IMG/VR virus record: IMGVR_UViG_3300024239_000011
Location: 124,001-188,000 of that record
DNA: 64,000 bases
Direction: 5' to 3' (one strand)
Part shown: piece after piece, positions 1 through 64,000 of the stretch
Numbering within the stretch: position 1 is the first letter of the stretch
How the letters are laid out: each line of letters begins with the position of its first letter
Translations under genes and position numbers: made by a program
Notes under the pieces: model-generated
The model's input: the letters and a program-made list of their open reading frames with translations, nothing else
What the model was told of the DNA's origin: nothing
Databases searched by the model: none

Positions 1-487
1 TCGCTAATGCACCACCAAGAGAATGCCCGCACCACCATATAGATCGACCGTGTTTATTTGCTTGGATACAGCGTTCCATTTCTGGCCAAATCAAATCCAG
101 TGCATGTTGGAAACCGTTATGAACTTTTCCGCCGTTCTCGGAGTCTGTAAATAGAAAATCCATATCAGTTTTGATGTCTTTGAACTCATTCAATTCGGTG
201 CCACGAAATGCTATTACAATTATATGGGTACCGATGGCAATGAATGCCTGGGTACCTTCACAATCATAAAAATGAACATCCACAAACCCAGCATTAATAA
301 GTTGGGCAGCAACACGCTCATTGTCTCGCAAATATACCAACCGGGAGCATTCTACCAGCCATGTTGCGTTGATAGGACTATAAAGCAATGTGTCATAATC
401 AAATGGATGGGTTTGATGATAATCGAACCAGCCATATTTACCCGGAGGATCAATAATATCTAACTTGGAATAGGAAATCACCCCCAT
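1..487 (-). CDS. Lipase class 3 family protein (partial, runs off the window)
   Basis: Manual translation from ATG at 487 gives IAFRGTE, KVHNGF and the GHSLGGALA nucleophile elbow at the window edge. Confidence 0.85.
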   Translation of the reverse strand, partial: MGVISYSKLDIIDPPGKYGWFDYHQTHPFDYDTLLYSPINATWLVECSRLVYLRDNERVAAQLINAGFVDVHFYDCEGTQAFIAIGTHIIVIAFRGTELNEFKDIKTDMDFLFTDSENGGKVHNGFQHALDLIWPEMERCIQANKHGRSIWWCGHSLGGALA

Positions 488-518
488 AGCACACACCTCG
501 CAATTCTCTTGCGAATAT

Positions 519-1076
519 TTATGCAGCTTTGGGTAGTTCAGATGTGACGATACAGTGAACTTTGGGATGACCAATTTCTTCGTCATTACGTCCACGGAGA
601 ATTCTTCTTGATAGAACTTGTTCTAAAATAGTTGCTAGATGTAGAGCGGTATTTCCTGAAATCCTTTCTGCATCGATGACGAAACCAGTAGGATTTGAGT
701 ACAACACCAAATCTGCGGCATTATTTTCATCAAGAGTGCGTTTGATAACCCGAGAAAGTTCAGAAATCACATTAAAACGATACGAACCACACTCCGGTAT
801 GTCGGTATGTATTGTGATAACAATTGCATTTACCGCGTCACGTGAGACTATCGACCGAAGTAATTTTAGTTCAGCAGAAATCAATGCTATCTCTGTTTGG
901 ATAGCGGTAATTTGCTTCCGCATTGCCCTGGTTTCTTTAATTACGGAATACAGTAATTTGAATAGTTGGACGAGCATAATCGACCCCAGCACAGTATTCC
1001 TATGCAGGTATTTACATCTAACCATTGGCGGCAAAACATATAATTTTACGAAAATTGTGGGGAAAATTCCCCACAA
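519..1076 (-). CDS. Hypothetical protein
   Basis: ORF in a minus-strand gene run; true start may be internal. Confidence 0.5.
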   Translation of the reverse strand: MWGIFPTIFVKLYVLPPMVRCKYLHRNTVLGSIMLVQLFKLLYSVIKETRAMRKQITAIQTEIALISAELKLLRSIVSRDAVNAIVITIHTDIPECGSYRFNVISELSRVIKRTLDENNAADLVLYSNPTGFVIDAERISGNTALHLATILEQVLSRRILRGRNDEEIGHPKVHCIVTSELPKAA

Positions 1077-1078
1077 TT

Positions 1079-2125
1079 TTAGGAATAGAGATCGCTATTG
1101 AGGTACTGATCCAATGTATACGCCGTCACAACACTGATGGCGGCGGCGGCGGGTACTGCCACAAAGACCCCAACAAATCCGAACAGTGTAGCGCCTGCCA
1201 ACACCGCGAAGATCACCATAACCGGGTGAATCCCAATGCTTTCCCCAATCAGTTTTGGGACGAGTACACCACTTTCAACGACATGAACCACCGCAAACAC
1301 CGCACCAACAATGGCAAGATGGTACACGTCGTGGAATTGAAGGAACGCGAGGATTAATGCAACCGATACGCCCCCAATCATGGCGACATACGGAATGAAT
1401 GCGAAAATACCGGTCAGCATCCCGACAATCAGCCCGAAATCAAGACCGACTAACCACAACCCAACACCATAACCGACCGCAAGGCACGCACAAACCATAC
1501 CCTGACCACGGAAGTATGCAGATAGCTTTCCATCAATTTTGGTGGTGATGTGATCAAATGCGGGTTTCACCGACCGAGGGAGATGGAGATGAACCCATTC
1601 GATCAGTTTTGGCCAATCCTTGACCATGTAATAGGCGACGATTGGGGTTAACGCCAAAAGGGCGAAGAGATGAATTGCCCCAAGGCTTCCTGTGATCATA
1701 TGGGATGCAATCGCCCCGGCTTTCTCAAATGCCGCGCTTCCATGTGCCGCTAACGTTTCCTTGAGTTGGGCGATTTGATCATCACTCATATATTGTTTTA
1801 AGTACGGCATGAGTTCGCTCGTGCGTGTATTGAGCGCCATTTTCATGTCAGGGATGCGCTGAATAAGGTTGGTGATTTGATGCCAGATCAGCGGACCCAC
1901 ACCAAGTCCAATCATTCCAATAAGCAGGAAGAAAGAACCGACTACGCCACCGGCAGCAACAGATCGCGATACCCCGCGTCGATCCAGTTTTTCAACGAGG
2001 GGATCAACCAGATACGCAATCACAGCGCCAATCACAAACGGTGCCAGGATAGAAGAAAGGTAGTGGATCAAGACACCAGCGGTGACAATCACCGCCAGCC
2101 AAACAATAGTTTTTTTCGACATCAT
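1079..2125 (-). CDS. AI-2E family (PerM-like) transporter
   Basis: Multi-TM protein with ILAPFVIGAVIAYLVDPLV, YFRGQ, FIPYV and GIHPVMVIFAVLAG motifs. Confidence 0.9.
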   Translation of the reverse strand: MMSKKTIVWLAVIVTAGVLIHYLSSILAPFVIGAVIAYLVDPLVEKLDRRGVSRSVAAGGVVGSFFLLIGMIGLGVGPLIWHQITNLIQRIPDMKMALNTRTSELMPYLKQYMSDDQIAQLKETLAAHGSAAFEKAGAIASHMITGSLGAIHLFALLALTPIVAYYMVKDWPKLIEWVHLHLPRSVKPAFDHITTKIDGKLSAYFRGQGMVCACLAVGYGVGLWLVGLDFGLIVGMLTGIFAFIPYVAMIGGVSVALILAFLQFHDVYHLAIVGAVFAVVHVVESGVLVPKLIGESIGIHPVMVIFAVLAGATLFGFVGVFVAVPAAAAISVVTAYTLDQYLNSDLYS

Positions 2126-2520
2126 GGCACCGTCACTTCGAAGTTGATTGTGATGGTAAACGGGAGCGACTGCTTTTCACCGAATACCTCGATGATCTGC
2201 ATACCCATCGGTATGTTTTTAACGATAAATGCTTCCATTTCTTCGTAGGTCATAAATCCTTCCACAAAATGTCGTGGTGCGCGTTTCGCAACGGATTTCA
2301 TACCAACCGCAATCCATGGAAATTCATTAAAGATCGCCATTTTTTCCCCAAGAGTGAATGCAAGCTGGGGATCGATGAACGGGTATTTGTTTTCCATGTC
2401 ATTAAGACGTTGCTGAATTTGTACCAGATCATAGCAATGGGCATGCATCATGCCGTTTTCGGACATATGTACATACCCACCGTTAATTGGCTGATTGCAA
2501 TGAACACACGACACCGGCAC
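2122..2520 (-). CDS. Hypothetical protein with an N-terminal Zn-finger-like CxxC...HxxC
   Basis: GGAGG RBS; 4-nt overlap with the next gene. Confidence 0.6.
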   Translation of the reverse strand: MPVSCVHCNQPINGGYVHMSENGMMHAHCYDLVQIQQRLNDMENKYPFIDPQLAFTLGEKMAIFNEFPWIAVGMKSVAKRAPRHFVEGFMTYEEMEAFIVKNIPMGMQIIEVFGEKQSLPFTITINFEVTVP

Positions 2521-2569
2521 ACCTCCATTTGTTATGCGAAGTGTACTAATCGGAAATGCGTTCGTCCAG

Positions 2570-2944
2570 TTAAACCGCGTGGTCGAGTTCTGGTTTCACC
2601 AGAAATTCAATACGAATACCACCGGACCCGGCAACGATCTTGTAATCGTTTGCCAACCCAGACTGATGTAGATGCATTAGCTTGGTTAGGGCGACATCAT
2701 CATCTAGATTTATGACGCCTTCACGGGTTGCGTCGTCGTAATAGATGGAATTGCGGTCGTAAGAATCGAAGGGTAATCCAATTCGCCGGGCTGCTGCGAT
2801 GATCAGTTTGGTGATCTTTTGCTCACGCTCTATGCGTCGATCCTGTTCTTCCGCTTCTGGATCAGGAGCGTCAATATCATCAGGGCTAAACACATCTTGT
2901 TCGTTTAACCCGGCGAGGTGGCGAAGTCTGCGTATGTCTTCCAT
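2570..2944 (-). CDS. Late-expressed acidic protein, possibly a virion component
   Basis: TAAATA 5 nt upstream of ATG; RLRHLAGLNE-type N-terminus. Confidence 0.55.
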   Translation of the reverse strand: MEDIRRLRHLAGLNEQDVFSPDDIDAPDPEAEEQDRRIEREQKITKLIIAAARRIGLPFDSYDRNSIYYDDATREGVINLDDDVALTKLMHLHQSGLANDYKIVAGSGGIRIEFLVKPELDHAV

Positions 2945-3020
2945 GTATCTATTTAGTTATAAGCTTGGAAAAATTGTGTCATAAAAGGAAAGTGAAGTAT
3001 AATGTTTTTGGAGACAAACC

Positions 3021-3377
3021 ATGCATACTTCTTATTTTGCCAATTTGAAAAATGTCAAAAATCCTTTATCAATTAGTGGTAAAGCACCGGAATGGTACAC
3101 GGGACCGCAGTTTAAGATTTTGTCTCCCAAATATAGGTTCTTTCGAGACTATAAAGATGGCAACATAGATCAGCTTGGTTATACTGAGCAGTTCCTTGAT
3201 CAAGTGCTGAAACCACTTGACCCACAAAGTACCTATGATTATCTGATCACCACTTATGGTGAAGACGTGACCCTTCTGTGCTACGAAAAACCGGGTGATT
3301 TCTGCCACCGGCATATCGTTGCATTGTGGTTTGAAATGAACCTGGGCGTGAAGGTATCTGAAATTCCGCGTCCTTAA
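3021..3377 (+). CDS. DUF488-like protein
   Basis: TSYFA N-terminus and LLCYEKPGDFCHR motif. Confidence 0.75.
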   Translation: MHTSYFANLKNVKNPLSISGKAPEWYTGPQFKILSPKYRFFRDYKDGNIDQLGYTEQFLDQVLKPLDPQSTYDYLITTYGEDVTLLCYEKPGDFCHRHIVALWFEMNLGVKVSEIPRP

Positions 3378-3766
3378 TCGTGCAAGGATGGAACAAACTC
3401 TTCGATTTTTTCACGGAGGGATGACGTATCAAATGGCTTGATAACATAGCCAGATACACCAGCTTGCATAGCTGCCTCGACCGCATCCGTATGCGTTTCT
3501 GCCGTAATGATGATATATGGAATTTTGCGCAGATCGCGGTTCCCCCGAACCCGTGATAGCAATTCCAAACCATTCATCGGAAGCATATGAAAATCAGAAA
3601 TAATCAAACCAAATGGACCTTCTTTTTGAAGAATGTCCATTGCGGAATATCCATCCGCAGCTTCATAGATGTGCTGGAAACCAATTTCGTTTAACGTCAT
3701 TTCAATGATGCGCCGCATGGTATTATAGTCGTCAACGACGAGAATTTTCATATCTTGCGACTGCAT
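3374..3766 (-). CDS. CheY-like single-domain response regulator
   Basis: KILVVDD, ISDFHM phospho-Asp, ITAE, YVIKPF. Confidence 0.9.
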   Translation of the reverse strand: MQSQDMKILVVDDYNTMRRIIEMTLNEIGFQHIYEAADGYSAMDILQKEGPFGLIISDFHMLPMNGLELLSRVRGNRDLRKIPYIIITAETHTDAVEAAMQAGVSGYVIKPFDTSSLREKIEEFVPSLHD

Positions 3767-3838
3767 GATGGCTCTCCTAGGCACAGGGATATTTAGAGCC
3801 ATATTTGGATGAGTTAACACCTACGTAGACTTCATAGG

Positions 3839-4039
3839 TTAGATCGAAAACTTGTAAGAAGTACAATAGGTTAAGCTAAGAATGTTTACCATATATCCAG
3901 TAACACCAGCTTTCTTTGCTAATAGTACATTTCCGAGGCTGGCGTCCGAGTTGATCATGATAAAAGGTATGTTCTGATAATGCCCAGCATCACCAGCACG
4001 AATGGCTTGAAGCAATAGAAAACCACTCATTGGTTCCAT
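3839..4039 (-). pseudogene. C-terminal fragment of a second CheY-like receiver
   Basis: MEPMSGFLLLQAIR...IPFIMI...AGVTGY without the N-terminal acidic pocket. Confidence 0.55.
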
Positions 4040-4109
4040 GGAACATAGTAGTGTCTTTTCTCCGGTGTATTTACCGGAGAAAAGACACCTAATAACCCTA
4101 GGGTTATTT

Positions 4110-4661
4110 TTACATGATGCCGTTTGCTCGCAGTACCGGACGTAGAATATTCATTGACCGGGTATACCGGTCAGCAATCCCTTGCTTGTCCGGGGGCAAC
4201 TGCGCTATGCGCTCGGGATCACGGTTGTCCTCGTTATCGCAGTATTTCACCTCGATTACGTCGAGGTTGCCTTCATCCACCATCTTGCGGATTTTCTGAA
4301 TATAGGTCAGCCCGTCATTAGGGTCACGGGTCATACCAATCACACCGATGATGACGCTCTCGGTGAAGCCCCAGGCACGCAGATCGTCCGGGGTGATCGG
4401 ATCGGGGCGCCCAAGCGCCAGATCGACCATTTCCACTGTGTCTTCGATCACGTCATGCATGAGGGCAATTTTCTTCTTGCGATCAGTCGGCTTCTTCAGC
4501 CGATTCATCACACTGACCGGGTGGTGCCAGTAGGCGAAACCACCCTTATCAACCTGTCCTTCATGAACGATCTTGATGATCTCGGTGGTCTGGGCGACCG
4601 AAGGTTCCTGACCATTGATATCCGCGATCAACGCGGCGATACGCTGTTTCTTGCTCGGCAT
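4110..4661 (-). CDS. HD-domain small alarmone hydrolase-like protein (RelA/SpoT HD family)
   Basis: HEGQVDKGG.AY.HHP, ALMHDVIEDT and VKYCDNEDN motifs. Confidence 0.8.
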   Translation of the reverse strand: MPSKKQRIAALIADINGQEPSVAQTTEIIKIVHEGQVDKGGFAYWHHPVSVMNRLKKPTDRKKKIALMHDVIEDTVEMVDLALGRPDPITPDDLRAWGFTESVIIGVIGMTRDPNDGLTYIQKIRKMVDEGNLDVIEVKYCDNEDNRDPERIAQLPPDKQGIADRYTRSMNILRPVLRANGIM

Positions 4662-4726
4662 TCCTGTTTCTCTCTTCTTTTTCAGGATGGAGAGTAACAA
4701 GAATGCCATTACAAGTCAAGATCGCG

Positions 4727-5254
4727 TTATTTCTTCGTCTTGCGGTCGAAGATCGAACAGAAACTCTCTTTCTTTTCACCATAATAGGTCTGTGCCAACC
4801 CCTCACTGATCAAGGTTTCAGCAAGGTCGTTCCCGTTGACCAGAACTTTCGCATCAAATCTCCCACCGAATTTATCCCAGTGATATGGGATGATTACGAT
4901 GTCGTTCGTAGGATTGGTGATGAGGTTCGTCACCCGTTCCATGGATTTTTTGGAAAGTTCTTTCTCGGCGTCACATTCCGCGCGATTACCTTTTTCGGCA
5001 GTATTCGCTCCCAGTACACGCACCAGCCATTTGCGCAAAACGACCGGGTAATTGTCATCGGTCAACTGGAAGTCAACGCGAATAGTGTCGCTATCGACAA
5101 CTTCAAGAATTTTCCATTGATGCTTTCCCACCACTGGCTGAATGCTGGCAGTGAAATGCTGAAGTTCGGCATCTTTGTTTTTAGGTTGCTTCGCAGTAAC
5201 CGGCGAAGCAACCATCATTGCCAAAAAGACCGTGGCGAGAATACGGCAGACCAT
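4727..5254 (-). CDS. Thermonuclease (SNase-like) with signal peptide
   Basis: VVDSDTI, VRVLGANTAE, DKFGGR, LAETLISEGLA. Confidence 0.8.
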   Translation of the reverse strand: MVCRILATVFLAMMVASPVTAKQPKNKDAELQHFTASIQPVVGKHQWKILEVVDSDTIRVDFQLTDDNYPVVLRKWLVRVLGANTAEKGNRAECDAEKELSKKSMERVTNLITNPTNDIVIIPYHWDKFGGRFDAKVLVNGNDLAETLISEGLAQTYYGEKKESFCSIFDRKTKK

Positions 5255-5273
5255 AGATTAACCTCTTGCGCGT

Positions 5274-6410
5274 TTAGGCGAAAATACCCGCTTCTTGGAG
5301 CATTTTCCAGCCCAAATCCAATTCCGATTTCGACCCGGCAACGAACACCACATTCTCGCTGCGGGCGCTGAATTCGAAGGGGTCGCCGTTCGCGGGAACC
5401 GCGAGGTTCCGGCGTTCGCTATTGGGAACGGGCACCGTGGCGACGACTTCGGCGGTCGTCCCATCATTGAAAATGACCCAGCTACCCGGCGCCAGCGTGC
5501 CGATGTCGGCGGCGAACACCCGCGTGGCTTCGGGAAGCGTGGGTGAATAGTAGCCGCCGTACTTCCACGACATGCGCTTGCGGTACCACGATGCGTGACG
5601 ACCATCCCAGGTATCGGCGCCAATGATGATGGCATTGCAACCACGGCGATGAACCCGATCCGGATGTTCACCGGGCTTGGCGCCCAGGTAGTCGTATTGA
5701 TGGGTCTGGCGCATCGAGAACGCGACTAGAACGCGCAATTCATCCATGCTGTATTGGCTTGCGGGTGACTGGACGAAGACCACGCTTTTGTAGTCGAAAC
5801 GCCCTTCCGACTGGTTCGGGCGATCATCGCCCCAAATCATCGCCCCAGCGAACGAGCAGATACCGAAACCGGTGCCGCTGTCTTCGCTCAACCATTCGAG
5901 GGCGAGGATCAATTGATCCCGTGTCATCGTCATGGGATTGAGCCGGGTGATGGTGGTCGTGGGGGTTTCCACGAAGCCCGACTCGCGGGTCTTCCGGTCG
6001 CATCGCTGCGTCTCGTACTTGAACCCATCGCCGTTCCAGTACCCGGCGGTGAGGATTTGCAGCATCACCCCATCATGCTCGATGAAGTCGCCGCAATGCA
6101 AGGTCGGTACCAGTTTGCCCTTGTGGGCGTTCCAGGCAGCCATGACCTTCGCCGCCTCGACCAGGGCAGCGGTATTGTCCGGGGCGATTTCGTGCCCCTG
6201 GAACCGGACGACGTATTTGGGACCATTGGTCCGGTACGACTCTTCCAGTTTGTACCCATAGGGGTACAACGCCGCCATTTCCTTGGTGGACGCCGGGCGA
6301 TCATCCCGCACAACGTGATCGTCATCATCCCACACCCGGACATTACCATAGGAATCCATGAAGGCACGAAACATGTCGTCACCTCTTACCAAAGGGAAAA
6401 ACAACGACAT
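5274..6410 (-). CDS. Hypothetical protein
   Basis: 378-aa ORF in operon context. Confidence 0.65.
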   Translation of the reverse strand: MSLFFPLVRGDDMFRAFMDSYGNVRVWDDDDHVVRDDRPASTKEMAALYPYGYKLEESYRTNGPKYVVRFQGHEIAPDNTAALVEAAKVMAAWNAHKGKLVPTLHCGDFIEHDGVMLQILTAGYWNGDGFKYETQRCDRKTRESGFVETPTTTITRLNPMTMTRDQLILALEWLSEDSGTGFGICSFAGAMIWGDDRPNQSEGRFDYKSVVFVQSPASQYSMDELRVLVAFSMRQTHQYDYLGAKPGEHPDRVHRRGCNAIIIGADTWDGRHASWYRKRMSWKYGGYYSPTLPEATRVFAADIGTLAPGSWVIFNDGTTAEVVATVPVPNSERRNLAVPANGDPFEFSARSENVVFVAGSKSELDLGWKMLQEAGIFA

Positions 6411-6789
6411 TATCCCCGCCGACCTTAACTCTGTCAGGCATTGGGTTCGGGTGAGGGATTTGCAGCGTTGTCACTTCATTCAACCAATGGCTAATTGCCG
6501 AATGCGGATGCGTGGACATGAATTGCCGGAATGTTGAACGTACCGCAACATCAAAATCCTCAAACGACCCATCCGACTTGTTGACTTTCATGATTCGAAA
6601 ATCGTCAAGGAAGCGTTCCTTGCTTTCAGCCATTGCCATCGGATCACCCGCGCAACGCTTGATGCATGCATCCCCGAAAATCATTAGCCCGAACATAGCG
6701 TCGGTAATCATCGGCACCTCCATTTTCACCAACTATACCACCCACGGCTGTATAGTCAATACCGATAAATACAGAAAACGTTTTTCAAG

Positions 6790-7378
6790 GTGGTATTGAT
6801 GGCATTACGTGATAAGCAGCAAATTGAAGTCGAAGGCTGTATCGCTTCTATTCGCGAAACTGCGACCGCACTCACTCAGTTTGAGAGCGATAATAAAGAT
6901 ACAGCCCTTTTGGCCGAGCAACTTGGTGACACCCTGAATAAACTGGCTGCGGTGGTAAATATACTCTACCGGGAAGTTCTAACGGTGGGGAATACTATTT
7001 ACGATGTCTAAAAAACTCAGCGAAGAAATCCGTGAATATGTAGAAACATTAGGAATGATCACGGAGGGTGAATATATCCCCAATCGTCCACGCACCCTTC
7101 AAGTCAACATGGATCACTGGGATGCGTTCCCACGCATGATGATCCGATGGCACAATCCATTTGGACCGACCCCGGCTGTTTTCGATAAGGGAATTTTGAA
7201 TTTTTATGACGAACAGTCGTATGAAGACGCCAAGAAAAAACTTCAAACCCTTGGCATTTCCTTTGATGAACTTGATGACGGAATGACGACACATAAAGAC
7301 AAAGAACTTCGGCATGATACGGCTGGACAATTGTCACCGTATCCGAGCAATCGTGACATCTTCGATCATGAGTTCTGA
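6790..7378 (+). other. Two late-promoter-driven hypothetical CDSs (6790-7011, 7004-7378)
   Basis: TAAATA at 6766-6771; overlapping ORFs. Confidence 0.55.
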
Positions 7379-7581
7379 AAGTGCTCACGAATGCGCGTCA
7401 GGAAATTAATCGCCTGCTCATACCCATAGGCGTGGATGCCGGTATGACCTTTAGTGTTGTTGTCATCAAACAGCGCCAGGAAATCGCGATTGGTTGCTGA
7501 CCAATCGATGTCGATAACGCGCTTGCGACAGCCGATTTTGAACCGCCCAAAGTCAGGGATATTTATCAAAATCGCCAAGGT

Positions 7582-7663
7582 TGGTGGGGACGACGGGACT
7601 TGAACCCGTAAGCCGAAGCGGAGGTTTTTAAGACCTCTGTGTTTGCCCTTTCACCACGTCCCC
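7582..7663 (-). tRNA. tRNA-Leu(TAA)
   Basis: Cloverleaf, GAGGT-CTTAAAA-ACCTC anticodon arm, variable arm, CCA. Confidence 0.95.
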
Positions 7664-8323
7664 GTTACCCTATTCTTCACGCGCTCTGATCGGCGTGATA
7701 GTTACTTTTACCGCAATAACCTCGATCCCGTCAAAATTTTCCTTCATCGGGATGGCATCTTCTACTGCATCTTCTCGCAAATCATACACCAGAGATTCGC
7801 TGATACGATGATCCCACCCCGTCATTCCGTTTGCCGAGTAATATCGAAATTTTCGTTTATCGAGTTTCTGACGGATAACGTACTTGTTTGACATGTCCAC
7901 ACCTCATTATGTGTGGATATTTATGTCAAACTATTACTCAGGGTTCCTGATGTAGCCAGATACGCACCCGATCAACGGTTTGCTCTACAAAGCGCGGATC
8001 AGTTTCGATTTTTTGTCGAAGATACGTCTGAAACACCCGGACAGACGGTTTATCTTCACTGTGATCGGGGATGTGAAGTTTCGGGATCACTGAGGGCGGT
8101 TCCGGGGTGGGATTTGATGTTTCGGGGGCTACCTTGATGGCATGTTGTACCGCCCGTTGGATCAACCACTCTTTGATTCGCTTCATCGTTACCCCAAGAA
8201 TGCTCGGATTTTAGGAGAGTATTATGGGAACCTATGCGGTTGTCAAAAAGTTTCGCACGTCCCGAGGCAGTTGGTAGACGTGTTTTGCTAAATACGCATG
8301 TCCCTCTTCCAATCAGGTGGAAC

Positions 8324-8836
8324 ATGCGCAAATCAAAGTACACAAAAGAACTTCTTGAACAACACGTTGCAACGGCAATTTCATACTCGACATTGATCCA
8401 GTCATTTGGGTTAAAACCAACCGGCGGGACGTATGTTTACTTTCAAAAACTGGTACGCCAGCACGAAATCAACGTCGATCATTTTAAAGGTATGGGATGG
8501 GCGAAGGATTTAACCAAAGATAATAATACGACGATCAAAAGAATAGCTGAGCGCAATTCTTATACTGACGAGCAGGTACTTTGTGATAAATCCCCGGCGT
8601 CGATCCGCCCAACCCGTCTCCGTGATCTGATGATCAAGAACGGCATCCCCTATGTTTGCTCAGAGAGCGACTGTGATGTTGGGGCGGAATGGAAAGGGAA
8701 ACCGATCACCCTTCATATCGACCACGTGAACGGCATAAGCAATGATAACCGCCTAGAGAATTTGCGGTTCCTTTGCCCAAATTGCCACCAACAAACACCA
8801 ACATGGGGTCGGCACAAAGAAAAAGAGCCGGGGTGA
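8324..8836 (+). CDS. HNH homing endonuclease
   Basis: LHIDHVNGISNDNRLENLRFLCPNCH. Confidence 0.9.
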   Translation: MRKSKYTKELLEQHVATAISYSTLIQSFGLKPTGGTYVYFQKLVRQHEINVDHFKGMGWAKDLTKDNNTTIKRIAERNSYTDEQVLCDKSPASIRPTRLRDLMIKNGIPYVCSESDCDVGAEWKGKPITLHIDHVNGISNDNRLENLRFLCPNCHQQTPTWGRHKEKEPG

Positions 8837-8871
8837 GGTACCCCGACTCCACATACCCATTAAGGGAAACT

Positions 8872-8958
8872 TGGTGCGGATGACTGGACTCGAACCAGCA
8901 CGGGTGTTACCCCACATCCACCTCAAAGATGCGCGGATACCAATTTCGCCACATCCGC
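8872..8958 (-). tRNA. tRNA-Leu(GAG)
   Basis: Cloverleaf with long variable arm and CCA. Confidence 0.95.
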
Positions 8959-9387
8959 ATACACACCTATTTATATTTTTCGTGCTTGGTAGTCAACATA
9001 TTTCTTCAAGATTTTATCAAGCAATGAAACCATGTCGCCAATCCGTACTGATGGGTTGGGCAGCACGTACATGTATCTCAGCCATCACTTCGTCAAATGA
9101 ATGATGTCGCTCGGGGAACATATCACCTGCATGACAGCGACGAGCAGCTTCTTGGTCGTATGCGGTACGTCGATCATCCGCCACCCACACCATGGCATAA
9201 CTCTCAGTGTCGCCCGGACCCACATAGACCTGTAAGTTGACAATTTCACCGGTTTCCGGATGAAATACGACATCAACCCGCTGGCTGAAATTGGTAATCA
9301 GACAGTCCTTGAGGCAATCCCAGCCGTGGAATTGCGTTCCTTCGGTAAGTCGATACCCGAGTATATGCATCAGATCATTGATGTGCA

Positions 9388-9693
9388 TCATTCGTCCCCG
9401 AGGGTAATCATCGCGACGGTTTCGATACGTGAGGTTTTTCCACTTTGATAGGTTTCTGACGCGGAAAGACCAACAACGTTTTTACATCCATCGTTATTTT
9501 TTACAAGAAAGTAAACACGATCTTCGGTTCCATCTTTGTATTTTACTTGCTTGACCATTAGAGGGCAGCCATTGATGGTAGCAACCGCCACCGCATTTCC
9601 AGTGACAAATGCCTGTTGGTTGGCATCGTCAGAGAATTTCTCACATCCAGACAGCGCCAATACGACACCGCCAACCATCAAAATTTTACGCAT
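9388..9693 (-). CDS. Putative lipoprotein
   Basis: Signal peptide with LSGC lipobox. Confidence 0.65.
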   Translation of the reverse strand: MRKILMVGGVVLALSGCEKFSDDANQQAFVTGNAVAVATINGCPLMVKQVKYKDGTEDRVYFLVKNNDGCKNVVGLSASETYQSGKTSRIETVAMITLGDE

Positions 9694-9734
9694 GGGACAA
9701 CCCTCCGTTTAGGGTTGGATATACCAGTCCAACC

Positions 9735-10169
9735 CTATACCGCGCAACCAACTATTTCATGAATCGCCGCAAGGTAATCCACTTGTTCAGGTTCTTTGAT
9801 CGTTGCTACGACCTGAACAAGGCGATAATCACTAACTCGCAGATCAGTGTCCAGCATTCCGGTACCACATGCTGCAAGGCGGAATGGCGCATTCTCTGTA
9901 ACCATCCCTTGAAGAATTTGACCAGCAGGGGTGTCCAACAGCTTGATCTCTGCCATCAGCGCGTTTCCGTCGAAGAATAGGTTCTCTACGGTATGCGATA
10001 CCTTGTCCATGCTGATGACTAGCGTTCCTTCTGGGAAACCAAGTTGACCCGTTCGAAATGTCTGGGACATATACTCGGTTATTGCCGCTTGCATCATATC
10101 GCGTGGGTAAATGCGCCCGGTAATGGTCGGGGCATCGCAATCAAGAACTTTTTGGGTAATAATTTTCAT
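9735..10169 (-). CDS. T4 gp21-like prohead protease homolog, apparently catalytically dead
   Basis: GRIYP...KVSH...LLDTPAGQIL scaffold; GELxHP replaced by GQLGFP and GVSSRG by RLAACG. Confidence 0.7.
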   Translation of the reverse strand: MKIITQKVLDCDAPTITGRIYPRDMMQAAITEYMSQTFRTGQLGFPEGTLVISMDKVSHTVENLFFDGNALMAEIKLLDTPAGQILQGMVTENAPFRLAACGTGMLDTDLRVSDYRLVQVVATIKEPEQVDYLAAIHEIVGCAV

Positions 10170-10425
10170 GTTTCCTCACACGGGCGCATTGCCCTCATAA
10201 AAACGTTCACGATGACATGCGACCCCTGGTGAAAAGAGATGGTATCTTTTGCCGTTTTTTCCAACTTCGACTCCATAGTCGTAAAACGTCCAGTCCCATC
10301 CATCTCGCGTGTCGAACGTATAATATGCCTTATTGAGTTGGCATGTCAGGATAGCATATGAATATTTTACTTCAGGTGCCACTTGCTTTTGAGGTTCACA
10401 TCCAGCGAGTAACCACATGACACCA

Positions 10426-11058
10426 CTAAGCCACAGAAGTCTCTTCACTTTTCGCCTCCCAATACGTTCCATAACCATGCTGGCGCATATGATCAGCAAG
10501 TTTTTTCATGGATATCTTTGTTGTCCAGTTGACCGGGATCGAGAAACGGTCATCTGACCATTTTTTGCGAACCCAAATTATAGCATCAGTTTCATTCAGG
10601 AAATCCACCCCGGCATACATGTACGAGTATTCCTCATACTTCCAAAAAGTCTTGATCACTTTTTGTTGGAATTTGAACTGATCGCCTTCCAGTAGCTCGT
10701 AATCGTTTAGTCCGGTGATCGGCACGAACGACTCATTTCCCACATGGCAGAGGCGGTCAGACCCGATTTCTCGAACCATCATTTCGCCATTGCCTCGGTT
10801 CTCTTCACAGAAACCCACAACCCATTCATTCAAGGGCATGCTTTGACACAGCACCAAATCGCCTTTTTGAGGCGTGCGATAAGTGGCAAAATGGGTACGC
10901 CGACTGAAGTCAGACGCGAACAGGGTTTCGGTACTTTCCCCGCTCCGTGTCGCTCGCAAGGTCAAGTACAATTGCGTCCCGTACAACCCGCGAATCACGC
11001 TAAGCAGGATGCGTTCACGATCAGTCAATATCGGTGAAACCAACCGCATTAGTGACAA
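10426..11058 (-). CDS. Hypothetical protein
   Basis: 210-aa ORF in a tightly packed run. Confidence 0.6.
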   Translation of the reverse strand: MSLMRLVSPILTDRERILLSVIRGLYGTQLYLTLRATRSGESTETLFASDFSRRTHFATYRTPQKGDLVLCQSMPLNEWVVGFCEENRGNGEMMVREIGSDRLCHVGNESFVPITGLNDYELLEGDQFKFQQKVIKTFWKYEEYSYMYAGVDFLNETDAIIWVRKKWSDDRFSIPVNWTTKISMKKLADHMRQHGYGTYWEAKSEETSVA

Positions 11059-11266
11059 CTCTCAGCGCAATTACCCGTACACGGTTCTGGTACTTCGACA
11101 TTCATCACCACGTTGTGAAGTTCATCCACAGCGTCGTCATGCTGTTCCATGGCGCGAATAAATGCCCCTTGCCAAGCATCACAGTCGCTTGGCGGATTCT
11201 GGTCCAGCCATTCGTGCAGAGCTTTGATATGGGCGGCAAATTTCTCTGCCGCTTCAACCATGACCG

Positions 11267-11794
11267 TCATAGACCAGCCCCCACGATGTCCCGGATCGCC
11301 TGAAGGTGATCAACCGGCTTGGGTTTGTTCTCTCGCTCGAAGGCTTCCATGAACAAAGTGGGATAGGTCTTGGAGTAATGCTTCTGACCCGAGTACAACA
11401 TCGGAAGAAGCGACTTCCCAGTGCCGCCCTGTTGCGACAGGATAAAGGGAGTGTTCAGCTTCATTGCCTGCTCGCGAAGCTTGTCAACCCACTCAGCCAT
11501 CGCGGCATACATCGACTTGGTTTCAGCGCGAGCAGTCTCACTCATACTGAGGCAAGCATCCGGGTCGTAATAGAAAATCTTGTTCGGCATCAGCGCACCC
11601 AATTGGGTCTTCGGCTCACGACTCTTTGCCACGAAAATGTTCATTTCGCCGCGCCGAATACCGCCAGCAAGTTTGTCGATACGGTCAAACCCGGAGACGA
11701 CCCACGGGGTGTCCTTAACCGAATCATTACCTTCAGTAACGTAAATCTCTTCCATCGGGCGAACCCTCCCTAAAACGTCAACCACATTCCCCAT
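11267..11794 (-). CDS. Degenerate DnaB/gp41 helicase-like fragment protein
   Basis: SGFDRIDKLAGGIRRGEMNIFVAKSREPKT (degenerate Walker A) and LREQAMKLNTPFILSQQ (motif H3-like). Confidence 0.55.
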   Translation of the reverse strand: MGNVVDVLGRVRPMEEIYVTEGNDSVKDTPWVVSGFDRIDKLAGGIRRGEMNIFVAKSREPKTQLGALMPNKIFYYDPDACLSMSETARAETKSMYAAMAEWVDKLREQAMKLNTPFILSQQGGTGKSLLPMLYSGQKHYSKTYPTLFMEAFERENKPKPVDHLQAIRDIVGAGL

Positions 11795-12237
11795 TCCATG
11801 TCGGCGGGGTCAATTTTATTCAGCAAACGTTGAACTGCCGGGATGAACTTGTCCTTCGCTTCCTGCGGCATGTCATGAATTTTGCAGAAATTCTTCCCGT
11901 ACTGGCTGATCTCGAACCGGTGCCCAACGATCAGTGCAATGGTTTGACACTGCATGGGATCACCATGCCAAGCTTTCGGGTTGTGAAGGACGGTCGTTTC
12001 GACCCCCATTGCATGTTGGTTCTCGTCTGGGATTAATTCGTATTCAAGATCATGCAGGCTGCGGTTATCTTCGATTTCGCGCCACATAGGGGCGCCACAC
12101 TCGCCGCAGAATTTAGACGGGCTTTCCGGGTGAGTGCATCCACGTTCTTGTCCGTGGTTAAGGTAGGCGTCGTAGATCACGTCAGCAGGTATCTTGTACC
12201 CGACGAAGACGGACGCATGGCATGTGTGTCCCATCAT
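11770..12237 (-). CDS. Hypothetical Zn-ribbon protein
   Basis: KFCGECGAP motif. Confidence 0.55.
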   Translation of the reverse strand: MMGHTCHASVFVGYKIPADVIYDAYLNHGQERGCTHPESPSKFCGECGAPMWREIEDNRSLHDLEYELIPDENQHAMGVETTVLHNPKAWHGDPMQCQTIALIVGHRFEISQYGKNFCKIHDMPQEAKDKFIPAVQRLLNKIDPADMEWGMWLTF

Positions 12238-12371
12238 AACCCCCCAACGATGTCACGAATAGCTTGAAGATAATCAGGTTTGTTCCGCGCCTGGATGAAC
12301 TCTTGAATATCGCCTTCGGTTGGATTGATGAAAAGCTGTGTGTTTGGATACCGAGTTCCAATCCGACGCAT
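12234..12371 (-). CDS. 45-aa protein not in the ORF track (MRRIG...KPDYLQAIRDIVGGL)
   Basis: ATGA overlap with the next gene; shares a C-terminal motif with two neighbours. Confidence 0.6.
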   Translation of the reverse strand: MRRIGTRYPNTQLFINPTEGDIQEFIQARNKPDYLQAIRDIVGGL

Positions 12372-12707
12372 CAACGCACCGAGCTTTCTCGGTAGCCATG
12401 TGTGTTTGGTTTCTACCTACCGTACTTGTCCCGCCGCGCGGTCGAGAGAAGCAGTGCCTATACAGGGTCGGTCAAGAGGTACACAAACCTCTTAATTACT
12501 TTTGAACGACGGTGAAATACGAACCATCCACCCGGTTGCCAAAAGCGTTCAGATGGACTTCAGTATTTCCGTCCTTGAGGATCAACGTCTCAGATTCACC
12601 GTTATCCTCGCTGGTAATCACCACATCATCCTTCAGAAAAGGACGGAGGCTGTTGGCCACATCTTCAAGACGTTCGGCAATGGACATCATGATCCTCGTT
12701 GTATTTG

Positions 12708-12793
12708 TGGTGCGGGTGAGAGGATTCGAACCTCCATGGATTGCTCCGCTGCGACCTAAACGCAGTGTGTCTAGCCAATTTCACCACACCCGC
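12708..12793 (-). tRNA. tRNA-Leu(TAG)
   Basis: CTGCG-TTTAGGT-CGCAG arm, variable arm, CCA. Confidence 0.95.
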
Positions 12794-12821
12794 ATCTTTA
12801 CCACGTTTACCAACAAGGGGT

Positions 12822-12905
12822 TGGTGCGAGAGACGAGACTCGAACTCGTAAGCCTTGCGGCAGCAGTGTTTGAGACTGCCGTGTATGCCGTTCCACCACT
12901 CTCGC
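12822..12905 (-). tRNA. tRNA-Leu(CAA)
   Basis: GCAGT-CTCAAAC-ACTGC arm, variable arm, CCA. Confidence 0.95.
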
Positions 12906-12919
12906 TCCGTGGTGAATAT

Positions 12920-13555
12920 TTATGTATCAGAGCTTTCCAGTAGCAGCAACAATTTTTTGGCCCGCTTGTAATTTCCCCCTTTCGGGTCTAGTCCAACCTC
13001 AATCAACGCTTGGCGAATGCTATCTGTGCGAGCAAGAGCGGTAATTAAGTCTTGGTCAGGTACCTTAATTCGACCAGTGTTTCTACGTCCCTTAAATGTC
13101 GGTGTTTGGCTATGGCAGTTGGGACACAAAAATCGTAAATTTTCCAAACGATTATCACGTCGATTGCCGTTTATATGGTCGAGTTCGAGAATCAGGGGTT
13201 TGTTATTCCATGACCCGTCCAAACCACATTCAGTACATTTGTATGGTAATAGACGTTCAGTCAAAATCAACTTTTTCAATCGTTCTGTTGTAATCTCAGA
13301 CCCTTCTATAAAAATATTAGACGGCTCTACTTTGCGTTTTACTCTTCCGTCTGATAAAACGGTTTTGTGTTTATTCCAAGGTGTTTGACCTTTGAAATGA
13401 TCATAAGCCATTTTTCCGTCTTCATGCGCCTTGCGTAATCCTGCTGCATTTTTTTCTTTAACAGCAGGGCACGCATTATAGCTAGTTGTACAGCATTGGC
13501 GCCCGTTTCTAAGAACATTTGTTGCTTCATTTCCACAACCATATTCACATAACAT
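12920..13555 (-). CDS. HNH homing endonuclease
   Basis: LELDHINGNRRDNRLENLRFLCPNCHSQT. Confidence 0.92.
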   Translation of the reverse strand: MLCEYGCGNEATNVLRNGRQCCTTSYNACPAVKEKNAAGLRKAHEDGKMAYDHFKGQTPWNKHKTVLSDGRVKRKVEPSNIFIEGSEITTERLKKLILTERLLPYKCTECGLDGSWNNKPLILELDHINGNRRDNRLENLRFLCPNCHSQTPTFKGRRNTGRIKVPDQDLITALARTDSIRQALIEVGLDPKGGNYKRAKKLLLLLESSDT

Positions 13556-13718
13556 TTGATACCTCCATATAAAACACAGAGGTATTTAGCAAATTGGTAT
13601 ACGCATCATGTCTACACTGCAAAATTAAAGCTTTTGGCCGGTCGCAACATCTTTTTGTACGACTTGACAATACTACTCAGGGCTGTTATCTTGGCGGAAA
13701 TTTCCAAGGAACTTCACC

Positions 13719-16700
13719 ATGGTAAAGCCCGCGAAGCACAATTTCTCTGTCGTTTCGATGCTGGCGCTTCACTGTAAGTTTAGCGCCCAGTCTCCCGATC
13801 TGATGGTGATGGTTCACCAGTCCACGGGCGGCGACTGCTGCACGACCGGTTGCGTGTTCTTCGACCGGGGTAAGTGCCCGTCCTACCAGAAGCTCAAGAC
13901 CGCCGAGACTGGCAGCAAGGCTGCCCTGGAAAGCGTGCTGCACCACACGGGCATGTTGACCCTGGTGATGGGGATGAGTGCCAACTACGGCATTCAGCCG
14001 CCCTACATCGTCGCCGGGCTGTCCAACCTGCTCGCGGCGAACCCGCTGGTTCCCACGGCGGAAGAACTGTGGGTGGGCGCCAAGACCAAGTTCCCCAGCG
14101 AGGACGGCGGCATCGACACCGATGCGCTGGCGGCGAAGATCAAGGAAATCTACAAGCTGCGGGGTTAACGCCATGCCGAAGATGAACGCCAATGACGCGA
14201 TGCTTCGGATGGGCATCGCGTTGACCGAGAAGCGCGTAGAGTCGGAAGTTCTCTGCGCGGTTCCGTTCGAACACAAGGTCAATGTGGTCGTGCGCAACGG
14301 TAAGCAGGGATCGAATCGCTACACCGTGGTAACCTTCTATGATGGTACCCCGGCAAGCGCCAGCGGCACCCTGACCGGCTGGGTGGACATCGCCTTTTAT
14401 TTGGAAGGCGAAGGTTGTAAGAACGTCAATGAAGTCGTCTGGAAACGCGAACCGAATGAACGGGCGTTTCGGCGCATGGCGAGCGTTCTGACCACGATTC
14501 AAGCGTTTGAAGAAATGCAGGGGCGTTAATCATGGGAATGTGTTTTCCGTTTTCGGTATCGGCACACGAGATTGCGCCGTATGACCACAAGTACGGCGGT
14601 GGACGACATTTTTCTGCTATTCACTTGGTGTGGAATCGGTGGGTTGACCATGGTAATTCCCGCACACCCACGAAGCTGGGATCGTGGAAGGGGACATGTA
14701 TCACCGTCAATGACGACATCGCAATCATTCAACTAATTGATCCCCCGGCTGGTTGGTCCCGTACTGTGAAAGTTCCCATCACCATGATCAAACGGTGGTG
14801 TGACGAATCAAGGCATGTGCGTGACTGGTTCGAGGCTGAATGGCAACCGTCCGCGTGGCGTCGTCTATGTGGCTGGATCGCCAACAAGATCAAGAAAGGT
14901 TGATCAGATGCCGTTGCTGAATTGGGCGCCGCTCAAAGACTATGTACCGGAAGGGCATTATGGTTGTTGGATCAACCAAGATGGGTTGGTACACCGGGTT
15001 GGCTTCCAGGCGCATTGGCAAGTTGCTGCTATGTGTTTCGGTTCGGATTACGGTAATGCCAACAGCGCCGCGTTGCATGCCGGGTGGATTGGTATTAAGC
15101 ACCATCCGTTTGAGGTCAGCGCGGATTTCTACGCACCCACGAAGAAGGCGCAGCGGGTGGCAGTGAAGTTGCTGCGTGATTTCTGTAAGGCGCACAACCC
15201 GCAGATTTTCACTACCTTGACTGCGCGGCATGAAACCCTACAGGAAATGCTCGCGTATATCAACGATCCCTGGCAGGAGCCGATGAAGGATGGGGAAATC
15301 CGCCATACCTACCTGGGTTCGGCGTTCGAGGACTTGTCCGGTACTGCGCGTACTGACGTAGAACCATGCATGCCGCATGCCTGGATTATCGACAATAATT
15401 GTGAAGATCAGCCGATTCCCATGGAAGAATACGCTTCTTTCAACCGGGAAGTGTTGCATGTTGTTATTCCGAAGACACGTCGGGATGCGGACCCCATAGA
15501 TATTCAGTCTGACACTCTTGATTCGATTCTGGATTTTGGAATGCGGCACTACTTGAAGGTGCCGCTGATTTTGTTCGGTATGGATCAGACATACCGGTGG
15601 GCAATGGATCAAGTCTTCCCGGTATTGACCGGTAAGAAAGTAGATTTCAAGTATTGCCATACAGGTTTACGAGATGCGTTGATAAATCGTGCGCAGGAAC
15701 GAAAAATGATGTTGACAATGGAGTAGATGGCTCTATTATAGCCATGTGACAGAAAAAGGGGTAAAAGGGTCGTTGTGACCACCCGGCTCTCTGTGAAAAC
15801 GGAGTGTCACGAAATGGAAAATGAGACCGCCCAGAGTGGCGTTACTAAGATTGTCGAGCCTGCTCTTGTTGCACTCGACACCACCAATCTCCCTCAAGAA
15901 CTGATCAAACCACTGGCACAGCTTCAGAGCCTCTATGCTCTACGCTCCATGTCGGCTGATGATTGGGTTGAAACTCACGGCTCCGGAACCTTGCGTAAGA
16001 ACAAGCGCATTGGTTTTGCGTGGAAAGCCCAGTACCGCGAAGAACGTGCCGCCTATGAGTTTGGCTGGACGTTTGAAGTTGTCCCTGCCAGTCGGGTGAT
16101 GTGGGGTATCCCCTTCACTGAAGGTGATTGTCACGCGGTTACTGAAGCTGGATGGCACATCGAACGCTTCTTCGAGAAGAAAGTGTTTGCCGAAGACTTC
16201 TACGAAGCCAAGTACATCAAAGTCGAATACCCTGATGGGGCGACCAAAGAAGGTATTGGCATCGTCGTGCGCCAGACCTCGGCCAAATGGGTCGGGGAAG
16301 GTCAGCTTGTCTTCGCCATTGTTGCCGAGTTCGTGCCGGGCAAAGGCTGGAAAGAAGCCGAGAACCCGTTCTAGGGAGTCGTGTCATGGAATTTGTCTTT
16401 GAAAAAGGCTTGTTCCCCGACAACTGGTGCTACGTCCGGAACATTTTCATCATCGGCAAGACCAAAAGCGCCAAGAGCGCCTTGGCTGACTGGATTGAGA
16501 CGAAATATCCGGAATTCTGCCGGGTTCAGGCTTCGGAATGGATCAAGGCAGAATGCCCGTGGGAAAGCTACCAGTTGTTAGAGGACAGCTATCCTGAGTA
16601 TGTGAAGTTCCTCAGTCATCTGAGCGCAAAACGTCTCAAGGAGAACCCAGACGCTTGCATCGACTACATCAAGCGGAAGTATCGGATTGAAAACGGTATG

Positions 16701-17416
16701 TACGCAATTGAGGGCATTCGGAACCCTCGCGACTTCATGTCGTTGTTTGACCCTGAACGGGACATGGTGCTTTTCTTGAGCAACCCCGGTCATGAGTTCG
16801 ACGGCAATTTCGATGACGGTATCGAGGTGATCAAGGGTTATGTGGAATGGCTGGCGAAACACATGCTGTTCGCCAATTTTGAGGGGGTGTTGGTAAAATG
16901 ATTCGCTATGATTTGCCGAAGCCGATCAAAGCTGTGATCGCGGAAATGTATCTCTACGACATGGACGAAACCAAGACTGCCTGGGTGCCCTGTAAGGTGT
17001 TCGCCATCGACGCCTACCCAGGAGAAGCCCTGACTGTCACCGTCCTGCTCGATGATGGGTCGATGTTCAACTACATTCCGTTGGACGCGGTAATGACCAA
17101 GGCACCAGAGGAAGGCGCGTTCCTGCTCCCCTACACCGATCTGGTCTACAACAACTGCATTGGTGGCAAGGTGGCTGTCACCGTCCACGAGGTACTAAAT
17201 CAGCCGGTGTGGGCTTATTTCAAGAACAAGAACCTCTGGATGGGTGCCGAGTTCGTCTGTTGCTTGGATTTCTATGAGGGCAACGACCTGATGAACTTCT
17301 TGATCTTGGAGAGCGGGCAGTTTGCGGCACTCCCCAACCACAAGATCAAGTTCGGAGCGAACGCACCCAAGGAATTGCCCCAGTACAAAAAACTGCGGAA
17401 GGTCTGGAAGGTCTAA
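13719..17416 (+). other. Run of about seven early hypothetical phage genes, including a P-loop kinase-like ORF at 16386-16901
   Basis: Closely packed plus-strand ORFs after TTGACA-type promoters; IIGKTKSAKS and IEGIRNP motifs in 16386-16901. Confidence 0.55.
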
Positions 17417-17766
17417 AATGAAAGGGCGAGGATTACCCGCCCTTTCAAATAACCGGTTCACCGAGGATTTGCACAACTTCCAAAATCGCCGGGTCCACAA
17501 ACGCCGTGAAATAATCATCCGCGCCATTCATGATGTGGACCGTATCATCAATGAACGTAACCGTGGGATTACCATCAATGATGGTTGGAATGATTCGAAT
17601 GGCGACCCGTTCCGGTGCCATTACCGCCATGCCCTTTTCATTCTCTTTGGGGTCGGCGGCGATATACGCCAGCGACCCCACCTTCGGGGTGTGGTTGCGC
17701 GCGACCGGATCACGGGTCGTTATGCGAAGAATCGTTCCGGCGTCCCATTTCATGACAACCCCCCTT

Positions 17767-18309
17767 CTAATGCTGATATTCACCGTTCCAAACCGGAATG
17801 TCGCTAATTTTCATGCGCAGAACCGGGCGACTATCCAACAATTCTTTGGCAGCGATACGACGAGCCGAAAACTGATCCTTCTTGCCAATATGGTTCAGGT
17901 CGTAAAGCGTGCGGTAGCTACCGTTCGGAATGAAAAACGGATCGAAGCCAAAGGCATCGGACGGGGCATTGTCAGTCTTAACCAGCGTGCCCGTGATCAC
18001 GCCCCTATAAACGTGAATGTGTTCACCGTCATTGTAGCCGAGCGAAACGACCCACTGGGCGTCTTTGGCAGTTTTGATCTGGTTTAGCTTCCAGCGAATG
18101 TCAACGACTTCTTCGCCGTCGATGACAAGGATGGTGTCTTCGACAACCATATCCTTGCCAGCGTCAAGAGCCTTGTAGAGAATGACCTGATCGGGAGTGC
18201 CTTGGACTTCCTTTAGGTCCAAGCCCTTCTTGATCTGAATGTCAAGACCGAGGCGCCGAAATTCGGCAAGCTTCTTGTCATTGGACGAAACCAGATACAT
18301 GTCAGACAT
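17767..18309 (-). CDS. Non-canonical purine NTP pyrophosphatase (Ham1/RdgB family)
   Basis: SSNDKKLAEF, VVEDT, FGFDPFF, K.QFSAR. Confidence 0.85.
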   Translation of the reverse strand: MSDMYLVSSNDKKLAEFRRLGLDIQIKKGLDLKEVQGTPDQVILYKALDAGKDMVVEDTILVIDGEEVVDIRWKLNQIKTAKDAQWVVSLGYNDGEHIHVYRGVITGTLVKTDNAPSDAFGFDPFFIPNGSYRTLYDLNHIGKKDQFSARRIAAKELLDSRPVLRMKISDIPVWNGEYQH

Positions 18310-18395
18310 CCGCGTTGGTGAGCCACAAATATAAGTTTTTCCGGTACAACTGTCAACCCTGAGGTACTAAATATCAGTAAATCAAGGGACTGGTA

Positions 18396-19358
18396 ATGCG
18401 CATCAAAGAAATCCTCGAAGATACATCCACATCACCATGGTACTTTGTCATTTCCAAGGATGGTATGGCCAAGGTATTCAATGAAGATGATCCCGAATAC
18501 CTGAAGCATATCTGTGATCTGGGCTGGGAAGTTGAATGGGATAGCGCCCGTAGTCCCGAGCAAGGATACCGTTTTGCCCGTGAACATGGATTGAAACCTG
18601 TTGGTCAAAAAGAAAGCCCGCTTGACAATCCGAACTTCCGTAAATGGTTCGCAGGCAGTAAGGTTGTAGACAAGAACGGTAATCCGCTTGTCGCCTACCA
18701 TGGCACGTCCCAGGATTTTGAGGCATTCAGTGTGAAACCCACCAAGAACGTTGGTCGTTATGGTTTCAACCGTATTGGGTTCTGGTTTGATACCGACCCC
18801 ACTACCCCTAATTATTTCGCGGGCGATGATGGCGATAGTATTGAAGGGCGTCAGGGTGGTGGAAACGTTATGCCGTGTTACCTGTCGATCAAACACCCAT
18901 TGGTTATTACCAGTGAGGCTTTAAGCGCACGAATGGAAGCACAGCTTCGTGATCTGTGGGCACAACATAAGGCGCTCTGGCAGAAATACAACACCGAACG
19001 TAAGGCGACCCCCACTTACGATGATAACCTTCATCGAAAATATAGTGCCCTGTCCAAGAAAATCATGGCTGAAATTGAAGATATCAAAGCTCGGCGCGGG
19101 TCGGATTCTTTCTATAAACTCATGAGCCTACTTCCCCATGGACCAAAGACCAAGGATGCCGATGTTGACCAATTTGTGGCTGACGCGAAAGCCGAGGGAT
19201 ATGACGGCATTCTGCTCAAGGATACCCTGGCAGATGACGGCTCCCGTGGTGGGAAGCTGACTGACTGGTGGTTGCCTTTCGACCCCCACCAGATCAAGTC
19301 AGTGTTCAATAAGGGCACGTGGAGTACGGAGACGCCCAAGCTCTCCGAAGGGGCTTAA
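18396..19358 (+). CDS. ADP-ribosyltransferase-like (ART-PolyVal type) late/virion protein
   Basis: FRKWFAGSKVVDKNGNPLVAYHGT, GFWF, GYDGI, FDPHQIKSVFN; late promoter at 18368. Confidence 0.7.
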   Translation: MRIKEILEDTSTSPWYFVISKDGMAKVFNEDDPEYLKHICDLGWEVEWDSARSPEQGYRFAREHGLKPVGQKESPLDNPNFRKWFAGSKVVDKNGNPLVAYHGTSQDFEAFSVKPTKNVGRYGFNRIGFWFDTDPTTPNYFAGDDGDSIEGRQGGGNVMPCYLSIKHPLVITSEALSARMEAQLRDLWAQHKALWQKYNTERKATPTYDDNLHRKYSALSKKIMAEIEDIKARRGSDSFYKLMSLLPHGPKTKDADVDQFVADAKAEGYDGILLKDTLADDGSRGGKLTDWWLPFDPHQIKSVFNKGTWSTETPKLSEGA

Positions 19359-19860
19359 TCCAGTCCCAACCGGGCACGGACGTGCAGGTTCACCACATCC
19401 ATATCAACCACCTTTCGAGTGGCGCGTGCCCGCTGAAAATGGCTCGCGAAAACCTCTTTGGCCGTTTTCTGCTTGATTGCCGTGCGGAGTGCCCAGCGCG
19501 TAGAGATTCGTTCCAGGCTGGCGGCGATGTGGGGGAGCAATCCAGCCTTCCAAAGAAGGATAGATTCGCGGGTAACGACGTAAGCTGTTGGGGAGTTTTT
19601 GCTAAGAATGAACAACATATAGTACCTCCTTGCTGTAGGCGTGAAAAGACATCCCGTAGTTCACTATTCAGGACCGTCTTTCGTATTTTCCTACAGTGAG
19701 TTGGTCTTACATGTTGGTTTACCTTGCAGTTCTGCTGGTATTTAGTCGGTAATTAGCATAGTCGCTGGAAAACCTTCAATTTTCCGCGAGATTGTCCCTT
19801 TGAAAAAGTAAGAAAGGTGGGGTATAGTCCGGGTATATCCAACTCCCGGAGGCTCGGACT

Positions 19861-20535
19861 ATGGACGAAGAAGCGATTCCTGACCTGAAAATGGGTATCT
19901 ACAAGGGGTACTCCCGCATCAATCTCGGTTCAAAAGTGGCGGACCACATCATGAAAGTCGGTCCATATGTCGCGATCAGTGGGCGATGGTCGGAAGGCTT
20001 CTATCTTACCCCAAGTGCCGCGAAGATCGACAACATGCCGTCGCAGCGGAAAGTGATGGATTCGCCCGGAACCAACGGCGGGCGTGCGTTCCCCCTGTTC
20101 GTGGATTTCAACTCCCGAACCCTTGGTGATCTTCCTTTCACCCGGCTCAGTGCCACACCAATTCAGGTGGAGTTTCAAAAGGATGGGCGCCTGTGGCTGC
20201 GTACCGATATCCTTAACCTGAAGTCATTGGACATCGAGCCGTCTGCCCCCGCAGAACCGGTGGCAAAACCTGCCGATACCGTCGTGCGAGTGCAGCGTAC
20301 CCCTGCGACGAAAAAGCATGCGGTGAAACGCAAGCCTCTGCCGTCACTCCCGCCGGGCTGGATCGACATTACTGCCCTGGATGACGTTCCGAAGACCGCG
20401 AAAGGGTTGCAGGCGGCGGTCGCTGCGTTGGAAACGGCGCTCACCGACTACAACAATAACACCCTTACCCCTCTTGAGGTGGATGCCAAGGATGGGCGTA
20501 TCGTGTTCAAGCCCGTGGGAGCGCAGGCAGCATGA
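19861..20535 (+). CDS. Hypothetical protein
   Basis: GGAGG RBS, 224 aa. Confidence 0.6.
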   Translation: MDEEAIPDLKMGIYKGYSRINLGSKVADHIMKVGPYVAISGRWSEGFYLTPSAAKIDNMPSQRKVMDSPGTNGGRAFPLFVDFNSRTLGDLPFTRLSATPIQVEFQKDGRLWLRTDILNLKSLDIEPSAPAEPVAKPADTVVRVQRTPATKKHAVKRKPLPSLPPGWIDITALDDVPKTAKGLQAAVAALETALTDYNNNTLTPLEVDAKDGRIVFKPVGAQAA

Positions 20536-21237
20536 CCGTCGAACATGAGCGGATTTTTGGCAGTCCGCCAAATCCCCAGGGAACGCATGTTCACGGGCGT
20601 TGTTGCCCAACTACGGAGCCATGATGATGGTGGATTTCGGGGATTAGGGGGCGTAAGCCCCCTTTTCTATTTCTGGCGGGTTCTCTCCGAGATACATCAA
20701 TACCCGCCATGCATGCGCCCTGGTAGGCATCAGAGATTGGCGTTGGAACCAGAGACGAATCGTTGTCTCGGATGGGACGGCGCCGAGCGCCTTGGCAAGC
20801 TGACCGCGTGTTATCGGAGAAGCCCCGATAATGGTCAGCAAGATAGCTTTCTCGTTTGGCAATAACCGCCGCTTGATTTTGGTCATGCCGCAATCATACA
20901 CAATCCGCTTGACCATGTAAAGAGAAGGGGATAGGGTATTCCCCTGATTGGGGTCGAACACTGGCGGACTATTATGACCAGCGAAGAGAAGCGGAAAAGT
21001 TATTTTACCGCCGGGTACCGGGAAGGGTATCGCAATACCCAAGCCCTATACGGCAACATGCATCAGCGCAACAGCGAGTTCGATGACGCTGCCGATGAAG
21101 GCATTCTTGTCGGCAAGCAGGATGCGAACGCAGGGCGTCCCATGGACGAAGAAGCTGCATGGGCAGCGTACCGTCAACGCCTGGGTTCGGCGGCGGCATA
21201 AAGAAAAAGGGCGGTACCCGAAGGTACCGCCCTTTTG

Positions 21238-22059
21238 TTATACCGCCATGGCGACGGGATAATCCTGAACCCTCAGGTTCTCAGGCCATTCGGACATGTC
21301 GGCGCCCTTGTAGTGGGTCACCTTCACCCCGATGGGATTGCTGCCCATCTGCTTGACATGCAGGGCAACACCGTTGTTATCGCAGTAATCCGCAATATCC
21401 AACGCCCAATTCACGTCAAACTGCCTGACATCCTCGGGATCGCCTTCCTTACCGGCAGACTCCCCACCGACGATGACCCATTCGATTTTGGGGAATTTCC
21501 CTAAATCCAAGGGACCGAGCAGAGGTTCAGCCGAAATGAACCTAACCGGAGCGGGGATCGACGCCAGGACTGGCACCCTTTCTTCCGCTCTTTTCTGGTC
21601 CTCGACCGTGCTGCCCCACCAGATGTGAGCAGGTAACGCCACGCCTCTGGAAGCGCAATACCTCTCCAACACCGCCGCCATCTTCGCAGTTCTCTTGGTC
21701 AACACCTGATAGGTGTGCCAGTTCGCCTCGAACATGATGTCGATGATCTTGAAAATGTCCTCGTCACCCAGCGACTCGTGGAAGAGATCGCTCATCGAGT
21801 TCACGAAGACCATGGAGGGGGTTTTCTGCCTGAAGGGTTCCCTCAGGGCTTTGTCGTGAATCCTCACGACCCCATTCCACACCGGCTTACCGTTGACCAA
21901 CTCAGTCAGCCCAGCATATTTACCGGAATTCCTGAAGGTCGCCAATTCATACGCCTGCTTCATGGCGTAGCAGTTTTTACAGCCAGGGGACAGAATGGAA
22001 CAACCGACGAGACAATTCCACGTCCAGCCAGTCCACGAAATTCCAGTCTTCTTACCCAT
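21238..22059 (-). CDS. DUF5131 / phage Gp37-Gp68 family protein
   Basis: SPGCKNCYA, FVNSMSDLFH, QVLTKR, SAEPLL, WVIVGGES. Confidence 0.92.
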   Translation of the reverse strand: MGKKTGISWTGWTWNCLVGCSILSPGCKNCYAMKQAYELATFRNSGKYAGLTELVNGKPVWNGVVRIHDKALREPFRQKTPSMVFVNSMSDLFHESLGDEDIFKIIDIMFEANWHTYQVLTKRTAKMAAVLERYCASRGVALPAHIWWGSTVEDQKRAEERVPVLASIPAPVRFISAEPLLGPLDLGKFPKIEWVIVGGESAGKEGDPEDVRQFDVNWALDIADYCDNNGVALHVKQMGSNPIGVKVTHYKGADMSEWPENLRVQDYPVAMAV

Positions 22060-22272
22060 TGTTACCTCCTATTTTAGCGGGAGCGAACCAACACCTTTTT
22101 CATGGCCGTTCTCCACTATCACTATCAACCATTTGGCACTCTCCATAAACAACATATACGTTGAACTGTCAATACTATAAAGTTTTTCCCTTCTTCTCGG
22201 TTTAAGAAAGTTCATTGACGAAAGTTTCATGACCTTATAGGGTATGGCACTACCATTTGATGGAGCGGGGTT

Positions 22273-23211
22273 ATGGCAACGGAGCCGACGATCAACAGCA
22301 CGTTGGTGCAGAAGATTTTCCAGCGCATGTTCAGTGAGCATGAAGGTGAACGTCTGGTTGCGGTCAATGTATTGGTTCGCACGCTGTCGAAAGCCAATGT
22401 GTCACCTACCGAAATCGTCCTGTATACGCATGGAGATGCCGCCCAGAAGGAGCTTGATGAGGCTCTAGAGGACTGTGAACACTACATGGAACAGATTGGG
22501 GAACTGCGGGATGAAATCGAAAAACTAAAACAAAACCAAACTGTTCAAAATTCTGATTTGAGTTTCCGGTGGTCGGAATTTGAATCTCTTGCCAACCACG
22601 TCACTACATTGGAACACGGGTGGCAAACCAAAATTTCTGAATTCCTTCAAGGTAATTACGACCGTACCGCCCCGCTTTCCCAGTGGAAAGCAAGGGATGC
22701 CGTTCCCGCATGGGCGTTTGTTGCCCTTCAGGGCGAAGTAGTGCGACTCCAGTCTGAGCTTTTAACCACTTTTAAAACTGAAAATGCACGTCTCGCCAGC
22801 GTGAACGCCGCCCTGAACACTGAAAATGACGTACTACTGAACCGTTGGAATGAAGCCGTTGATGACTATAACCGGGTTATCGGTGTAAATCCCGAAACCG
22901 TTCCGGTGATCGATCTTGAAATCGACCATATGTTGTCATCCAAGGAAACTTTGCATTCCGCCGAAAATTGGAATGAATTTGTTTCGCTATGTGCCCAAAT
23001 TGTTCCAATTGAACGTGGATGGCAAACACACATTCTCGAACTGCTGAATAAGACCCGCGAGAAACCTATATCAAAACCTGTCATTTCCAGTTGGAAGCAC
23101 GGGCGCATCCATCGCATACCGGCGTGGGTGTTTGCAGCATTGAACGATCACATCAACGGTGACACGTTTGTACCGTATACACATGCCACGGAGAATGTGG
23201 TTGGTACATAA
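22273..23211 (+). CDS. Hypothetical protein with coiled coils and a duplicated W..F...GWQT...W...PAW domain
   Basis: Internal repeat visible in the translation. Confidence 0.6.
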   Translation: MATEPTINSTLVQKIFQRMFSEHEGERLVAVNVLVRTLSKANVSPTEIVLYTHGDAAQKELDEALEDCEHYMEQIGELRDEIEKLKQNQTVQNSDLSFRWSEFESLANHVTTLEHGWQTKISEFLQGNYDRTAPLSQWKARDAVPAWAFVALQGEVVRLQSELLTTFKTENARLASVNAALNTENDVLLNRWNEAVDDYNRVIGVNPETVPVIDLEIDHMLSSKETLHSAENWNEFVSLCAQIVPIERGWQTHILELLNKTREKPISKPVISSWKHGRIHRIPAWVFAALNDHINGDTFVPYTHATENVVGT

Positions 23212-23225
23212 AACCGCTGCCAACA

Positions 23226-23252
23226 AAAAGGCGCCCCATTTGGGGCGCCTTT
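23226..23252. terminator. Bidirectional intrinsic terminator
   Basis: AGGCGCCCCA-TT-TGGGGCGCCT hairpin flanked by A/T runs between convergent genes. Confidence 0.75.
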
Positions 23253-23258
23253 AGTTTT

Positions 23259-23335
<77 letters not shown>

Positions 23336-23336
23336 T

Positions 23337-24083
23337 TTATGAATATTGGTATACGCGAATTTTCTTAGTGAGGTCAAGATTATTTATCATTTCATCGGCT
23401 AATTTTGTTGAAGATAGCCTGTAGTGTGTAGCGTCCTGTTTCACAAATGGATATCCACATGCATACGAGGCGATTTCAAATGCTTTTTGAACCTCAGTAT
23501 TTTTCTGCACAAAATGCACATATGTATACCAACCTCCGTTCTTGAAGGTTTTATAAACTCCCCCATCAGTTTCAATCAAACCTTTGAGGAACATTTTAAG
23601 GTATTCGTCGGCTGAATATATCCAATCAGGGACAACAAATCCGTTTGTATTTTTGTTCCCAACTGGAAGCGCAAGAGAATTTGGCAAATCTATCCCATAA
23701 ACATAGATTTCAACACAATTCGCATTTTTGTGTTTTCTTTGTTTCGCCGTTTTTCCTGTAATTCTAGTTAATAGCGCCGTATATTCTTCAATAAGATATG
23801 GGTGTGATTGATCACATGATATGAGCAGTTTACAGGATCGTCCAGTTCGCGTCAGACATCCATCACCAGCAAAGACACCCATGAAATACGCCAAATCATT
23901 TGATCTTTCCATTAAAAGAATTTGTTCTCGTTGTTTCGCTTGACGTTTTATTGTTGGACTTATACTTGGCAAATGACGAATGTGCCATCGCACAGTGGAA
24001 GGTGCTATTCCCAAGTCTTCTGCTATTTTTCGGATACTAAATCCATGCTCACGTAATGTAATACATTTCTTACCGATTTCCAT
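23337..24083 (-). CDS. LAGLIDADG homing endonuclease with N-terminal HTH
   Basis: YFMGVFAGDGC and FLKGLIETDGG motifs. Confidence 0.88.
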   Translation of the reverse strand: MEIGKKCITLREHGFSIRKIAEDLGIAPSTVRWHIRHLPSISPTIKRQAKQREQILLMERSNDLAYFMGVFAGDGCLTRTGRSCKLLISCDQSHPYLIEEYTALLTRITGKTAKQRKHKNANCVEIYVYGIDLPNSLALPVGNKNTNGFVVPDWIYSADEYLKMFLKGLIETDGGVYKTFKNGGWYTYVHFVQKNTEVQKAFEIASYACGYPFVKQDATHYRLSSTKLADEMINNLDLTKKIRVYQYS

Positions 24084-24516
24084 TGTAATACCTCTAGCAC
24101 ATTTTGGCAGAGGTATTTATGAAGTTGGAACGGACGACGGGCAACAAACCCGCTTTGGGTAATGAGGTCAAATAACTTTGTCGGTGAATTATTTATGAAA
24201 GCCTCGCCCTTTGACGTATCTTCACCATAAATACCCGGAATGAGATTCGCGAGGGGAATATGAACTACGACGATTTCACTAAAATGGGTACCGAGGTCGA
24301 AGCCGAAGTTGCCGCTGAATACCGTTTCGAGAATGGCACGCCGTTCAAGCCACAATTTGTGGACGATTGTTCGCCTGCCTTGCAAGGTTATTTGCGTAGT
24401 ATGGATGACCCTGAAGTATTCCGATGCGAAACAGACCGTCTTGCCGCCGGGCTGGCGGATTGGATCGATGAGTTGGTTGAGGCGGGACTGATGAAAGCTG
24501 GTTCGGTCGCCTAGAG

Positions 24517-24642
24517 AAAAACCCCCGGAAGCAATCCTTCCGGGGGTTTTTGCTACTCAGGGCAGGGAGCAACCGATGTCCCTTTTTGCTCGAAGTTTCA
24601 GCGCCCGTAGGGGGGGTTCCGGTCACCGGGTTGCTAACTTCG
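24517..24642 (-). ncRNA. Candidate small pseudoknotted RNA with its own promoter and terminator
   Basis: TTGACA-17-TATGGT at 24676-24648; terminator at about 24517-24551; crossing helices; no ORF. Confidence 0.5.
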
Positions 24643-24677
24643 GGCGCACCATAGGGGACCACGTAGGGGCTGTCAAG

Positions 24678-25157
24678 TCAGTCACATCCGCACGATGAAG
24701 ACCCACTATCGCACGAATAGCTGCTGCCGCTGTCGTAGGATGACGACGAACCGCAAGAGGACGACGAGAACGAGCTATCCCAGGACGACGTGATCGCTGA
24801 CACCGTAGAGGTGATCACGTCGTCATCGCTGGATGACCGCCGCCGAGTGTAATAATCATCACTGCTGTCGCTTGTACGCTGCGTAGTCGGGGCGGGCTTG
24901 GTCGGCGCCGAGGTGACCGGTTTCGACGGAGTATAAGGACGGTTCACTGTCGTCGCCGGGGCGACGGTTGGCGTAACCGAGACGGTCGGCGTTGGGTGGA
25001 CAGATGTGATGAGCGCATCTTTGGTTTCTTGCCACGCCGCTTTCGTTGCGGCGCGTTTCCGCCGTTTGGTTATGACGTAGGCAAGCGTACCGAAACCGGC
25101 GGCACCGACCGCAGAGGACACAAAGATAATTTCAAGCATGAGAGAACACCTGATCAT
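24678..25157 (-). CDS. Membrane-anchored protein with a Thr/Pro- and Ser/Asp-rich tail
   Basis: N-terminal TM segment, low-complexity C-terminus. Confidence 0.6.
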   Translation of the reverse strand: MIRCSLMLEIIFVSSAVGAAGFGTLAYVITKRRKRAATKAAWQETKDALITSVHPTPTVSVTPTVAPATTVNRPYTPSKPVTSAPTKPAPTTQRTSDSSDDYYTRRRSSSDDDVITSTVSAITSSWDSSFSSSSCGSSSSYDSGSSYSCDSGSSSCGCD

Positions 25158-25195
25158 GACACTACCTCAACAATCAGGTGTTCTCTGGTATCCAG

Positions 25196-25921
25196 TCAAT
25201 TTTCTGTTTGTCCGCAATAGGCTGCAATCAATTCGTCAACCAGAGCAGGCACGCCAGTAGTCGCAGTAGCATCGATCACTCGCGTGAAAACTTCATTCTC
25301 GGTCGGGATTGGATTTACCTCAATGATCTGGGCATTCCGTCTATTCATGCTTACCGCTTGCGCGAATAAACTGGCGGGCATGACTTGCCCGGATGTTCCA
25401 ATACTGATGAAAATGTCAGTATGATCTAGAGCAGGTTCGATCAGTCCCAGATGATATGGCAGTTCCCCAAACCATACAACGTCGGGACGCATCGAACCGG
25501 TCGTGCGGCATGATGGGCAAACCATGTCTACCGAAGCATCGCCGTGATGAACGAGTTTTTCCTTGCAATTGGCGCATTTGAGTTTGAGCAGTTCTCCGTG
25601 CATATGGGCAATGCTTTTAGAACCTGCCCGCTCGTGGAGGTCGTCAATGTTCTGGGTGATAATCACAAAGCCATTATTGCTAGGCCAAGCTTGCTCAAGC
25701 TTCGCTAAGGCGTAATGAGCCGCATTTGGTTCGACCGTTATTAGCTTGGCACGCCGTTCATTATAGAACCGATGTACCAATGCTGGATCGCGTTGAAATC
25801 CTTGTGGTGTGGCTACATCTTCAACTTTATGTTTTTCCCACAATCCCATACTGTCACGGAATGTAGGAATACCAGACTCGGCGCTAATACCAGCACCAGT
25901 CAAAATGACTATATTTGGCAT
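25196..25921 (-). CDS. cobB: NAD-dependent deacylase (Sir2/CobB)
   Basis: TGAGISAESGIPTFR, TQNIDDLHERAG, HMHG, RPDVVWFGE, IGTSG. Confidence 0.95.
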   Translation of the reverse strand: MPNIVILTGAGISAESGIPTFRDSMGLWEKHKVEDVATPQGFQRDPALVHRFYNERRAKLITVEPNAAHYALAKLEQAWPSNNGFVIITQNIDDLHERAGSKSIAHMHGELLKLKCANCKEKLVHHGDASVDMVCPSCRTTGSMRPDVVWFGELPYHLGLIEPALDHTDIFISIGTSGQVMPASLFAQAVSMNRRNAQIIEVNPIPTENEVFTRVIDATATTGVPALVDELIAAYCGQTEN

Positions 25922-26235
25922 GGGGTTTGTCCTAATTTTCAGTTATCATAATATTTACTGCACAGTAAACATTGATGCTATTTAAAATACCAATATGGCT
26001 GATTTAAAACGACACCATTCATCGGTAAATATTATATGTTCTATAGAGTGGTTAAATCATTCGATGATAAAGACCTGAATAAGGTTTTAATGATGGATAC
26101 CCTCCCAAATATTGGTGGGATCATTCGGTTGCGTGATGGGCGTAAATTTAAGTTGTTGGACATCGAATGCGTCGAAATCGATGAAGGGTTTGGTGTGAAA
26201 CGCTTCAAGATACGCGGCTGCCTTGAACGTCTATC

Positions 26236-26631
26236 CTAAACGAAGAACATGAAGTTCTCTTGAACGTGGATATTACGTTTTAAGAAGCTTTCGTTCATCG
26301 GGCATTCTTGGTCGAACGCCAGGACTAACGCTTCAGTCAGAGCGGGAACGTAATCACACCATGCAGGAATGGTTGTGAGGACATTCTTCGGAGCATTCGC
26401 CCAGATCACACACATCCGTTCCACAATGCTTGCCGCCAAAGCTTGCCGCACCGGGTCGGGGTATTGGGGATCGGGAATGTCGGAAGGGTTTAGTCCGTCC
26501 TCGTATAACGCCTGAATTTCGTCACGAAATTCGGTATCGCGGTCTGCGAGCAGATGTTCAACAATTGCATCGAGCCGTTTTGCGATATCCATGGGTTGCG
26601 CCTCACCGGGTTCCCCAAGCATATCACTCAA
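26236..26631 (-). CDS. Hypothetical protein, possible partner of the adjacent nucleotidyltransferase
   Basis: PAWC..VPAL...FLKRNI-like C-terminus; divergent from the NTase gene. Confidence 0.45.
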   Translation of the reverse strand: MSDMLGEPGEAQPMDIAKRLDAIVEHLLADRDTEFRDEIQALYEDGLNPSDIPDPQYPDPVRQALAASIVERMCVIWANAPKNVLTTIPAWCDYVPALTEALVLAFDQECPMNESFLKRNIHVQENFMFFV

Positions 26632-26685
26632 TCCTTCGAATTACAAGGCATTCAGGCTAAATATCCCAAACGATACGAGGGTATA

Positions 26686-27264
26686 ATGGCTGATAGTAAG
26701 ATCGAAAAACAACTGATCGTGAAAGCATTGAACCGGTTGGGTGATTTATTGGGTCAAAATAAGCGAAAATACACGCTAACATGTGCCGGGGGTATTGTTA
26801 GTTTGCTTTATTTCCAATCTCGCTCCAATACAGCGGATGTGGATGTGATGTTTCCCGAACCTTGGGAAGGCAGTTTGAAGCCATTAAAGCAATCCATTGA
26901 GCAGGTATCTAAGGAATTGAAACTACCAAAACGATGGATGAATGATAGTATTAAGTTTTTCGGTCTAGAAACTCGTGGTGATACTGTAATTTTCAAGCAC
27001 CCAAACCTCACATTAGTTGCTGCAAAGTGGGAAGAATTGCTTGCCCATAAAGTAAAAGCATATCGCGATGAGCGTGATTATCGTGATGCTCTCTTGATTA
27101 TGCGAGAGATCGGGGCTACTGATAAAGAAACACTATGGGATGATGTGGTAAAATATGCCCCGACTATACCACGTATTTCTAAAGAAGAATTGCGTCGCCG
27201 CTTTGACAAAATATGGATCGGGGCGGGAATGCTTGAAGAACGTTTGCAAGCACGGTACAAGTAA
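26686..27264 (+). CDS. Nucleotidyltransferase (DUF6036/AbiEii-like)
   Basis: AGG...SRSNTADVD, WMND, LLAHK..AYRDERD.RD. Confidence 0.75.
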   Translation: MADSKIEKQLIVKALNRLGDLLGQNKRKYTLTCAGGIVSLLYFQSRSNTADVDVMFPEPWEGSLKPLKQSIEQVSKELKLPKRWMNDSIKFFGLETRGDTVIFKHPNLTLVAAKWEELLAHKVKAYRDERDYRDALLIMREIGATDKETLWDDVVKYAPTIPRISKEELRRRFDKIWIGAGMLEERLQARYK

Positions 27265-27301
27265 AAAATTAGCCTCTGGTGGATTACCAGAGGCTAATTT
27301 T

Positions 27302-27673
27302 TTACTTCATGATGCCACGCGCAAGCTCTTTAACTTCATGGGTCGTCGGTTGGAAAACCTCAAAAATTCGCGGCAAACTATTTACCGGATCACAATTACC
27401 ACACATGAAAATGTCAATGGCGGCATACCCAATTTCCGGCCATGTATGAATTGAAATGTGACTCTCGGAAAGCGCAATTACGCCAGTAACGCCGTATTCT
27501 TCAGTGCGACCAAAGTGATGGAAGAAATCCCCCAACACGGTCGCCCCGGCATCCTTCGCCGCTTCAATGAGGGTATGCCGGATCAGATCGTCGTTGGTCA
27601 AGATTTCCGGGGAAACCCCGTTTAAATCGATTAGATAGTGCAGACCAGCGCAGCGAACTGAGCGAAATTTCAT
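27302..27673 (-). CDS. speD: S-adenosylmethionine decarboxylase proenzyme
   Basis: GVTGVIALSESHISIHTWPE and AAIDIFMCG. Confidence 0.93.
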   Translation of the reverse strand: MKFRSVRCAGLHYLIDLNGVSPEILTNDDLIRHTLIEAAKDAGATVLGDFFHHFGRTEEYGVTGVIALSESHISIHTWPEIGYAAIDIFMCGNCDPVNSLPRIFEVFQPTTHEVKELARGIMK

Positions 27674-27825
27674 GGTACTTCCCCCTTCTAATAGCGTGGT
27701 TGCCGCTATTTATGCCTATTAGAAGGGGATGTATATACCCAAAACGTAGTGTTAGGTCAAGGACGCAATATAATGACTGCATCGGATTGCATGCGTTATG
27801 ATATACTGAAACATTGGAGAGGCGC

Positions 27826-28347
27826 ATGGAATATTTCTTGGTTTATATGGCTGGGCTGGTAACGACCCCGATATTTGTGGGGCTGATTTTCGTGATAAAA
27901 GATATATATGACAAGAAACGTGAATATCGGCGCTCGGAGCGCGATAATTACGAGGAATTTCCGGCACTTACGGAACCGAATTTCGATGTGAACACTCTAT
28001 ATCCACTCGATGAGGATGATATGGAAGCCGCCTTTACTGCGCTTCCCCGTCCAATCCCATTTGATCCAAAAACATTTGAAGATTTGCGTTTCATTGATGA
28101 TGTGGGTATGCAGACGATGCTTCGTCATATCGATAAAGATACGGTTGCAATGGCGCTCAAAGGTGCCAGTAATGCCACCAAGCATAAGTTCTTCGAAAAT
28201 ATGTCTAAGCATGCCGGAAAGTATCTTCACTACGATATGCAAACTATGGGACCGTTACGCCTACGTGATGTTGATGACGCGCAGAAAACGATTTTTAAGA
28301 TATACAAAGAATTGTCTTCTGGCGGTCATATCCCCAAAATTGGATGA
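27826..28347 (+). CDS. Membrane-anchored FliG C-terminal domain protein
   Basis: N-terminal TM; FEDLRFIDD...ALKGAS...FFENMS...GPLRLRDVDDAQK. Confidence 0.8.
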   Translation: MEYFLVYMAGLVTTPIFVGLIFVIKDIYDKKREYRRSERDNYEEFPALTEPNFDVNTLYPLDEDDMEAAFTALPRPIPFDPKTFEDLRFIDDVGMQTMLRHIDKDTVAMALKGASNATKHKFFENMSKHAGKYLHYDMQTMGPLRLRDVDDAQKTIFKIYKELSSGGHIPKIG

Positions 28348-28405
28348 CATTTGACTTCCTTGAGTTGATCTGGTACTTTCTCCCCGAACTAGACGGAGAA
28401 AGACG

Positions 28406-28999
28406 ATGAACTTCCATCGGGAAGTTGAAACCACGATTACGTTGACCCAGCACCCGCGCTGGAAATATGGATCGCTGGTCTTGCATAATAAGAACCACGA
28501 GCCGGAATGGCATCTACAACTCATCGATTATGATGGCGCCACGGGCGCCACTGGTGTCTTCACAAGCGAACAAGAAGCGATGGATAACCTTGACGGGTTC
28601 CTTGATCTGGCGCTGCGTGCGTATGATGCGAAATACGCCAAGTACCCGCACAAGTACGGCTATCCGACTATCCAACTAAAGGATGGCAAGCTGGTCATGA
28701 CCCTGGAAAAGGATGAAAGGTACGATCACTATATCACTGTAGGTGACGTGGTGACGGTTCCCGGTTATACACGCCACTGGGTCGCCCTGTACGTCACCCA
28801 AACCATGATTGATAACGAGGAATGTGATGCCAGTCGGGAAGGTCTGCATCTGTGTGGCGGTATGTGGTACGGCAACGAACCATTCTCGATCAAAAGCTAC
28901 GGTAAGATGATCGAAGCCCCCGAAGATGAAAGCACTATGACTCTGATTGGGCATGCCGCTGGCTTCGATCACGAAACCCTCAGGAAAATGGTAGAATGA
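28406..28999 (+). CDS. Hypothetical protein
   Basis: 197-aa ORF with RBS. Confidence 0.6.
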   Translation: MNFHREVETTITLTQHPRWKYGSLVLHNKNHEPEWHLQLIDYDGATGATGVFTSEQEAMDNLDGFLDLALRAYDAKYAKYPHKYGYPTIQLKDGKLVMTLEKDERYDHYITVGDVVTVPGYTRHWVALYVTQTMIDNEECDASREGLHLCGGMWYGNEPFSIKSYGKMIEAPEDESTMTLIGHAAGFDHETLRKMVE

Positions 29000-29201
29000 T
29001 TAATAAACGCCGTCACCCTCGATTTCCCTGTGCCAAACCCGGCACGATGTTTCGGGATAGCGACTTGCAACTAACCACCGTGGTATACCATGGTCAGTAT
29101 GACAGTGTATGGCATTCATTGTGAATTCCTGTCGGAACTATCCGACACCACGATTGACTACCTCCTGAAATGAAAAAAGCCGGGCTTTCGCCCGGCTTTC
29201 T

Positions 29202-29732
29202 TTATTCCGCCAGCTTCAACATGCTGGTGATGTATCGGAACATCGGGTCAGTCTTGGTCCCGAGAACCCACCCGAAGGTGATTTGCTCTCGCATGCACAG
29301 AACTTTGTCGCCCTGTTTCACTTCCCATACCACCTGAACCTTGGTAGGGTCGAGGAAGCGTGCCGTCTCGATATCCACGAACCAGGGATAGGTGGGGTCA
29401 ACCACGATATCCGCAACGTAGCCCATGGCTTTGGCGGCGGTGATCACCATTTCGATTTGCTTGGTGGTGGCGTCTAAAGTGGTGCAGGTATTGAAACCTT
29501 TGGCCCCATTCGCTTTACCATCTTCGATGTACAGCTTCACGTCCGGGTGGTCGGTGTACAGCAGTATTTGGTTACCGCAGTGGACGCCGTGCGCACCTAC
29601 TTTACCGCCCTTCGACCCCTGACCATTCGGCTCACGCAGCGACGGTACATCAGTGGGGATCAGCCCATAGATGGTCAGGTCGCCCGGCTTGCGCGGTGCG
29701 TTAGGATCGATTTTACCAACCAGTTCAGTCAT
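29202..29732 (-). CDS. Peptidyl-tRNA hydrolase 2 (PTH2)-like protein
   Basis: TD.P...GK..AH..H, VVDPTYP, ITFGWVLG pattern. Confidence 0.55.
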   Translation of the reverse strand: MTELVGKIDPNAPRKPGDLTIYGLIPTDVPSLREPNGQGSKGGKVGAHGVHCGNQILLYTDHPDVKLYIEDGKANGAKGFNTCTTLDATTKQIEMVITAAKAMGYVADIVVDPTYPWFVDIETARFLDPTKVQVVWEVKQGDKVLCMREQITFGWVLGTKTDPMFRYITSMLKLAE

Positions 29733-29788
29733 AGTCACGTCCTCGACAAATTTGGTGAAATATACGACCAATCAAGGACGTTTGGCAA

Positions 29789-29862
29789 TGGTGGATGAAT
29801 CGAGTCTCGAACGCGCGTTACAAATGCCGTGATGACATCTGCACATTTCCTAACGTTCACCC
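29789..29862 (-). ncRNA. Degenerate tRNA-like RNA with TCA centred in the anticodon loop
   Basis: 7-bp acceptor plus ACCA, small D arm, extended anticodon stem, mismatched T stem. Confidence 0.55.
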
Positions 29863-29867
29863 GCTAT

Positions 29868-29944
29868 TGGTCGGAGTGGGCGGTTTCGAACCGCCGATCT
29901 CATGCGCCCCATGCATGCGCGTTAGACCACTACGCTACACCCCG
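29868..29944 (-). tRNA. tRNA-Pro(GGG)
   Basis: Cloverleaf, CCA. Confidence 0.93.
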
Positions 29945-29952
29945 TTGAAGAT

Positions 29953-30029
29953 TGGTAGGAACGGCGGGGGTCGAACCCGCAGCATCACTGGTTCTACGCC
30001 AATGTGGTCTACCGATTGCCTACGTTCCC
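29953..30029 (-). tRNA. Atypical short-arm tRNA with Leu(TAG) anticodon and G33
   Basis: Loop CGTAGAA, no variable arm, CCA. Confidence 0.75.
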
Positions 30030-30386
30030 ATATGTGTTAAACTAATCCGATGCGATTTCTACGACGACCCACCCACAACACGTTCACACGAATGCTTCAA
30101 TCGGCTACGTTCGGAACCGTGAAGGGGTTGACTCATCCAGATGGCGTGTTCCTATGGGATGCCTATTATGCCGACCATTCTACGGCGGACGGGCACCTAG
30201 GGATTGATTTGATAGCTGGATACGCCGACGAAACGGTGGCACCATTCATCATCACCCATGAATTCGATGGGGTAATTAGCATTGACGATCTATCGGTCAT
30301 CCCACGGCTTCCGTTTCTGTCGAAATATCAGATCATCACCGCAGAAGAAATTTGACGCCAGACCGACTCATAGGCACATTACGCAT

Positions 30387-30585
30387 ACCGCTCGTTTTGC
30401 CGGGTGGGGAAGGTACTTGCGATGTGGCTGTATTCCTAGGGTGAGAGCAAGCGTCTGACTAAGGGTAGTTCGGGAAGCGATTCAGTAATGGTCAATTGCC
30501 GCCACGTCGTCCCTAATTTGGGTTATCATTACCCGTAAATTACCCATCTTGCTCATGAAACCCCCGGCAATTGCCGGGGGTTTCA
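30387..30585 (+). ncRNA. Candidate pseudoknotted ncRNA of about 200 nt
   Basis: TTGACG-17-CACATT promoter, nested helices, 10-bp loop pseudoknot, terminator. Confidence 0.55.
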
Positions 30586-30590
30586 TTTGT

Positions 30591-30735
30591 ATTGACCAGT
30601 TAAGGTGCCGTGATTTGCGTTTTCACGCCTGATCCAATTCAGGTGGCTTTACCATTCGCCCACTTCCCGGTAAATGGTCGGGAAGGGAGGATTCGAACCT
30701 CCAATTTGCTGTAATCACAACGAGTTCTGGTCAAT
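30591..30735 (-). ncRNA. YrlA-like Y RNA (circularly permuted tRNA-like domain)
   Basis: TTGACCAG/CTGGTCAA terminal helix enclosing T arm, loop-closed acceptor stem, D arm and anticodon-like arm. Confidence 0.7.
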
Positions 30736-30777
30736 TCTGATAGATGACATTTATCATTTCGTATGGTACAATGCGTC

Positions 30778-31260
30778 ATGCTTGTTACGATCTTCGCGGA
30801 CGCATCTTTCTGTCCGAAAACTTTCGCTGCTGGTTGGGCAGCCTGGATAAAATCCGAACGCGGCACTTATCGGGGTGATGGCGCGATGAAAACCATTGTC
30901 CCGGACAACAACCTTGCTGAACTGTATGCCGTGATTAATGCAATCAAGCTGGCATTCGTTTCGGAAGTGGCAGTAGCCGGGGATACGCTGTTGGTGGAAG
31001 CAGATAATCATCGTGCCTTGGCGATCCTAGCAAACCGAGGAAAGAACCTCACTATCCTCGAAAAGAAAGCCGCTACACTACTCAACGGATTGCGCTCAAC
31101 GTATGACTTCACCATCAAACCTAGACACGTAAAGGCGCACTGCGGGACTGCGGTACCGCGCACGTGGGTCCATGATGATTGTGACAAACGCGCTAAGGCA
31201 CGAATGCAAGAAGCGCGTGAGAAATTGGTGCCCCCGACCGGATTCGAACCGGTACCTTGA
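30778..31260 (+). CDS. RNase H-like protein
   Basis: IFADAS, NNLAELYA, EADN, RHVKAH, CDKRAK. Confidence 0.85.
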   Translation: MLVTIFADASFCPKTFAAGWAAWIKSERGTYRGDGAMKTIVPDNNLAELYAVINAIKLAFVSEVAVAGDTLLVEADNHRALAILANRGKNLTILEKKAATLLNGLRSTYDFTIKPRHVKAHCGTAVPRTWVHDDCDKRAKARMQEAREKLVPPTGFEPVP

Positions 31261-31303
31261 CGGGATTTAAAGCCGTTGCCACTGCCAATTGCGCTACGGG
31301 GGC
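31226..31303 (-). tRNA. Atypical short-arm tRNA-Leu(TAA)
   Basis: Cloverleaf, loop TTTAAAT, C31-C39 mismatch, no long variable arm. Confidence 0.75.
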
Positions 31304-31756
31304 GAAAAACTAAATAGAGTCATGAACTACGACATCAACTCCGGTATTGGTAATTGGATGAAGAAGCGCGAGACGCACCTTCACAATCACTTTGGCGATC
31401 AATGGCGCAATACCCTTTGTCGCCGGGTCCACCAGAGCTTGAAGCAAGGCATCCGGACAAGAAACGCATTTCGGCAGCGTGTTCTTAAGGCGCTTTTGCA
31501 GCACCTTAAAGGAAGATGACAACAAGCATCCCATCCGCTATATTGGATGGATTGGAGTTTGTGTCATGCTTAAGAAACATCGCGAATACCTGAAGATTGC
31601 AGAACCGATACTCAAGGAAGCGCACATTCCAGTGATAACCTGTAATGGAGGTCGTCACGTTGCGCTGATGATAAATGGGCATCGGGTTCCCATGTCCGGG
31701 TCATCCCCGGATAAATTCGCCGCTGATCTTCGTAGGATCATCCAACGCGGCAGGAA

Positions 31757-31830
31757 TGAGGGGAAGTAGAGGCATCGAACCTCGCACCTTGCGGTGCCCC
31801 TGTGCCGCTCACCAATACGGTAGCCCTTCC
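31757..31830 (-). pseudogene. tRNA-Ser-like remnant lacking the anticodon arm and CCA
   Basis: 5' end resembles tRNA-Ser(GGA) at 33829; keeps the variable and T arms. Confidence 0.55.
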
Positions 31831-31836
31831 ATGAAA

Positions 31837-31913
31837 TGGTTCCGGGGAGAGGATTCGAACCTCAAACTTTCCTGATTCAAAGTCAGGCGGCCAGACCAAC
31901 CAGCTACCCCGGA
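31837..31913 (-). tRNA. tRNA-Gln(TTG)
   Basis: U1-A72, loop CTTTGAA, CCA. Confidence 0.9.
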
Positions 31914-31919
31914 TTAAAA

Positions 31920-31994
31920 TGGTCGGAGTGACAGGATTTGAACCTGCGACCTCATGCGCCCCATGCATGCGCGCTTCCACTGCGCTACACCCCG
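31920..31994 (-). tRNA. tRNA-Pro(GGG)
   Basis: Cloverleaf, CCA. Confidence 0.93.
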
Positions 31995-31998
31995 TTAA

Positions 31999-32655
31999 TC
32001 ACCAAATCAAATCCTCGACAAAATTCATACCGGATTTCAACCCATTCTTTGGTGGATTGTATCTAACCGTGAATGTGGTTTTTCCCAGGCAACTATCTGG
32101 AAGTCTTATTACTTTGTCTATTAACGGCAAATACACCAAAATAAGATCAATTTCTGCCGCAGAATACGTCAAAACTTTTCCATTTCCATGATCAGACACA
32201 AGGTTGATTACTATACTTCCCTGTGCTTTATCAGATTTTCCGTTTGCGTATTTTACCTGAACTCGCTTTAGTTTCTCGCCATCGTCAAGCACAAAATCAT
32301 AACGAACATCGGTAGTTGGCTTACTCAATACATACCCAAGTTCAGCAGCACGTATTTGGATTTTCAACGCCGCAATTTCACCACGCAAATTAGTGGTAAG
32401 GTTTTCATGCAACGCCTTATGCTCGATCAAACCATATTGTTCGCATCGACGCTGAAAATCATCTGCATTTTTCTTATTCACCGCACGAGCATTTTCTTGC
32501 AAACGAGATTTTAGAATTTCAGCCTGCAATGGATAATCGCGAAGCCAATAACTTGCTGTGCTTTTCGACACATTCAGTTCGGCGGATATTTCTGCCAGTG
32601 ATTTATTCTGTTTACGTAATTCTATTGCTTTTTCTCGTTCCGTTATTTTTGTCAT
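31999..32655 (-). CDS. HTH plus PD-(D/E)XK homing endonuclease
   Basis: RGEIA...RYDFVLD...RVQVK. Confidence 0.85.
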   Translation of the reverse strand: MTKITEREKAIELRKQNKSLAEISAELNVSKSTASYWLRDYPLQAEILKSRLQENARAVNKKNADDFQRRCEQYGLIEHKALHENLTTNLRGEIAALKIQIRAAELGYVLSKPTTDVRYDFVLDDGEKLKRVQVKYANGKSDKAQGSIVINLVSDHGNGKVLTYSAAEIDLILVYLPLIDKVIRLPDSCLGKTTFTVRYNPPKNGLKSGMNFVEDLIW

Positions 32656-32723
32656 TTTCGAACCCTTGACCTATTACTGGTTATATTTAGGTCAAGGGTT
32701 CGAAAATTATATCGGATGTTATT

Positions 32724-32817
32724 TGGCGGAAGACGGAGGTCTTGATCCCCAACCGCAGGGTCACTGCGATCACACTCCTTAGCAGGGAGGTCTAGGCACT
32801 CGCCTAGTTCATCTTCC
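32724..32817 (-). tRNA. 8/4 tRNA-Ser(GCT) with Sec-like 6-bp D stem
   Basis: 8-bp acceptor, 4-bp T stem, G73, long variable arm. Confidence 0.85.
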
Positions 32818-32822
32818 AAAAA

Positions 32823-32908
32823 TGGTTCCGGGAGTAGGAGTCGAACCTACACAGGGCGTTCGCCCCCGCATTCAAAGTGCGGTGTCCTACCAATTAGACG
32901 ATCCCGGA
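32823..32908 (-). tRNA. tRNA-Gln(TTG) with a long variable arm
   Basis: GGGCG-AA-CGCCC variable hairpin; U1-A72, A73. Confidence 0.85.
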
Positions 32909-32913
32909 TCAAT

Positions 32914-33000
32914 TGGCGGAAAGCGGGGTACTCGAAACCCAGACCACGAGGGTCCACATCGCTTAGCAGGCGAGTCCGTGCCCTGCACGGTTCACTTTCC
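32914..33000 (-). tRNA. 8/4 tRNA-Ser(GCT)
   Basis: 8-bp acceptor, 4-bp T stem, 6-bp D stem, G73. Confidence 0.85.
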
Positions 33001-33085
33001 ATGTGAATTGAGTGGTCTGCTGCGCACCGTTCTTCTGTTCGGCGTCTTTGCACATGGGCGCGACCCATGACAGCAGAAATTGTGG

Positions 33086-33710
33086 CTATTTCAGCGCCAA
33101 TCGCAGCCGATCAACACCGATAGCCCAACCAATACCTTCAGCGTAGCGTCCGCCACCAGCAACCTGTTTCTGGGCACCAAGCGAGGAAACCTCCACCTCG
33201 AACCCATCTTCGACGTAGTACGTCAGCCCACGTTTCACCGATTCCACGAAGGTGTATTCGACCGGCAACGCATCGAGGCATCGCCGCAACAACTCCGTGA
33301 CTTCTTCCGTGTCCGCTGGACCAGACCCGCCGAGCAGTTCGACCCCAAACTGAGTGAACTCGCGGTACCTTCCCGCTTGGGGGCGCTCGTAGCGATAGCA
33401 CCGGTTACAATAGAACAGGCGCATCGGCTTTTTAGGCTTGATCTTGCTCCATTGGTCCCGATATAGCTCCTGAACCAAGCCAGTCACTTCCGGGATCAAA
33501 CAGACTGGGCGATTGCCCTTATCGTTGAAAGCCCACATCTGGTTTACGATCTCGGGACCAGCCTTATCGATGAAGGTTTGCTGTTCCCAGATTTCCGGAA
33601 GAATTACTTCCTCGAAACCAGCTTCAGTGAACTACCCTCCGAACAGTATCGATGATCATGCGGTATTGACGAGCGTCATCGCCCATCAGGACTTGTGTGC
33701 CTCGCAACAT
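33086..33710 (-). CDS. Minimal histidyl-tRNA synthetase catalytic core, split by a +1 frameshift near 33630
   Basis: MLRGT...RRVV in frame 0 joins TEAGFEEVILP...YRYERPQAGRYREFTQFGVE...RGLTYY...AGGGRY...GWAIGVDRL in the +1 frame. Confidence 0.85.
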
Positions 33711-33735
33711 TGTCTTGCCTTTCGTTTGCGTAGTT

Positions 33736-33812
33736 TGGGGTGGCTGACGGGGTACGATCCCGCAACCTTCGCAGTCACAGTGCGACGCTCTACCAATTGA
33801 GCTACAGCCACC
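33736..33812 (-). tRNA. tRNA-His(GTG) with encoded G-1:C73
   Basis: Cloverleaf, loop CTGTGAC. Confidence 0.93.
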
Positions 33813-33828
33813 ACAGAAATTAAAGAAT

Positions 33829-33921
33829 TGGCGGAAGGGAAGGGACTCGAACCCCCAAACCCCCTTGCGGAGATCAAACACCTTTCCAAGGTGCGCTGTT
33901 CGCCAGTACAGTAGCCCTTCC
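33829..33921 (-). tRNA. tRNA-Ser(GGA)
   Basis: 7/5 cloverleaf, long variable arm, G73. Confidence 0.92.
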
Positions 33922-33946
33922 ATGGTAACTATTGTTACCATTTAAT

Positions 33947-34023
33947 TGGTCGGTGTGGAGGGACTTGAACCCCCATGATAACCTGTCCCCGAGACAGGTG
34001 GCTTACCATTGGCCCACACACCG
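33947..34023 (-). tRNA. tRNA-Pro(CGG)
   Basis: Cloverleaf, CCA. Confidence 0.9.
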
Positions 34024-34025
34024 GT

Positions 34026-34116
34026 TGGCGGAAATTGATGGCATCGAACCATTGACCCTACTTAGGTGTCACCATCGTTTTCAAGACGATTTAGGGAGCC
34101 AACCCTGGCAATTTCC
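34026..34116 (-). tRNA. 8/4 tRNA-Ser(TGA)
   Basis: GGAAATTG/CAATTTCC acceptor, ATGG/CCAT T stem. Confidence 0.88.
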
Positions 34117-34172
34117 ATTGAAGTTGGTGCGGCGGACAGAGATCGACCCTGCACTACCAAATTCCAACAGTA

Positions 34173-34251
34173 TGGTCGGCGCGGCGAGATTCGAACTCGC
34201 GATCTCGTGTTCCCGAAACACGCGGGGACGACCAGACTCCCCTACGCACCG
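34173..34251 (-). tRNA. tRNA-Pro(CGG)
   Basis: Cloverleaf, CCA. Confidence 0.9.
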
Positions 34252-34344
34252 TTACCTGTTGACAAGGCACCACGAGGTGCCTACACGTTGAAAATCTCGG
34301 CACCAGGGCTTCGGCGCCCTTATTTGGTGGGAAGTCCCATGAAA

Positions 34345-34411
34345 TGGTGCGGTCGAGGGGACTTGCCATGCGTGTCTGAGACGCACCTGTATACCATTCC
34401 AGCACGACCGC
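34345..34411 (-). pseudogene. tRNA-Leu(CAG) with variable arm and part of the T arm deleted
   Basis: Intact acceptor, D and anticodon arms; 67 nt; CCA. Confidence 0.7.
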
Positions 34412-34840
34412 GATTGACTTAATGAATTACTTGGTGTATAGTATTGGTTCAACGGGAGAGCAGCCCATGAACCCGAAAGAACGCGAACAAGCATTGTGCG
34501 CTTTGTACAGCAAGTACAAGGACGAACCGCTGAAGGCGCTCGAAGAGTTCTTCGAAATCAGTTCGCACGATTGGCTGCTCAACTATCGCCACGAAGGCGA
34601 ATGTCTCGATCCCCACATTTACACGTGGGTCGAATTCGAAGCGTTGAACGACCCCCGCATCTATGGCAGCTTCAAGGTGATTTCTAAATCGTCCCTGGTG
34701 GGAAGAAAGTTCGAAATCCGTTGGCATTGGGACGGCGGTCTTCCGAACATGTTGTTGCCCGTGATCCGCTTCACCGATGTCTGGTTCCTGCCACGAGAAA
34801 TGAAGTACGTGCAGCGAGAGGCAGCATAGTTTATAGATGG

Positions 34841-34927
34841 TGGTGCGGCTGACTGGACTCGAACCAGCACGGGAAATTCTTCCCCAGGCTTCTCAGACCT
34901 GTGTGTATACCATTCCACCACAGCCGC
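34841..34927 (-). tRNA. tRNA-Leu(GAG)
   Basis: Cloverleaf with long variable arm. Confidence 0.93.
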
Positions 34928-35104
34928 ATTGTTCTATTCGCGTTCGTCGCGGTAATTCCGATACGCCGCGAAGATGGTGTCCTCACCAAGGTCAGTGATT
35001 TCCGGTGAAACCTTCTCGACATCAAGTGAAGCGACCACGATCACTACCTTCCCTTCCGGGGTAAGGTACGCTTTGTCTTGAACCAACATGTTGAAATCCA
35101 AAAA

Positions 35105-35323
35105 TGGTGGAGGCGAGGGGATTCGAACCCCCGTAGACCGCATAGACCCAAGCATTACCAAGGGCTGGACTTAGGTTTAGAACTTTGGGTGCCCGCTGAC
35201 AGCTTTCGGAAGCCAGAAGGTCGGTCCAAACGAACCCCAAATCCACTTGCGCATGCGTCCCGGTTTTACCCGAGCCGTTGTTCTGTTCCACGGTGCCTAT
35301 GCCGAACTCAGGCGGACGCCCCC
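35105..35323 (-). ncRNA. Short tmRNA-like RNA (219 nt)
   Basis: GGGGGCG/CGCCTCC-ACCA acceptor with G3-U70, T arm, GCATAGGC/GTCTATGC helix, no D stem. Confidence 0.7.
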
Positions 35324-35377
35324 AAATGTTTGACCCATACAAGGATCAGGCAGTTTTGACCCTTGTGGGTCAAAAAT

Positions 35378-35462
35378 TGGTTCCGGGTGATGGACTCGAA
35401 CCACCACAAGGTTTTCACCCACGCATTCAGAGTGCGTTGACCTACCATTAGTCGAACCCGGA
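35378..35462 (-). tRNA. tRNA-Gln(CTG) with a long variable arm
   Basis: GGGT-GAAA-ACCT variable hairpin; U1-A72, A73. Confidence 0.85.
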
Positions 35463-35526
35463 TCAAAGCAAAAGGGCGTGGACCTTATGATCCACGCCCT
35501 CTGCCAAGGGAAACCTGTGTTGTTGA

Positions 35527-35940
35527 TTACCGGCGCCGAGCGCCATACGACCGATGCGGCACCATGTCGTGCTGGTCATAATAATTATTGGGGTTATCGT
35601 AAAACTCATCGCGCTGGGCGCCGTTATCTTGCTGTTGATAGGCGCGAACCCCGTACTCACGCTGCTGTTGCTGCTGCATATACATACAGTCCGCCCGATC
35701 CAGCGACGAACCGACTTCGTTACCGGCGGCGGCACCCAGCAGAGTACCGATGGCAGTCATCGCCAGATTACCGTTGCCCTTACCGAACTGAGCGCCAGCG
35801 ACAGCACCACCAACACCACCCAGAACGGCACCACCGGTCTGCTTGTTAAAACCGAAACCACCGCCGCACGAATTGGCGGGCGATTGAGCGCAGGCGCTCA
35901 GAGCGATGGTGGCGGCGATGGCAAGAAGAATGCGGCGCAT
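35527..35940 (-). CDS. Glycine-zipper lipoprotein (rickettsial 17-kDa antigen-like)
   Basis: LSAC lipobox; KQTGGAVLGGVGGAVAGAQFGKG...SLDRAD. Confidence 0.85.
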   Translation of the reverse strand: MRRILLAIAATIALSACAQSPANSCGGGFGFNKQTGGAVLGGVGGAVAGAQFGKGNGNLAMTAIGTLLGAAAGNEVGSSLDRADCMYMQQQQQREYGVRAYQQQDNGAQRDEFYDNPNNYYDQHDMVPHRSYGARRR

Positions 35941-36023
35941 GGTGACCTCCCTCAAAATCATGAATACAGTATATCTACTGCAATCCAAGATGTCAAGGGA
36001 GGGCCAAGAAGTTTTTCTTGCTA

Positions 36024-36566
36024 CTACTTCACGCCGCACCAGTCGAGCCAGAAATCACCGATGAAATTGCGTTCACCGGGCTGCGTCGAAGGAATATCCA
36101 CTTCGATCCGCTGCCGACAGGACAGTACCTTGCCGGTATTAGGATGGTCGTCGCATCTCCCATACACCTTTGTGATGTAGGCGACCCGACCATCCTTCAG
36201 CGCAAACGCTTCACCAACCTTTGGATTGGCGCCGGGGGCGTCGAAGAGGATCATCGTGGCATCGTCGCTAATACACGCAAGATAAATCGTGCGCGAACGA
36301 AAAACCGCTTCCGAATTCTTGCCTTGCGGTACGAACACCATGTCCTTGCGATCATCGGCGCGATCCATCCCAGTGACGAACCCAGTCACCGTTTTTCCCT
36401 TCACTGAAACCCGTCCGGGATGGGTGAAGAATGTGTCCGGTTCACGAGTAACCCGTACCGTGCGACGAACCCCATCGGGGCAAAGTACATTGGAATACTT
36501 GGTGGTAATGTAGAAGTGACCAACGGTTACGGCTTCCGCTACCACATCATAAGCATTGGGGCGCAT
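36024..36566 (-). CDS. Hypothetical protein
   Basis: GGAGG RBS, 180 aa. Confidence 0.6.
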   Translation of the reverse strand: MRPNAYDVVAEAVTVGHFYITTKYSNVLCPDGVRRTVRVTREPDTFFTHPGRVSVKGKTVTGFVTGMDRADDRKDMVFVPQGKNSEAVFRSRTIYLACISDDATMILFDAPGANPKVGEAFALKDGRVAYITKVYGRCDDHPNTGKVLSCRQRIEVDIPSTQPGERNFIGDFWLDWCGVK

Positions 36567-36624
36567 GAACAGCCTCCGAGCTAGAGAGAAACACCACCCT
36601 AGCGAGTTATCTGCGCCTCGTCAA

Positions 36625-36701
36625 TGGTGGGAACGGTCGGACTCGAACCGACAGCATCTTTCTTTTTGAGAGAAAGTGGTCTACCAATTGCCTACGTTCC
36701 C
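36625..36701 (-). tRNA. Atypical short-arm tRNA-Leu(CAA)
   Basis: 6-bp anticodon stem, no variable arm, CCA. Confidence 0.8.
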
Positions 36702-36845
36702 ATAATTCCGAGCCAATGATCACGGCGGCGGCTCATCTTCCACCAGTTCACGCCTTTCCAGAGTCACCCACACCATTGAACAACTGCCTAGGATAGTTGA
36801 ACATTGGCTTAATGGCAGATTGGAGTTTGCTGAACGATCTCACCT

Positions 36846-36922
36846 TGGTCGGGGATGTGAGAATCGAACTCACTTGATATCCTGCTCCCAAAGCAGGCGG
36901 CTCGCCTTTAGCCCAATCCCCG
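36846..36922 (-). tRNA. tRNA-Pro(TGG)
   Basis: Cloverleaf, CCA. Confidence 0.9.
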
Positions 36923-37318
36923 TTGATTAAAGAATTCTGAGATCACTTGACGGATATTCATGAGGGTCTTGTGCGATCCCAATAATGGATTCCGAGCGAA
37001 CAGTGATCGTTTCTGGGTAGACATTGCAATCAAGCTCTACGTCAAACACAGGGTCACGATCTTTGAACAGACCGAAGAACCGGGTCACCACGACGGAACG
37101 GATACCGACGACCTTGCCGATCCTTCCGCCGTTAAGTTCAACCATAGTTCCGATGCTGATATTTTCTTGCTTCATGCAAGTATTTACGGGGGTTTCCCGA
37201 AGATAATCAGCGGTGTTTGACGCCCCATCCATTCATTTTCACAACCAGCCCCACTCACCCGCTGTTGTGATCTTGCGGCACATTTTCGCAAATGCTCACC
37301 CCGCATCTTGCCGTATAT

Positions 37319-37395
37319 TGGTCCGGGTGGTGAGAATCGAACTCACTTGATGTCCTGTTCCCAAAACAGGCGGCTCGCCTTTAGCCCACACCCGG
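37319..37395 (-). tRNA. tRNA-Pro(TGG)
   Basis: Paralog of the 36846 copy. Confidence 0.9.
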
Positions 37396-37422
37396 TAATA
37401 CTTCGTCGCGTATCCATTGATT

Positions 37423-37505
37423 TGGTGGGCGGGTGCGGTTACGATCCACTCCCCGAAGGATAGGTTTTACAGACCTACTGCTAGAGCCACTAGCTTTACC
37501 CGCCC
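37423..37505 (-). tRNA. 8/4 tRNA-Tyr(GTA)
   Basis: GGGCGGGT/ACCCGCCC acceptor, GTGG/CCGC T stem. Confidence 0.82.
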
Positions 37506-37571
37506 GGTGTCTTGACAAATGTCTAGTATACTAGACATAAAGTCGGTTACTGTTGGCTATAACTAACATTA

Positions 37572-37648
37572 TGGTGGGAACGGCGGGAGTCGAACCCGCA
37601 GCATCACATATGCTGAGTATGTGTGGTCTACCAGTTGCCTACGTTCCC
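37572..37648 (-). tRNA. Atypical short-arm tRNA-Leu(CAG)
   Basis: Same body as the 36625 copy, loop CTCAGCA. Confidence 0.8.
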
Positions 37649-37655
37649 TGAAATT

Positions 37656-37739
37656 TGGTGGACAGGGAGGGAATTTGCACCCCCACAGCTTTCGCGTCGC
37701 GTTTACAGCGCGGTGAACTCACTCGTGTTCAGCCTGTCC
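37656..37739 (-). tRNA. Atypical tRNA-Tyr(GTA) with an 8-nt T loop
   Basis: Loop CTGTAAA; T loop TGCAAATT. Confidence 0.75.
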
Positions 37740-37740
37740 A

Positions 37741-37831
37741 TGGCGGAATGTGATAGCATCGAACTATTGACCCTGCTTAGGTGTCACCACGGCTTTCGAA
37801 ACCGATTAGGGAGCCAACCCTGGCACATTCC
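37741..37831 (-). tRNA. 8/4 tRNA-Ser(CGA)
   Basis: Paralog of the 34026 copy. Confidence 0.88.
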
Positions 37832-37845
37832 AAATATTTTATAAA

Positions 37846-37936
37846 TGGCGGAAAGTGATGGCATCGAACCATTGACCCTACTTAGGTGTCACCACAATTT
37901 AGCAAATTGCTTAGGGAGCCAACCCCGGCACTCTCC
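37846..37936 (-). tRNA. 8/4 tRNA-Ser(GCT)
   Basis: Paralog of the 34026 copy. Confidence 0.88.
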
Positions 37937-37937
37937 A

Positions 37938-38014
37938 TGGTGGGGACAGCGGGACTCGAACCCGCAGCATCACTGGTTCTTAGCCAATGTGGTCTACCAA
38001 TTGCCTATATCCCC
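37938..38014 (-). tRNA. Atypical short-arm tRNA-Leu(AAG)
   Basis: Loop CTAAGAA, A34, no variable arm. Confidence 0.8.
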
Positions 38015-38024
38015 GTCTTAAGTT

Positions 38025-38103
38025 TGGGGTGATGAGCCGGATTCGAACCGCGCACCTTCGCTTTCACAGAGCGATATGCAGACACCGCCACACCATCATC
38101 ACC
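38025..38103 (-). tRNA. tRNA-His(GTG) with G-1:C73 and a bulged T stem
   Basis: Loop CTGTGAA, CCA. Confidence 0.82.
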
Positions 38104-38247
38104 ATAAAACTTTGTTGATGCGCATTTATTCGCGCATCCTATCTAGAAAAATTTCCCCTTTTTCGGCACTGTACCAAGGATTCAAACCTCAGTTACCCCA
38201 ATCGCCAGGACTGGTGATGCTTCAATCTCTCTAAGATGCCAAGGGGA

Positions 38248-38388
38248 TTTGACCAGTTAAGGTGTTGTGATTTGCGTTTTCACGCCTGATCCCAATTCAG
38301 GTGGCTTTACCATTCGCCCATATTCCAATGCTGGAATAGTCGGATTCGAACCGACAATTTGCTGTAATCACAACGAGTTCTGGTCAAA
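38248..38388 (-). ncRNA. YrlA-like Y RNA, second copy
   Basis: Near-identical frame to the 30591 copy; acceptor stem closed by a GCAT loop. Confidence 0.7.
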
Positions 38389-38391
38389 ACT

Positions 38392-38482
38392 TGGTAGGCA
38401 GGGAGGGATTCGAACCCCCTTGTTTACCCTAAGGGGCTGGATTTACAGTCCAGTGCTACACCACCGTCGTAGCCGCCTGCCC
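38392..38482 (-). tRNA. tRNA-Tyr(GTA)
   Basis: CTGGA-CTGTAAA-TCCAG arm, variable arm, CCA. Confidence 0.9.
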
Positions 38483-38712
38483 ATATTCAGTCGTCAATGC
38501 ATGTCTGGACGATCTCCCAATCATAGGAGTTCAGGTCCGATTTTGACTGAAGTTTCTGTTTGTAGTAGGACACCATTCCGCTCGGACACCCAAGCGTCTT
38601 CACGATGTCGTTGCTCGGCACGCCTTTCTTAATCAGGCGCACGATTTCCTCTTGAAAGGTCATAACTGCATCCTTGCTGCATTGCAACAATATTTAGGAT
38701 GCGAAGAAAATT

Positions 38713-38786
38713 TGGCTGGGGAAGTAGGACTCGAACCCACATGAACGCAGTCAGAGTGCGTCATCCTGCCATTAGATGATTCCCCA
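38713..38786 (-). tRNA. tRNA-Gln(CTG)
   Basis: Canonical cloverleaf, U1-A72, G73. Confidence 0.93.
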
Positions 38787-38825
38787 AAACTAAATAAACA
38801 ATCACTAAAAGCGAGGGAGAGATTT

Positions 38826-38918
38826 ATGGCGACTGCTATCATCATCAGCAAGTACATCTGGATAGCCAGCGCAATTGCGTTTGGTACTTTCATCGCGTAT
38901 CGCAGGTTTCGCCGCTAA
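38826..38918 (+). CDS. 30-aa single-TM peptide with a basic tail (not in the ORF track)
   Basis: TAAATA at 38791, GGGAG RBS, MATAIIISKYIWIASAIAFGTFIAYRRFRR. Confidence 0.6.
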   Translation: MATAIIISKYIWIASAIAFGTFIAYRRFRR

Positions 38919-39424
38919 CGCATGATTGCATTTTACGGGACAACCTGATATAGTCTCGGTTCAAAATGCCGGGTTGCGGTCCTGAAATCTCACCTCCTGA
39001 ACCGCAACCCGCCGTACCGTTGAGGGGAAGCATGGCAGTGCTTTCCCCGGCGGGCGTTATTGATGCGCCACTACCCGCTAGGCGGTGCAACAATCTTTCG
39101 ATCATCACACATTCTCTAGAACGCCGGAAACCAGGGGGTGGGCTACCACCATCGCTGTGAGTTACGTGCCCTTACACGCTCTCACTCCCTACCAGTCGTC
39201 CCAGCCGTACCTCTCGGATTGGCTGAAATTCGGTTTGAAGCAACAACCGCCGCTTCGATGCCCTAATGACTACACCGCATTTTTCGGTTCGTCAATTCTT
39301 TTTTGCGTTCGTTTGTATTTTTATTTTCGAACGCTGGGTAAATACTTTTCAATAATTACCCAATACTTCCCCGTTGTGAAGCATTACTTCTCGCTTCACT
39401 TACGGGTTTGAACCCCAGATAAAC

Positions 39425-39646
39425 AAAAACCCCGCAGACCTTTATCCGGGTCGCGGGGTTTTGGTGGGGGTTCTTTTGAACCCTATGTGTGCTTTGTCAG
39501 CACGCACCAACCTCCCGCTTGCCCGGATAGGGCAACGGCTGCGAAGAGAGTTGGCTGGACTGTAACGCAAACGCACGCACGCCATTCCCCTCGCACCCGG
39601 CGAGTGAAAGATGGCTATGCAGTAGGTTCACATTCACGACGATCAT
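39425..39646 (-). promoter_or_regulatory. Ribosome-dependent transcription attenuator: 49-aa leader (39497-39646) plus terminator (39425-39462)
   Basis: RBS-led leader ORF; alternative 1:2, 2:3 and 3:4 pairings; U-tract; upstream of the tRNA array. Confidence 0.7.
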
Positions 39647-39693
39647 CGTCTTCAGTCCCTTTGCGTCGTCGGCAAAATTGCCTTCAACAAATC

Positions 39694-39701
39694 TATTTAT
39701 A
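39694..39701 (-). promoter_or_regulatory. T4-type late promoter TATAAATA
   Basis: Exact T4 late consensus; TAAATA recurs before more than 20 genes in the window. Confidence 0.7.
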
Positions 39702-41461
39702 ACGGAAGCTCGTTTCGCTGTCCACATCGTTCAAAAACTCGTGGATCACGTTCCTGTCCGTTCACCATGGACGATAGGCGCCCTTGATACTCTTGTCAAA
39801 TAATTTTTCAGTGGTGCTACGCATGCCCGAAACGGTTATGCACCAGCGGGGTATGATGTTTAGCTGTGACGTGCTGGCTTTTAACGATCAATTTTACAAC
39901 ATGATGAAGCATTTCGTTCCGTGCGCCCTCGGGAAACATATTAATGAGTTGACCAATCCCTGCACCCAAGGTGTCTAACACCACGGTATAGGGTATCGAC
40001 GGGTTGTCAGGGAATTCAGCCCCGAATTGGTTGATCGCACTGTCTACCAAGGCAGATAAGCTGGCATAGAGTTCTTCAACGGCATTGGCAATGCGTTCAT
40101 CGGTATCAGTCATACCGATATTTAGTGGATGAGATATTCTGGTTCCGAGAGAGATAGTAAAGGTCGGTAAGCTGTTTTTCATTCATGCCATCACCTGTTA
40201 AAACAGAGTGAGTATAGGCTATTGATTTCCATGCGCAACGAACAGATTCGATCCACAATCTCGGGATCAAGATCAAATTCTTCGCAAATCTGCTCGAACG
40301 TGAGAAGGATACCATCCTTAAGCATCCCAACCGAAGCAGTGCCAATGCTGTCGATGTATTCCCGCTTTGCCTCAAATGCCGTCAGGAATTCACCCTCGAT
40401 AGCGCCTTGACCCTGTGAAGCGACTATCTGATAGATTCGTTCCATCACGAACCCCCGTTAAAGACCCAATGGGAGACGATCTTCTGAAATGCCTTCTGAA
40501 GATTCGTCGGGAGTTTGTCGAACTCGGTGTAGCCCAGGTACGCGCCGGGATTATTCTCGACGTGAATTGCACGCGCTTCAACAAACGCCGCTCGATAGGC
40601 AGCAGTCACCATATTGGGCGGCAGATCAGTGACCAAATTTTCATGGGAGCCTGGGGCGGGTGCAGGCGTGCCGGTGGGGATGTATTTGTCTTCCCCTACC
40701 CACCAAGCACCAAGGCATTCTTCGCGTGCCTTCATGATGGTCAATTCAGGACGCAGGGTGCAAAACGACCGTGGATATTCTTCGGAATGATGTTGCCCAC
40801 GTTTTTGGCACTTCCGGCAGAGCTTAACCATTATAGGTTCTCCAACTCACGGGCAATACGTTCACCCACTTCAATGGGAAGCGGACCTAGGTCGGTCACG
40901 GTCATCTGGATACTAACACGCCGGGCAATAGCCGCAGCTTCTAGATTCGACACCATCGGAACAATACGCGCACCAATGATTCGATGAAGCTGTATATCAA
41001 CCCGAGCAAGATCACAATCACCATAAATGACGGCATAGTCTACCCGATCTACCCAACGGTCTGCGCCACTGGAAAAGAATTGGTTTTTGTCGTTCTGGAT
41101 CAGAAAAAGACGAATCATTGGTTCCTCACGGTGTTACGCAATGGCTGAATGCATTCAGATCAGCCACGTCAATGTCTTCGATACCGGTTACGATCAATGC
41201 GCGCCCACGTGTTTCGTGAACGTCCACATCCCAATATCCAATCAACCAAACCATATCATATGCAGATGCTTCAATCCGTTTAGCGACCGCTTTATCGGTG
41301 GTATATGCGCACACAGGGAAGTACCCGTGCATACCGCCGGGGATATCAGCGCAAATGTTTGGTGTGAATTGCCAAATGTCGGGTTCCGGCAGATTTGGTT
41401 GGGTTGCGCCGTCACCAACGACACTCCCAAGCTTTGCTTGTATATGAAAGACTTTCATTTC

Positions 41462-42259
41462 TTACCAGACGTTGTTTCCAAACGTGACAGCAAACGCAGT
41501 GGCAACCAAGGTGGCACTTAGAAAGAAAATAACTCCTACGTAGGGAACTATTCGTGCGCCAAAATATTGCTGTACGACCAGAAAGGTGTGATGGCTCGGG
41601 CTGAGTAGAAACCCAGCCAGTTCGATGATGTAGAAAAGAAGAAAATACTGCATACCGAAAATTTTTGTCAATAAAACGGTAATTGCAGCATAACGAAAGC
41701 TTTTCCCCAGCAAAAATGACGCTACTACACCAATTGCAGCAGCAATAACGATCCCAGCCGTTGAAATGGTTGCCGTTGTGTATGCCATAATTGGTTCTGA
41801 CAACAGACCTGTAAACCAACCAAAGCAAATAACGACCGACGCTATCGTGATCATCCTCCACTGGATATACGATGAGAGGTCATCGCGTGACGGAAGATGC
41901 TTCATGATCATATAAATCGCAAATCCGGCGCTACTCCATACCATGTTGCTGATAATCAGCGAACCTATTTTTGCTTCTGGAAGGATGGAAAATGCATTTA
42001 GCCCAACAACCCCGAGAAGGATCAGAAAATCTGTCCGCTTAGACCACGACATTTGCGCGTTCTCATCGGTGATGACCACATCTTTAAAATCATCATTTTT
42101 CACACCAAACCAAATGTAGATACCAAGAAACGCTATATACGCAAGCAAAGGCCAAATCATATAACCCATGAATGCTGTATAGGTCAACCCAAGACCCGCC
42201 ATATTGATAATTACGCTTTTTTCAAGCGGACTCCATAAATAATAGTGGAGCTTGGGCAA
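41462..42259 (-). CDS. Multi-TM transporter-like protein, possibly 5'-truncated
   Basis: Hydrophobic; TTG start abutting a terminator hairpin. Confidence 0.5.
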   Translation of the reverse strand: MPKLHYYLWSPLEKSVIINMAGLGLTYTAFMGYMIWPLLAYIAFLGIYIWFGVKNDDFKDVVITDENAQMSWSKRTDFLILLGVVGLNAFSILPEAKIGSLIISNMVWSSAGFAIYMIMKHLPSRDDLSSYIQWRMITIASVVICFGWFTGLLSEPIMAYTTATISTAGIVIAAAIGVVASFLLGKSFRYAAITVLLTKIFGMQYFLLFYIIELAGFLLSPSHHTFLVVQQYFGARIVPYVGVIFFLSATLVATAFAVTFGNNVW

Positions 42260-42344
42260 AAAGAAAGTCTGCCGAGAATACCCCGACAGACTTTCTTACC
42301 TCAACCTTCACAATCCCAGCAATAAATTTGGCCGGGACCATACT

Positions 42345-42527
42345 TTAGGCGTTCTTGGTTTCCTGAATTTCAACACGACGGGTCTTGGCCGCCTTGATGA
42401 TTTCCATGAGAGCCTTGCGGGCGCGGGTGCCAGCCGACTTGTTACCGGCTTCGAACTTGGCGTTCTCGGCGGTGTAGGTGGCGAACAGGGCAGCGAGTTG
42501 ATCGTTAGTAGAAACAGCGTCAGTCAT
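42345..42527 (-). CDS. Histone H1-like (Hc1-family) small basic protein
   Basis: KFEAGNKSAGTRARKALMEI...RRVEIQETKN. Confidence 0.75.
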   Translation of the reverse strand: MTDAVSTNDQLAALFATYTAENAKFEAGNKSAGTRARKALMEIIKAAKTRRVEIQETKNA

Positions 42528-42593
42528 GTCTTTTGTCCTTTGACGTTAAAATGACAGCACTCTTTTACATACGATCAACCACGCATGGCAATT

Positions 42594-43286
42594 TTAATCT
42601 ACATACCGGGCGGGGAATACCTTCGCCCACTTATCCGGGTCGTAAAATTCCCCCGCAATGGATGCCTCGAACATTTCCATCCGAACCTTCAGCATTTCTG
42701 CTGTCGGCATCGGCGGAAATAACGAGATCGGTTTGAGATCGGTCCATTTAGCCCGTCCACGCCCTTGGCGGCATGAAACCGCATATTCGTTCGTCCCATC
42801 CCGACGTTGGATGCGGTTGATCTGATAGATGGTCGTAAACGGGTTGTCTTCTGGCTCAAAAGAGAACAATTTTGACTCGACAACCTTCCGGAGGCTTTCA
42901 GGCATCAGGAGGACACTACCCGCCACATTTTCCCAATACTCACCCACCGGGGAGATCACGCACAAATGTTGCTTCTTGAACCAGTAGGACCGTGCCTTGG
43001 CTTGGGAAGCTGGATCATTCTTCTTGAACATCGCGGCGACAATGTTCTGAACGTGGTCATTTTCAAACCCGTAAGTCCGCAAACTCGGGATCGCTACTCG
43101 CACATCACGCTTTTCGATGTCTTTGAAAGGTAGATCGAAAAACATGTATTGTTGCCAGATTTCCGCATTGGAGAACTGCCGAATAGTGAACTCCATGTTT
43201 TCACCTTCCGGAAACTCCGCGAGACGAATCAGCCACTCGAAAGTGGATGGATCATAGGGGTTTGGGGAGTTGATCCATGTTTTCAT
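42594..43286 (-). CDS. Hypothetical protein coupled to aspS
   Basis: 4-nt overlap with the aspS stop. Confidence 0.65.
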   Translation of the reverse strand: MKTWINSPNPYDPSTFEWLIRLAEFPEGENMEFTIRQFSNAEIWQQYMFFDLPFKDIEKRDVRVAIPSLRTYGFENDHVQNIVAAMFKKNDPASQAKARSYWFKKQHLCVISPVGEYWENVAGSVLLMPESLRKVVESKLFSFEPEDNPFTTIYQINRIQRRDGTNEYAVSCRQGRGRAKWTDLKPISLFPPMPTAEMLKVRMEMFEASIAGEFYDPDKWAKVFPARYVD

Positions 43287-45151
43287 TTCGCGGTCACCTT
43301 GATGTGAAGTTCCTTCAACTGTTCCGGGGTGACTTCAGAGGGTGCGCCCATCATCAAGTCCTGCGCCGAGTTGTTCATCGGGAACGCCACGATCTCGCGG
43401 ATGTTCGGCTCATTCGCCAACAACATCACCATGCGGTCGATACCAGGGGCGATACCACCGTGCGGTGGTGCGCCGTAGCGGAAAGCATTGTAGAGCGCCG
43501 GGAATTTAGTCTGAACCACTGCCGGGTCATACCCAGCAATCTCAAACGCCTTCTCCATCACGTCGATGCGGTGGTTACGGATGGCGCCCGACGACAGTTC
43601 CACGCCGTTGCACACCAAGTCGTATTGATGTGCTTTGATGGTCAGCGGGTCTTGGTTCAACAACGCATCCATCCCACCCTGCGGCATCGAGAACGGGTTG
43701 TGGCTGAATTCGACCTTGCCCGTTTCCTCGTTCAATTCGAACATGGGGAAATCCACGATCCAGCAGAACTGGAAGGATTCCTCATCGTAGTTGTCCGACC
43801 GCTTGGCAGCTTCGACACGCAGCTTGCTTGCCCACTGATACGCCTCTTTCTTCGGACCAGCAATGAACATATATGATGCATCCGGTTTTTCAAATTGAGC
43901 GCATGTAGTTTCATCCATGAAATCCACGGCGATGGACCACATCTGCTCGTCGGTGAAAAACTTTTCCATCGGACCAGAAACGCCGGTCAGCACATGCGGC
44001 TCCGTGCGCGCGTGCGACAACGATTCTTTCCAATCTGTGATCTTGAAGTAGCCAAGACCGGGCATACCCAAATCCTTGGCATAGTTATCCATGTCCTTGT
44101 GCCATTTACCCGTCAGCTTTCCAGCGTCGGCATATACCGGGATGCACAACACAACACCGTTCTTATCGATGACTTCCTGAAGGAACGGTGGCGCATTCGG
44201 TGCAACAACCTCCGTAACATCACGGATATAGATGTTGTCGTCCACACGCAGATCGGGTTTGTCGTTACCAAACAATTGGATAGAAGCATCATAGGTGTAG
44301 GTTCGCCATTCCGGGTTGACGTACCAGTTGGATGTGGGTCCGCAATAACTGACTGAGGTGAATTCCTCGAACACCCGCGATACTACATCCTTGACAACGC
44401 CGAACACCTCTTCTTGGGTAGCAAATGCCATTTCCATGTCAAGCTGGTAGAACTCACCCGGCGACCGGTCAGAACGCCCAGCTTCATCGCGGAAGCACGG
44501 GGCAATCTGAAAGTACCGCTGCACCCCTGAACACATCAGAATTTGCTTGAAAATCTGCGGAGCCTGGGGCAGCGCGTAGAATTTACCGGGATGCAAACGG
44601 GCAGGCACCAAATAATCACGGGCGCCTTCCGGACTAGAAGCCGTCAGAATGGGCGTCTGAATTTCCATGAAGTCCTGGCGTACCATTTCGTTGCGCAGCA
44701 TCCAAATCACGTCGGAACGCAGTTTGAGGTTCTGCTGCATTTTCGGGCGGCGAAGATCGAGGTACCGATACCGCAGGCGAGCTTCGTCCGATGCAGTGAA
44801 ATCTTCATCGTGCAGCGTGAACGGAAGTACCGCCGCCTGATTGAAGATTTCAAACTCTTCCACGACCAGTTCATATTTGCCAACGAACCCGAGTTTTTCG
44901 TTGGTAGTGCCTTCCGGGCGCAGACGCGGCGTTCCGCGAACTTCCACACAGCTTTCTTCACGAATCTTTGCCAGGGCGGCAATGTTCGGGTTGTTGGCAT
45001 CAAGCGCACACTGCATTACGCCATCGTAGTCACGGATGTCCACGAACAACAACCCGCCGTGGTCGCGCACTCGGTGAACCCAACCGCGTAAGGCAACCTT
45101 CTGTCCAACTGAACATGAACCGGGTGAACCAATCGGATAGACGATGTACAT
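43283..45151 (-). CDS. aspS: Aspartyl-tRNA synthetase, probably non-discriminating
   Basis: RDHGG, RLRYRYLDLRR, YALPQAPQ, QIAPCFRDE, GAPPHGGIAPGIDR. Confidence 0.96.
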   Translation of the reverse strand: MYIVYPIGSPGSCSVGQKVALRGWVHRVRDHGGLLFVDIRDYDGVMQCALDANNPNIAALAKIREESCVEVRGTPRLRPEGTTNEKLGFVGKYELVVEEFEIFNQAAVLPFTLHDEDFTASDEARLRYRYLDLRRPKMQQNLKLRSDVIWMLRNEMVRQDFMEIQTPILTASSPEGARDYLVPARLHPGKFYALPQAPQIFKQILMCSGVQRYFQIAPCFRDEAGRSDRSPGEFYQLDMEMAFATQEEVFGVVKDVVSRVFEEFTSVSYCGPTSNWYVNPEWRTYTYDASIQLFGNDKPDLRVDDNIYIRDVTEVVAPNAPPFLQEVIDKNGVVLCIPVYADAGKLTGKWHKDMDNYAKDLGMPGLGYFKITDWKESLSHARTEPHVLTGVSGPMEKFFTDEQMWSIAVDFMDETTCAQFEKPDASYMFIAGPKKEAYQWASKLRVEAAKRSDNYDEESFQFCWIVDFPMFELNEETGKVEFSHNPFSMPQGGMDALLNQDPLTIKAHQYDLVCNGVELSSGAIRNHRIDVMEKAFEIAGYDPAVVQTKFPALYNAFRYGAPPHGGIAPGIDRMVMLLANEPNIREIVAFPMNNSAQDLMMGAPSEVTPEQLKELHIKVTAK

Positions 45152-45154
45152 GGT

Positions 45155-45661
45155 TTATACCTTCTTTGCGGGTGTCGATTTAGTGACAGGGATAATTGTA
45201 CACCAACTACCAGTTGTGTTGTGAATCATGATGTTGTCTTCTAGATCATAATCAAGAGTACCCGTGGGCGCTGTCCGAATCATCGTCCAATCCGATTCGA
45301 ATTCCACGTCATCAATAATTTTCTCATAGGTTTTGGTTTGGCTATGGGGAAGATAACAAGTGATTTTTCGCTGAATCGGAACGTATTCTTCTTCAACAGC
45401 ATTTTGCTCTACCACCACAGTAATTTTTCTCGGAACTGGATCAATTTGATCTGCTACCGCAGGCGTTTTGCATGCAAGCGATTTATCCGCAATCGGATCA
45501 GCTTGAGGACATTTGACCTCAACAATTTTTTCTTTTTCAACAATCTTTTCAACCATTTCTATGCGAGGAAATGCCCATACTGCAATCCCATACCCGCATG
45601 CAAAAGCAGCAACAATAACCAGAATGGCAATTTTAGTAGAAAAAACCTTGGGCATTTTCAT
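45155..45661 (-). CDS. Membrane-anchored hypothetical protein
   Basis: N-terminal TM segment. Confidence 0.6.
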   Translation of the reverse strand: MKMPKVFSTKIAILVIVAAFACGYGIAVWAFPRIEMVEKIVEKEKIVEVKCPQADPIADKSLACKTPAVADQIDPVPRKITVVVEQNAVEEEYVPIQRKITCYLPHSQTKTYEKIIDDVEFESDWTMIRTAPTGTLDYDLEDNIMIHNTTGSWCTIIPVTKSTPAKKV

Positions 45662-46090
45662 AGTCCGCTGGGTTGGGATTTGGTCCCCATGGTAAGGTGT
45701 TGCTACCCTCTGCGCAACCTAAAAAACGTTTGAGCCGTTTATCTGTCCTCTCGGTGCAAATACACGGCTCAAACTGTCACACTTCATCTAATGCATTGAT
45801 TACCGCCCAATGGGCGTTGGCTGCCTCACGAAAAAGCGGAGGAACATCATCGGTATCCCAGATAATGACCATTTCAAGGGCGCCGGGAGTTTGATACATA
45901 ACGTCAGGTTCAAACGTAAGCACGAGAAAAGGTACCTCGCCCGATGAACGCCGAATGCAGTAGGTACCCTTTTCTGTTACCGCACCGTACTCTCCATGAT
46001 CATTTTTTTGAAATGTCACATCAAACTGGTTTATTGATTTCTTTTCAACCGGTTGAAATGTGCATTCCCGAAAGCCATGGTATCCCGGCA

Positions 46091-47083
46091 TTAGTCCTCA
46101 TCACCCCCACCACCAGCGCCAAATCCAAGCTTGCCCTTGTTCGGACGCGCATCATCAGAAGTGAACTTGCGTTCAGACATCTTTTTCAAACGATCAACAA
46201 CCTGTTCAATCGGGTGACCGTAGCACCGGTTGGAAATAATCATTTCCTTCAAGTGAGCAAACGACAAACCCTTACTCAAACCAGCCCAATGTTCCACTTC
46301 GGCATCAGTAAGCGACGGTTCCTTTGTCTTCATGTATAGGATACGTGCTGCTTTGTTCGGGAACGCAATGAACTTTACGGTGTCAAAACGCGAAGGTCGG
46401 TCGATGAAACGCTTGTCGAGGTATTCCGGGTAATTGGTGGTAGCAATGAACACAACATTACCGACTTGGCTTTCACCATCCAGCAGAGCCAGAAATTCAG
46501 ACTCCCCACGATGCTTAACCATATCCTCAAAGTCTTCAAGTAGAACAATGATCTGGCGTTCCGGTTCAATACGACGAACCATCTGCAAGCACCCACGCAG
46601 GTTATCCGGATGGTCACCGTAGATGGCGACATTACCGGCTTCGATCACCGACTTGATGATCAACTGAATGGTTGAGGTCTTACCCGAACCCGGATCGCCG
46701 TGCAGCAAAATGCCGCGCTTATGGATGAAGCCACGCTTGTCGAATTCCGGCTTCAGTGTCCAGAACTTGTTGATCTCGTCAATGACCTCCTTACTGGCAG
46801 TATCCGGTAAGATGATCAATTCATCGGTATCAACAATCTGCTTATCCAGCAAGTAGCCGATCTGCTGTGACTGGGAAGCCTTATAAAGACCCGGCGGTAG
46901 GTTGTCGTGGGTTTCCTTACAACCCCAAAAAAGGCTGTCATTGGACGACCAACGGCGTGAGCCACCGTTGTTCCCGGTGGGGATAAACCGTTCCGGCGGT
47001 ACTTCACCACCATCACTTACCGGCGATAATGCTTTGGGCTGGTTCGAGTTCGACTTACCCACGCGCTCGAAAATATCACTCAT
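46091..47083 (-). CDS. AAA+ ATPase
   Basis: GILLHGDPGSGKTS, LLEDFE, ATTNYPE, RPSRFD. Confidence 0.92.
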   Translation of the reverse strand: MSDIFERVGKSNSNQPKALSPVSDGGEVPPERFIPTGNNGGSRRWSSNDSLFWGCKETHDNLPPGLYKASQSQQIGYLLDKQIVDTDELIILPDTASKEVIDEINKFWTLKPEFDKRGFIHKRGILLHGDPGSGKTSTIQLIIKSVIEAGNVAIYGDHPDNLRGCLQMVRRIEPERQIIVLLEDFEDMVKHRGESEFLALLDGESQVGNVVFIATTNYPEYLDKRFIDRPSRFDTVKFIAFPNKAARILYMKTKEPSLTDAEVEHWAGLSKGLSFAHLKEMIISNRCYGHPIEQVVDRLKKMSERKFTSDDARPNKGKLGFGAGGGGDED

Positions 47084-47198
47084 TCAAGACCCCTCTACAT
47101 GGTCTGTTCCGCTTCGATGGGGTGATCCTATGGTAACGCATGCATTGGTGTCAAAATTAATGTTTTCAAATAAATAGCAGTAATCCATGGAGGTACAC

Positions 47199-48101
47199 AT
47201 GCCGAATCTTCTCAACGAACACCTAAAATCATTTGTATCTTTTGTAAAAACTGCCCATACAAAAGAAAATATCATTGTGGCAGAAAAACTTAATCTTCAG
47301 ATAACGGCTAAAATGCTCAAGGAAAGTATTGATGTACTTGATCCAGAAACCCGTAATCTTTTGAAGGAAGCCGGGAATTCTTTTGTTCGCAATAACCTTC
47401 GCCCCACCCGCAAACCTGAAGTTGACGAAGATTCGAACAGCCTCGGCGGCGATATAAAATCAGGTGCCCTCAAGGGTGCCGCGATGGGCGCGGTGCGTGG
47501 AATTGCGGGTGGACCCACTGGAATGGCGGCGGGTGCTGCGGTGGGCGCGGCAACCGGGGCTGCTGGTGGTGCAGTAGGTCACTTCATGAATAATGAAGAG
47601 TGCGATGTTTGTGATAATGAAGAAGAGGACGAGGATGGTGATGGAAATGCCGACGAAGAAAACCCAATGGTTTCTGCGTATGGCGTATTCAAAAATACCG
47701 ATTCTGCACGTGCGTTTGAACGTGCAACGCCCATGGAACGTCGCGAAATGCTTCAGAATGTCCTTGAAGCACGCTTTGGTGAATCAAAGACAAAAGTCAT
47801 GATTCAAAAGTTGGTCAATATGGGTCTGTTCGAGAATGGTCGTTCTCGCAACCTCGCTCTCGCGGCGATGGCAATTTCGATCATGGAAGCAAAGGAAAAC
47901 TCAACCCCGACCGAAGAAGACCACGCCTACAAAGCCGGGTACGAAGGCAAGCCCTACAACACCAAGAAATGGGGCGAGCGCATGAAGGCTGCGTACAATG
48001 AGGGAAAGAAACACGCTGCCAGTGGTTTCCCCCCGAATTGCCGTCTTGAAGTCAATGACAGCAACAAGGGTTCGGGGACGATGCATCGTCAGTTCAACTG
48101 A
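47199..48101 (+). CDS. Late protein with a Gly/Ala zipper and acidic tract, possibly a virion component
   Basis: TAAATA at 47171, GGAGG RBS. Confidence 0.6.
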   Translation: MPNLLNEHLKSFVSFVKTAHTKENIIVAEKLNLQITAKMLKESIDVLDPETRNLLKEAGNSFVRNNLRPTRKPEVDEDSNSLGGDIKSGALKGAAMGAVRGIAGGPTGMAAGAAVGAATGAAGGAVGHFMNNEECDVCDNEEEDEDGDGNADEENPMVSAYGVFKNTDSARAFERATPMERREMLQNVLEARFGESKTKVMIQKLVNMGLFENGRSRNLALAAMAISIMEAKENSTPTEEDHAYKAGYEGKPYNTKKWGERMKAAYNEGKKHAASGFPPNCRLEVNDSNKGSGTMHRQFN

Positions 48102-48415
48102 TGAGTATAGGCTATCTCATTGCCGCCGGAATTTGCGGACTGCTTGGCGATTGGTTGTGTCAGAAATACGCTGACACAACCGAGCTAGGCTACCTGATTT
48201 TTGCGGCAATCATCTGGGGACCGGGCTGCGCGTTCATATGGAGCCAGATTTTCAAGTCCCATACATGGCTGGGTATATTAACCTATTACACCCCAGTATC
48301 ATGCATCGCGTTTGGATTGATGGGCGTGTTCGTGATGGGGGAACAAATGACTTCGCGTATGTGGGGCGCGGTTCTCCTGGCAATTGCCTCGGTCTATTTG
48401 TCCACGTCGAAATGA
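48101..48415 (+). CDS. Small 4-TM membrane protein (SMR/DMT-like)
   Basis: 104 aa, four hydrophobic helices. Confidence 0.55.
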   Translation: MSIGYLIAAGICGLLGDWLCQKYADTTELGYLIFAAIIWGPGCAFIWSQIFKSHTWLGILTYYTPVSCIAFGLMGVFVMGEQMTSRMWGAVLLAIASVYLSTSK

Positions 48416-48433
48416 AGCATGCCTTTGGAAAAT

Positions 48434-48508
48434 TGGTGCGCCCTGCTGGATTTGAACCAACGACCCTTACTACGTCAAAGTAATGCTCTACCCCTGAGCT
48501 AAGGGCGC
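48434..48508 (-). tRNA. tRNA-Val(GAC)
   Basis: Cloverleaf, loop TTGACGT, CCA. Confidence 0.93.
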
Positions 48509-48603
48509 ATAACCTCTCTTTTGCACGCTACCGAAGCTAGACCTTACCCGAAGGTAAGACGTGTGAGAGGTGTTGTTGGGATTATTTAGCCCAATAGTGA
48601 AAT

Positions 48604-49191
48604 TCAGGTCAATTTAAAATACGGATGGAACGTAGTCGGAAGCATCGCCTTGGCAATCGAACGGGTCCAATTATTGACATATTCACACCACGCGCACTGC
48701 TCTTGGGCAACTTCGTCCCAATAGGTAAAGATAGTGGCATTACCCACATCCATAAAGGCTTCCATTTCACTACCTTCCGGGCGAAGCTTCATTCCCTCCG
48801 ACTTTGCGATGTGTATCATGGGTGAATTCTCTCGCAGGCACATCAGATATGCCCGTTCCACCTTATGGGTCTGTAGCCATCGCAGAGCGGCTTTGAAGAG
48901 GTCATGGGACAGCCCACGTCCTCGATACGCCTCATCAACCGACAAACCGATCTCGGCAGTGCCGCCGTCTTTAAAGATTTCAACGTGGATTGCCGCGACA
49001 ACTTTATTGTCACCGTCATGCATTACCTTGACAACGCCACGTTCAAGGTTAATATTATCCACGTATTTCATGATCGCTTCGTCCGAAACAATACCACCAA
49101 AGCGCATGTGACGATCACGGTCGGATAATTTTAACAAATGGTCTTGATACTGCGTCATTTCCGATGGAAGTAGTTTTCTGACAAACATCAT
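48604..49191 (-). CDS. GNAT acetyltransferase
   Basis: AEIGLSVDEAYRGRGL, ENSPM. Confidence 0.88.
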   Translation of the reverse strand: MMFVRKLLPSEMTQYQDHLLKLSDRDRHMRFGGIVSDEAIMKYVDNINLERGVVKVMHDGDNKVVAAIHVEIFKDGGTAEIGLSVDEAYRGRGLSHDLFKAALRWLQTHKVERAYLMCLRENSPMIHIAKSEGMKLRPEGSEMEAFMDVGNATIFTYWDEVAQEQCAWCEYVNNWTRSIAKAMLPTTFHPYFKLT

Positions 49192-49323
49192 ATGTCCCTT
49201 TCTTATACCCCTTAATAACATGGGTATTTATTGCAGTGCAACATAATACCGGACATAATGTATTGTTTCAAAAAGCACTTGACGTAAAATTCACGGTACT
49301 GTAATCTAATCTGCTGTCTCACG

Positions 49324-50133
49324 GTGATTAATATGCGGATGCCCGGTGAACTTCCCTCGCTTGATGCCATTGAGCGTGATTACGCGACCCTGAAGGAATA
49401 CGCGAAAGACGCGGCGACGTGTGTGCCGGAAGTTTTGCGCCGGAAACGATTTCATAAGCATGTCCCGACCGTCACACAAGAAACGCACCGTTGCTGGGCG
49501 CGTGATCGTTGGATTGCGTTCGAGTCTCTTCCCCGAGTGTTCCGTGAAATGGTGAATGACGACCCGTCCCATCCGGACGAAGCTTTGGACGTTGCGCTCG
49601 CGATGTGGGCAGAGATCGAACACAAAGCCGAACAGGCGATGGATCGTATTCTTGAGTACGAAAGCGCCCTGGTGCAGATTGCAAACCTTCCCGATTGGCT
49701 CAAAGGCGTTTCCTTGCCTGAAATGGAAGCTATCAATTTTCTTCGCGAAGATCGCCTGGAATTGCTGCGCAAGCAATTAGAAGAAGCCGAGCGTCGGCAA
49801 CAGGAACAAAAAGCCCGCGAAAAGCTTGAACGAGGAAAGAAAATCACCCGCTATCAACCGGCAACGGTGATGGAAGATTGGTTGGTCAAGCAGGATAATA
49901 AGTGGAAGCGTTTGAATGAAATCGACAATGAAGTTCGTATGATGCGTCTTCCCCCGCATTTGGCACGGGAAATGCTTGAGAAGAAAAAAGCAGAGGTGCT
50001 TGAGGTTAAGCGCGTCACCCATGTCCGCCCTGCGGGTTTCTATACCTATGACGGCGCCAAGGCAGCGGCTACCGATAATGAAGTGCCGCTAAAATTTCAT
50101 CCCAAGAATTTTCAGCGGGGGAAGAACTCATAG
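49324..50133 (+). CDS. Hypothetical coiled-coil protein
   Basis: 269-aa ORF after a TTGACG promoter. Confidence 0.6.
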   Translation: MINMRMPGELPSLDAIERDYATLKEYAKDAATCVPEVLRRKRFHKHVPTVTQETHRCWARDRWIAFESLPRVFREMVNDDPSHPDEALDVALAMWAEIEHKAEQAMDRILEYESALVQIANLPDWLKGVSLPEMEAINFLREDRLELLRKQLEEAERRQQEQKAREKLERGKKITRYQPATVMEDWLVKQDNKWKRLNEIDNEVRMMRLPPHLAREMLEKKKAEVLEVKRVTHVRPAGFYTYDGAKAAATDNEVPLKFHPKNFQRGKNS

Positions 50134-50287
50134 TGCTATTCGCCATTATGATCCTTTAAAATTAGCCGCATCGCTGGGAGCATGCATTGAATATTCAATG
50201 CTCAAACGCGGCTTTGTTGTTGTTAATTGCCAGTAAACCGCATTTGTGCTAAATAGGTATATACAGAGTATATACCGAGGTCGATCC

Positions 50288-51874
50288 ATGCCAGTATGTT
50301 GCCAAATTTGCGGACAAGAATTTACCAAACAAATTACCAATAGCCATCTTAAGCGTCATAGCATCACCACCGCTGATTATAAGAAGCAATTTGGGGATGA
50401 TTCTCTTTCGTCCCCTGAATACCGCGAACAGAAACGGCAAGCCATATCTGGTTCAAACAACCCGATGTTTGGGCGATCTCAAACCGAGGAATCGCGCCGA
50501 GTGATGTCGGAACGACGGTCTGGGAAACCTGCCCATAATAAGGGCGCGGTGCTTACCGACGCGCAAAAAGATAAACTTCGTGTTCTTGCCCTTGAGCGAA
50601 ATGCTCAATGGGCAGAAAATGGTGATCATCCATTATTGGGGCGCAAGCATTCAGACGAAACGAAAGAACTGATACGTCAGAAACGGGCAGAACAAATTAT
50701 TAGCTCGGAGGCATGTCAACGAGCAGCAATAACTCGCAAGGAACGCGGTTATCAGGCTCCAATGCTTGGCAAGCATCATAGTGAAGAAACAAAAGCTAAA
50801 ATTCTCGTTTCTATGACGGGGTATAGACAAAAAGTAAAAGAACGCACACACCAGAAACGCTTAGACGCAATAGCCAGCTTGAATCTACGATTGATTGATC
50901 ATGATGATCATTTTATGCATTTGGAATGTCTTTGTTGCGGGCATCATTTTCATCGAACCCCACAAGTATTTGATCCATGTCGCATACGTGTAGATATGTG
51001 CGATGTTTGTCATCCTAAAATTAATTACACGAGCAAAGCAGAAACCGAAATTTGTGAATATATAAAGGGATTGCTACCAGATATCGAAGTACGTTCTCGT
51101 GACAAATATGTAATCGGTCGCGGCGAACTAGATATCTATATCCCATCGATGCGTCTTGCCATCGAGTATAACGGTCTGTATTGGCATTCCGAAATTGCTG
51201 GCAAAAGCCGCGATTACCACCTTAACAAATTAGAAAAATGTACCAAAAAAGGGATACGCCTAATTACCATTTTCGAGGATGAATATATGGAAAAACCGCA
51301 TATTGTGCGGAGTAGATTGGCGTCACTTCTTGGAAAAAGTGCCTTTGTTCTTGGTGCGAGAGAATGTGATATCGTTGAGCTATCATCGGCAGAAGCGAAT
51401 TCATTTCTTAAAGAACACCATATCCAAGGCTCGGGTCGAAGCAATGTACGTTATGGTTTAATGTATGATAACGAATTGCTATCCGTAATGACATTTAGTA
51501 AAGATAATTTGTCTCGAAAAATTAATGATTGGGAACTGAATAGATTTGCGTCTAAAACCGACTGGAATATTGCCGGTGCTGCATCTAGACTATTCAAACG
51601 ATTTATTCGCGATCATAATCCTAAACAAATCGTCACATATGCCGACAAACGATGGTCAGAGGGCAACCTATACCATCATCTTGGATTTGTGATGTCGAGA
51701 GACACCGAACCAAATTATTGGTACATTGATGGGTTACGAAGAATTCACCGTTTTGCTCTTCGTAAAAACGACCAAGATGATCCAAATATGACTGAATGGG
51801 AAAATAGAAAAGCACAGGGCTGGAATAGAATCTGGGATTGCGGAAGTATTCGTTTCGATTGGAACGCCATTTAA
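50288..51874 (+). CDS. Hef-like (Vsr-type) homing endonuclease with NUMOD3 repeats
   Basis: NPMFGR/KHSEETK repeats; ELDIYIP..LAIEYNGLYWH; IFEDE; RIWDCG. Confidence 0.85.
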   Translation: MPVCCQICGQEFTKQITNSHLKRHSITTADYKKQFGDDSLSSPEYREQKRQAISGSNNPMFGRSQTEESRRVMSERRSGKPAHNKGAVLTDAQKDKLRVLALERNAQWAENGDHPLLGRKHSDETKELIRQKRAEQIISSEACQRAAITRKERGYQAPMLGKHHSEETKAKILVSMTGYRQKVKERTHQKRLDAIASLNLRLIDHDDHFMHLECLCCGHHFHRTPQVFDPCRIRVDMCDVCHPKINYTSKAETEICEYIKGLLPDIEVRSRDKYVIGRGELDIYIPSMRLAIEYNGLYWHSEIAGKSRDYHLNKLEKCTKKGIRLITIFEDEYMEKPHIVRSRLASLLGKSAFVLGARECDIVELSSAEANSFLKEHHIQGSGRSNVRYGLMYDNELLSVMTFSKDNLSRKINDWELNRFASKTDWNIAGAASRLFKRFIRDHNPKQIVTYADKRWSEGNLYHHLGFVMSRDTEPNYWYIDGLRRIHRFALRKNDQDDPNMTEWENRKAQGWNRIWDCGSIRFDWNAI

Positions 51875-51932
51875 CAAAAAAGGCGCTCGATGAAATTCAT
51901 CGAGCGCCTTTTCTATACTAGTTTATAGGAAT

Positions 51933-54900
51933 TTATCCCATATCCTCACCCGTATTCAAGATACGGATAGGAATATAAATAAATTCAATAGCCTTCACAG
52001 GCTGGATAGCCACATCGATCCATAGTTCGTTACGGTCGATACGTTCCCCAGAGTTATTCGTTTCGTCACAAACCACCACGAAATCATACAGGGCACGCAG
52101 ACCAACAAGATCAGCGAGGAAGCGTTCGAATGTAATACGAACACTGTCACGGGTCTGAAGATCATTCGGCTCGAACAGGAACGGCTTCGCCAGCATTTCC
52201 AACTGATAACGGAGATAGTTGGTTAGACGCGCCACATTAATGCGGTCCATCGCAGTGCTGGTTGGGTTGAGAGTTTTCTGACCATATACAATTAGACCAC
52301 GGTTCGGGATAAACGCGATTGGGTTGATCTTGTTGAGATACAACACGTCACGCTGTCCCTGGTTAAGTAGTACCGGTTTGAATTCTTCCTCACTGGTCAG
52401 ATAACCAGTAGTGGTTGCGTTCGTAACCAGACCACGGTTGTAACCAGCGGGGGCGAACCACTGATATGCTACGGTATCGTTGTACGCCATGGTACGAAGA
52501 GCAATCGTGGACGGCGGTACCATGACTTCGCGACCATCGATGTTGGTTGAAAGACCCCATGGGTAGTACAGACCGACATACGGATTGGCCGTGGTCAGAC
52601 CTTTCTCACCGTTAGACCCGGCAAGATTGGTATTTTGTGCCCAGTTCTGAACTTCAGTTGCATTCGGCTTCATTCGTGCCGGGGTGTCTGCAACAATGAA
52701 TGCCCATTGCTTCTTATCAACGTTCAGAGTGACCAATTCATCGATCACTTCCGCGTAACCCGGTGCAGCGAGCAAGTTGAAGTAAACCTGTTCGCTACGG
52801 AGGTCTTCGTTATTCACGATGGATTCGGCAATTGCCCGAACAATCATGATGCGCTGAGCCTTACGACCCATAAACGGCGAACCGTCAATATCGTTACCAG
52901 AAACAGTAACCCAACGGTTTCCGACCAGACGACCTTCGAAATTGTAGTTCACAACCCATTTCTTCACATTATTAGTGCTATAGCGAGTATTGAACAGGAT
53001 CAGACCGTCTGGGTAACTCAGAGCATCCGGGGCGTCGATATCGACAAAATTGCTGATAAGCATGCTGTTGTAATCTTCATTACCGCTACCGTCATCTTGG
53101 CGTGCATCAGCAAACACAATACCGAACGGGGTGGTCTGGTCGGTATTATCAACAACTTCCCACGAACCGCCCATGTACTTGTAAATTTTAGGGTAGTTCT
53201 CAAGGTCAGCAGTGTCGATCCAAAGATCATTCTCGATAATTGCAGAGCCATTTGGCTTGTACCGTGGTTCGGAACCGCTCAGCATAATATCGGTGCCCGG
53301 ATAACGATTGCGATAACCGAACCACTGAGAACCATTGGACACCATGATGTCCACACGCAGGTTGTTATTGAACCAGAGGGCACCGTTTGCTGGTTCACTG
53401 GTCGGTTCGCCAACGGAACCTTCGTACATCAGGTCTTCCCAATTCATACCGTTCCAGCGGCGAATCGTGTGGGAAGCAGTACCATCAACCGACGTATCGT
53501 ATTGAACATAAACAGTACCAGCCGCCAACGATGAACCCAAATTGGTTAGAGCATCTGCGTCGGAGGCATACAATGGCGCATTCTGGGTCATCCACTGACC
53601 GATTTGCGAGTTATAATATTTGACTACCCAATTCGCGCCCTTATTGGGCTTGGTTGTCTTGATCCACACATCACCAACCGCAGACGGCTTTGGTACTACC
53701 GCATGGGTGGAATAGCTTAATTTATTTCCAAGATAAGTCGTTGCATCAATAGCAAGAACATCAAGAACATTACCACTCTGGCTTGTAAAAGTAATATCTT
53801 CGCCATAAACATTGGTAATGATAAGCTGTGTCCCGGTGGACTGTGCAATAATACCATCCGCTGTCAATGCAGCATCGTTGTTGATCTTAAAGTAGATTTC
53901 ATTGACGGTATCACCCGCATCGACAACAATCTTACGATTACCGGTGCTGGATGCAATTTCAAGCCAACCTGCGTTGAATGCACTAGTGACAACCTTTGAA
54001 ATTACAATAGTAGGGGTTGCCGCTTTCCATTCGGGCGATCCAACCAAGTACCAATGGGCACCTACATCCGGAGTATTTGTCGAAATACCCGACGCATCTT
54101 GCGGAATAAGCTTCTGATAAATGCGGTTATCATTCAGGAAAGTGATGATCGCATAATCACCATTCTTCCCAATATCAGAAGCAGGAAGGAATACATCATG
54201 TTTACCAGTAAACCCAAGCTGTGAAATAATGGTCGCATCACCAGTTATGAAGATGTCCTTACCACGGGTATTGCTGATTTTTAGGTTATACTCAATCCCC
54301 TTGACCTTATTTGGAAGAGTTGTATTTCCACCATTTCCAACAACTGCTGCATTGGCATACATCGACGCCTTGATATTATCGATGTGAGCATTGTTAATTT
54401 TGGAAACAATGCTCAACAGTGTATCACCACTGTTAAGGTTGATGCTCACGCCGTTGATTGTCAAAACACCAGAGGATGAAAGTACCGACTGAGAGGCATG
54501 ATTGGTGATTGCCACCGAAGATGTGCCAACAATCACACGATGAGATACCGCTTCGCTATCGATCAGCTTGACTTGCTTGAAGTCCCATGCCAGACCAGGG
54601 TTATTATTCCCGTTCGATTCAAAAACACCAACGCTTGTCATTCCCAGGTCTAGCCAGTAAGTTCCGTGTACCGGGTTACCACGTGGGGCAACTGCACTTG
54701 GAACAAGCTGACCGAGGTCAATATCTGCACGCACAACATATGCGCGGTCGTTAATACCCAGGTATTGATACAAAGCATGTAGACCATACTCGTTCAATTC
54801 GTACCCGTGCAATGGGGTACCACCCGATGTATAAAACATTGGGTCACCGAAGGTTTGGATGGCTTCGCGCTGCGAAGTCATGAGGTACAGCTTATTCGCC

Positions 54901-55061
54901 TTTGCGTCTAGCGTTCCGGGAGCGATGCCCGTGCCGCTCGGATGTACCTTGTTACTATGAGTGGCGATGAATAGGCACGGAACAGTACCACGGTCGGCAC
55001 CAGCATAGGCGCTTTCGTCCGTAATTGTTACGCTCACACCGGGTGAAGACAAATCTGGCAT
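51933..55061 (-). CDS. Tail sheath protein
   Basis: LSSPGVSVTITDES N-terminus; WFAPAG.NRG, GQKT, DRINVARL, FEPND, VCDETNN, IQPVKAIEFIYI. Confidence 0.96.
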   Translation of the reverse strand: MPDLSSPGVSVTITDESAYAGADRGTVPCLFIATHSNKVHPSGTGIAPGTLDAKANKLYLMTSQREAIQTFGDPMFYTSGGTPLHGYELNEYGLHALYQYLGINDRAYVVRADIDLGQLVPSAVAPRGNPVHGTYWLDLGMTSVGVFESNGNNNPGLAWDFKQVKLIDSEAVSHRVIVGTSSVAITNHASQSVLSSSGVLTINGVSINLNSGDTLLSIVSKINNAHIDNIKASMYANAAVVGNGGNTTLPNKVKGIEYNLKISNTRGKDIFITGDATIISQLGFTGKHDVFLPASDIGKNGDYAIITFLNDNRIYQKLIPQDASGISTNTPDVGAHWYLVGSPEWKAATPTIVISKVVTSAFNAGWLEIASSTGNRKIVVDAGDTVNEIYFKINNDAALTADGIIAQSTGTQLIITNVYGEDITFTSQSGNVLDVLAIDATTYLGNKLSYSTHAVVPKPSAVGDVWIKTTKPNKGANWVVKYYNSQIGQWMTQNAPLYASDADALTNLGSSLAAGTVYVQYDTSVDGTASHTIRRWNGMNWEDLMYEGSVGEPTSEPANGALWFNNNLRVDIMVSNGSQWFGYRNRYPGTDIMLSGSEPRYKPNGSAIIENDLWIDTADLENYPKIYKYMGGSWEVVDNTDQTTPFGIVFADARQDDGSGNEDYNSMLISNFVDIDAPDALSYPDGLILFNTRYSTNNVKKWVVNYNFEGRLVGNRWVTVSGNDIDGSPFMGRKAQRIMIVRAIAESIVNNEDLRSEQVYFNLLAAPGYAEVIDELVTLNVDKKQWAFIVADTPARMKPNATEVQNWAQNTNLAGSNGEKGLTTANPYVGLYYPWGLSTNIDGREVMVPPSTIALRTMAYNDTVAYQWFAPAGYNRGLVTNATTTGYLTSEEEFKPVLLNQGQRDVLYLNKINPIAFIPNRGLIVYGQKTLNPTSTAMDRINVARLTNYLRYQLEMLAKPFLFEPNDLQTRDSVRITFERFLADLVGLRALYDFVVVCDETNNSGERIDRNELWIDVAIQPVKAIEFIYIPIRILNTGEDMG

Positions 55062-55421
55062 ATCTATACCCCTTTTTACGAAATTCTCTGATTGCAACAG
55101 CCTGTTTTGCATAGGTATTTATGATCACCCCCCGCCTTTGGCGTCCCAACAGGGTAAAAAGAAAGGCGAGGATTTTCTTTCCTCGCCTTAGTGATTGATG
55201 TATTTGATACTTTTCGTGTTTTTCGAACGCGGTTTGTCTAGTATTTGTGATTAAATCTAGTATCAGTTGATAGTAGAGGTACCACCCAACACCCTTTAGT
55301 GACCGGTGCTAGAAATTTTTTTCACTAAAAGAGAATGGGCAGATCACGGACCTATCTGCCCATAATCTGCCCATAACTCATCTGATTGAGATTTACCGTT
55401 ATATAGAAAACGTAAATTGAA

Positions 55422-56576
55422 TCAGCGACTTATTTGAATGAAGGTTTTAATTCGCGGGGCTACAAGGTCGCGGAACCGTTTTCCGTTGAAAATGCCATAA
55501 TGTCCCACACCTTCAACCATGTAATGGTCACGGTACGGAACATTCGGGCACAAATCGTGTGCTGCCATAGTCTGTCCAACCCCCGTAATATCGTCCTTCT
55601 CGCCCTCAATTGTCATGAGGCAAGTCTTTGAAATCATTGATGGTTTTATCAGTTGATCATGACAGACCATCGTCCCCTGTGGTAACTGATGTTCTTGGAA
55701 TACCATCTTGATGGTTTCCAAATAGAACTTCGCATCCAAGTCCATTACAGCAAGGTATTCATCATAGAATTTCTCATGATGGGCGGCGCTCTCACCATCA
55801 CCGCTGACCAAATTATCAAAATATTCGCGATGTGCTTTTACATGCCGATCAAGGTTCATTGACATAAATCCAGCAAGTTGGAGAAAGCCAGGATATACCC
55901 TGCGTCCATGTCCTTTCTTTCCCATCGAAACTGGGTAAATTAAATTCTGTTCAAACCATGAATATGGGCGTGTTGTTGCCAGTTCATCGACTTCAGTTGG
56001 GTTAATACGTGTATCAATTGGTCCACCCATAAGGGTCATGGATTTAGGGGTTGGTTCATCGTTCGCCGCGAGAAGCGACACGGCTGCTATCACCGGTACG
56101 GAAGGCTGACATACTGCAACGAGGTGGACATTCCCGTTGAAGTATCGAATGAAGTCCATTAGGTACGTGACATAATCATCGAACCCAAAAACACCATCCT
56201 CAAGAGGAACTGCCCCCGCATCTCGCCAATCAGTGATGTAGACATTGTGATCCGGAAGGAACTCCTTCACTGTTCCCCGCAATAATGTTGCGTAATGCCC
56301 AGACATAGGAGCTACCACAAGCACATTAGGACGCCCCGCGTCCACCTCTGCAAACTGCAAAAGGTCACAGAACGGTTTAGTCAGAACATCCGTCTCCGCG
56401 ACCCCCAAATCGAATTCCGGGCGGGTATAACTGTTCGTGGAACGTTGGACCAGTTTGTTTAGGGCGTACCATTCACGGGCAAAGGGAACCGATTGTGCCA
56501 AATTGGCATTCACCGTTGCTGCAAAATTTACATGAGAACGAATAACGTTGCTTATAGAATAAAAATTATAGAGCAT
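55422..56576 (-). CDS. phaZ: Intracellular polyhydroxyalkanoate (PHB) depolymerase
   Basis: VAPMSGHYATLLR, AVCQP catalytic Cys, YPGFLQL, EGEKDDI, VGHYGIFNG. Confidence 0.93.
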   Translation of the reverse strand: MLYNFYSISNVIRSHVNFAATVNANLAQSVPFAREWYALNKLVQRSTNSYTRPEFDLGVAETDVLTKPFCDLLQFAEVDAGRPNVLVVAPMSGHYATLLRGTVKEFLPDHNVYITDWRDAGAVPLEDGVFGFDDYVTYLMDFIRYFNGNVHLVAVCQPSVPVIAAVSLLAANDEPTPKSMTLMGGPIDTRINPTEVDELATTRPYSWFEQNLIYPVSMGKKGHGRRVYPGFLQLAGFMSMNLDRHVKAHREYFDNLVSGDGESAAHHEKFYDEYLAVMDLDAKFYLETIKMVFQEHQLPQGTMVCHDQLIKPSMISKTCLMTIEGEKDDITGVGQTMAAHDLCPNVPYRDHYMVEGVGHYGIFNGKRFRDLVAPRIKTFIQISR

Positions 56577-56609
56577 GGGACGCCTTCGTAATGATGTTGC
56601 TAACCAATA

Positions 56610-57221
56610 TTACTTATGCTGCGGCGCAAAACATTCCTGATTGTACACTGCCGCGATGGCCGCAATACCCGCTTCGTTAATTTCGCGTGTCCCAATCCCG
56701 GCATAAACGCCATGTGGGGTTGGCGGCATTTCAATCTCTGACCACTTCCCACGCCAGAACATCCACTTGAGTGCCTTTTGGTCGAACACATAGAGGTTGC
56801 AGTCCTCGAAGTAGTCCTCAAGATGTAGGAAGCGATCCATATACATTTGGGTTGCCCAGCCGGTACCACCCTCGACAAGCCCGAGAGGGTCTATTGTCCC
56901 CACCGCATAAACCGCCTGTGCCCAGCGAACTTGGTAGTAGTTGCGTTGAAGCAACTTATTCACATGAGGATTACTCGACGGGAAACGGCGTTTTAATGTC
57001 TTATTGGCACGTTCAACCGCTTTGTTCGCATCATCCAAATGATTTTGGGTCAATTGCACGATATGTTGCGGTGGGCACTTACTACGGTGCCCATCAAAAC
57101 TCCAATGGATAACGGCATGACCAGCCTCGTGGGCATACTTGCCAAACTTATAGTCACTTCCTTGGGCGGCTCCGCTTAAAAGAACATCTGGACTTGTGAG
57201 GTTTAGTAGTAATTCCTGCAC
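56610..57221 (-). CDS. SLOG-like hypothetical phage protein
   Basis: SGAAQGSD, GGTGWA, AGIGTR. Confidence 0.55.
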   Translation of the reverse strand: MQELLLNLTSPDVLLSGAAQGSDYKFGKYAHEAGHAVIHWSFDGHRSKCPPQHIVQLTQNHLDDANKAVERANKTLKRRFPSSNPHVNKLLQRNYYQVRWAQAVYAVGTIDPLGLVEGGTGWATQMYMDRFLHLEDYFEDCNLYVFDQKALKWMFWRGKWSEIEMPPTPHGVYAGIGTREINEAGIAAIAAVYNQECFAPQHK

Positions 57222-57233
57222 TATTTCACCTTT

Positions 57234-57420
57234 TTGTATAAAGATTTAGTTTCATCATTTGGTCGAAAATTACGGTTTGACTTTTACATTCCGACGAAAA
57301 ATACCCTCGTTGAATATGATGGGCGTCAGCATTTCGAGCCAATACGAAAATGGGGCGGACTGCCATATCTTCAGCTAATCCAACAAAACGATGCTCTCAA
57401 ATACTGTGTGCAAAAAAGGG
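57234..57420 (+). pseudogene. Fragment of a Vsr/PD-(D/E)XK nuclease domain
   Basis: LRFDFYIP...VEYDGRQHF with no proper start. Confidence 0.55.
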
Positions 57421-57465
57421 TTTACTCTTCTGCGCATTTCCTACAAAGACAACATCGAAAATTTG

Positions 57466-58134
57466 CTATCTACGATCCTCAACTGAACGCACGAATTCGC
57501 GGATGGTGTTTCGGAGGTGGTCAAGATTTCCCTCTATGTTCTCAATCGTTAGTTCGAACGGTTGTCCGATCCAGGCATATTCAGATTCATGTATCCCATA
57601 CTTCGCCCCAAAGAATTGATTCTTGTCCATCTTCGGGTCGTCAAAAATGTGAAGAGAGTTGTGATGGTTGAACGCAACTGCTTCATCCCACCATTCCGGC
57701 TCTGGACCGCGTTTAACGCGCACGATCTTGCCGCCCAGACGGCGCAAAAGGTCCAATTCATTCGGAAACCGGCAATCGGTGACCACTACATTCTGGTTCT
57801 TACGGTTCAAGAACCGCCGTTCCAGGCTCAGAATCCAGAGATTGTCGTTAAAATGCCGCCGGATCACATCGGTTCCAACGTTCTGCATCGCCATCCGTGG
57901 GGTGAAATTCGGTATCCCCAGGCGTTCAGCCCACCATTCATCCACCGTTTCGCGCCATTTGCGTCCTTCCTTAGTGTTCCCCTCAAGAAGGTCACGCGGC
58001 CAACAGAACATCGCTGCCAATGCATCTTTCAGCGGGGCGGCGAAACTGTCTTGCTCAAAACCGAGTTCATCAATCAGAATATCCCCGGCGGTTCCTTTTC
58101 CGGAGTTTGCAAAACCGACCAAACCAATGAGCAT
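57466..58134 (-). CDS. Deoxynucleoside monophosphate kinase
   Basis: GFANSGKGT, SFAAPLK, TPR..MQ.VGT, TDCRFPNE, HESE. Confidence 0.92.
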   Translation of the reverse strand: MLIGLVGFANSGKGTAGDILIDELGFEQDSFAAPLKDALAAMFCWPRDLLEGNTKEGRKWRETVDEWWAERLGIPNFTPRMAMQNVGTDVIRRHFNDNLWILSLERRFLNRKNQNVVVTDCRFPNELDLLRRLGGKIVRVKRGPEPEWWDEAVAFNHHNSLHIFDDPKMDKNQFFGAKYGIHESEYAWIGQPFELTIENIEGNLDHLRNTIREFVRSVEDRR

Positions 58135-58649
58135 TTACCCCTCCATATTGCCGATCATTGACTATCGGATGGGGTGCGGTCTGGCGTCAATTTCTTTGGT
58201 TTGGTACGATCTATTACGTCCCGGCAGAAATCACAGAGCCGTGCAAATACTGCATAAGATCGAGCTTGTGCTTTTGACCGGAAGAACCGCCATAGATGCC
58301 CGCGTTGGTCTTCAAAATCGAACCGGGCATCTATGTTATATGACACGTAGCATTTCTTCGTATGGTCCCAAAGGAACCCGTATACGACATTTGTGTGAGT
58401 ATCAACGTCGTAGAGGACTTTGACAACTTCGAAGCGGGAAATGCACAGATTGGCGAAATGCTCATCCTGGGTGTGAACAAGATAAACCGTTTTCCTGGCG
58501 GGAGCCTTGGTACTGGACAATTCATCCAGCGTAGTGATTTGACCGGGAAATACTTGATCCAGTTGGGGTAGAGTGACGGTGAGCATAAAAGTATTTACCC
58601 AAGTATTTTGGACACACCGTAACGGGGTCAGTTTAAAATAAATAGAAAC

Positions 58650-59132
58650 ATGAGATTGTTTGAAATTACTCAGCCTTCCAGCGTTGATTTAACATCCGCG
58701 ATTAATCGGGTGATCGATGAGTGGTTGGAGCATAGACGCTGCAATGCTCCAAGTGATATTAATACAGGGAAAGCATCTGGATGCTGTGATGATTTTGTTT
58801 CCGATGTTTATGAGCAATTCGGCGGCGTGCGCGAAGCAGAGAGCCGTGGGATTTCTGATGTTTCAATAGCCAGTTTCATGAATGAGGATGGAAGATTTGA
58901 CCTACCATTGCTTCGCTCGCATTGGAAAGCAGTAAAACCGACTCAAGGTCTAAACTGGAAGCATATGAATAGACTCGCCTACGAGGCAAACTTTGATGAC
59001 GCCACGCATGTTTGGCTCACCTATGGTGGTAGGCATTATGATGCCGAATGCCCAACTGGTGTTGTCAATTTCTTTGACTTACCATTTTTTGTGCGGGTTA
59101 TTTCTGCCTGGAAACAACACAAGGGGCTATAA
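58650..59132 (+). CDS. Late MRxxE-type protein, possibly papain-like fold
   Basis: TAAATA 5 nt upstream; C...HVW...YDAE pattern. Confidence 0.55.
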   Translation: MRLFEITQPSSVDLTSAINRVIDEWLEHRRCNAPSDINTGKASGCCDDFVSDVYEQFGGVREAESRGISDVSIASFMNEDGRFDLPLLRSHWKAVKPTQGLNWKHMNRLAYEANFDDATHVWLTYGGRHYDAECPTGVVNFFDLPFFVRVISAWKQHKGL

Positions 59133-59137
59133 GCACT

Positions 59138-59683
59138 ATGCGTCTCCATGAAATTGCCCCGGTAAACTCCATCCCAAATCTCATCTATCGCTGGATAGAC
59201 GAACGCGGGTGTTTGTCATACCTTCGTTCTAACGCAATGATTGGGCGGGTTCGTCATTTCATCCCCCGTCAATTAAGCGGAGAATTCCATTCGAATTTCA
59301 AAACCGGCTTGAGCTTCGCATTGGATGATCGTAGTTGGCTGAACGTCGGCACCCCGATCTGCTTCGTAGTCCGCCGTAATGCGCTTGGTGTTCCGGTCGT
59401 TAATATCAATGGGCAAGCGATCTATGACTTATCCGGGGCGGAAGAAACACGTCGCACCTATTCTATGGATCAGGCAACGTATCAACAATACTTGAAAAAT
59501 GCCATTGAGGACAGCAAGACCGACCCTACCGAGGCGTTCGTCATCGGCAACATCCGGGATTTGGCGACCAAGTTGGAGCGTATCCACGTAAGACCAGACG
59601 GGGACAACGTTTCACCCAAAGGAACGAACGCTCTCAGAGCATATTGCCAACAATACAACATCCCATTGATCGGGCTAGATTGA
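59138..59683 (+). CDS. Late MRxxE-type hypothetical protein
   Basis: MRLHEI N-terminus. Confidence 0.55.
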   Translation: MRLHEIAPVNSIPNLIYRWIDERGCLSYLRSNAMIGRVRHFIPRQLSGEFHSNFKTGLSFALDDRSWLNVGTPICFVVRRNALGVPVVNINGQAIYDLSGAEETRRTYSMDQATYQQYLKNAIEDSKTDPTEAFVIGNIRDLATKLERIHVRPDGDNVSPKGTNALRAYCQQYNIPLIGLD

Positions 59684-60880
59684 CTGCTGGTATTTCCCTT
59701 CTGCTATTTCCAGCAAGCGATCATGGAACTCGCCGTAGCGGTCAAAAGCACGACGGTATCGTACTTCTGCTTTTGCCATAACTTCATAGGGCACATATTT
59801 CATGACCGGTTTAACCACCATTCGATCAGGACCATATTTAAGAATCTTCACGTCATCGGGTAGGTAGACTTTCTGATCGTTCTCAATCACCAAAGAAATT
59901 CCCTGTTTCTCGCAATATGAGAGCGCGAGCATCATCAGGAACTTCTTCAGTTTCTCGGTTTCCGCGCCGTATATCTTGATGTGCCCCCAGTCATCACGTG
60001 AGAACGGACCAACGTAGACGTATCCTTTGACCATGCGTTCGGTCCAATACATGTCGTCCTCTTGAACCAAATCCGCAAGTTTCCGGTCGTATAACACGAA
60101 AGCGCCGTCCTGGGCGTATAGCAGCCAGTTTTCAGGATTTGCACTAGACAGGTCACCGGATGATTTCTTCGGGCGTGTAACCCCTTTCGGAAAGGCGCTA
60201 TGGACGATTTCTTGGACACGCGCCTTGGTGACAACTCCTTGGCGGATCAATTGCGAGTACATCCCAGTCTTCAGATAATCACGGACAAATTCCTGATGGA
60301 CCAAATCAAAATTCCGGGCACCACTAGGACTGAAACCCCCTGAATGAAGGTCCGGTTTCTGTTCTCGCATCAATTTGGTAAGGATGGTTCCAAACCCCAT
60401 ACCACGATATTCCGGTGCGACAACAACCAGATGACAGCCCCATTCGTCATCCGTAGTCCACCCAACCATCTGTTTGGTTTCAGTATCAAAAATGGCGAAG
60501 CGGTAATCCCACCGGTTGAACCCAAGTTTTTCTACCTCTTCCCGAGTGTAGTATTGCGCCTCATTATTGATACGAACGATTTCCCCATTAGGGTCGCGCT
60601 TGACGTATTGGGCGGTTTCCCAACAATCGATTACTTGCGAGCAAATCTCAAAGGTCAATCCCTTGATCTTAATCCGCCGCATTAGCTTGTAATCTTCACG
60701 ACGCCCATAGCTACCATTGTTCAGTGATTGTAAACCAATGCTCTGGTACGCGGACTCTGAATGGTGTTTGTTGTTGGGGTTGACCAATTCATAGAACTCG
60801 CGGTAGGTCAACAGCGCCGGGTCCACGACTTTGTGGATGTACGGAGTGGTAGCTTCAGAAAGAACTTCAAGGATGCGCAT
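59675..60880 (-). CDS. Late MRxxE-type protein with a GNAT-like motif
   Basis: TAAATA 4 nt upstream of MRILEV; VAPEYRGMGFG. Confidence 0.6.
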   Translation of the reverse strand: MRILEVLSEATTPYIHKVVDPALLTYREFYELVNPNNKHHSESAYQSIGLQSLNNGSYGRREDYKLMRRIKIKGLTFEICSQVIDCWETAQYVKRDPNGEIVRINNEAQYYTREEVEKLGFNRWDYRFAIFDTETKQMVGWTTDDEWGCHLVVVAPEYRGMGFGTILTKLMREQKPDLHSGGFSPSGARNFDLVHQEFVRDYLKTGMYSQLIRQGVVTKARVQEIVHSAFPKGVTRPKKSSGDLSSANPENWLLYAQDGAFVLYDRKLADLVQEDDMYWTERMVKGYVYVGPFSRDDWGHIKIYGAETEKLKKFLMMLALSYCEKQGISLVIENDQKVYLPDDVKILKYGPDRMVVKPVMKYVPYEVMAKAEVRYRRAFDRYGEFHDRLLEIAEGKYQQSI

Positions 60881-60887
60881 CTTATAT

Positions 60888-62198
60888 TTATGTAATATTG
60901 TGGTTTCTCTTCGCCGCAGCCAATCTATAATTCGCTTTATGTTCCTCGGTACGTACTTTTCCCTTATTAGACTCACTCATCTTACGACGCCGTTCTCTCG
61001 CCTTTTCAACTCCATAAATTTCTTCGTATGTCTTACCACGCATATTTTCACCACGTTTCTGTGCTGCTGCTTTTATTCTCTCACGTGTTTCATCCGAGAT
61101 AGCACGATTGTGCATTGCCTCCCTAACCCGTTGTTTGGATTCTTCGGTCCACCCTTTTCGCACACGCTTCCATTTCCCCCATCCACGAATTTCTGCTTGT
61201 TTATTAAGATAGCGGGTGGAAATACCATACATCGCAGATAACTCTTTCTGGGGTATTTCACCAGCACGGTATAAAGGTTCAACTTCCTCCCAATTTACGA
61301 CAACCACTTCTTTTGGCGGTTTACGAGTATGCGTAGGTGGAGTTTGCCGTCCCGCCTCATAATCAAAATACAATTCCTCAATAGTTTTATGACAATCACT
61401 ACCTTTACTACTATTATCACTAATAGTGAGCATTCGCAGATTAGTCCAATGACCTATAATCTCAGGTGGGATATTGTTTCTAAAACCTTCTAATATACTG
61501 TAGATATGGTCAAGATGCCAGTATGAACCACGCTTATGACGTTCAGGATTAATCTTGTCGAAATAATCAATCCATGATTTTCGAGTGATTTCATATACAG
61601 CCGCATAATACAAATCACGTTCTTCCGTTTTTGGTTCCGCATTTCCGTTGGCAATCCGCGTTTCAAGAGACTTTTTTATAATGTCAGGGTGTTTCCATGG
61701 GTGATCGACACCGTACTTGTCCAGCCACGTTTGACGAAGTTTCTCCCTCCTATCGTCGTCCCATTGACATCCTGTGCGTTTGTGATTGCCATTTATTCTG
61801 CCTTCATTATATATCGTAAGATAATGCGCATACCCATCTTCATTATCTTTCGAATGCCAATGAGTATGACCGGTACGTTGACAATACGTTTCCATACGTT
61901 GCTTAACAAATTGTGGATCAGACGATTTTGCCGACCGTGAAAAATAAGTCAAATATCGGTTCTCAAACCATTTGACAAACTCGCCGGTCACTGGACAAAC
62001 AGGACGGTCATAAACCTCATTGATGATGTGCCACACCCGCTGTTTTGGTTTGGCATCATCAGGAAGAAATGCTGTTATCTGACAAATTTCTTCCCATAAA
62101 TCAGGATCGCGTTTGGATAAATACCGAATAGCAGACCGATTGTTATAGCCATTTTCGTATTGCGCAAGATATGCGGACAATTTTGCAAGAACATCCAT
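60888..62198 (-). CDS. HNH/NUMOD3-type homing endonuclease
   Basis: KYGVDHP, HLDHIYS...NLRML...N..K, NUMOD3-like C-terminus. Confidence 0.75.
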   Translation of the reverse strand: MDVLAKLSAYLAQYENGYNNRSAIRYLSKRDPDLWEEICQITAFLPDDAKPKQRVWHIINEVYDRPVCPVTGEFVKWFENRYLTYFSRSAKSSDPQFVKQRMETYCQRTGHTHWHSKDNEDGYAHYLTIYNEGRINGNHKRTGCQWDDDRREKLRQTWLDKYGVDHPWKHPDIIKKSLETRIANGNAEPKTEERDLYYAAVYEITRKSWIDYFDKINPERHKRGSYWHLDHIYSILEGFRNNIPPEIIGHWTNLRMLTISDNSSKGSDCHKTIEELYFDYEAGRQTPPTHTRKPPKEVVVVNWEEVEPLYRAGEIPQKELSAMYGISTRYLNKQAEIRGWGKWKRVRKGWTEESKQRVREAMHNRAISDETRERIKAAAQKRGENMRGKTYEEIYGVEKARERRRKMSESNKGKVRTEEHKANYRLAAAKRNHNIT

Positions 62199-62274
62199 AC
62201 TTCATCTCCGTCTGTTGATGAAGTATTTATCCAATTATAAAAGTCATATCAATTTTTAATATGTTTTCTTCAAA

Positions 62275-63060
62275 TTACCCGATAAGCAGCCCATATCCTT
62301 CTGAACCATCAATGTAGTTCTTCAGTTCCTCTTCCAATTTTTCAAGCTCAGCCATTGCTTCCGATTTGAGGGCATCACCGGGAAGTGATGTTCCGCCTTG
62401 CGGACCAACAATCGTCTGGAACTTTGCATAGGCGGTACCAAGCATCAATTTGGCTTGGGCGAGGGCAAAACTGCGAATCCAAGGACGCGCATAGTCATCA
62501 TTGAAAATTTCGACCTCGGGACGGAATGTATAAATCCACAGAACCGCAGTTTCAGGCGTATGGATTTGGCGATGGACCGTCAATTGTCGGGTGGTTGGGT
62601 TCCAGTGATAATTTAAATCACGCCCAAATAACCGCCCCGCAACTTCTTGAAACTGATGAAACAGATCAAAAGTAAGAAGTCCTCCTTGCCGCCCCGCATC
62701 CCGTAGATAAAGGTTGGTATAAGACATTGCAAATGGATCGATCTGGGAGCCACCAGTCTGTCCGCCGATACCACGTCGAAGAATCTGGCGAACTTCTTTG
62801 ACCTCGCGAGGCAGTATATATACCTGTTGATCAGGCTGAAGCTCAATAAAGCTGAATTTCTCTTCAACGGAATTACTAGCACGCTGACGGTACCGATCAA
62901 GAGCAAGATCGATAGCAAGGTCGTAATGTTCGGGGTCGAGTTCAATATCGACCATACCGCCACCCAGCATCATACCGAGTTCGGTTATCAATTTTTCACG
63001 GTTATAGATATAACCATGAAGCTCTTGGTCATGATTACCGGGCGTGGTCGTGGTCGTCAT
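62275..63060 (-). CDS. Neck protein (T4 gp13-like)
   Basis: LGGGMVDIELD...AIDLAL...KFQTIVGPQGG; TATAAATA at 63087-63094. Confidence 0.85.
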   Translation of the reverse strand: MTTTTTPGNHDQELHGYIYNREKLITELGMMLGGGMVDIELDPEHYDLAIDLALDRYRQRASNSVEEKFSFIELQPDQQVYILPREVKEVRQILRRGIGGQTGGSQIDPFAMSYTNLYLRDAGRQGGLLTFDLFHQFQEVAGRLFGRDLNYHWNPTTRQLTVHRQIHTPETAVLWIYTFRPEVEIFNDDYARPWIRSFALAQAKLMLGTAYAKFQTIVGPQGGTSLPGDALKSEAMAELEKLEEELKNYIDGSEGYGLLIG

Positions 63061-63123
63061 CGCGTTTCCCTTATATTACCTGAATGTATTTATAGGCAGT
63101 AGGGGTTTGCGATGACGATAGTA

Positions 63124-63834
63124 TTACTTCGTCAACCCGTCCAAGTATGTGGAAATTTGCTGTACCAATCGCCCAAACTCATTGCGGCGACGAATCATAG
63201 TTGACCGCATGGTACCTTGTGCAATCATCGTCTTGTACCCATCAGAAGTTTCGTTTGAATACATCGAGAACCGAGTTTCAATGGTAGATAGAACCTCTTT
63301 AACTTGATCCTTAGTTGCCCCCTCAATGGATAGCAGCTTAACCGGAGCTTCGCGATCCTTGAGTAGTTTATCCCCATTTTCAACCAAGGCTATAATCTTG
63401 GTTGCCATATCTACCGGGGTAAGTTTCTTATCAGATTTCTCAATTACGGGCGAGGATACAACAACCTTGTTGTTTTTGATGGCTTCCTTTCCTTCGGTAA
63501 TGATCTCGTTGACTTTCGTTTCGAGCCATTTTTTAGTATCTTCGGTTAGTGGAAAATCATGCTGCTCAAGATAAGCAACCTTACCGATTGTTGTGTAACG
63601 CCAATCCTCAAGCGCACCAAAAGCGTTCTTGGGTTCGATTTTATGATCGCGGGCATACCGTAGGGCATGTGTTTTCAGGGTTTTTGCATCCAACGTTTCT
63701 TGAAGTACACTCAGGCAACGTAGGTACAGTTGACGGTAATTCGGGCTTTTCACCGTTACCCCAGAAAAATCAGGCAATCCCTTCATATCGTCCCTCGTTT
63801 GGTATTGAAAATTGAAGGGTAGCGAAACACTCAC
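63124..63834 (-). CDS. Hypothetical phage protein
   Basis: 236-aa ORF. Confidence 0.6.
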   Translation of the reverse strand: MSVSLPFNFQYQTRDDMKGLPDFSGVTVKSPNYRQLYLRCLSVLQETLDAKTLKTHALRYARDHKIEPKNAFGALEDWRYTTIGKVAYLEQHDFPLTEDTKKWLETKVNEIITEGKEAIKNNKVVVSSPVIEKSDKKLTPVDMATKIIALVENGDKLLKDREAPVKLLSIEGATKDQVKEVLSTIETRFSMYSNETSDGYKTMIAQGTMRSTMIRRRNEFGRLVQQISTYLDGLTK

Positions 63835-64000
63835 CCCTATGTCAATTTTCCCAACAAGGGCTAAATACTTCTAAATGGGGGTGCCATATGGAGGAAATAA
63901 AGGGAATACTGGAAAATCCACTTACTGTCGGATATTTTTCCGCCATTTTGAGTTTAATTATTGGGTTGATTGTCAAAGATATCGCAATCAATTTTGTTTC

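What the first reader, a model, noticed from the sequence alone, without database searches (positions are those of the whole stretch)
33086..33812. HisRS lacking an anticodon-binding domain, next to G-1 tRNA-His: possible orthogonal pair
Seen: the joined protein is only about 207 aa, ends just after motif 3 and follows a G-1:C73 tRNA-His directly; a second such tRNA is at 38025. Known: several alphaproteobacterial orders lack G-1 and their HisRS relies on the anticodon. Inference: the phage supplies its own acceptor-stem-reading pair.
Basis: partly seen in the sequence, partly recalled or inferred. Interest (0 to 1): 0.6.

Follow-up and report, generated by a model that had tools for sequence, protein, structure and literature searches.

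The report
Frameshift-controlled mini histidyl-tRNA synthetase in phage
A giant phage carries a half-size histidyl-tRNA synthetase next to its own histidine tRNA, and the gene can only be read through a conserved +1 ribosomal frameshift placed at a histidine codon, which looks like a built-in sensor of charged histidine tRNA.

Summary
On the minus strand, a tRNA-His with genomic G-1, C73 and CCA (33736-33812) lies 25 nt upstream of a 207-aa HisRS-like gene (33086-33710). A second such tRNA lies at 38025-38103. The protein is only the class II catalytic core. It has motifs 1-3 and the histidine-binding motifs, but no insertion domain and no anticodon-binding domain.

The first 28 codons are in one frame and the other 179 are in the +1 frame. 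The break reads GGAGGG-UA-GUU-CAC-UGA. The same design, an SD-like element followed by (C/G)UU and CAY, recurs in 32 distinct relatives at three different codon positions. These include an isolated Sinorhizobium phage and Pseudomonas and Paraburkholderia chromosomes. It has the geometry of the prfB (RF2) +1 frameshift, with a His codon where prfB has its stop. I infer that the enzyme is made when His-tRNA runs short.

The "private pair" idea is partly supported. The enzyme keeps the loop residues that read G-1:C73. Related phages carry both alphaproteobacterial-type and G-1-type tRNA-His. However, the window phage's host is unknown, and the family also occurs where hosts use G-1. No activity has been measured.

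The parts
33736..33812 (-). tRNA-His(GUG) with genomic G-1 (33812), C73 and encoded CCA. Its 3' end lies 25 nt before the synthetase start codon.
   Evidence: ARAGORN; Rfam tRNA 65.5 bits; sequence read.
33624..33710 (-). Zero-frame start of the mini-HisRS gene: ATG, 28 codons (M1 to H28), then TGA. It encodes the N-terminal helix before motif 1.
   Evidence: Translation. The piece is homologous to the N-termini of unbroken relatives. Non-synonymous change is far below synonymous change. In the dimer model of a relative this segment is part of the interface.
33624..33640 (-). Programmed +1 frameshift cassette: SD-like GGAGGG (33635-33640), UA, GUU (33630-33632, P site), CAC His (33627-33629, zero-frame A site), UGA (33624-33626). 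The +1 frame has a TAG immediately before its first codon TTC (33629-33631), so the shift must occur within these three codons.
   Evidence: The same design is found in 32 distinct genes at three codon positions.
33086..33631 (-). The +1-frame body of the mini-HisRS (residues 29-207 of the product) plus stop. Landmarks: motif 1 strand; HisA L71-T76 (33482-33499); motif 2 residues 100-124 (33338-33412); HisB R160-Y165; motif 3 residues 185-204 (33098-33157).
   Evidence: hisS E 1e-38; solved HisRS structures E 2e-26; fold model and Foldseek; family alignment A1.
38025..38103 (-). Second tRNA-His(GUG) with G-1 (38103), C73 and encoded CCA. It has a larger D loop.

Best explanation
The gene encodes a minimal histidyl-tRNA synthetase of about 207 aa. 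It consists of the class II catalytic core only and is probably a homodimer. It would read tRNA-His through the acceptor end (G-1:C73), because it has nothing with which to read the anticodon.

Full-length protein is made only when a ribosome slips +1 at GUU-CAC. In this model the peptidyl-tRNA on (C/G)UU re-pairs on UUC while the A site waits for His-tRNA at CAY, helped by an SD-like element 2-4 nt upstream. If His-tRNA is plentiful, the His codon is read and translation stops at once at UGA. If it is scarce, the pause favours the slip and the synthetase is produced. This would be a feedback loop with the logic of prfB, with charged tRNA-His as the signal.

In a host of the G-1-less alphaproteobacterial clade, the enzyme and the phage's G-1 tRNA-His would form a private pair.

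Shown: the anatomy, the conservation and the fold. Inferred: that frameshifting occurs, that it responds to His-tRNA, that the enzyme charges tRNA, and the identity of the host.
For: 1. A frameshift is needed.
- The N-terminal 28 aa and the body are in different frames.
- There is no start codon in the +1 frame before residue 58.
- The +1 frame is closed by TAG right before the site.
- The joined length equals that of unbroken relatives.
- The joined protein folds at pLDDT 92.7.

2. The site is selected.
- Across 32 distinct genes the P codon is CUU (23) or GUU (9), and the A codon is CAU (26) or CAC (6).
- An SD-like element lies 2-6 nt upstream in 26 genes, and 3 more have a GGGGG run.
- None of 7 unbroken relatives in the same clade has either feature at that place.

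3. The same hexamer CUU-CAU marks breaks at three different codon positions: 27/28, about 19/20, and 71/72. On the tree these are separate events.

4. The slip is on NUU, not after His.
- At sites ii and iii the +1 codon AUC restores the Ile conserved in the family (I-D, and C-L-I-P-E).
- At site i, unbroken relatives have I, T, V, K or R and never His.
- The zero-frame codon after His varies: UGA, UAA, CGA, CCC, CUC and others.

5. Catalytic and acceptor-binding residues are conserved. R106, Q111, R114, F118, Q120, E124, E74 and T76 are invariant, and E108, R116 and R160 are nearly so.

6. The homodimer model of an unbroken relative scores 0.85 against a best control of 0.00, a mark reached by 21 of 30 solved pairs and 0 of 23 solved single chains. 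The runs agree in 100% of contacts and pLDDT is at least 87. The interface uses residues 1-17 and 33-42.

7. The gene sits in tRNA arrays, often within 1.5 kb of tRNA-His.
Against: - No expression, frameshift or charging data exist. All mechanism is inferred from sequence.
- With GUU in the P site, as in the window, re-pairing on UUC leaves a first-position mismatch, so it should be less shifty than CUU.
- A sense codon in the A site is normally read fast, so basal frameshifting may be very low.
- The motif-3 arginine (R188 here) is replaced by K, T, S, P, A or E in many family members. Some members may therefore not activate histidine in the usual way.
- The hisS score is far below the curated cut-off (133 versus 287 bits).
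- The insertion domain, which clamps the acceptor stem in the T. thermophilus complex (PMC4357726), is missing.
- The choice of His may be partly forced: G34 of the slipping tRNA needs C or U next, and Ile or Thr codons follow.
Confidence: 0.6

Rival explanations
1. The frameshift is real and required, but it is a fixed throttle. It keeps synthetase output low and constant, and the His codon is a by-product of the slip chemistry rather than a sensor.
For: The slipping tRNAs (anticodons GAG and GAC) need C or U as the next base, and the following +1 codons are Ile or Thr, so CAY arises easily. Most genes have a stop immediately after His (19 of 32). That would suit a simple terminate-or-shift switch.
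Against: Three independent sites all produce CAY. Under a rough null this is about 1/16 per event: C or U as the inserted base, and any following codon. The gene's product makes the very molecule that reads that codon. The codon after His is not conserved.
Confidence: 0.2
2. The protein is not a tRNA synthetase. It would be a HisZ-like regulator, or a histidine-adenylating enzyme with another acceptor, as with other truncated synthetase paralogues.
For: It lacks the anticodon-binding and insertion domains. It scores below the hisS cut-off and also hits hisZ models. The motif-3 Arg is lost in many relatives. The chromosomal copies in Pseudomonas and Paraburkholderia have no tRNA nearby and sit among unrelated genes.
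Against: hisS scores well above hisZ (133 versus 82 bits). Residues that hold His-AMP, A76, C74 and the G-1:C73 end are invariant or nearly so (PMC4357726). The gene lies in tRNA arrays next to tRNA-His in many phages. A His-codon frameshift makes most sense for an enzyme that makes His-tRNA.
Confidence: 0.12
3. It is a broken gene or an assembly error, that is, a decaying pseudogene.
For: NCBI-style gene callers see two pieces. The Phosso record annotates only a 196-aa piece from an internal ATG.
Against: The sequence at the site is identical in contigs from three further samples. There are 32 distinct genes with the same design, including an isolate genome and cultured bacteria. Synonymous sites are saturated while non-synonymous change stays at 0.13-0.38 in both pieces. 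The break falls at a specific hexamer at three positions.
Confidence: 0.03

Closest known systems
prfB (release factor 2) autoregulatory +1 frameshift, AGGGGG-UAU-CUU-UGA-C
   Same: An SD-like element about 3 nt before a CUU P-site codon that re-pairs +1. A slow A-site codon is read by the gene's own product line. A short zero-frame ORF precedes a long +1 body. Some members even read AGGGAG-UAU-CUU (L043) or AGGGGG-UUG-GUU (L004).
   Different: The A-site codon is a sense codon (His), so the signal would be charged tRNA and not a release factor. The gene is a synthetase. GUU replaces CUU in 9 of 32 genes. The site has arisen at several places in the gene.
Yeast Ty1 / ABP140 +1 frameshift, CUU-AGG-C (hungry codon)
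   Same: Peptidyl-tRNA-Leu slips from CUU to the overlapping UUN while a sense A-site codon waits for a scarce tRNA (review PMC5009743).
   Different: It is eukaryotic, has no SD-like stimulator, and the product does not feed back on the scarce tRNA.
Canonical bacterial HisRS (E. coli 1KMM, T. thermophilus 1ADJ / 4RDX)
   Same: The catalytic fold (TM 0.89-0.91), motifs 1-3, HisA/HisB, and the motif-2 loop with the Gln that goes with G-1:C73.
   Different: About half the size. It has no insertion domain (T. thermophilus 172-228) and no anticodon-binding domain (331-421). The loop after motif-3 GGGRY is shortened.
HisZ (ATP phosphoribosyltransferase regulatory subunit)
   Same: A HisRS paralogue without an anticodon-binding domain.
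   Different: HisZ is 310-390 aa and keeps the insertion region. The window protein scores lower on hisZ models than on hisS and keeps the catalytic residues.
E. coli HisRS/tRNA-His used as an orthogonal pair in Caulobacter crescentus (PMC3064791, PMC3875453)
   Same: A G-1-reading enzyme plus a G-1:C73 tRNA working beside a host pair that reads A73, U72 and the anticodon. Relatives of this phage carry both tRNA kinds.
   Different: That pair was engineered, whereas this one is natural. It is unproven here because the host is unknown and nothing has been assayed.
Designed HisRS catalytic fragments and urzymes (my own knowledge: Augustine and Francklyn 1997; Li, Francklyn and Carter 2011-2013; related work listed)
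   Same: They show that HisRS without its anticodon-binding domain can still activate histidine and acylate tRNA.
   Different: Those are laboratory constructs. This is a natural, widespread family of 2321 word-search hits.

Membership tests
Histidine--tRNA ligase (hisS, TIGR00442) | Whole-protein score over the curated cut-off (286.75 bits) | tested here: not met
   133.5 bits for the 181-aa body. The shortfall comes from the absent domains.
Histidine--tRNA ligase (hisS, TIGR00442) | Class II motifs 1-3 plus the HisRS-specific histidine-binding motifs, on a HisRS-like fold | tested here: met
   Alignment to 1ADJ/4RDX; invariant columns in A1; Foldseek top 22 hits are all HisRS.
Histidine--tRNA ligase (hisS, TIGR00442) | C-terminal class IIa anticodon-binding domain and helical insertion domain | tested here: not met
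   The protein ends 3 residues after motif 3. The alignment skips T. thermophilus residues about 157-225. No downstream ORF exists.
Histidine--tRNA ligase (hisS, TIGR00442) | Charges tRNA-His with histidine | not testable with these tools
   Needs an enzyme assay.
HisZ (TIGR00443) | Score over the cut-off (271.65 bits) and a better fit than hisS | tested here: not met
   82.2 bits, below the hisS score.
prfB-type programmed +1 ribosomal frameshift | A conserved protein is encoded in two frames related by +1, with a narrow overlap and no alternative start | tested here: met
   In the window the +1 frame opens at the site itself.
prfB-type programmed +1 ribosomal frameshift | A shift-prone P-site codon whose tRNA can re-pair +1 (CUU-N) | tested here: met
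   NUU-C in 32 of 32 genes, with CUU in 23. The window itself has GUU, which re-pairs less well.
prfB-type programmed +1 ribosomal frameshift | An internal SD-like element about 3 nt upstream of the shift codon | tested here: met
   GGAGGG lies 2 nt upstream in the window. 26 of 32 genes have a match of 4 nt or more at 2-6 nt, and 3 more have GGGGG. None of 7 unbroken relatives has one.
prfB-type programmed +1 ribosomal frameshift | A slow A-site codon whose decoding rate reports the level of the gene's product | tested here: inconclusive
   The A codon is always His (32 of 32, at three independent sites). Whether it is slow or regulated cannot be told from sequence.
Orthogonal (private) HisRS/tRNA-His pair in a G-1-less host | tRNA with G-1:C73, and an enzyme with the canonical G-1:C73-type motif-2 loop | tested here: met
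   PMC3937112.
Orthogonal (private) HisRS/tRNA-His pair in a G-1-less host | The host belongs to the G-1-less clade and its HisRS rejects the phage tRNA | not testable with these tools
   The host is unknown. Indirect evidence: the tail sheath is nearest to Sinorhizobium and Agrobacterium phages at 46-49%, and relatives carry G-1-less tRNA-His.

The most novel reading that the evidence does not exclude
This would be the first synthetase gene controlled by a programmed +1 frameshift at its own cognate codon. The ribosome's wait for His-tRNA at CAY decides whether the HisRS is made. The device has evolved at least three times within one family of minimal, acceptor-stem-only HisRS enzymes. These are spread through giant phages and some proteobacterial chromosomes.
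Probability: 0.5. Interest if true: 0.85.

Novelty: new variant of a known kind. Interest (0 to 1): 0.75.

Why it matters
- It would add a second bacterial-type autoregulatory +1 frameshift beside prfB. In this one a sense codon and a charged tRNA would be the signal.
- I found no synthetase gene with programmed frameshifting in the 2016 recoding review or in full-text searches.
- It offers a natural 200-residue HisRS core for studying how a synthetase works from the acceptor stem alone. This bears on minimal-synthetase and urzyme work.
- It gives a natural example of two tRNA-His identity systems in one cell.
- It also matters for annotation. Gene callers cut these genes short or call them broken.
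- Copies in culturable Pseudomonas and Paraburkholderia and in an isolated Sinorhizobium phage make it directly testable.

Tried and rejected
- **A tRNA-His with an 8-nt anticodon loop reading CACU as one step.** Rejected: both tRNA-His genes have 7-nt loops.
- **Assembly error.** Rejected by contigs from other samples and by 32 independent genes.
- **Transcriptional slippage on the G run.** Rejected: many members have no run, and in the window the +1 frame is closed by TAG until the codon overlapping GUU.
- **Separate translation of the body from an internal start.** There is no ATG, GTG or TTG in the +1 frame before residue 58 in the window.
- **A shift after the His codon, with the stop or CGA as the slow codon.** Disfavoured by the invariant UU before CAY, the SD spacing, the variable next codon, and the Ile restored at sites ii and iii.
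- **A separate ORF for the anticodon-binding domain.** None exists in the window, and the ORF downstream in Phosso is not conserved here.
- **PHROGs.** Only a weak hit to phrog_4806 'histidyl tRNA synthetase' (E 0.0045).
- **Literature.** Nothing found on Phosso, on frameshifting in synthetase genes, or on HisRS in jumbo phages.
- **P0001.** It was made with the tool code CACT=H as a convenience. Under the favoured model residue 28 is Thr, not His.
- **tRNA-Tyr check.** It has C7 but U8, so only one of the two alphaproteobacterial marks named in PMC3937112 is present. That is too weak to use for the host.
- **The large representative-protein search** was not run, as the operators advised.

Full report
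**What is in the window**

The window is part of a single 543,035-bp virus record judged complete. It is a jumbo phage with 66 tRNA genes, 27 of them in the window and almost all on the minus strand. Its tail sheath (51933-55112) matches Sinorhizobium phage Phosso (48.9%) and Agrobacterium phage Atu_ph07 (46.3%) over its full length. It matches other jumbo phages only in part. The DNA occurs in several samples of one subsurface-metagenome study.

**The two tRNA-His genes**

tRNA-His(GUG) lies at 33736-33811 on the minus strand, with G at 33812. It has seven acceptor pairs, discriminator C and encoded CCA. This is the E. coli design, in which G-1 pairs with C73. The second tRNA-His (38025-38102, G at 38103) has the same design. 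Both have normal 7-nt anticodon loops.

**The gene is split between two frames**

Twenty-five nucleotides after the first tRNA, an ATG (33710) opens 28 codons that end in TGA (33624-33626). The +1 frame is open from 33631 to the stop at 33086-33088.

**The protein is a HisRS catalytic core and nothing more**

- The 181-residue body matches hisS (TIGR00442) at E 1e-38 and 133.5 bits. It matches hisZ at 82 bits. Both scores are far below the curated cut-offs.
- Against solved structures the best matches are T. thermophilus, S. aureus and E. coli HisRS. The match comes in two stretches that skip the insertion domain and end at motif 3.
- An AlphaFold2 model of the joined protein, built with 22 relatives, has mean pLDDT 92.7 and pTM 0.89.
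- Foldseek places it on the HisRS catalytic domain with TM 0.89-0.91 by query length and about 0.5 by target length. HisZ, PylRS and SepRS follow.
- No anticodon-binding domain is encoded downstream. The next feature is tRNA-Gln.
- The residues that bind histidine, ATP and the tRNA 3' end are invariant or nearly so across the family. In P0001 numbering, with E. coli in brackets, these are E74 (E83), T76 (T85), R106 (R113), E108 (E115), Q111 (Q118), R114 (R121), R116 (R123), F118, Q120, E124 and R160 (R259).
- The motif-3 arginine is an exception. It is R188 here but K, T, S, P, A or E in many relatives.
- A homodimer model of an unbroken relative (P0002) scores 0.85 against a best control of 0.00. 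That mark was reached by 21 of 30 solved pairs and by 0 of 23 solved single chains. The runs agree in 100% of contacts and pLDDT is at least 87. The interface uses residues 1-17, 24 and 33-42. This may partly reflect the model's memory of HisRS dimers. It does show that the segment encoded before the frame break belongs to the fold.

**The frame break is real**

- Contigs from three further samples cover 33234-33886 with no insertion or deletion.
- Phosso, an isolated phage, has the same break at the same codon: CUU-CAU-C against GUU-CAC-U in the window. Its record annotates only a 196-aa piece from an internal ATG.

**The same break recurs across the family**

Scans of viral, metagenome and genome collections gave 32 distinct genes with a break.

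| Feature | Count among 32 genes |
|---|---|
| Last zero-frame codon before the break | CUU 23, GUU 9 |
| Next zero-frame codon | CAU 26, CAC 6 (always His) |
| Zero-frame codon after His | UGA 18, UAA 1, CGA 7, other 6 |
| +1 codon after the slip | AUU 14, AUC 12, ACU 5, ACG 1 |
| SD-like element (GGAGG, GAGGU, AGGUG, GGAG) 2-6 nt upstream of NUU | 26, plus 3 with GGGGG |

- The window reads GGAGGG-UA-GUU-CAC-UGA.
- L004 reads AGGGGG-UUG-GUU-CAC-UGA, and L043 reads AGGGAG-UAU-CUU-CAU-UGA.
- For comparison, prfB reads AGGGGG-UAU-CUU-UGA-C.
- Seven unbroken relatives of the same clade have neither an SD-like element nor NUU at the aligned place.

**The break has arisen at three positions**

- Most genes break at codons 27/28 (site i).
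- L024, L025 and L050 break about eight to nine codons earlier (site ii).
- L023 breaks inside the HisA motif C-L-I-P-E (site iii).
- Each break is at CUU-CAU-C with an SD-like element before it.
- On a maximum-likelihood tree, site i is ancestral to a large clade in which unbroken forms are nested. Site iii sits beside unbroken sisters. Site ii lies in the other main clade.
- The device has therefore been gained at least three times and lost several times.

- In the window the +1 frame is closed by TAG until the codon that overlaps GUU. The shift is therefore confined to GUA, GUU or CAC.
- At sites ii and iii, slipping on CUU and then reading AUC restores an isoleucine conserved in the family (I-D, and C-L-I-P-E). 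Reading His first would replace it.
- At site i, unbroken relatives have I, T, V, K or R and never His.
- The invariant UU before CAY, the SD spacing and the variable codon after His all point the same way.
- My reading is that peptidyl-tRNA (anticodon GAG for Leu or GAC for Val, both encoded by the phage) moves from NUU to UUC while the A site is empty at the His codon.
- This is the Ty1 and prfB mechanism (review PMC5009743), with His-tRNA as the limiting factor.
- The link to the gene's own function suggests feedback. This is an inference. As a rough estimate, three independent sites all yielding CAY has a chance near 2e-4, if the inserted base may be C or U and the next codon is free.

**The gene is not a pseudogene**

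Synonymous sites are saturated (0.45-0.92). Non-synonymous differences are 0.25-0.38 in the first 27 codons and 0.13-0.34 in the body.

**The orthogonal-pair idea**

- Published work shows that Rhodobacteraceae, Rhizobiales, Caulobacterales and Hyphomonadaceae lack G-1 and have A73. Their HisRS has Gly where others have the loop Gln (PMC3937112).
- C. crescentus HisRS reads the anticodon, U72 and A73, and charges E. coli tRNA-His more than 250-fold worse (PMC3064791).
- The E. coli pair is orthogonal in Caulobacter in vivo (PMC3875453).
- The phage enzyme has the Gln.
- Relatives L007, L010, L011 and L016 carry tRNA-His genes without G-1 and with G1:U72, A73 (U73 in L007) and G37. L007 and L010 also carry a G-1:C73 copy beside the mini-HisRS. 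A G-1-less tRNA-His is useful only in a host of that clade.
- For this group of phages a private pair is therefore plausible.
- Three facts limit the idea. The window phage has only G-1 copies and an unknown host. The family includes AT-rich huge phages with unbroken genes (L002, L003). It also includes chromosomal copies in Pseudomonas cerasi, Pseudomonas sp., Paraburkholderia aspalathi and P. caffeinilytica. These carry the same frameshift and have no tRNA nearby.
- The word search found 2321 relatives of 118-376 aa. The best 120 are about 175-300 aa, mostly near 210, and those named by JGI are called histidyl-tRNA synthetase. Several are cut short at the N-terminus, as expected for broken calls.

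**Verdict**

The strongest feature is a conserved, prfB-like +1 frameshift at a His codon in a minimal HisRS gene. I found no report of this in the literature I could search.

Noticed in passing
window 35105-35323 (-): A 219-nt RNA with a tRNA-Ala-like acceptor stem (G3:U70), a T arm and CCA. It matches Rfam tmRNA at E 6e-10 but scores 28 bits, below the gathering score of 47. It is 78% identical to unannotated DNA inside the tRNA arrays of seven Brevundimonas jumbo phages. It is probably a compact phage tmRNA.
   Followed up: partly
window 7582-48508 (-); genome 77.5-172.5 kb: There are 27 tRNA genes in the window and 66 in the genome, almost all on one strand. None is for Asp or Glu. Isoacceptors for Leu, Pro, Gln, His and Ser are clustered in the window. 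Several are 85-94 nt long.
   Followed up: partly
genome G000:C1:96422-96505 (-), outside the window: ARAGORN calls a tRNA with a four-base anticodon (ctta). It is a possible quadruplet or suppressor-like tRNA, or a miscall.
   Followed up: no
L040:1165-2019 = genome 211324-212178 (+), outside the window: A second truncated class II synthetase-like gene of 284 aa. Its best match is glycine--tRNA ligase at E 5.5e-15, far below the cut-off. It sits directly after a DNA methyltransferase-like ORF and its frame is unbroken.
   Followed up: partly
L122, L123, L124, L126 (Pseudomonas cerasi, Pseudomonas sp. Au-Pse12, Paraburkholderia aspalathi, P. caffeinilytica): Chromosomal mini-HisRS copies with the same CUU-CAU frameshift. 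They lie among unrelated genes (GNAT acetyltransferase, YfcE phosphodiesterase, isochorismatase-like, pirin-like). The motif-3 Arg is replaced by Ala, with an Arg two residues later.
   Followed up: partly
family alignment A1, column of P0001 R188: The class II motif-3 arginine is not conserved in the mini-HisRS family (R, K, T, S, P, A, E), although the motif-2 residues are invariant.
   Followed up: no
window 50246-51874 (+) and 60888-62198 (-): Homing-endonuclease / HNH-like ORFs (phrog_3339 and phrog_559, E down to 2e-99) lie next to the tail sheath gene (51933-55112).
   Followed up: no
window 31999-32655 (-): A 218-aa ORF between tRNA genes, with a helix-turn-helix-like N-terminus. It matches phrog_5018 (unknown function, E 3e-14).
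   Followed up: no

What the first reader, a model, noticed from the sequence alone, without database searches (positions are those of the whole stretch)
33620..33645. prfB-like +1 frameshift with a His codon in the A site: His-tRNA-sensing autoregulation of HisRS
Seen (minus strand): C-GGAGG-GTA-GTT-CAC-TGA-A. Frame 0 stops after 28 aa, and the +1 frame continues the HisRS alignment. The layout is internal SD, 3-nt spacer, P-site codon, sensing codon, as in prfB (AGGGGG-TAT-CTT-TGA). Inference: when His-tRNA is scarce, tRNA-Val(GAC) (encoded at 48434) slips from GUU to UUC and full HisRS is made; otherwise translation ends at UGA.
Basis: partly seen in the sequence, partly recalled or inferred. 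Interest (0 to 1): 0.85.

Follow-up and report, generated by a model that had tools for sequence, protein, structure and literature searches.

The report
His-codon frameshift switch in mini-HisRS
A small phage histidyl-tRNA synthetase gene can only be read through a +1 ribosome slip placed exactly at a histidine codon, a layout kept in dozens of phages and bacteria, so the enzyme is probably made only when charged histidine tRNA runs short.

Summary
On the minus strand, ATG 33710 opens a 28-codon frame that ends GGAGG-GTA-GTT-CAC-TGA. The +1 frame has a TAG just before TTC and then runs 181 codons with a clear HisRS match. Only GTT or CAC can therefore be the shift point.

Comparative data support a programmed shift:
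- All 32 distinct related loci that need a +1 shift carry [C/G]TT-CAY at the junction. They include Sinorhizobium phage Phosso, huge-phage contigs, and the chromosomes of Pseudomonas syringae B728a and Paraburkholderia.
- The heptamer sits at three different places in the protein, on separate branches of the tree.
- Both pieces are under purifying selection in their own frames.
- An SD-like element about 3 nt upstream is strongly enriched.
- The +1 codon after TTC is only Ile or Thr (77 of 77), which keeps CAU/CAC in frame 0. Unbroken homologs vary freely at that position.
- 31 of 32 shifted products contain no histidine, so the sensor codon is the only His codon the ribosome meets.

The product is a roughly 208-aa HisRS core without the insertion and anticodon-binding domains, next to tRNA-His. 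Dependence on His-tRNA and enzyme activity are inferred, not tested. I found no precedent in the searched literature.

The parts
33736..33811 (-). tRNA-His(GTG), 25 nt upstream of the start codon. G-1 is encoded at 33812, the discriminator is C73 and CCA is encoded.
   Evidence: ARAGORN and sequence read. tRNA-His lies within about 1.5 kb of the gene in most phage loci.
33624..33710 (-). Frame-0 ORF: 27 codons of the HisRS N-terminus (helix 1), then the His sensor codon and TGA.
   Evidence: dN/dS is 0.24 in this frame, and the other two frames carry stops in 12 of 13 homologs. It aligns to residues 6-32 of T. thermophilus HisRS through the unbroken homolog L014. In the AF2 model of an unbroken homolog, residues 10-29 form a helix with pLDDT 96-98.
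33636..33640 (-). Internal Shine-Dalgarno-like GGAGG, 3 nt before the P-site codon.
   Evidence: Duplex with the 16S tail is -10.0 kcal/mol. 12 of 17 sites reach -6 kcal/mol or lower, against 8.4% of background windows. 60 of 77 database relatives read GG or EV here in the non-coding +1 frame, which corresponds to GGNGGN or GAGGT.
33630..33632 (-). P-site slip codon GTT (CTT in most relatives). It re-pairs on TTC (33629-33631).
   Evidence: [C/G]TT is invariant in all shifted loci.
33627..33629 (-). A-site sensor codon CAC (His).
   Evidence: CAY is found in every shifted locus and at all three site positions. It is the only His codon on the translated path.
33624..33626 (-). Frame-0 stop TGA, directly after the His codon.
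   Evidence: The stop is adjacent in about 60% of loci and 1-12 codons later in the rest.
33632..33634 (-). TAG in the +1 frame. It closes the shift window on the 5' side and excludes any frame change upstream of it.
33086..33628 (-). +1-frame body of the mini-HisRS, from ACT to TAG (180 codons plus stop). It holds motifs 1-3 and the HisA/HisB motifs.
   Evidence: Pfam and NCBIfam hits. dN/dS is 0.08. Invariant catalytic columns appear in alignment A1.
48434..48508 (-). tRNA-Val(GAC), a candidate P-site tRNA for GUU.
   Evidence: ARAGORN. Its role is inferred.
38025..38102 (-). Second tRNA-His(GTG) copy.
   Evidence: ARAGORN.

Best explanation
The gene encodes a roughly 208-aa minimal histidyl-tRNA synthetase, made only by a programmed +1 ribosomal frameshift.

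Proposed mechanism:
1. Ribosomes start at ATG 33710 and translate 27 codons.
2. [quoted passage not shown] The internal GGAGG, 3 nt upstream, pairs with the 16S rRNA tail.
3. If His-tRNA(His) is plentiful, CAC is decoded, the next codon is UGA, and a 28-aa peptide is released.
4. If His-tRNA(His) is scarce, the A site stays empty. The P-site tRNA slips from GUU to UUC (CUU to UUC in most relatives), ACU is read next, and the full enzyme is made (junction ...RRVV-TEAGF...).
5. The enzyme recharges tRNA-His and so shuts off its own synthesis.

Shown here: the two-frame anatomy, its conservation, its independent origins, selection in both frames, enrichment of the SD-like element, and the absence of His from the products.

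Inferred: the slip itself, its dependence on His-tRNA level, and the enzyme's activity.
For: 1. The shift window is only two codons, bounded by a +1-frame TAG and a frame-0 TGA.
2. All 32 distinct shifted homologs have [C/G]TT-CAY at the junction. They include phage Phosso, many 400-600 kb viral contigs, and the chromosomes of P. syringae B728a, P. cerasi and Paraburkholderia.
3. The same heptamer marks three different positions in the protein: residues 19/20, 27/28 and 71/72 in the numbering of unbroken homolog P0005. They lie in separate clades. Site C is nested (support 100/100) among unbroken genes.
4. At site C, the product of a P-site slip reproduces the conserved CLIPE motif exactly.
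5. dN/dS is 0.24 for the N piece and 0.08 for the C piece, each in its own frame.
6. The SD-like element is strongly enriched. All GTT sites have a strong one, and the sites without one all use CTT.
7. In 77 of 77 database relatives the +1 codon after Phe is Ile or Thr, which keeps CAU or CAC in frame 0. Unbroken homologs show T, F, R, N, M, K, V, I or L there.
8. 31 of 32 shifted products contain no His, against 2.7% His in the window's other long ORFs and about 2 His per unbroken homolog.
9. A scan of 294 kb for SD-[C/G]TT-NNN with the frameshift architecture, leaving the A-site codon free, returned the HisRS sites plus only one other hit.
10. The product is a HisRS core. The best PDB sequence match is T. 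thermophilus HisRS at 5e-35, and the model's TM-score to HisRS structures is 0.85-0.88.
11. Published kinetics of +1 frameshifting name the same three promoters: a hungry A-site codon, a slippery P-site codon and an upstream SD (PMC2377451).
Against: - There are no experimental data. Frameshift efficiency and its response to His-tRNA are unknown.
- CAY is not a rare codon, so the pause must come from low charging alone.
- tRNA-Val(GAC) re-pairs on UUC at only 2 of 3 positions.
- Several relatives (L013, L017, L018, L006, L022) lack a good SD-like element.
- The whole family is His-poor, including some unbroken members. The link between shift and zero His is significant only without phylogenetic correction (Fisher p = 2e-4). 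The independent-pairs test has only 4 pairs.
- The enzyme lacks an anticodon-binding domain, and NCBI names the bacterial copies as HisZ, so its activity is unproven.
- Part of the CAY signal is forced by the C needed for UUC re-pairing.
Confidence: 0.7

Rival explanations
1. The +1 frameshift is real and programmed but constitutive. It sets a fixed low yield of enzyme, or makes two products, and the His codon is a by-product of the C needed for UUC re-pairing and of a preferred AUY/ACU codon in the new frame.
For: The C of CAY is also the third base of UUC. The +1 A-site codon is always Ile or Thr, which could itself be selected for fast capture of the new frame. CAY is not rare: His makes up 2.7% of residues in the window's ORFs.
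Against: Three independent sites in a HisRS gene all place a His codon in the A site. Ile-to-Thr changes that keep CAY are the only ones tolerated, while unbroken homologs vary freely at that position. The products are cleared of every other His codon, which serves no purpose under constitutive shifting.
Confidence: 0.15
2. The frame change happens after His is decoded, or through a special tRNA that reads four bases (CUUC/GUUC). The product would then carry His at the junction, or the shift would depend on a phage tRNA rather than on a hungry codon.
For: The length of the product is the same under either model. These phages carry large and unusual tRNA sets, including tRNAs with 6-nt anticodon loops in L003, L009 and L024.
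Against: ARAGORN reported no tRNA with a 4-base anticodon in the window or the flanks. The bacterial chromosomal copies have no tRNA genes within the fetched flanks of about 1.5 kb. tRNA-His cannot re-pair on AUU or ACU. At site C the slip model gives CLIPE, as in homologs, while the post-His model gives CLHPE, and H is never seen in that column. The invariant xUU would be left unexplained.
Confidence: 0.05
3. The gene is split. The 28-aa peptide and a separately initiated C-terminal protein are both made, by termination-reinitiation using the SD-like element as a ribosome-binding site, and then assemble.
For: In most relatives an SD-like element lies 7-8 nt before an AUU or AUC codon that overlaps the stop. 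AUU can act as a start codon.
Against: In the window and 12 of 77 relatives that codon is ACN (Thr), which is not a start codon. In the window the first ATG, GTG or TTG in the +1 frame lies 31 codons downstream, which would remove motif 1. About 40% of loci have the frame-0 stop 1-12 codons further on. The cut would fall inside helix 1 of the fold.
Confidence: 0.04
4. It is a dead gene or an assembly error: a one-base indel with no function.
For: A single locus on its own cannot exclude this. Truncated, apparently decayed copies do exist (L052, L053).
Against: The same break with the same heptamer appears in 32 distinct sequences, including finished isolate genomes (CP000075.1, PV764938.1) at down to about 50% identity. 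Both frames are under purifying selection, and there are three independent positions.
Confidence: 0.02
5. RNA polymerase slips on the G run and restores the frame in a share of transcripts.
For: Several relatives have GGGGG upstream of the site.
Against: The window has only GGAGGG, and the +1-frame TAG lies downstream of it, so a change at the G run would hit a stop at once. Many loci have no run at all (L013, L017, L018, L022). Known slippage needs longer homopolymers.
Confidence: 0.01

Closest known systems
prfB (release factor 2) autoregulatory +1 frameshift, AGGGGG-UAU-CUU-UGA-C
   Same: Both have an internal SD-like element 3 nt upstream and a CUU-type P-site slip onto UUN. In both, the frame-0 ORF is short and the gene body lies in +1. 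The logic is also shared: the gene's own product speeds decoding of the A-site codon and so prevents the shift. L004 even reads AGGGGG-TCT-CTT.
   Different: Here the A site holds a sense codon (His) read by an aminoacyl-tRNA, not a stop read by the protein itself, so feedback is one step removed. The UGA lies one codon later and is dispensable. The site has arisen at several positions in the gene.
Hungry-codon and Ty1-type +1 frameshifting (CUU-AGG-C; Gallant's starvation-induced shifts)
   Same: Both use a P-site tRNA-Leu slip from CUU while a slowly decoded sense codon waits in the A site, with no downstream structure needed (PMC5009743; PMC2377451). CUU-CAU-C has the same form as CUU-AGG-C.
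   Different: Ty1 relies on a constitutively rare tRNA and gives a fixed ratio of products. Here the codon is common, and scarcity would be conditional and tied to the function of the gene product. A bacterial SD stimulator is added.
His-tRNA sensing by the his operon leader (attenuation) and the T-box riboswitches of hisS
   Same: The same signal, the charging level of tRNA-His, controls histidine-related genes, and cognate codons act as the sensor.
   Different: Those systems act on transcription termination through RNA structure. This one acts during elongation by a change of frame inside the coding sequence.
Bacterial HisRS catalytic domain, designed N-terminal fragments and HisRS urzymes (PMC3060492)
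   Same: Motifs 1-3 and the His-specific motifs are present. TM-score to E. coli and T. thermophilus HisRS is 0.85-0.88. Engineered minimal fragments are reported to activate histidine (abstract of PMC3060492).
   Different: This is a natural protein of about 208 aa in which the insertion domain is cleanly deleted and there is no anticodon-binding domain. It contains no histidine. Its activity is untested.

Membership tests
prfB-type autoregulatory +1 PRF | Internal SD-like element about 3 nt 5' of the shift codon | tested here: met
   The window reads GGAGG-GTA-GTT, with a duplex energy of -10.0 kcal/mol. 12 of 17 sites reach -6 or lower against 8.4% of background. 60 of 77 database relatives show it.
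prfB-type autoregulatory +1 PRF | P-site CUU able to re-pair on the overlapping +1 codon | tested here: met
   CTT or GTT followed by C occurs in all shifted loci, and the +1 codon is always TTC. The window uses GTT, which pairs at 2 of 3 positions.
prfB-type autoregulatory +1 PRF | In-frame UGA stop codon in the A site at the moment of the shift | tested here: not met
   The A-site codon is CAC or CAU (His). UGA follows one codon later in about 60% of loci and 1-12 codons later in the others.
prfB-type autoregulatory +1 PRF | The gene product accelerates decoding of the A-site codon (negative feedback) | not testable with these tools
   Inferred from the HisRS homology and the His codon. It needs a reporter assay.
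Hungry-codon (Ty1-like) +1 PRF | A sense codon in the A site whose aminoacyl-tRNA is limiting | tested here: inconclusive
   The sense codon is present. It is not rare (His is 2.7% of residues), so any limitation would be conditional. The His-free products fit translation under His-tRNA shortage.
Hungry-codon (Ty1-like) +1 PRF | No need for a downstream RNA structure | tested here: met
   The consensus fold of 14 loci has an energy of -0.22 kcal/mol with no covariation. The window fold has a z-score of -1.3.
Histidyl-tRNA synthetase (class IIa) | Class II motifs 1-3 and the His-specific motifs (LxPExT, RGLxYY, GGGRY) | tested here: met
   These are invariant columns in A1 and A3. Pfam PF13393 matches at 2.5e-20. 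hisS scores 133 bits against 82 for hisZ. PDB entry 1adj matches at 5e-35.
Histidyl-tRNA synthetase (class IIa) | Insertion domain and C-terminal anticodon-binding domain | tested here: not met
   The product is about 208 aa. The alignment to T. thermophilus HisRS skips residues 157-249 and ends near residue 320. The hisS score is below the equivalog cutoff of 286.75.
Histidyl-tRNA synthetase (class IIa) | Charges tRNA-His with histidine | not testable with these tools
   There is only context: tRNA-His with G-1:C73 lies 25 nt upstream, and tRNA-His is near the gene in most phage loci.
HisZ (ATP phosphoribosyltransferase regulatory subunit) | Best match to HisZ models at full length (about 314-390 aa) | tested here: not met
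   The hisZ HMM scores 82 bits against a cutoff of 271.65, and below hisS. NCBI nevertheless gives this name to the bacterial +1-frame ORFs.

The most novel reading that the evidence does not exclude
A widespread class of histidine-free emergency HisRS enzymes in huge phages and in Pseudomonas and Burkholderiales chromosomes is switched on by a +1 ribosomal frameshift whose sensor is the enzyme's own cognate codon. This would be the first case of an aminoacyl-tRNA synthetase autoregulated by recoding, and the first natural sense-codon counterpart of the prfB circuit. It would have evolved repeatedly through one-base insertions that create CUU-C-AUY.
Probability: 0.6. Interest if true: 0.9.

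Novelty: new variant of a known kind. Interest (0 to 1): 0.86.

Why it matters
- It would add a new way for cells and viruses to sense tRNA charging: directly on the elongating ribosome, inside the coding sequence of the enzyme that repairs the shortage.
- It would be a natural use of hungry-codon frameshifting, which has so far been known mainly as a starvation artefact or, in Ty1, as a fixed-ratio device.
- It would correct the annotation of hundreds of genes. The P. syringae copies are filed as 193-aa HisZ-like proteins called from the +1 frame alone.
- It points to a natural minimal HisRS of about 208 aa, which bears on ideas about ancestral synthetases (urzymes).
- It offers a compact, tunable sensor of amino-acid charging for synthetic biology.
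- It may also explain why huge phages place synthetase genes inside tRNA arrays.

Tried and rejected
- **Downstream RNA stimulator.** The consensus fold of 14 loci and the fold of the window show nothing conserved.
- **Other shift sites in the window.** STTCAYTGA occurs 8 times against 2.6 expected. Only the HisRS site has both an SD-like element and a homology-supported two-frame gene. The four other hits that passed a loose frame filter were not followed up. A wider scan with a free A-site codon over 294 kb gave one unrelated hit.
- **Other synthetases.** The window's AspRS (43283-45151, minus strand) is full-length and unbroken, so the shift is not a general trait of this phage's synthetase genes.
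- **Four-base-decoding tRNA.** ARAGORN reported none.
- **Phylogenetically corrected test of shift against zero His.** Only 4 independent pairs are available (2-3 in the expected direction, 0 against), so the test is underpowered.
- **Stop-codon reassignment.** This is rejected. Frame 0 after the TGA has no homology and carries further stops of all three kinds, and there is no suppressor tRNA.
- **Literature.** Nine full-text searches and four papers read gave no report of a frameshifted HisRS or of any synthetase controlled by recoding. The GeneTack 'tRNA synthetase' cluster is classed there as phase variation and only 1% of it is bridged by BLASTP. I judged it unrelated. Subscription journals were not searchable.

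Full report
**1. The observation**

All coordinates in this section are on the minus strand. ATG 33710 opens a frame that reads MLRGTQVLMGDDARQYRMIIDTVRRVVH and stops at TGA 33626-33624. The last bases are GGAGG (33640-33636), GTA, GTT (33632-33630), CAC (33629-33627) and TGA.

The +1 frame carries TAG at 33634-33632. It is then open from TTC (33631) for 181 codons, to TAG 33088-33086. The two frames therefore overlap in only two codons, GTT and CAC.

The downstream piece matches Pfam tRNA-synt_His at 2.5e-20 and NCBIfam hisS at 9.6e-39, ahead of hisZ at 3.4e-23. The 14-nt pattern GGAGGNNNSTTCAY occurs once in the window, against 0.09 expected.

tRNA-His(GTG) lies 25 nt upstream, at 33736-33811, with G-1 and C73 encoded.

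The window is part of a 543-kb viral contig, IMGVR_UViG_3300024239_000011. It carries 27 tRNA genes, a tail sheath gene and an intact full-length AspRS.

**2. The same break elsewhere**

Sinorhizobium phage Phosso (PV764938.1, 469 kb) has a collinear homolog at 69% nucleotide identity with no indel relative to the window. Frame 0 there reads MLRGTRVISGNEARAYTNAIDTLRGCLHRS and stops. The annotated 'histidyl-tRNA synthetase' is only the +1-frame ORF.

Scans of viral, metagenome and genome collections gave many more loci. Every locus that needs a +1 shift and whose junction can be read, 32 distinct sequences in all, has [C/G]TT-CAY in frame 0 at the junction and TTC in the +1 frame.

These loci include bacterial chromosomes: Pseudomonas cerasi, Pseudomonas sp. 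Au-Pse12, two Paraburkholderia species, and Burkholderiales and Polyangiaceae MAGs. The finished genome of P. syringae pv. syringae B728a is also among them. It reads ...CGG-AGC-TAT-CTT-CAT-CGA.... In the P. syringae group NCBI names the 193-aa +1-frame ORF 'ATP phosphoribosyltransferase regulatory subunit'.

A protein search found about 2300 short relatives. Of the 120 closest clusters, 104 lack the N-terminal xRGT motif and begin with out-of-frame residues. Gene callers had therefore taken them from the +1 frame.

**3. Three independent positions**

Most loci carry the heptamer at site A, between residues 27 and 28 in the numbering of the unbroken homolog P0005.

- **Site B.** L023, L024 and L046 carry CTT-CAT-C eight codons earlier, between residues 19 and 20.
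- **Site C.** L022 carries it between residues 71 and 72, inside the near-invariant CLIPE motif.

On a maximum-likelihood tree, site C is nested among unbroken genes with 100/100 support. Site B lies in a distant clade. Site A is spread through a large clade with unbroken members interspersed.

At site C, reading CTT, skipping C and then reading ATC-CCT-GAA gives C-L-I-P-E, exactly as in the unbroken neighbours. This fixes the skipped base and favours a P-site slip in which the His codon is not decoded.

As a rough estimate of my own, the chance that a random frame junction shows [CG]TT-CAY in frame is about 1e-3 per codon pair. That gives roughly 1e-2 per junction once the uncertainty in position is allowed for, and about 1e-6 for three junctions.

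**4. Not a pseudogene**

Among site-A loci, dN/dS is 0.24 for the 27-codon N piece in frame 0. The other two frames of that stretch contain stops in 12 of 13 sequences. dN/dS is 0.08 for the C piece in the +1 frame.

An AlphaFold model of an unbroken homolog has mean pLDDT 92.1. Residues 10-29 form the first helix of the fold, so the N piece is an integral part of the enzyme.

**5. Stimulators**

Pairing of the 11 nt upstream of the P-site codon with the 16S tail reaches -6 kcal/mol or lower at 12 of 17 sites, against 8.4% of windows in the same genes. No set of random windows reached the observed mean in 100,000 draws.

All seven GTT sites have a strong SD-like element (-9.3 or lower). The sites that lack one all use CTT, the better re-pairing codon.

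In 60 of 77 database relatives the non-coding +1 reading of this stretch is Gly-Gly or Glu-Val, which corresponds to GGNGGN or GAGGT.

No conserved downstream RNA structure exists.

**6. Is the His codon the point?**

Four lines of evidence say yes.

- **All three independent sites use CAY**, in a gene for a HisRS homolog.
- **The residue after Phe is constrained.** In 77 of 77 relatives it is Ile or Thr: 59 Ile, 12 Thr, and 6 first scored as Phe by a regex offset on FFI, which on inspection are Ile. Ile and Thr codons are the ones that put AU or AC after the C and so keep CAU or CAC in frame 0. Unbroken homologs show T, F, R, N, M, K, V, I or L at the same position.
- **The products lack histidine.** The conceptual products of 31 of 32 shifted genes contain no His, and the remaining one has a single His. 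The window's other long ORFs have 2.7% His, and unbroken homologs average about 2 His each. The sensor codon is therefore the only His codon a ribosome meets on this mRNA, which is what one expects of a protein that must be made when His-tRNA is missing.
- **The architecture is specific.** A scan of 294 kb of phage sequence for the SD, slip codon and two-frame layout, with the A-site codon left free, recovered the HisRS sites and one unrelated hit.

Two caveats apply. The family as a whole is His-poor. The association of shift with zero His is significant only without phylogenetic correction (Fisher p = 2e-4). The independent-pairs test has only four pairs, 2-3 in the expected direction and none against.

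**7. What the protein is**

The closest solved relatives are bona fide HisRS enzymes. T. thermophilus 1adj matches at 5e-35 by sequence, and the model's TM-score to E. coli, T. thermophilus and A. baumannii HisRS is 0.85-0.88.

Motifs 1-3, LIPEVT, RGLTYY and GGGRY are conserved. The insertion domain (about residues 157-249 of the T. thermophilus enzyme) and the anticodon-binding domain are absent.

In phages the gene usually sits in a tRNA array within about 1.5 kb of tRNA-His, often directly beside it. The bacterial copies have no tRNA genes within the fetched flanks of about 1.5 kb.

From my own knowledge, HisRS identity rests mainly on G-1 and C73, and an engineered N-terminal catalytic fragment of E. 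coli HisRS keeps some activity. HisRS urzymes are reported to activate histidine (abstract of PMC3060492). Activity of this natural core is plausible but untested.

**8. Mechanism**

The layout matches the three promoters of +1 frameshifting set out for E. coli: a hungry A-site codon, a P-site tRNA able to re-pair in +1, and an upstream SD-like element (PMC2377451; PMC5009743).

tRNA-Leu(GAG) pairs with CUU and with UUC about equally well. tRNA-Val(GAC) keeps two of its three pairs on UUC. These pairing statements are inference.

When His-tRNA is abundant, the ribosome decodes CAY and terminates 0-12 codons later. When it is scarce, the slip wins and the enzyme is made. This is the logic of prfB with a sense codon as the sensor.

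**9. Rivals**

- **Constitutive shifting** cannot be excluded without an experiment, but it explains neither the repeated choice of His nor the His-free products.
- **A post-His shift or a four-base-reading tRNA** is disfavoured by site C, by the invariant xUU, and by the absence of such tRNAs in ARAGORN output.
- **Reinitiation** fails for the window and for 12 of 77 relatives, where the candidate start codon is ACN.
- **Transcriptional slippage at the G run** is excluded in the window by the TAG that follows it.
- **Sequencing error or pseudogene** is excluded by sections 2-4.

**10. Novelty**

Nine full-text searches and four papers read gave no report of a frameshifted HisRS or of any synthetase controlled by recoding. 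The papers were a comprehensive 2016 recoding review, the GeneTack survey, a kinetic model of +1 frameshifting and a 2022 review of synthetase paralogs. Subscription journals were not searchable.

I rate it a new variant of a known kind. It is prfB-like and hungry-codon +1 frameshifting put to a new use, with a new sensor. It is widespread and experimentally tractable in P. syringae B728a and in the Phosso / S. meliloti pair.

Noticed in passing
window 29953-30029, 36625-36701, 37572-37648, 37938-38014 (all minus strand): Four near-identical 77-nt tRNAs have a class I shape (no long variable arm, A73) but carry Leu anticodons (tag, caa, cag, aag). They differ mainly in the anticodon stem-loop. 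Normal long-arm tRNA-Leu genes are also present, so tRNA body and anticodon look mismatched.
   Followed up: partly
window 32823-32908 and 35378-35462 (minus strand): Two tRNAs have a long variable arm (class II shape, 85-86 nt, A73) but carry Gln anticodons (ttg, ctg). Ordinary 74-77-nt tRNA-Gln genes sit alongside them. These may be tRNAs with swapped identity.
   Followed up: partly
window 7582-48508: The 27 tRNA genes are nearly all for Leu, Pro, Gln and His (codons starting with C, plus UUR), with a few for Ser, Tyr and Val. The array looks sorted by codon box.
   Followed up: no
window 23337-24083, 31999-32655, 50246-51874: Homing-endonuclease-like genes are interspersed in the tRNA region: LAGLIDADG with HTH, PD-(D/E)XK with HTH directly downstream of the mini-HisRS, and a NUMOD3 protein.
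   Followed up: partly
window 43283-45151 (minus strand): A full-length, unbroken class II AspRS (622 aa, with OB anticodon-binding and GAD domains). It contrasts with the truncated, frameshifted HisRS.
   Followed up: partly
window 18396-19358, 25196-25921, 55422-56576, 1079-2125: Auxiliary genes that are unusual in a phage: an ART-PolyVal ADP-ribosyltransferase, a SIR2-family protein, a protein with a PHB depolymerase C-terminal domain, and an AI-2E family transporter.
   Followed up: no
window, 8 sites (14426, 16113, 17548, 18478, 22210, 33624, 36399, 55854): STTCAYTGA occurs 8 times against 2.6 expected, and no shuffle out of 100 reached 8. Apart from the HisRS site, none combined an SD-like element with a homology-supported two-frame gene.
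   Followed up: partly
L003:1185-1257, L009:2197-2279, L024:5385-5452: ARAGORN reports tRNA-like genes with two-base anticodons (6-nt anticodon loops) in the tRNA arrays of related huge phages.
   Followed up: no
L199:3947-4582 (P. syringae B728a, CP000075.1) and L118-L122: Chromosomal copies of the shifted mini-HisRS occur in the P. syringae group and in Paraburkholderia, between a GNAT acetyltransferase gene and a metallophosphoesterase gene. No tRNA genes lie within the fetched flanks. NCBI annotates only the +1-frame ORF, as a HisZ-like protein.
   Followed up: partly
P0083 and P0071 (protein clusters): P0083 is an unbroken close relative that reads LRGVFISAGY across the site and looks like a one-base revertant. 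P0071 changes frame much earlier, after MLRGTRMLMG. Both suggest repeated switching between shifted and unbroken states.
   Followed up: no
L022:3544-3720: The only site-C locus has two tRNA-Leu(GAG) genes directly downstream of the mini-HisRS. This tRNA would occupy the P site on CUU. The placement may be coincidence.
   Followed up: no

What the first reader, a model, noticed from the sequence alone, without database searches (positions are those of the whole stretch)
35105..35323. Compact tmRNA-like RNA with no recognisable tag frame
Seen: an Ala-type G3-U70 acceptor, T arm and P2-like helix, but only 219 nt, one-piece, with no ORF ending in an AA-type degron. Known: alphaproteobacterial tmRNA is two-piece. 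Inference: tag-free ribosome rescue or an SmpB sponge.
Basis: partly seen in the sequence, partly recalled or inferred. Interest (0 to 1): 0.65.

Follow-up and report, generated by a model that had tools for sequence, protein, structure and literature searches.

The report
Compact tmRNA-like RNA of giant phages
A 219-nt RNA gene in a 543-kb phage genome has the alanine-accepting, tRNA-like ends of the bacterial ribosome-rescue RNA (tmRNA), but its middle is a small conserved fold of its own with no conserved tag-coding frame; it defines a small, unannotated, phage-only family that standard tmRNA finders miss.

Summary
On the minus strand, window 35105-35323 is a 219-nt RNA. It has a 7-bp acceptor stem with G3.U70, discriminator A, encoded CCA, a canonical T arm and a tmRNA-type D-loop analogue. 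ARAGORN finds nothing; Rfam tmRNA scores 28.4 bits (cut-off 47), aligning only the ends. It is real: homologues occur in seven Brevundimonas jumbo phages, a 607-kb viral contig and one metagenome contig, always in tRNA arrays. A nine-helix core has 95.8% of cells paired and 14 pairs with compensatory change (shuffles 3.8+-1.5, 0/500). No reading frame is shared by all four lineages. A GCN after hairpin 2 opens frames of 26, 25, 33 and 3 codons with unrelated ends, and none ends in an Ala-Ala degron. The window's genome encodes a full-length SmpB and no other tmRNA. The Brevundimonas phages and the 607-kb phage also carry a canonical two-piece tmRNA. A near-identical strain has four tRNAs at this site instead. 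Best reading: an SmpB-dependent rescue RNA that does not add the usual degradation tag. A decoy role is less likely. It is a new variant of a known kind. Function, expression and the helix joining the tRNA-like part to the body remain untested or unresolved.

The parts
35105..35323 (-). Whole compact tmRNA-like RNA gene, 219 nt (5' end at 35323, 3' CCA at 35105-35107)
   Evidence: Sequence; RF00023 28.4 bits over exactly these coordinates; family model R1 212.3 bits; homologues
35317..35323 (-). Acceptor stem 5' strand, GGGGGCG (G3 at 35321)
   Evidence: Pairs verified by script; invariant in all 8 distinct sequences
35105..35115 (-). Acceptor stem 3' strand CGCCUCC (35109-35115; U of the G3.U70 pair at 35111), discriminator A (35108), encoded CCA (35105-35107)
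   Evidence: invariant
35116..35132 (-). T arm: 5-bp stem GGGGG/CCCCU with loop UUCGAAU
   Evidence: one compensatory G-C to C-G change in L106 (pair 196/210)
35301..35310 (-). D-loop analogue UGAGUUCGGC (compare E. coli tmRNA UGGAUUCGAC, from own knowledge); UCGGCA is invariant
   Evidence: Direct reading; motif located; invariant columns
35275..35293 (-). Hairpin 1: stem CCGU/ACGG with an 11-nt loop that holds the invariant GAACAG. The loop GGAAC can pair with GUUCU at 35179-35183 (candidate pseudoknot)
   Evidence: Stem: 1 compensatory pair (U-A to G-C in L106). Pseudoknot: 100% of cells paired, G.U to A-U in L106, no double change
35259..35274 (-). Hairpin 2: stem CUCGG/CCGGG with loop GUAAAA
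   Evidence: helix 4: 97.5% paired, 1 compensatory pair (G-C to A-U in L106)
35246..35258 (-). Linker after hairpin 2. It contains the conserved GCN codon (GCA at 35254-35256), the candidate resume codon. The linker is also complementary to the segment just upstream of the T arm (junction model D)
   Evidence: frames; pairing C67-G185 to U71-A181
35166..35245 (-). Central structured domain: a closing helix (35241-35245 with 35166-35170), a GGG/CCU helix, and two internal hairpins (A at 35219-35235, B at 35196-35216)
   Evidence: helices 5-7: 5 + 3 pairs with compensatory change. The closing helix reads UGGAU/GUCCA, CGAUC/GAUCG, CGGUU/AGCCG and UGGAA/UUUCA in the four lineages
35174..35183 (-). 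Invariant block GUUCUAAACC, with UAA at 35177-35179 and a second in-frame UAA at 35171-35173. It is either the stop of a possible short frame or the 3' strand of the pseudoknot
   Evidence: Invariant in all 8 sequences; frames
35146..35165 (-). Hairpin with invariant loop GUAAUG (UAA at 35155-35157). In this window the frame from GCA ends here
   Evidence: helix 8: 3 pairs with compensatory change
35133..35145 (-). 3' linker between the GUAAU hairpin and the T arm; the 3' partner in all competing junction models
35378..35462 (-). Upstream neighbour: an 85-nt class II-shaped tRNA with a Gln anticodon (CUG)
34934..35089 (-). Downstream neighbour: a 51-codon ORF starting 15 nt after the CCA, followed by tRNA-Leu (34841-34927)
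35968..35996 (-). Sigma-70-like promoter (TTGACA-17-TATACT, 11 of 12) about 20 nt upstream of a lipoprotein-like ORF (35527-35940). It may drive the ORF, the tRNA and this RNA as one transcript
   Evidence: The number of promoter-like sites is no higher than in shuffles, so this is weak evidence

Best explanation
This is a member of a phage-specific family of compact, one-piece tmRNA-like RNAs of 214-219 nt. It is probably transcribed with the neighbouring tRNAs and trimmed by tRNA-processing enzymes. Its tRNA-like ends should let alanyl-tRNA synthetase charge it with alanine and let SmpB and EF-Tu deliver it to ribosomes stalled without a codon in the A site. In this genome the SmpB is the phage's own. 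In place of the usual pseudoknot 1, tag frame and pseudoknots 2-4, it carries two small hairpins and a roughly 100-nt domain made of a closing helix, two inner hairpins and a GUAAU-loop hairpin, all maintained by compensatory changes. If translation resumes on it, most likely at the conserved GCN just after hairpin 2, the added peptide differs between lineages (26, 25, 33 or 3 codons) and never ends in the Ala-Ala signal for proteolysis. The likely result is ribosome release without the canonical degradation tag. Shown here: the tRNA-like features, the family, its conserved fold, the lack of a conserved frame, the SmpB gene, and the co-resident canonical tmRNAs. Inferred: charging, SmpB binding, ribosome entry, resumption and release.
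For: tRNA-like features are present and invariant across lineages, and Rfam tmRNA is the best family match. The RNA is conserved as the only shared segment of 3 kb. Eight distinct sequences fall into four lineages, all within tRNA arrays. Core fold: 95.8% of cells paired, 14 pairs with compensatory change against 3.8+-1.5 in shuffles (0/500) and 0-4 in slid controls. The family model separates members (175-261 bits) from everything else (35 bits or less) in 30 large phage records. The window's 543-kb genome encodes a full-length SmpB (PF01668 176.5 bits; NF003843 189 bits against a cut-off of 130; aligned end to end with ribosome-bound E. coli SmpB, including the C-terminal tail). It has no permuted, alpha-type or standard tmRNA. 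Of 12 SmpB-encoding viral records that are at least 90% complete, 10 carry a full-length tmRNA-sized hit, so carrying SmpB with one's own tmRNA is the norm. A GCN sits 2-3 nt after hairpin 2 in all lineages, at about the same path length from the 5' end as a normal resume codon. Its frame has the lowest pN/pS of the three frames (0.52-0.82 against 0.95-1.46). Published work shows that 2-aa tags and CDS-less tmRNAs exist (PMC11915505).
Against: There is no expression, charging or binding evidence. The one RNA library that holds this phage covers only the neighbouring tRNA. No canonical P2 helix or pseudoknot 1 could be established. The candidate resume codon lies only 2-3 nt after a hairpin and may itself be base-paired (junction model D). 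No frame is conserved: L106 has a stop three codons after the GCN, and the window is frameshifted relative to the Brevundimonas and L104 sequences. The frameshift is confirmed as real. The pN/pS values are far from those of a constrained peptide. Three lineages already carry a canonical two-piece tmRNA with a normal tag, so a second rescue RNA needs its own rationale. A strain 94-99% identical in the flanks has four tRNAs in place of this RNA, so it is dispensable at this locus.
Confidence: 0.45

Rival explanations
1. A decoy (sponge). The tRNA-like part binds SmpB, and perhaps AlaRS or EF-Tu, without supporting rescue. That lowers host trans-translation during infection, as was proposed for the TLD-only RNA of mycobacteriophage DS6A.
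For: No conserved tag frame. The precedent is a phage TLD-only RNA that inhibits tmRNA when expressed in E. coli (PMC4131195, PMC11915505). All tRNA-like elements are invariant, while the rest tolerates change.
Against: The window's genome encodes its own full-length SmpB, which is pointless if the aim is to deplete SmpB. The Brevundimonas phages and the 607-kb phage carry canonical two-piece tmRNAs that need SmpB. DS6A's element is 83 nt. Here about 125-170 nt of extra RNA is held in shape by covariation, which a simple sponge would not need.
Confidence: 0.2
2. A true tagging tmRNA with unusual, lineage-specific tags. Translation resumes at the GCN after hairpin 2 and ends at the first UAA. 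The tags are AEATDRRGRYDRPPGLRKMVRAAHAF (Brevundimonas phages), ADASGCRGHYDRPVGLESGRRAHAF (L104), a 33-residue tag ending SSPW (this window) and AAS (L106).
For: Between the Brevundimonas phages and L104, indels of -2 and -1 restore the frame, and both tags end AHAF followed by UAA. Within the Brevundimonas phages, 3 of 4 substitution events in this frame are synonymous. This frame has the lowest pN/pS. Tandem in-frame stops (UAA-ACC-UAA or UGA) occur in several members.
Against: The frame breaks in both megaphage lineages. Tag ends are unrelated and none resembles a ClpXP-type Ala-Ala end. Most of the frame runs through helices whose covariation explains the conservation. The chance that L104's net indel is a multiple of three is 1 in 3.
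Confidence: 0.15
3. A tRNA-like element whose role lies outside trans-translation. Examples are a decoy for host nucleases or defences that attack tRNA or tmRNA, a processing or regulatory element of the tRNA-array transcript, or a mobile cassette.
For: It sits in hypervariable tRNA arrays. A close relative has four tRNAs in its place. Its neighbours differ between lineages. Its inner part has no similarity to any tmRNA or to any Rfam family.
Against: The Ala identity set (G3.U70, A73, CCA), the T loop and the tmRNA-type D-loop analogue are strictly invariant. That points to charging and ribosome-factor binding. The link with SmpB in this genome also argues against it.
Confidence: 0.15
4. It is an intron-containing or degenerate tRNA-Ala, a decayed tmRNA pseudogene, or a chance resemblance.
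For: Scores fall below threshold in both standard detectors. The single-sequence fold is no more stable than shuffled sequence (z = -0.31).
Against: There is no anticodon arm and no tRNA model hit. The RNA is conserved over its full length in four lineages with 14 compensatory pairs. The genome already has four tRNA-Ala genes. The insert has no group I intron or other Rfam match.
Confidence: 0.03

Closest known systems
Standard one-piece tmRNA (ssrA; Rfam RF00023)
   Same: Gene order runs from the 5' acceptor strand through the body to the T arm and the 3' acceptor strand with CCA. It has G3.U70, A73, a canonical T loop and a D-loop analogue of the UUCGNC type. A GCN codon lies at a comparable distance from the 5' end, with UAA stops downstream. 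An SmpB partner is encoded in the same genome.
   Different: It is 219 nt rather than about 350-400 nt. It has no recognisable P2, PK1 or PK2-PK4. It has no conserved tag and no Ala-Ala type end. It scores 28.4 bits against a cut-off of 47, and ARAGORN is negative. It occurs only in phages (0 hits to a three-block pattern in one genome for each of 185,579 bacterial and archaeal species).
Permuted two-piece tmRNA of Alphaproteobacteria and phiCbK-like phages (RF04321, RF01849)
   Same: The acceptor strands are identical to those of phiCbK, Rogue and Colossus (GGGGGCG / CGCCUCCACCA), and the T arm is nearly identical. It occurs in related Caulobacterales jumbo phages.
   Different: The gene is not permuted. 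The inner 170 nt show no similarity above shuffles to the re-ordered pieces. The permuted genes encode normal tags (phiCbK ...AREAIAA; Brevundimonas phages ...GERVLLAA). In the Brevundimonas phages and the 607-kb phage both genes are present in one genome.
CDS-less, TLD-only tmRNAs: mycobacteriophage DS6A, jakobid and oomycete mitochondria, Mallomonadaceae plastids (PMC4131195, PMC11915505)
   Same: The tRNA-like part is retained without a conserved tag frame. DS6A is also phage-encoded. The mitochondrial forms also co-occur with SmpB.
   Different: Those are about 65-90 nt (DS6A is 83 nt), little more than the tRNA-like part. This family keeps an extra 125-170 nt held in a conserved fold with invariant blocks (GUUCUAAACC, GGUAAUGC).
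tmRNAs with 2-aa tags (Fermentibacterota; PMC11915505)
   Same: They show that very short tags occur naturally; compare GCA-GCU-AGU-UAA in L106.
   Different: As reported, those are otherwise full tmRNAs and their tag is Ala-Ala. Here tag length ranges from 3 to 33 codons within one family.

Membership tests
tmRNA (standard one-piece, RF00023) | tRNA-like acceptor stem with G3.U70, discriminator A and a 3' CCA | tested here: met
   invariant in 8 sequences
tmRNA (standard one-piece, RF00023) | T arm with a canonical T loop, and a D-loop analogue in place of a full D arm | tested here: met
   T arm GGGGG/UUCGAAU/CCCCU; D analogue UGAGUUCGGC. A 4-bp D-stem-like pairing is also possible (model C)
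tmRNA (standard one-piece, RF00023) | P2 helix joining the tRNA-like domain to the body | tested here: inconclusive
   Four mutually exclusive pairings (A-D) are feasible in every lineage, and none is uniformly significant
tmRNA (standard one-piece, RF00023) | Pseudoknot PK1 upstream of the resume codon, and PK2-PK4 downstream | tested here: not met
   The Rfam alignment leaves 173 nt unaligned. The covariation-supported fold has two hairpins and a three-helix domain instead. One long-range loop pairing is possible but untestable (helix 3)
tmRNA (standard one-piece, RF00023) | Conserved tag reading frame: resume codon, a tag ending in a hydrophobic/Ala-Ala signal, then a stop | tested here: not met
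   A GCN is conserved, but the frames are 26, 25, 33 and 3 codons long with unrelated ends; pN/pS 0.52-0.82
tmRNA (standard one-piece, RF00023) | Reaches the curated detection thresholds | tested here: not met
   28.4 bits against 47; no ARAGORN call
tmRNA (standard one-piece, RF00023) | Works with SmpB; alanylated; enters stalled ribosomes | not testable with these tools
   Only an association: a full-length SmpB is encoded in the same genome
Permuted two-piece tmRNA (RF04321) | Circularly permuted gene order (acceptor piece before coding piece) | tested here: not met
   Standard order; RF04321 gives 16.4 bits here against 57-102 bits for the true permuted genes of related phages
CDS-less TLD-only tmRNA (DS6A type) | Little more than the tRNA-like domain (about 65-90 nt) | tested here: not met
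   219 nt with a conserved structured insert; DS6A's element is 83 nt
CDS-less TLD-only tmRNA (DS6A type) | No functional tag frame | tested here: inconclusive
   No conserved frame, but an open frame from GCN to UAA exists in every member
tRNA / intron-containing tRNA-Ala (RF00005) | Anticodon arm and cloverleaf; for the intron case, a recognisable intron in the anticodon or T loop | tested here: not met
   No tRNA hit at this locus from ARAGORN or Rfam; no intron family hit at E up to 10

The most novel reading that the evidence does not exclude
Giant phages of Caulobacterales-type hosts carry a separate class of tmRNA-derived RNA. In it, the messenger part has been replaced by a dedicated structured domain. 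The RNA would rescue stalled ribosomes by donating alanine, or alanine plus an arbitrary short peptide, without marking the product for proteolysis. This would work alongside, or in competition with, the degron-adding two-piece tmRNA, and in this genome together with a phage-encoded SmpB. The conserved domain with its invariant GUUCUAAACC and GUAAU loops would then be a new functional module, for example for placing a stop codon or recruiting a release factor.
Probability: 0.25. Interest if true: 0.8.

Novelty: new variant of a known kind. Interest (0 to 1): 0.62.

Why it matters
tmRNA is among the best-catalogued bacterial RNAs, with about 97,000 curated sequences. This family still escapes both standard detectors and is unannotated in seven published phage genomes, whose authors reported that ARAGORN detected no tmRNAs. 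It is intermediate between full tmRNAs and the bare tRNA-like remnants known from DS6A and organelles. It is small, it lacks the usual pseudoknots and a conserved tag, and it is clearly under selection for a fold of its own. If it is active, it would give a natural minimal system for asking what ribosome rescue needs beyond the tRNA-like domain and SmpB. It would also show why a phage might want rescue without proteolysis. The Brevundimonas phages and their host are in culture, so this can be tested directly. Practically, tmRNA surveys of phages that rely on ARAGORN undercount such genes.

Tried and rejected
1. **Long tag ORF as a family feature.** It looked attractive with three lineages. L106 has UAG/UAA soon after the GCN, and the window carries a real frameshift, so I rejected it.
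2. **Assembly error as the cause of the window's frameshift.** Two independent samples and a different assembler give 0 differences. Rejected.
3. **Origin by un-permutation of the phage two-piece tmRNA.** Local alignment of the inner 170 nt to the re-ordered pieces scores no better than shuffles. Not supported.
4. **A single P2 or junction model.** Models A-D all show apparent covariation and none is uniformly significant. Left open.
5. **A riboswitch or other known motif in the insert.** No Rfam hit at E up to 10.
6. **More homologues.**
   - Five pattern scans of viral contigs, one of metagenome contigs and one of bacterial genomes.
   - BLAST against phage records.
   - A covariance-model search of 31 large phage records.
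   - A neighbour-gene route.
   - Only L104 and L106 were new. Thirty-seven of the 38 hits were chance.
7. **Expression evidence.** The one RNA library holding this phage covers only the adjacent tRNA.
8. **The 2025 tmRNA database.** I could not tell whether it lists these genes; the held supplements contain nothing relevant.
9. **A codon-independent release factor in this genome.** Only a sub-threshold RF-1 hit of 17 bits; no AlaRS.

Full report
**1. What is in the sequence**

On the minus strand, window 35323 to 35105 reads as a 219-nt RNA.
- The first seven bases (GGGGGCG) pair perfectly with CGCCUCC near the 3' end. The third pair is G.U, the main identity mark for alanyl-tRNA synthetase (established knowledge).
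- An unpaired A and an encoded CCA follow.
- Just upstream is a 5-bp T stem with the loop UUCGAAU.
- After the 5' acceptor strand comes UGAGUUCGGC. This resembles the D-loop analogue of tmRNAs (E. coli UGGAUUCGAC, from my own knowledge).

The standard detectors do not call it:
- ARAGORN lists 27 tRNAs in the window, all on the minus strand, but nothing here. It finds no tmRNA anywhere in the 543-kb genome.
- Rfam at its gathering thresholds finds only tRNAs.
- With permissive settings the best family is RF00023 (tmRNA), over exactly 35105-35323, at 28.4 bits against a cut-off of 47. Only the two ends align, and 173 nt are left as an insert.
- The single sequence folds no better than shuffled sequence (z = -0.31). 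The case therefore rests on comparison with homologues.

**2. Where it comes from**

The window is part of a 543,035-bp IMG/VR virus record, judged complete by CheckV. The genome is 48.7% G+C and has 66 tRNA genes. The RNA lies in a tRNA array interspersed with small ORFs.
- Upstream is an 85-nt tRNA (35378-35462).
- Downstream are a 51-codon ORF and tRNA-Leu.
- About 640 nt upstream on the same strand is a good sigma-70-like promoter. It sits about 20 nt before a lipoprotein-like ORF. No terminator follows the RNA. This fits co-transcription with the tRNAs, but the number of promoter-like sites is no higher than chance.

**3. It is a conserved family found only in phages**

A 3-kb query around the RNA matched the seven Brevundimonas pondensis jumbo phages vB_BpoS-* (312-357 kb, Dolichocephalovirinae) only over query 1106-1324. 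That is the RNA itself, at 76-77% identity, in unannotated DNA between tRNA-Ser genes. These phages hold five distinct variants.

Pattern scans added two more lineages:
- L104, 214 nt, in a tRNA array on an 8.3-kb metagenome contig.
- L106, 215 nt, on a 607,744-bp viral contig.

Evidence that the family goes no further:
- A three-block pattern found nothing in one genome for each of 185,579 bacterial and archaeal species.
- A covariance model built from the eight distinct sequences scores members at 175-261 bits. Everything else in 30 large phage records scores 35 bits or less.
- Caulobacter phage C2 also lacks it.

The authors of the Brevundimonas phages state that ARAGORN detected no tmRNAs (PMC10070969).

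**4. The fold**

I wrote a nine-helix core on alignment A4: acceptor, T arm, hairpins 1 and 2, a closing helix of a central domain with two inner hairpins, a hairpin with loop GUAAUG, and a candidate loop pairing. The counts are:

| Measure | Observed | Shuffles | Slid partners |
|---|---|---|---|
| Cells forming a standard pair | 95.8% | 91.3 +- 0.6% | 37-56% |
| Pairs with a change on both sides | 14 | 3.8 +- 1.5 (0 of 500 reach 14) | 0-4 |

- The closing helix reads UGGAU/GUCCA, CGAUC/GAUCG, CGGUU/AGCCG and UGGAA/UUUCA in the four lineages.
- The T stem has one G-C to C-G swap in L106.
- The loop of hairpin 1 (GGAAC; AGAAC in L106) can pair with the invariant GUUCU. In L106 this extends to 7 bp. 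Both sides are nearly invariant, so covariation cannot test it.

How the tRNA-like part joins the body is unresolved. Four mutually exclusive pairings are possible: a D-stem-like hairpin, a canonical-looking P2a, and two others. All are feasible in every lineage and none is uniformly significant. Short G+C-rich helices and few lineages produce apparent covariation easily, so I do not choose between them.

**5. Is there a tag?**

With three lineages a long frame looked promising. From a GCN 2-3 nt after hairpin 2:
- The Brevundimonas phages read 26 codons and L104 reads 25.
- Both end AHAF-UAA.
- L104's -2 and -1 indels restore the frame.
- Most changes within the Brevundimonas phages are synonymous.

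The frame does not hold for the whole family:
- The window has a one-base difference, so the frame runs on to a UAA in the GUAAU loop (33 codons, ending SSPW). Two independent samples and a different assembler confirm that base.
- L106 reads GCA-GCU-AGU-UAA.
- In L106 the frame into the invariant UUC-UAA is only 8 codons long.

A 4-5-codon frame ending in Phe then stop (AHAF, GHPKF, GETLF) can be drawn in all lineages. It has no conserved first codon.

pN/pS in the GCN frame is the lowest of the three frames: 0.52-0.82 against 0.95-1.46. The counts are tiny, and the values are far from those of a constrained peptide.

So every member has some open frame ending in UAA, but none is conserved. 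None ends in an Ala-Ala type signal. Most of the sequence conservation is explained by RNA structure.

**6. Partners and co-residents**

| Genome or group | Compact RNA | Canonical tmRNA | SmpB |
|---|---|---|---|
| Window's genome (543 kb) | yes | none found (permuted, alpha or standard) | yes, full length |
| Brevundimonas phages (Kabachok and Gurke checked) | yes | permuted, 57 bits, acceptor GGGGCCG, tag ...NDNFAAGERVLLAA | none |
| 607-kb phage (L106 record) | yes | permuted, 102.5 bits | none |
| Caulobacter phages phiCbK and Colossus | no | permuted | none |
| Caulobacter phages Rogue and RBC57 | no | permuted | not checked |

- The window genome's SmpB scores 176.5 bits on PF01668 and 189 bits on NF003843 (cut-off 130). 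It aligns end to end with ribosome-bound E. coli SmpB, including the C-terminal tail.
- The 607-kb phage also encodes a PrfH-type release factor and an AlaRS-like fragment.
- Among 12 SmpB-encoding viral records that are at least 90% complete, 10 have a full-length tmRNA-sized hit. SmpB normally travels with its own tmRNA (compare PMC7162821).
- The inner 170 nt of the compact RNA show no similarity to the phage two-piece tmRNAs. Its acceptor strands are identical to those of phiCbK, Rogue and Colossus.
- A strain 94-99% identical in the flanks has four tRNAs where this window has the RNA and most of the small ORF. The RNA is therefore a swappable cassette of a very plastic array.

**7. Interpretation**

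The strict invariance of everything needed for alanine charging and factor binding points to an RNA that is charged and delivered to ribosomes like tmRNA. So does the presence of SmpB with no other tmRNA in this genome.

The lack of any conserved tag, the absence of the usual pseudoknots, and the coexistence with a normal tagging tmRNA in three lineages argue that it is not just a small ordinary tmRNA.

My best reading (0.45) is SmpB-dependent rescue that adds alanine, with or without an arbitrary peptide, and no degradation signal. For a phage this would free ribosomes without destroying products.

The alternatives are:
- A decoy role, as proposed for DS6A (PMC4131195, PMC11915505): 0.2. The phage-borne SmpB, the co-resident canonical tmRNAs and the conserved extra domain all count against it.
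- A true tagger with lineage-specific tags: 0.15.
- A role outside trans-translation: 0.15.
- A tRNA with an intron, a pseudogene or chance: 0.03. The covariation contradicts this.

None of the functional steps has been tested.

**8. Novelty**

The following are already known:
- Phage tmRNAs (about 2.3% of phage genomes by ARAGORN; PMC9004378).
- Phage-encoded SmpB (PMC7162821).
- CDS-less tRNA-like remnants and 2-aa tags (PMC11915505).

What I did not find described is a roughly 215-220-nt one-piece form with a conserved non-canonical body, restricted to giant phages and usually sitting beside a canonical two-piece tmRNA. I could not check the contents of the 2025 tmRNA database. I rate it a new variant of a known kind, of moderate to good interest, and readily testable in the cultured Brevundimonas system.

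Noticed in passing
window 35378-35462 (-) and 32823-32908 (-): Two well-formed tRNAs of 85-86 nt have a long variable arm (class II shape), U1-A72, A73 and encoded CCA, yet carry glutamine anticodons (CUG and UUG). Normal-length tRNA-Gln genes are also present (31837-31913, 38713-38786). Which amino acid they accept is unclear.
   Followed up: partly
L012:1501-1756 (-) and L011:1501-1846 (-) (Brevundimonas phages Kabachok and Gurke): Both carry an unannotated permuted two-piece tmRNA (RF04321, 57 bits) with the tag ...NDNFAAGERVLLAA. ARAGORN misses it, and the genome paper reports that ARAGORN detected no tmRNAs.
   Followed up: partly
G000:449877-450347 (+) = L017:1471-1941, outside the window: The 543-kb phage genome encodes a full-length SmpB with an intact C-terminal tail, about 290 kb from the RNA.
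   Followed up: yes
L154:1486-2085 (-) and G001:29056-29742 (607-kb viral contig): The second megaphage encodes a PrfH-type peptide release factor (TIGR03072, 217.6 bits) and an AlaRS-like fragment. Both are further translation or rescue components.
   Followed up: partly
L161:11206-11552 compared with window 34981-35365: In a strain 94-99% identical in the flanks, four tRNAs (Gln, Ser, Pro, Gln) replace the compact RNA and most of the small ORF. The tRNA array is rearranged cassette by cassette.
   Followed up: partly
window about 43283-45151 (-), by collinearity with L161:304-2172: A 622-residue class II aminoacyl-tRNA synthetase (PF00152 with the PF01336 anticodon-binding domain) and a 60-residue Hc1 histone-like protein lie a few kb from the tRNA array.
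   Followed up: no
L005 and L008, positions 1-61 (-) (Caulobacter phages phiCbK and RBC57): A partial match to GOLLD RNA (RF02032, 42.6 bits, E 5e-9), cut off by the end of the fetched stretch, next to the tmRNA/tRNA region.
   Followed up: no
window 35336-35486: A wastewater metatranscriptome (run X5) contains an exact 151-nt contig over the neighbouring tRNA. This phage, or a very close relative, occurs outside the subsurface and soil samples of the source study.
   Followed up: no
L004:4658-4713 (-): A 4.7-kb viral contig ends in a truncated tmRNA-like 3' end. It has the same T arm and acceptor strand but different sequence upstream, so it may be another tmRNA variant.
   Followed up: no
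window 35527-35940 (-): A lipoprotein-like ORF with a lipobox-type start and a glycine-zipper region (weak Rick_17kDa_Anti match in the L161 homologue) sits directly downstream of the predicted promoter and upstream of the tRNA and the RNA.
   Followed up: no

Follow-up and report, generated by a model that had tools for sequence, protein, structure and literature searches.

A predicted leader-peptide attenuator upstream of the tRNA operon of a giant phage

Organization of the leader region and of the downstream tRNA array

To characterize the region preceding the tRNA genes of a giant phage (a contig of 543 kb or more), we analyzed a 64,000-nt stretch of the IMG/VR virus record IMGVR_UViG_3300024239_000011 (positions 124,001 to 188,000), hereafter called the window. 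Just upstream of the block of tRNA genes, the minus strand carries a promoter, a 49-codon ORF, and a U-tailed terminator, followed by a promoter-like motif, a structured RNA, and the first tRNA block (Table 1). The original prediction had described a late promoter, a ribosome-binding site, a leader peptide with two blocks composed only of Leu, His, Ser, Gln, Pro, and Tyr codons, and three RNA segments of which the second could pair with either the first or the third, and these sequence observations were confirmed and are well beyond chance. The peptide and its codons were as described, with 7 Leu residues using all six Leu codons, 6 Ser residues using five Ser codons, and both Gln codons present. 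Segment 1 pairs with segment 2 in the minimum-energy fold, and segment 2 can instead pair with segment 3.

Table 1. Coordinates of the features at the locus ("set" denotes the codons of Leu, Pro, Gln, His, Ser, and Tyr)
Feature	Coordinates	Strand	Description
Promoter	39694..39724	-	-35-like TGGACA (39724-39719), 17-nt spacer, TATAAATA (39701-39694); expected transcript start about 39687
AAGGGA element	39661-39656	-	9 nt before the ATG
Leader ORF	39497..39646	-	ATG at 39646; 49 codons plus stop TGA (39499-39497); 7 set-free, 8 set-only, 12 set-free, 14 set-only, and 8 set-free codons
Putative sensing block 1	39602..39625	-	Codons 8-15, LLHSHLSL; on the 5' arm (a) of hairpin a:b
Hairpin a:b	39564..39634	-	-30 kcal/mol; arm b (about 39601-39566) can pair with arm c instead
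Putative sensing block 2	39524..39565	-	Codons 28-41, LQSSQLSSQPLPYP; covers arm c and the apex of hairpin c:d
Hairpin c:d	39506..39555	-	-24.8 kcal/mol; segments 1 and 2 are its outer arms
Segment 1	39554-39541	-	
Segment 2	39518-39505	-	
Predicted antiterminator strand d	39505..39529	-	UAUCCGGG, GCGGG, and UUGGUG, separated by two 3-nt internal loops; ends 5 nt before the stop codon
Hairpins H4 and H5	39468..39503	-	H4 about 39503-39489, H5 39483-39468; enclosed by the antiterminator as a three-way junction
Segment 3	39466-39453	-	
Predicted antiterminator strand e	39443..39466	-	CACCAA, CCCGC, and CCCGGAUA; segment 3 plus the terminator's 5' arm plus the terminator loop
Intrinsic terminator e:f	39421..39458	-	CCCCGC..GCGGGG stem-loop at 39458-39430 (-20 kcal/mol), then TTTTTGTTT
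Promoter-like motif	39269..39295	-	TTGACGAAC..CGGTGTAGT
Conserved structured RNA	39119..39225	-	About 110 nt, between the attenuator and the first tRNA
First downstream block	29868..38786	-	About 24 tRNA genes (Leu, Pro, Gln, His, Ser, Tyr only), small ORFs, a HisRS fragment, and a sub-threshold tmRNA-like match
Terminator-like hairpin	30586-30555		Palindromic; within the first downstream block

The ATAAATA core of the promoter lies just upstream of at least 14 genes or tRNAs of the window in the right orientation, including the tail sheath and a gp13-like gene, and no other such motif occurs on this strand between 39693 and 27713. The spacing between AAGGGA and the ATG is at the long edge of the 6 to 8 nt typical for this phage. 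ARAGORN, Rfam, and manual folds identified only Leu (6 anticodons), Pro (3), Gln (2), His, Ser (4), and Tyr tRNAs downstream of the leader, the last two tRNAs lying just beyond the left edge of the window and being followed by 10 kb without tRNAs. Thus, the claim that the blocks use exactly the families of the downstream array holds. An Rfam search at gathering thresholds on the whole window, and at E values up to 10 on 38400-40000, returned only tRNAs and chance matches, with no T-box riboswitch and no His_leader, Leu_leader, Thr_leader, or Trp_leader in the latter interval, while the weak Leu_leader matches elsewhere in the window, at 29.2 and 30.6 kb, were plain terminators. No protein family in Pfam or PHROGs matched the leader ORF.

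Codon-family match and predicted alternative folds

The 22 leader codons belonging to the six families fall in exactly two runs, with none among the other 27 codons, and the combinatorial P for two or fewer runs is 1.6e-10. The 14-codon run is the longest such run among 128,000 codon positions in the six frames of the window, the next longest being 12 and 10 codons, whereas the other two frames of the leader give 54% and 38% set codons. Since arms a and c are pyrimidine-rich and arms b and d are G-rich, base composition contributes to the block pattern, but dinucleotide shuffles within the blocks gave P of about 1e-4 for the 14-codon run and 5e-5 for both blocks together, and the idea that pyrimidine-rich hairpin arms alone produce the blocks was rejected on this basis and on that of frame specificity. 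Moreover, of 38,760 possible six-family sets, the set of the array fits the peptide best. One part was weaker than the original prediction had implied, as codon diversity alone is not significant (P of about 0.07 for distinct codons and 0.03 to 0.05 for the use of all six Leu codons).

To evaluate the proposed switch, the alternative states were folded, a check that had been named beforehand. The 14-nt duplex of segments 2 and 3, tested without the terminator loop, was not above chance (P = 0.15), and only the extended duplex between strands d and e, which includes the terminator loop, was significant, with 19 bp at -33.8 kcal/mol against -21.3 ± 3.0 in shuffles (P = 0.001). Its z-score of -5.0 was an outlier, with two others, among 35 terminator-like hairpins, most of which lie between -2.2 and +1.3. 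In addition, the b:c duplex is -29.4 kcal/mol against -20.5 ± 2.9 in shuffles (P = 0.0055), and the global terminating and read-through folds differ by only 4 kcal/mol (-114.7 against -110.7). Masking a 28-nt ribosome footprint removed the terminator from the predicted fold only at codons 8, 11, and 12 (block 1) and codons 34 and 35 (block 2) and never in the set-free segments, so that equilibrium modeling, which takes no account of kinetics and depends on the assumed footprint, gives read-through at 5 of the 22 sensing codons. With a ribosome placed from codon 40 up to the stop, strand d is masked and the terminator forms. No mask removed the terminator in any of 69 shuffled leaders.

Conservation in a diverged relative

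To test whether leader codons track array content in related phages, we examined a relative, designated L023, whose AspRS is 69% identical and whose gene order (AAA-ATPase, AspRS) is the same, and this relative supplied the decisive evidence. The closest cellular matches to the AspRS are alphaproteobacterial. L023 has the same six-family array, preceded by a homologous promoter (6 differences in 33 nt), a homologous 48-codon ORF with the same start, stop, and layout, and a terminator. Its set-only runs are 9 and 14 codons long (shuffle P of 0.003 and 0.0002), and only 3 of 38,760 sets fit its peptide as well as the set of the array. The counterpart of block 1 is SHSLSHLQP, a different sequence from the same families, and that of block 2 is QLQSSLLSQPLPYP, again the longest such run in that locus. 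This layout is retained although the bases from the 5' UTR through arm b, in the first half of the leader, differ at 50 to 58% of positions, and every amino acid replacement inside the blocks stays within the set. An in-frame TAA lies 12 nt upstream of the L023 ATG, so the 76-codon version of the ORF in the window is not conserved.

The hairpins are likewise retained. Hairpin c:d is conserved with one compensatory pair (CG to UA) and matched loss of the outermost pairs, H4 and H5 are kept with changed sequence, and the terminator is conserved with three compensatory pairs and a T6 run. Synonymous sites in the conserved codons 35 to 46 barely change (3 of 12 codons, with two of those changes forming one compensatory pair), indicating that RNA-level selection acts on top of coding. 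Mapping the pairs of the window onto L023 column by column failed for a:b, because that part is too diverged to align, and independent folding of each sequence was used instead. The same relay of b:c plus d:e appeared when block 1 of L023 was masked (codons 6 to 9), which only 1 of 70 shuffles reproduced, and the b:c duplex of L023 is -22.9 kcal/mol (P = 0.03). However, the antiterminator is weaker in L023, where its helices sit at homologous positions but the d:e duplex taken alone is no better than chance (-19.8 kcal/mol, P = 0.5), helix i is only partly kept, and masking block 2 does not remove the terminator at equilibrium.

Only two homologous leaders exist in all collections searched, so covariation rests on one pairwise comparison. 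A blastn search of the locus and of tRNA segments against 50,697 phage records gave no match for the locus and only single-tRNA matches. A word-index protein search with the 76-aa ORF and with the upstream 121-aa gene found only the same phage and missed the L023 leader, which was reached through AspRS. A metagenome scan with the antiterminator pattern gave three chance matches plus the source contig, and an IMG/VR scan with the two-leader alignment, a profile search of 1.84 billion representative proteins, and cluster look-ups found no third homologue. Near-identical strains (L006 to L009) and a 95 to 97% identical strain (L015) show no change from 39669 to 39045 and give no covariation. Two further relatives, L021 and L022 (AspRS 71% identical), end before any array, whereas L005 (46% identical) does not share the gene order. 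The 49 kb downstream of the Phosso tail sheath contain no tRNAs, so gene order is not shared there either.

Interpretation as an attenuator and alternative explanations

Considering these results together, the locus is best explained as a ribosome-mediated (leader-peptide) transcription attenuator between a late-type promoter and the first operon of the phage's tRNA array, a reading to which we assign a probability of about 0.75. In this view, transcription would start about 6 nt after TATAAATA, and a ribosome would translate the leader while RNA polymerase moves on, the leader RNA adopting either a terminating fold of three hairpins (a:b, c:d, and e:f) or a read-through fold in which b pairs with c and d pairs with e, taking up the 5' arm and loop of the terminator. 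Codons for the six families occur only on arms a and c. A stall on a would free b, b would take c, and d would then be free to take e, whereas a stall on c would free d directly, so that in either case polymerase would continue into the conserved small RNA and the tRNA genes. If all these codons were read quickly, the ribosome would reach the set-free tail and the stop codon and cover d, and e:f would terminate transcription, and with no translation the three ground-state hairpins would form and transcription would also terminate. Because the products are the tRNAs that the leader tests, the circuit would act as a negative-feedback supply control. The analysis itself shows the sequence anatomy, the nonrandom match between leader codon families and array content, the two alternative folds with their in silico dependence on footprint masking, and the conservation of the ORF, block layout, promoter, hairpins, and terminator in a diverged relative, whereas translation of the ORF, an effect of stalling on read-through in vivo, and the signal that depletes the tRNAs (host anticodon nucleases, phage-induced loss of host tRNAs, or simple codon demand late in infection) are inferred, with no experimental evidence of translation, stalling, or regulated read-through.

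The original prediction, that stalling on any depleted tRNA frees segment 2 and switches on replacement tRNAs, HisRS, and a tmRNA-like RNA as an inducible counter to tRNA-destroying defenses, was therefore only partly supported. Its core, a leader whose sensing codons match the downstream tRNA families coupled to a terminator/antiterminator switch, is supported by statistics, by structure modeling with controls, and by the homologous leader in front of a homologous array. However, the switch is a three-hairpin relay rather than a simple 1-2-3-4 scheme, and the antiterminator is longer than had been proposed. Any depleted tRNA is too strong, since in the model only stalls in block 1 and the middle of block 2 remove the terminator and stalls at the last Pro/Tyr codons cover segment 2. 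Control of the array is too broad as well. The about 24 tRNA genes of the first block have no other ATAAATA promoter, but the promoter-like motif between the terminator and the first tRNA, flagged originally as a site at 39290, is the only conserved island in an otherwise unalignable spacer between the window and L023 and, despite its poor -10 match, may be an attenuator-independent entry point for RNA polymerase that could feed the array. Distal tRNAs at 12905 and 8958 have their own ATAAATA promoters, the "HisRS" is a 150-aa fragment, and the tmRNA-like match is below the Rfam threshold. The antidefense purpose is inference only.

Three other explanations were considered, each of them unlikely. 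A real attenuator might report general translation capacity or amino acid starvation rather than the state of these particular tRNAs, any slow ribosome giving read-through and the family match reflecting shared history or codon supply. Consistent with this, in truncated-transcript models the d:e helix forms whenever d is not covered by a ribosome, whichever codon is occupied, and codon diversity within the families is not significant. This view does not explain, however, why set codons are strictly confined to arms a and c and absent from arm b, the tail, and the N terminus in two phages that differ at half their bases there, nor why the array's own set ranks first for the window's peptide. 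Slightly less likely is a small protein gene with an ordinary terminator, the RNA alternatives being by-products of neighboring inverted repeats. The ORF was predicted by gene callers, is conserved in length and frame, has a nearly invariant C-terminal third around QPLPYPGKREV, and in the window carries a lipobox-like LAGC at residues 15 to 18. Nevertheless, a lipoprotein (spanin-like small lipoprotein) was rejected because L023 has QPTG in place of LAGC, and the N-terminal region is poorly hydrophobic. Synonymous positions in the conserved part are frozen or covary with their pairing partners, and neither the antiterminator complementarity nor the mask-dependent switch is expected for a plain gene. 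Leader peptides of attenuators can also act in trans (PMC7298713), so a peptide function would not exclude attenuation.

Similarly unlikely is an untranslated structured RNA or hairpin cluster, either an sRNA gene with its own promoter and terminator or a switch operated by a protein or by tRNA binding, with an incidental ORF. The region is very structured (z = -6.0 for 39415-39700 and z = -8.2 for 39230-39570), more perfect hairpins follow the terminator in the window, and a terminated leader would in any case be a stable RNA of about 265 nt. Against this, the frame stays open with the same start and stop across a strongly diverged region containing indels, the family-restricted runs are frame specific, the hairpins after the terminator are not conserved in L023, and no Rfam family matches.

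Among described systems, the his operon attenuator (hisL) of Salmonella and E. coli likewise combines a short leader ORF with a dense run of regulatory codons, an intrinsic terminator, and more than two competing hairpins, an extra hairpin lying between the pause hairpin and the terminator (PMC1183508). Its classical description is A:B, C:D, and E:F against B:C and D:E, with termination after completed translation and read-through with a stalled ribosome. hisL, however, senses one amino acid (7 His codons) and controls biosynthetic enzymes in a bacterium, whereas here six families are sampled in two blocks on two different arms in front of phage tRNA genes, without sequence or covariance-model similarity. 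Multivalent attenuators such as the ilvGMEDA and thr leaders are listed among known attenuators (PMC1183508). In these, one leader carries codons for several amino acids (Leu, Val, and Ile; Thr and Ile), so that shortage of any relieves termination. They sense two or three products of the regulated pathway, whereas the present leader uses 17 of the 22 codons of six families, matching tRNA genes and not enzymes. The pheST leader (pheM) and T-box riboswitches also couple the tRNA or charging state to transcription of translation-apparatus genes through a terminator/antiterminator choice, but pheM controls a synthetase operon and senses Phe only, and T-boxes bind uncharged tRNA directly and need no translation. 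Phage tRNAs, as in T5, T4, and other phages, can replace host tRNAs that are cleaved by defense nucleases or lost during infection (PMC10264068, PMC11555353, PMC11464382), giving a plausible reason to regulate such genes by decoding capacity, although those studies concern the tRNAs themselves and describe no sensor or feedback control of their transcription.

Leader-peptide attenuation is a textbook mechanism known for amino acid biosynthesis and a few synthetase operons in bacteria, and we found no report of a leader-peptide attenuator in front of tRNA genes, in phage or bacterium. Here, the same logic appears in front of the tRNA genes of a giant phage, with codon content that mirrors the array in two diverged phages. 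A further reading, which we consider only slightly more likely than not, is that giant phages carry a decoding-capacity sensor that samples almost every codon species of the six encoded tRNA families and opens late transcription of a roughly 24-tRNA operon only when one of those codons is read slowly, a self-correcting tRNA supply responding to tRNA loss, whether caused by host anticodon nucleases or by the phage's own shut-off of the host. It would be the first attenuator known to control tRNA genes and the first leader-peptide attenuator described in a phage. If confirmed, phage tRNA genes would be regulated by a feedback measuring how well the matching codons are decoded, rather than simply being expressed, which bears directly on why phages carry tRNAs (codon supply, replacement of degraded host tRNAs, or escape from tRNA-cleaving defenses), and a reporter fused to this leader would read out which tRNAs become limiting during infection. 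The finding also gives a sequence-only search rule, that leader codon families equal array families, for finding similar sensors in other large phages.

The structured RNA preceding the first tRNA, which would be the first conserved product of read-through, has 35 predicted pairs, 8 of them with compensatory double changes between the window and L023, and no Rfam match.

Leader, downstream tRNA array and codon match

The locus belongs to the 543-kb IMG/VR contig UViG_3300024239_000011 (window coordinate equals contig coordinate minus 124,000), which derives from a giant myovirus whose tail sheath is 46-49% identical to those of Sinorhizobium phage Phosso and Agrobacterium phage Atu_ph07. This phage also carries gp13- and gp15-like genes and an AspRS whose closest cellular relatives are alphaproteobacterial. 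The same phage region sits in an ENA contig of 869,618 bp (ERZ27245855 k141_178484), compared with 543,035 bp for the IMG/VR contig, indicating either that the genome is much larger than 543 kb or that one of the assemblies is chimeric or concatenated.

Everything described in the original prediction is present in the sequence, and its observation is thus confirmed: the promoter element, the ribosome-binding site, the leader ORF, the three pairing segments at the coordinates assigned to them and the U-tailed terminator were all recovered. As predicted, the 7 Leu codons of the leader use all six Leu codons, the 6 Ser codons use five Ser codons, and both Gln codons occur. We additionally identified a -35-like TGGACA exactly 17 nt upstream of TATAAATA, and AAGGGA lies 9 nt before the ATG.

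Coordinates of the leader, its predicted structures and neighboring features in the window and in the related contig L023 (ENA k141_509556)
Feature	Window coordinates	Strand	L023 coordinates
Promoter element TATAAATA	39701-39694	-	
Leader ORF (49 codons in the window, 48 in L023)	ATG at 39646, stop at 39499-39497	-	6486-6632
14-codon set-only run (block 2)	39565-39524	-	
Hairpin a:b	39634-39564	-	
Hairpin c:d	39555-39506	-	
Antiterminator strands d and e	39529-39505 with 39466-39443	-	
U-tailed terminator (e:f)	39458-39421	-	
Three perfect hairpins without U-tails	39304-39405	-	
Promoter-like motif TTGACGAAC..CGGTGTAGT	39295-39269	-	
Conserved structured RNA, about 110 nt	39119-39225	-	about 7100-7210 (+)
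tRNA array	7582-38786	-	8183-13797 (+)
About 24 tRNA genes with only the leader's ATAAATA upstream	38786-29868	-	
Element of about 145 nt	38248-38388 and 30592-30734	-	9665-9807
Sub-threshold tmRNA match	35105-35323	-	
HisRS fragment (150-aa ORF)	33086-33538	-	
Full-length AspRS	43283-45151		
tRNA-Leu genes with their own ATAAATA	12905 and 8958		
ATAAATA 3-5 nt before start codons	55122, 49231 and 60891	-	
ATAAATA 3-5 nt before a start codon	58638	+	
Recombination-like patch in the 121-aa gene	39847-39985		
Palindromic terminator	23227-23252	-	
tRNA-Pro next to this terminator	23259-23335		
Weak hairpin	4084	+	
Genes among or near the tRNA genes	25196-25921, 31999-32655 and 23337-24083		

ARAGORN at two sensitivities, Rfam and manual folding revealed only six families from 38786 to the last tRNA, namely, Leu (anticodons taa, caa, tag, cag, gag, and aag), Pro (tgg, ggg, and cgg), Gln (ttg and ctg), His (gtg), Ser (gga, tga, cga, and gct), and Tyr (gta). 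Two more Ser genes lie just past the left edge of the window, followed by 10 kb without tRNAs, and the only other tRNA is a Val gene 9 kb upstream of the leader. The family set is therefore defined independently of the leader. Two further products named in the original prediction proved weaker than stated, as the HisRS is a fragment that matches only positions 56-144 of the HisRS core model and lies between tRNA-Gln and tRNA-His, while the tmRNA-like RNA, with a T-arm and CCA end, scored 28 bits against a gathering score of 47 and was not recognized as a tmRNA by ARAGORN. Interspersed among or near the tRNA genes, in the window and in two loci of the 869,618-bp ENA contig (L010 and L012), are genes for SIR2, PD-(D/E)XK+HTH, LAGLIDADG and HNH endonucleases, Gad2-domain proteins, an IS605 OrfB/TnpB-like gene, a CCA-adding enzyme, an AI-2E transporter-like protein, and a PHB depolymerase.

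The match between leader codons and array is not explained by chance. Block 2 is the longest run of these six families in all six frames of the 64-kb window (128,000 codon positions), with the next longest runs being 12, 10, 10, and 10. We considered that the blocks might simply reflect pyrimidine-rich hairpin arms, but dinucleotide shuffles within the blocks rejected this, giving a P of about 1e-4 for the 14-codon run in any frame, 0.5-3% for the 8-codon run (block 1), and 5e-5 for both together. Moreover, the property is frame-specific, with the other two frames containing 54% and 38% codons of the six families (set codons). Among all 38,760 possible six-family sets, that of the array ranked first for the two longest runs in the peptide, and all 22 set codons lie in the two blocks and none in the other 27 codons (combinatorial P of 1.6e-10). 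In contrast, codon diversity alone is weak, with a P of about 0.07 overall and 0.03-0.05 for all six Leu codons, and we do not count it as evidence.

Predicted alternative folds and promoter context

The region is unusually structured, with z of -6.0 for 39415-39700 and -8.2 for 39230-39570. The predicted ground state is a chain of hairpins consisting of a:b (-30 kcal/mol), c:d (-25 kcal/mol), two small hairpins, and the terminator e:f (-20 kcal/mol), in which block 1 lies on arm a and block 2 lies on arm c and the apex of c:d, while the set-free codons (those of none of the six families) lie on arm b and on arm d plus the tail. The predicted antiterminator is larger than originally proposed, since strand d pairs with strand e through three helices (8, 5, and 6 bp) that take up the 5' arm of the terminator and its loop. 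This duplex has an energy of -33.8 kcal/mol against -21.3 ± 3.0 kcal/mol for shuffles (P = 0.001), whereas the 14-nt version of the original prediction alone gave a P of 0.15. Among 35 terminator-like hairpins in the window, this one has a z of -5.0 for complementarity to its upstream region, while most lie between -2.2 and +1.3, with two other outliers. Unusually strong upstream complementarity was also seen for a palindromic terminator next to a tRNA-Pro (z = -4.8), probably to the tRNA 3' end, and a weak hairpin at 4084 had a z of -5.9. Arm b can pair with arm c instead (-29.4 kcal/mol, P = 0.0055), and the terminating and read-through global folds differ by only 4 kcal/mol.

To model ribosome stalling, a 28-nt footprint was forced to stay unpaired at each codon in turn. 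In these equilibrium models, which depend on the assumed footprint and switch at only a minority of the block codons, the terminator disappeared from the minimum-energy fold only for A-site codons 8, 11, and 12 (block 1, through b:c and then d:e) and 34 and 35 (block 2, directly), and never for codons in the set-free segments. From codon 40 to the stop, the modeled ribosome covers d and the terminator stands. None of 69 dinucleotide-shuffled leaders lost the terminator at any position. This is the logic of a relay attenuator of the his type, for which the general scheme and the extra his hairpin have been described (PMC1183508).

The core ATAAATA occurs 22 times in the window, with at least 14 copies sitting just upstream of genes or tRNAs in the right orientation, including the tail sheath, the gp13-like gene, and two tRNA-Leu genes. 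By analogy with TATAAATA of T4, it is inferred to be probably the late promoter. Upstream of several structural genes, including the tail sheath, ATAAATA lies so close to the start codon that, if it is the late promoter, these mRNAs would be leaderless or nearly so, or the annotated starts are wrong. On the minus strand, there is no other copy between 39693 and 27713, and about 24 tRNA genes therefore have only the leader's copy upstream. However, distal tRNAs have their own copies, the array is interrupted by plus-strand genes, and the promoter-like motif downstream of the terminator, raised as a caveat in the original prediction (site at 39290), is the one conserved island in the spacer between this phage and its relative and may be an independent promoter. 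Thus, the putative attenuator probably gates late-promoter transcription into the first tRNA operon rather than the whole array.

A homologous leader in a diverged relative

Direct searches recovered only the same phage, whose strains show no change in the leader. In the 121-aa gene just upstream of it, two strains (L006 and L008) differ at 33 positions within 140 nt, mostly with a 3-nt period, while the flanks are identical, which looks like a recombination patch. Searching with the nearby AspRS revealed two relatives, one of which, designated L023, is a 13.8-kb contig with a 69% identical AspRS and the same order AAA-ATPase, AspRS. L023 has, 3.5 kb downstream of its AspRS, a tRNA array of Pro, Leu, Tyr, Ser, His, and Gln only, plus one Pro-like gene with an expanded, 10-nt U-rich anticodon loop. 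In both diverged phages, the array holds nearly every isoacceptor of these six families and several duplicates.

Between the AspRS and the array, L023 carries a homologous element consisting of the same promoter (6 differences in 33 nt), the leader ORF, and a terminator with a T6 run. Its peptide has the same layout, with 5 set-free codons, 9 set-only codons (SHSLSHLQP), 12 set-free codons, 14 set-only codons (QLQSSLLSQPLPYP), and 8 set-free codons before the stop. The 14-codon run is again the longest in all six frames of that locus, and only 3 of 38,760 six-family sets fit this peptide as well as the set of the array. An in-frame TAA lies 12 nt before its ATG, so only the 48/49-codon ORF is conserved and not the 76-codon version reported by gene callers for the window.

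The two leaders differ at 50-58% of bases from the 5' UTR through arm b, but at only 12% in block 2, 19% in the tail, and 18% in the promoter, and at 73% after the terminator. In the fast-evolving half, the frame, the length, and the family-only composition are nevertheless kept, every replacement inside the blocks stays within the six families, and the set-free segments stay set-free. In the slow half, even synonymous sites are nearly frozen, with two of the three synonymous changes forming one compensatory pair in c:d, and the terminator has three compensatory pairs. Folding of L023 on its own predicted the same hairpin chain, and with block 1 masked it gave the same b:c plus d:e relay and lost the terminator, which was observed in one of 70 shuffles; its b:c duplex has a P of 0.03. 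L023 is weaker in two respects, as its d:e duplex alone is at chance level (-19.8 kcal/mol, P = 0.5) and masks on block 2 do not switch its fold at equilibrium.

Interpretation and neighboring conserved elements

Taken together, the interpretation in the original prediction is partly supported. The sequence elements, the codon match, the alternative folds with their controls, and the conservation in one independent homologue were established here and support its core, a leader-peptide attenuator, to which we assign a probability of about 0.75. That the leader is translated and that stalling alters read-through in the cell are inferred from sequence and equilibrium models, and control over the whole array and a counter-defense purpose remain unproven inferences. 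The element carries the sequence-level features that define a leader-peptide attenuator but matches none of the Rfam leader families or T-box. Known leader-peptide attenuators control biosynthetic and some synthetase operons (PMC1183508), from which this element differs in host, target genes, and number of families sensed. Full-text literature searches found no attenuator described in front of phage tRNA genes, and phage tRNAs are currently discussed as codon supply or as replacements for tRNAs destroyed by defense nucleases (PMC10264068, PMC11555353, PMC11464382), with no control circuit described there.

Other explanations appear less likely. An incidental ORF in a structured RNA is unlikely given the conserved frame and layout across half-diverged sequence. 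A stand-alone small protein is not excluded, because the C-terminal third is nearly invariant; however, the lipobox-like LAGC is not conserved, no protein family matched in Pfam or PHROGs, and a plain gene does not predict the switch, while leader peptides can also have trans functions (PMC7298713). A sensor of general translation speed is a variant of the main model, considered improbable here, and it does not explain the strict placement and identity of the families.

Beyond the terminator, the three perfect hairpins that directly follow it (z as low as -7.7) are not conserved in L023, where a 62-aa ORF occupies the spacer. A structured RNA between the attenuator and the first tRNA is conserved between the two phages, with 35 predicted pairs, 8 of them with compensatory double changes, a GAGA-loop hairpin, and an invariant stretch around GAUGGUGGUAGCCCAC, and it had no Rfam match. 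In addition, an element present twice in the window (about 95% identical) and once in L023 (77%) has terminal inverted repeats (TTGACCAG..CTGGTCAA) and an internal T-arm-like hairpin followed by an acceptor-like 3' end, suggesting that it may be a tRNA-derived or mobile mini-element or an unrecognized RNA gene.
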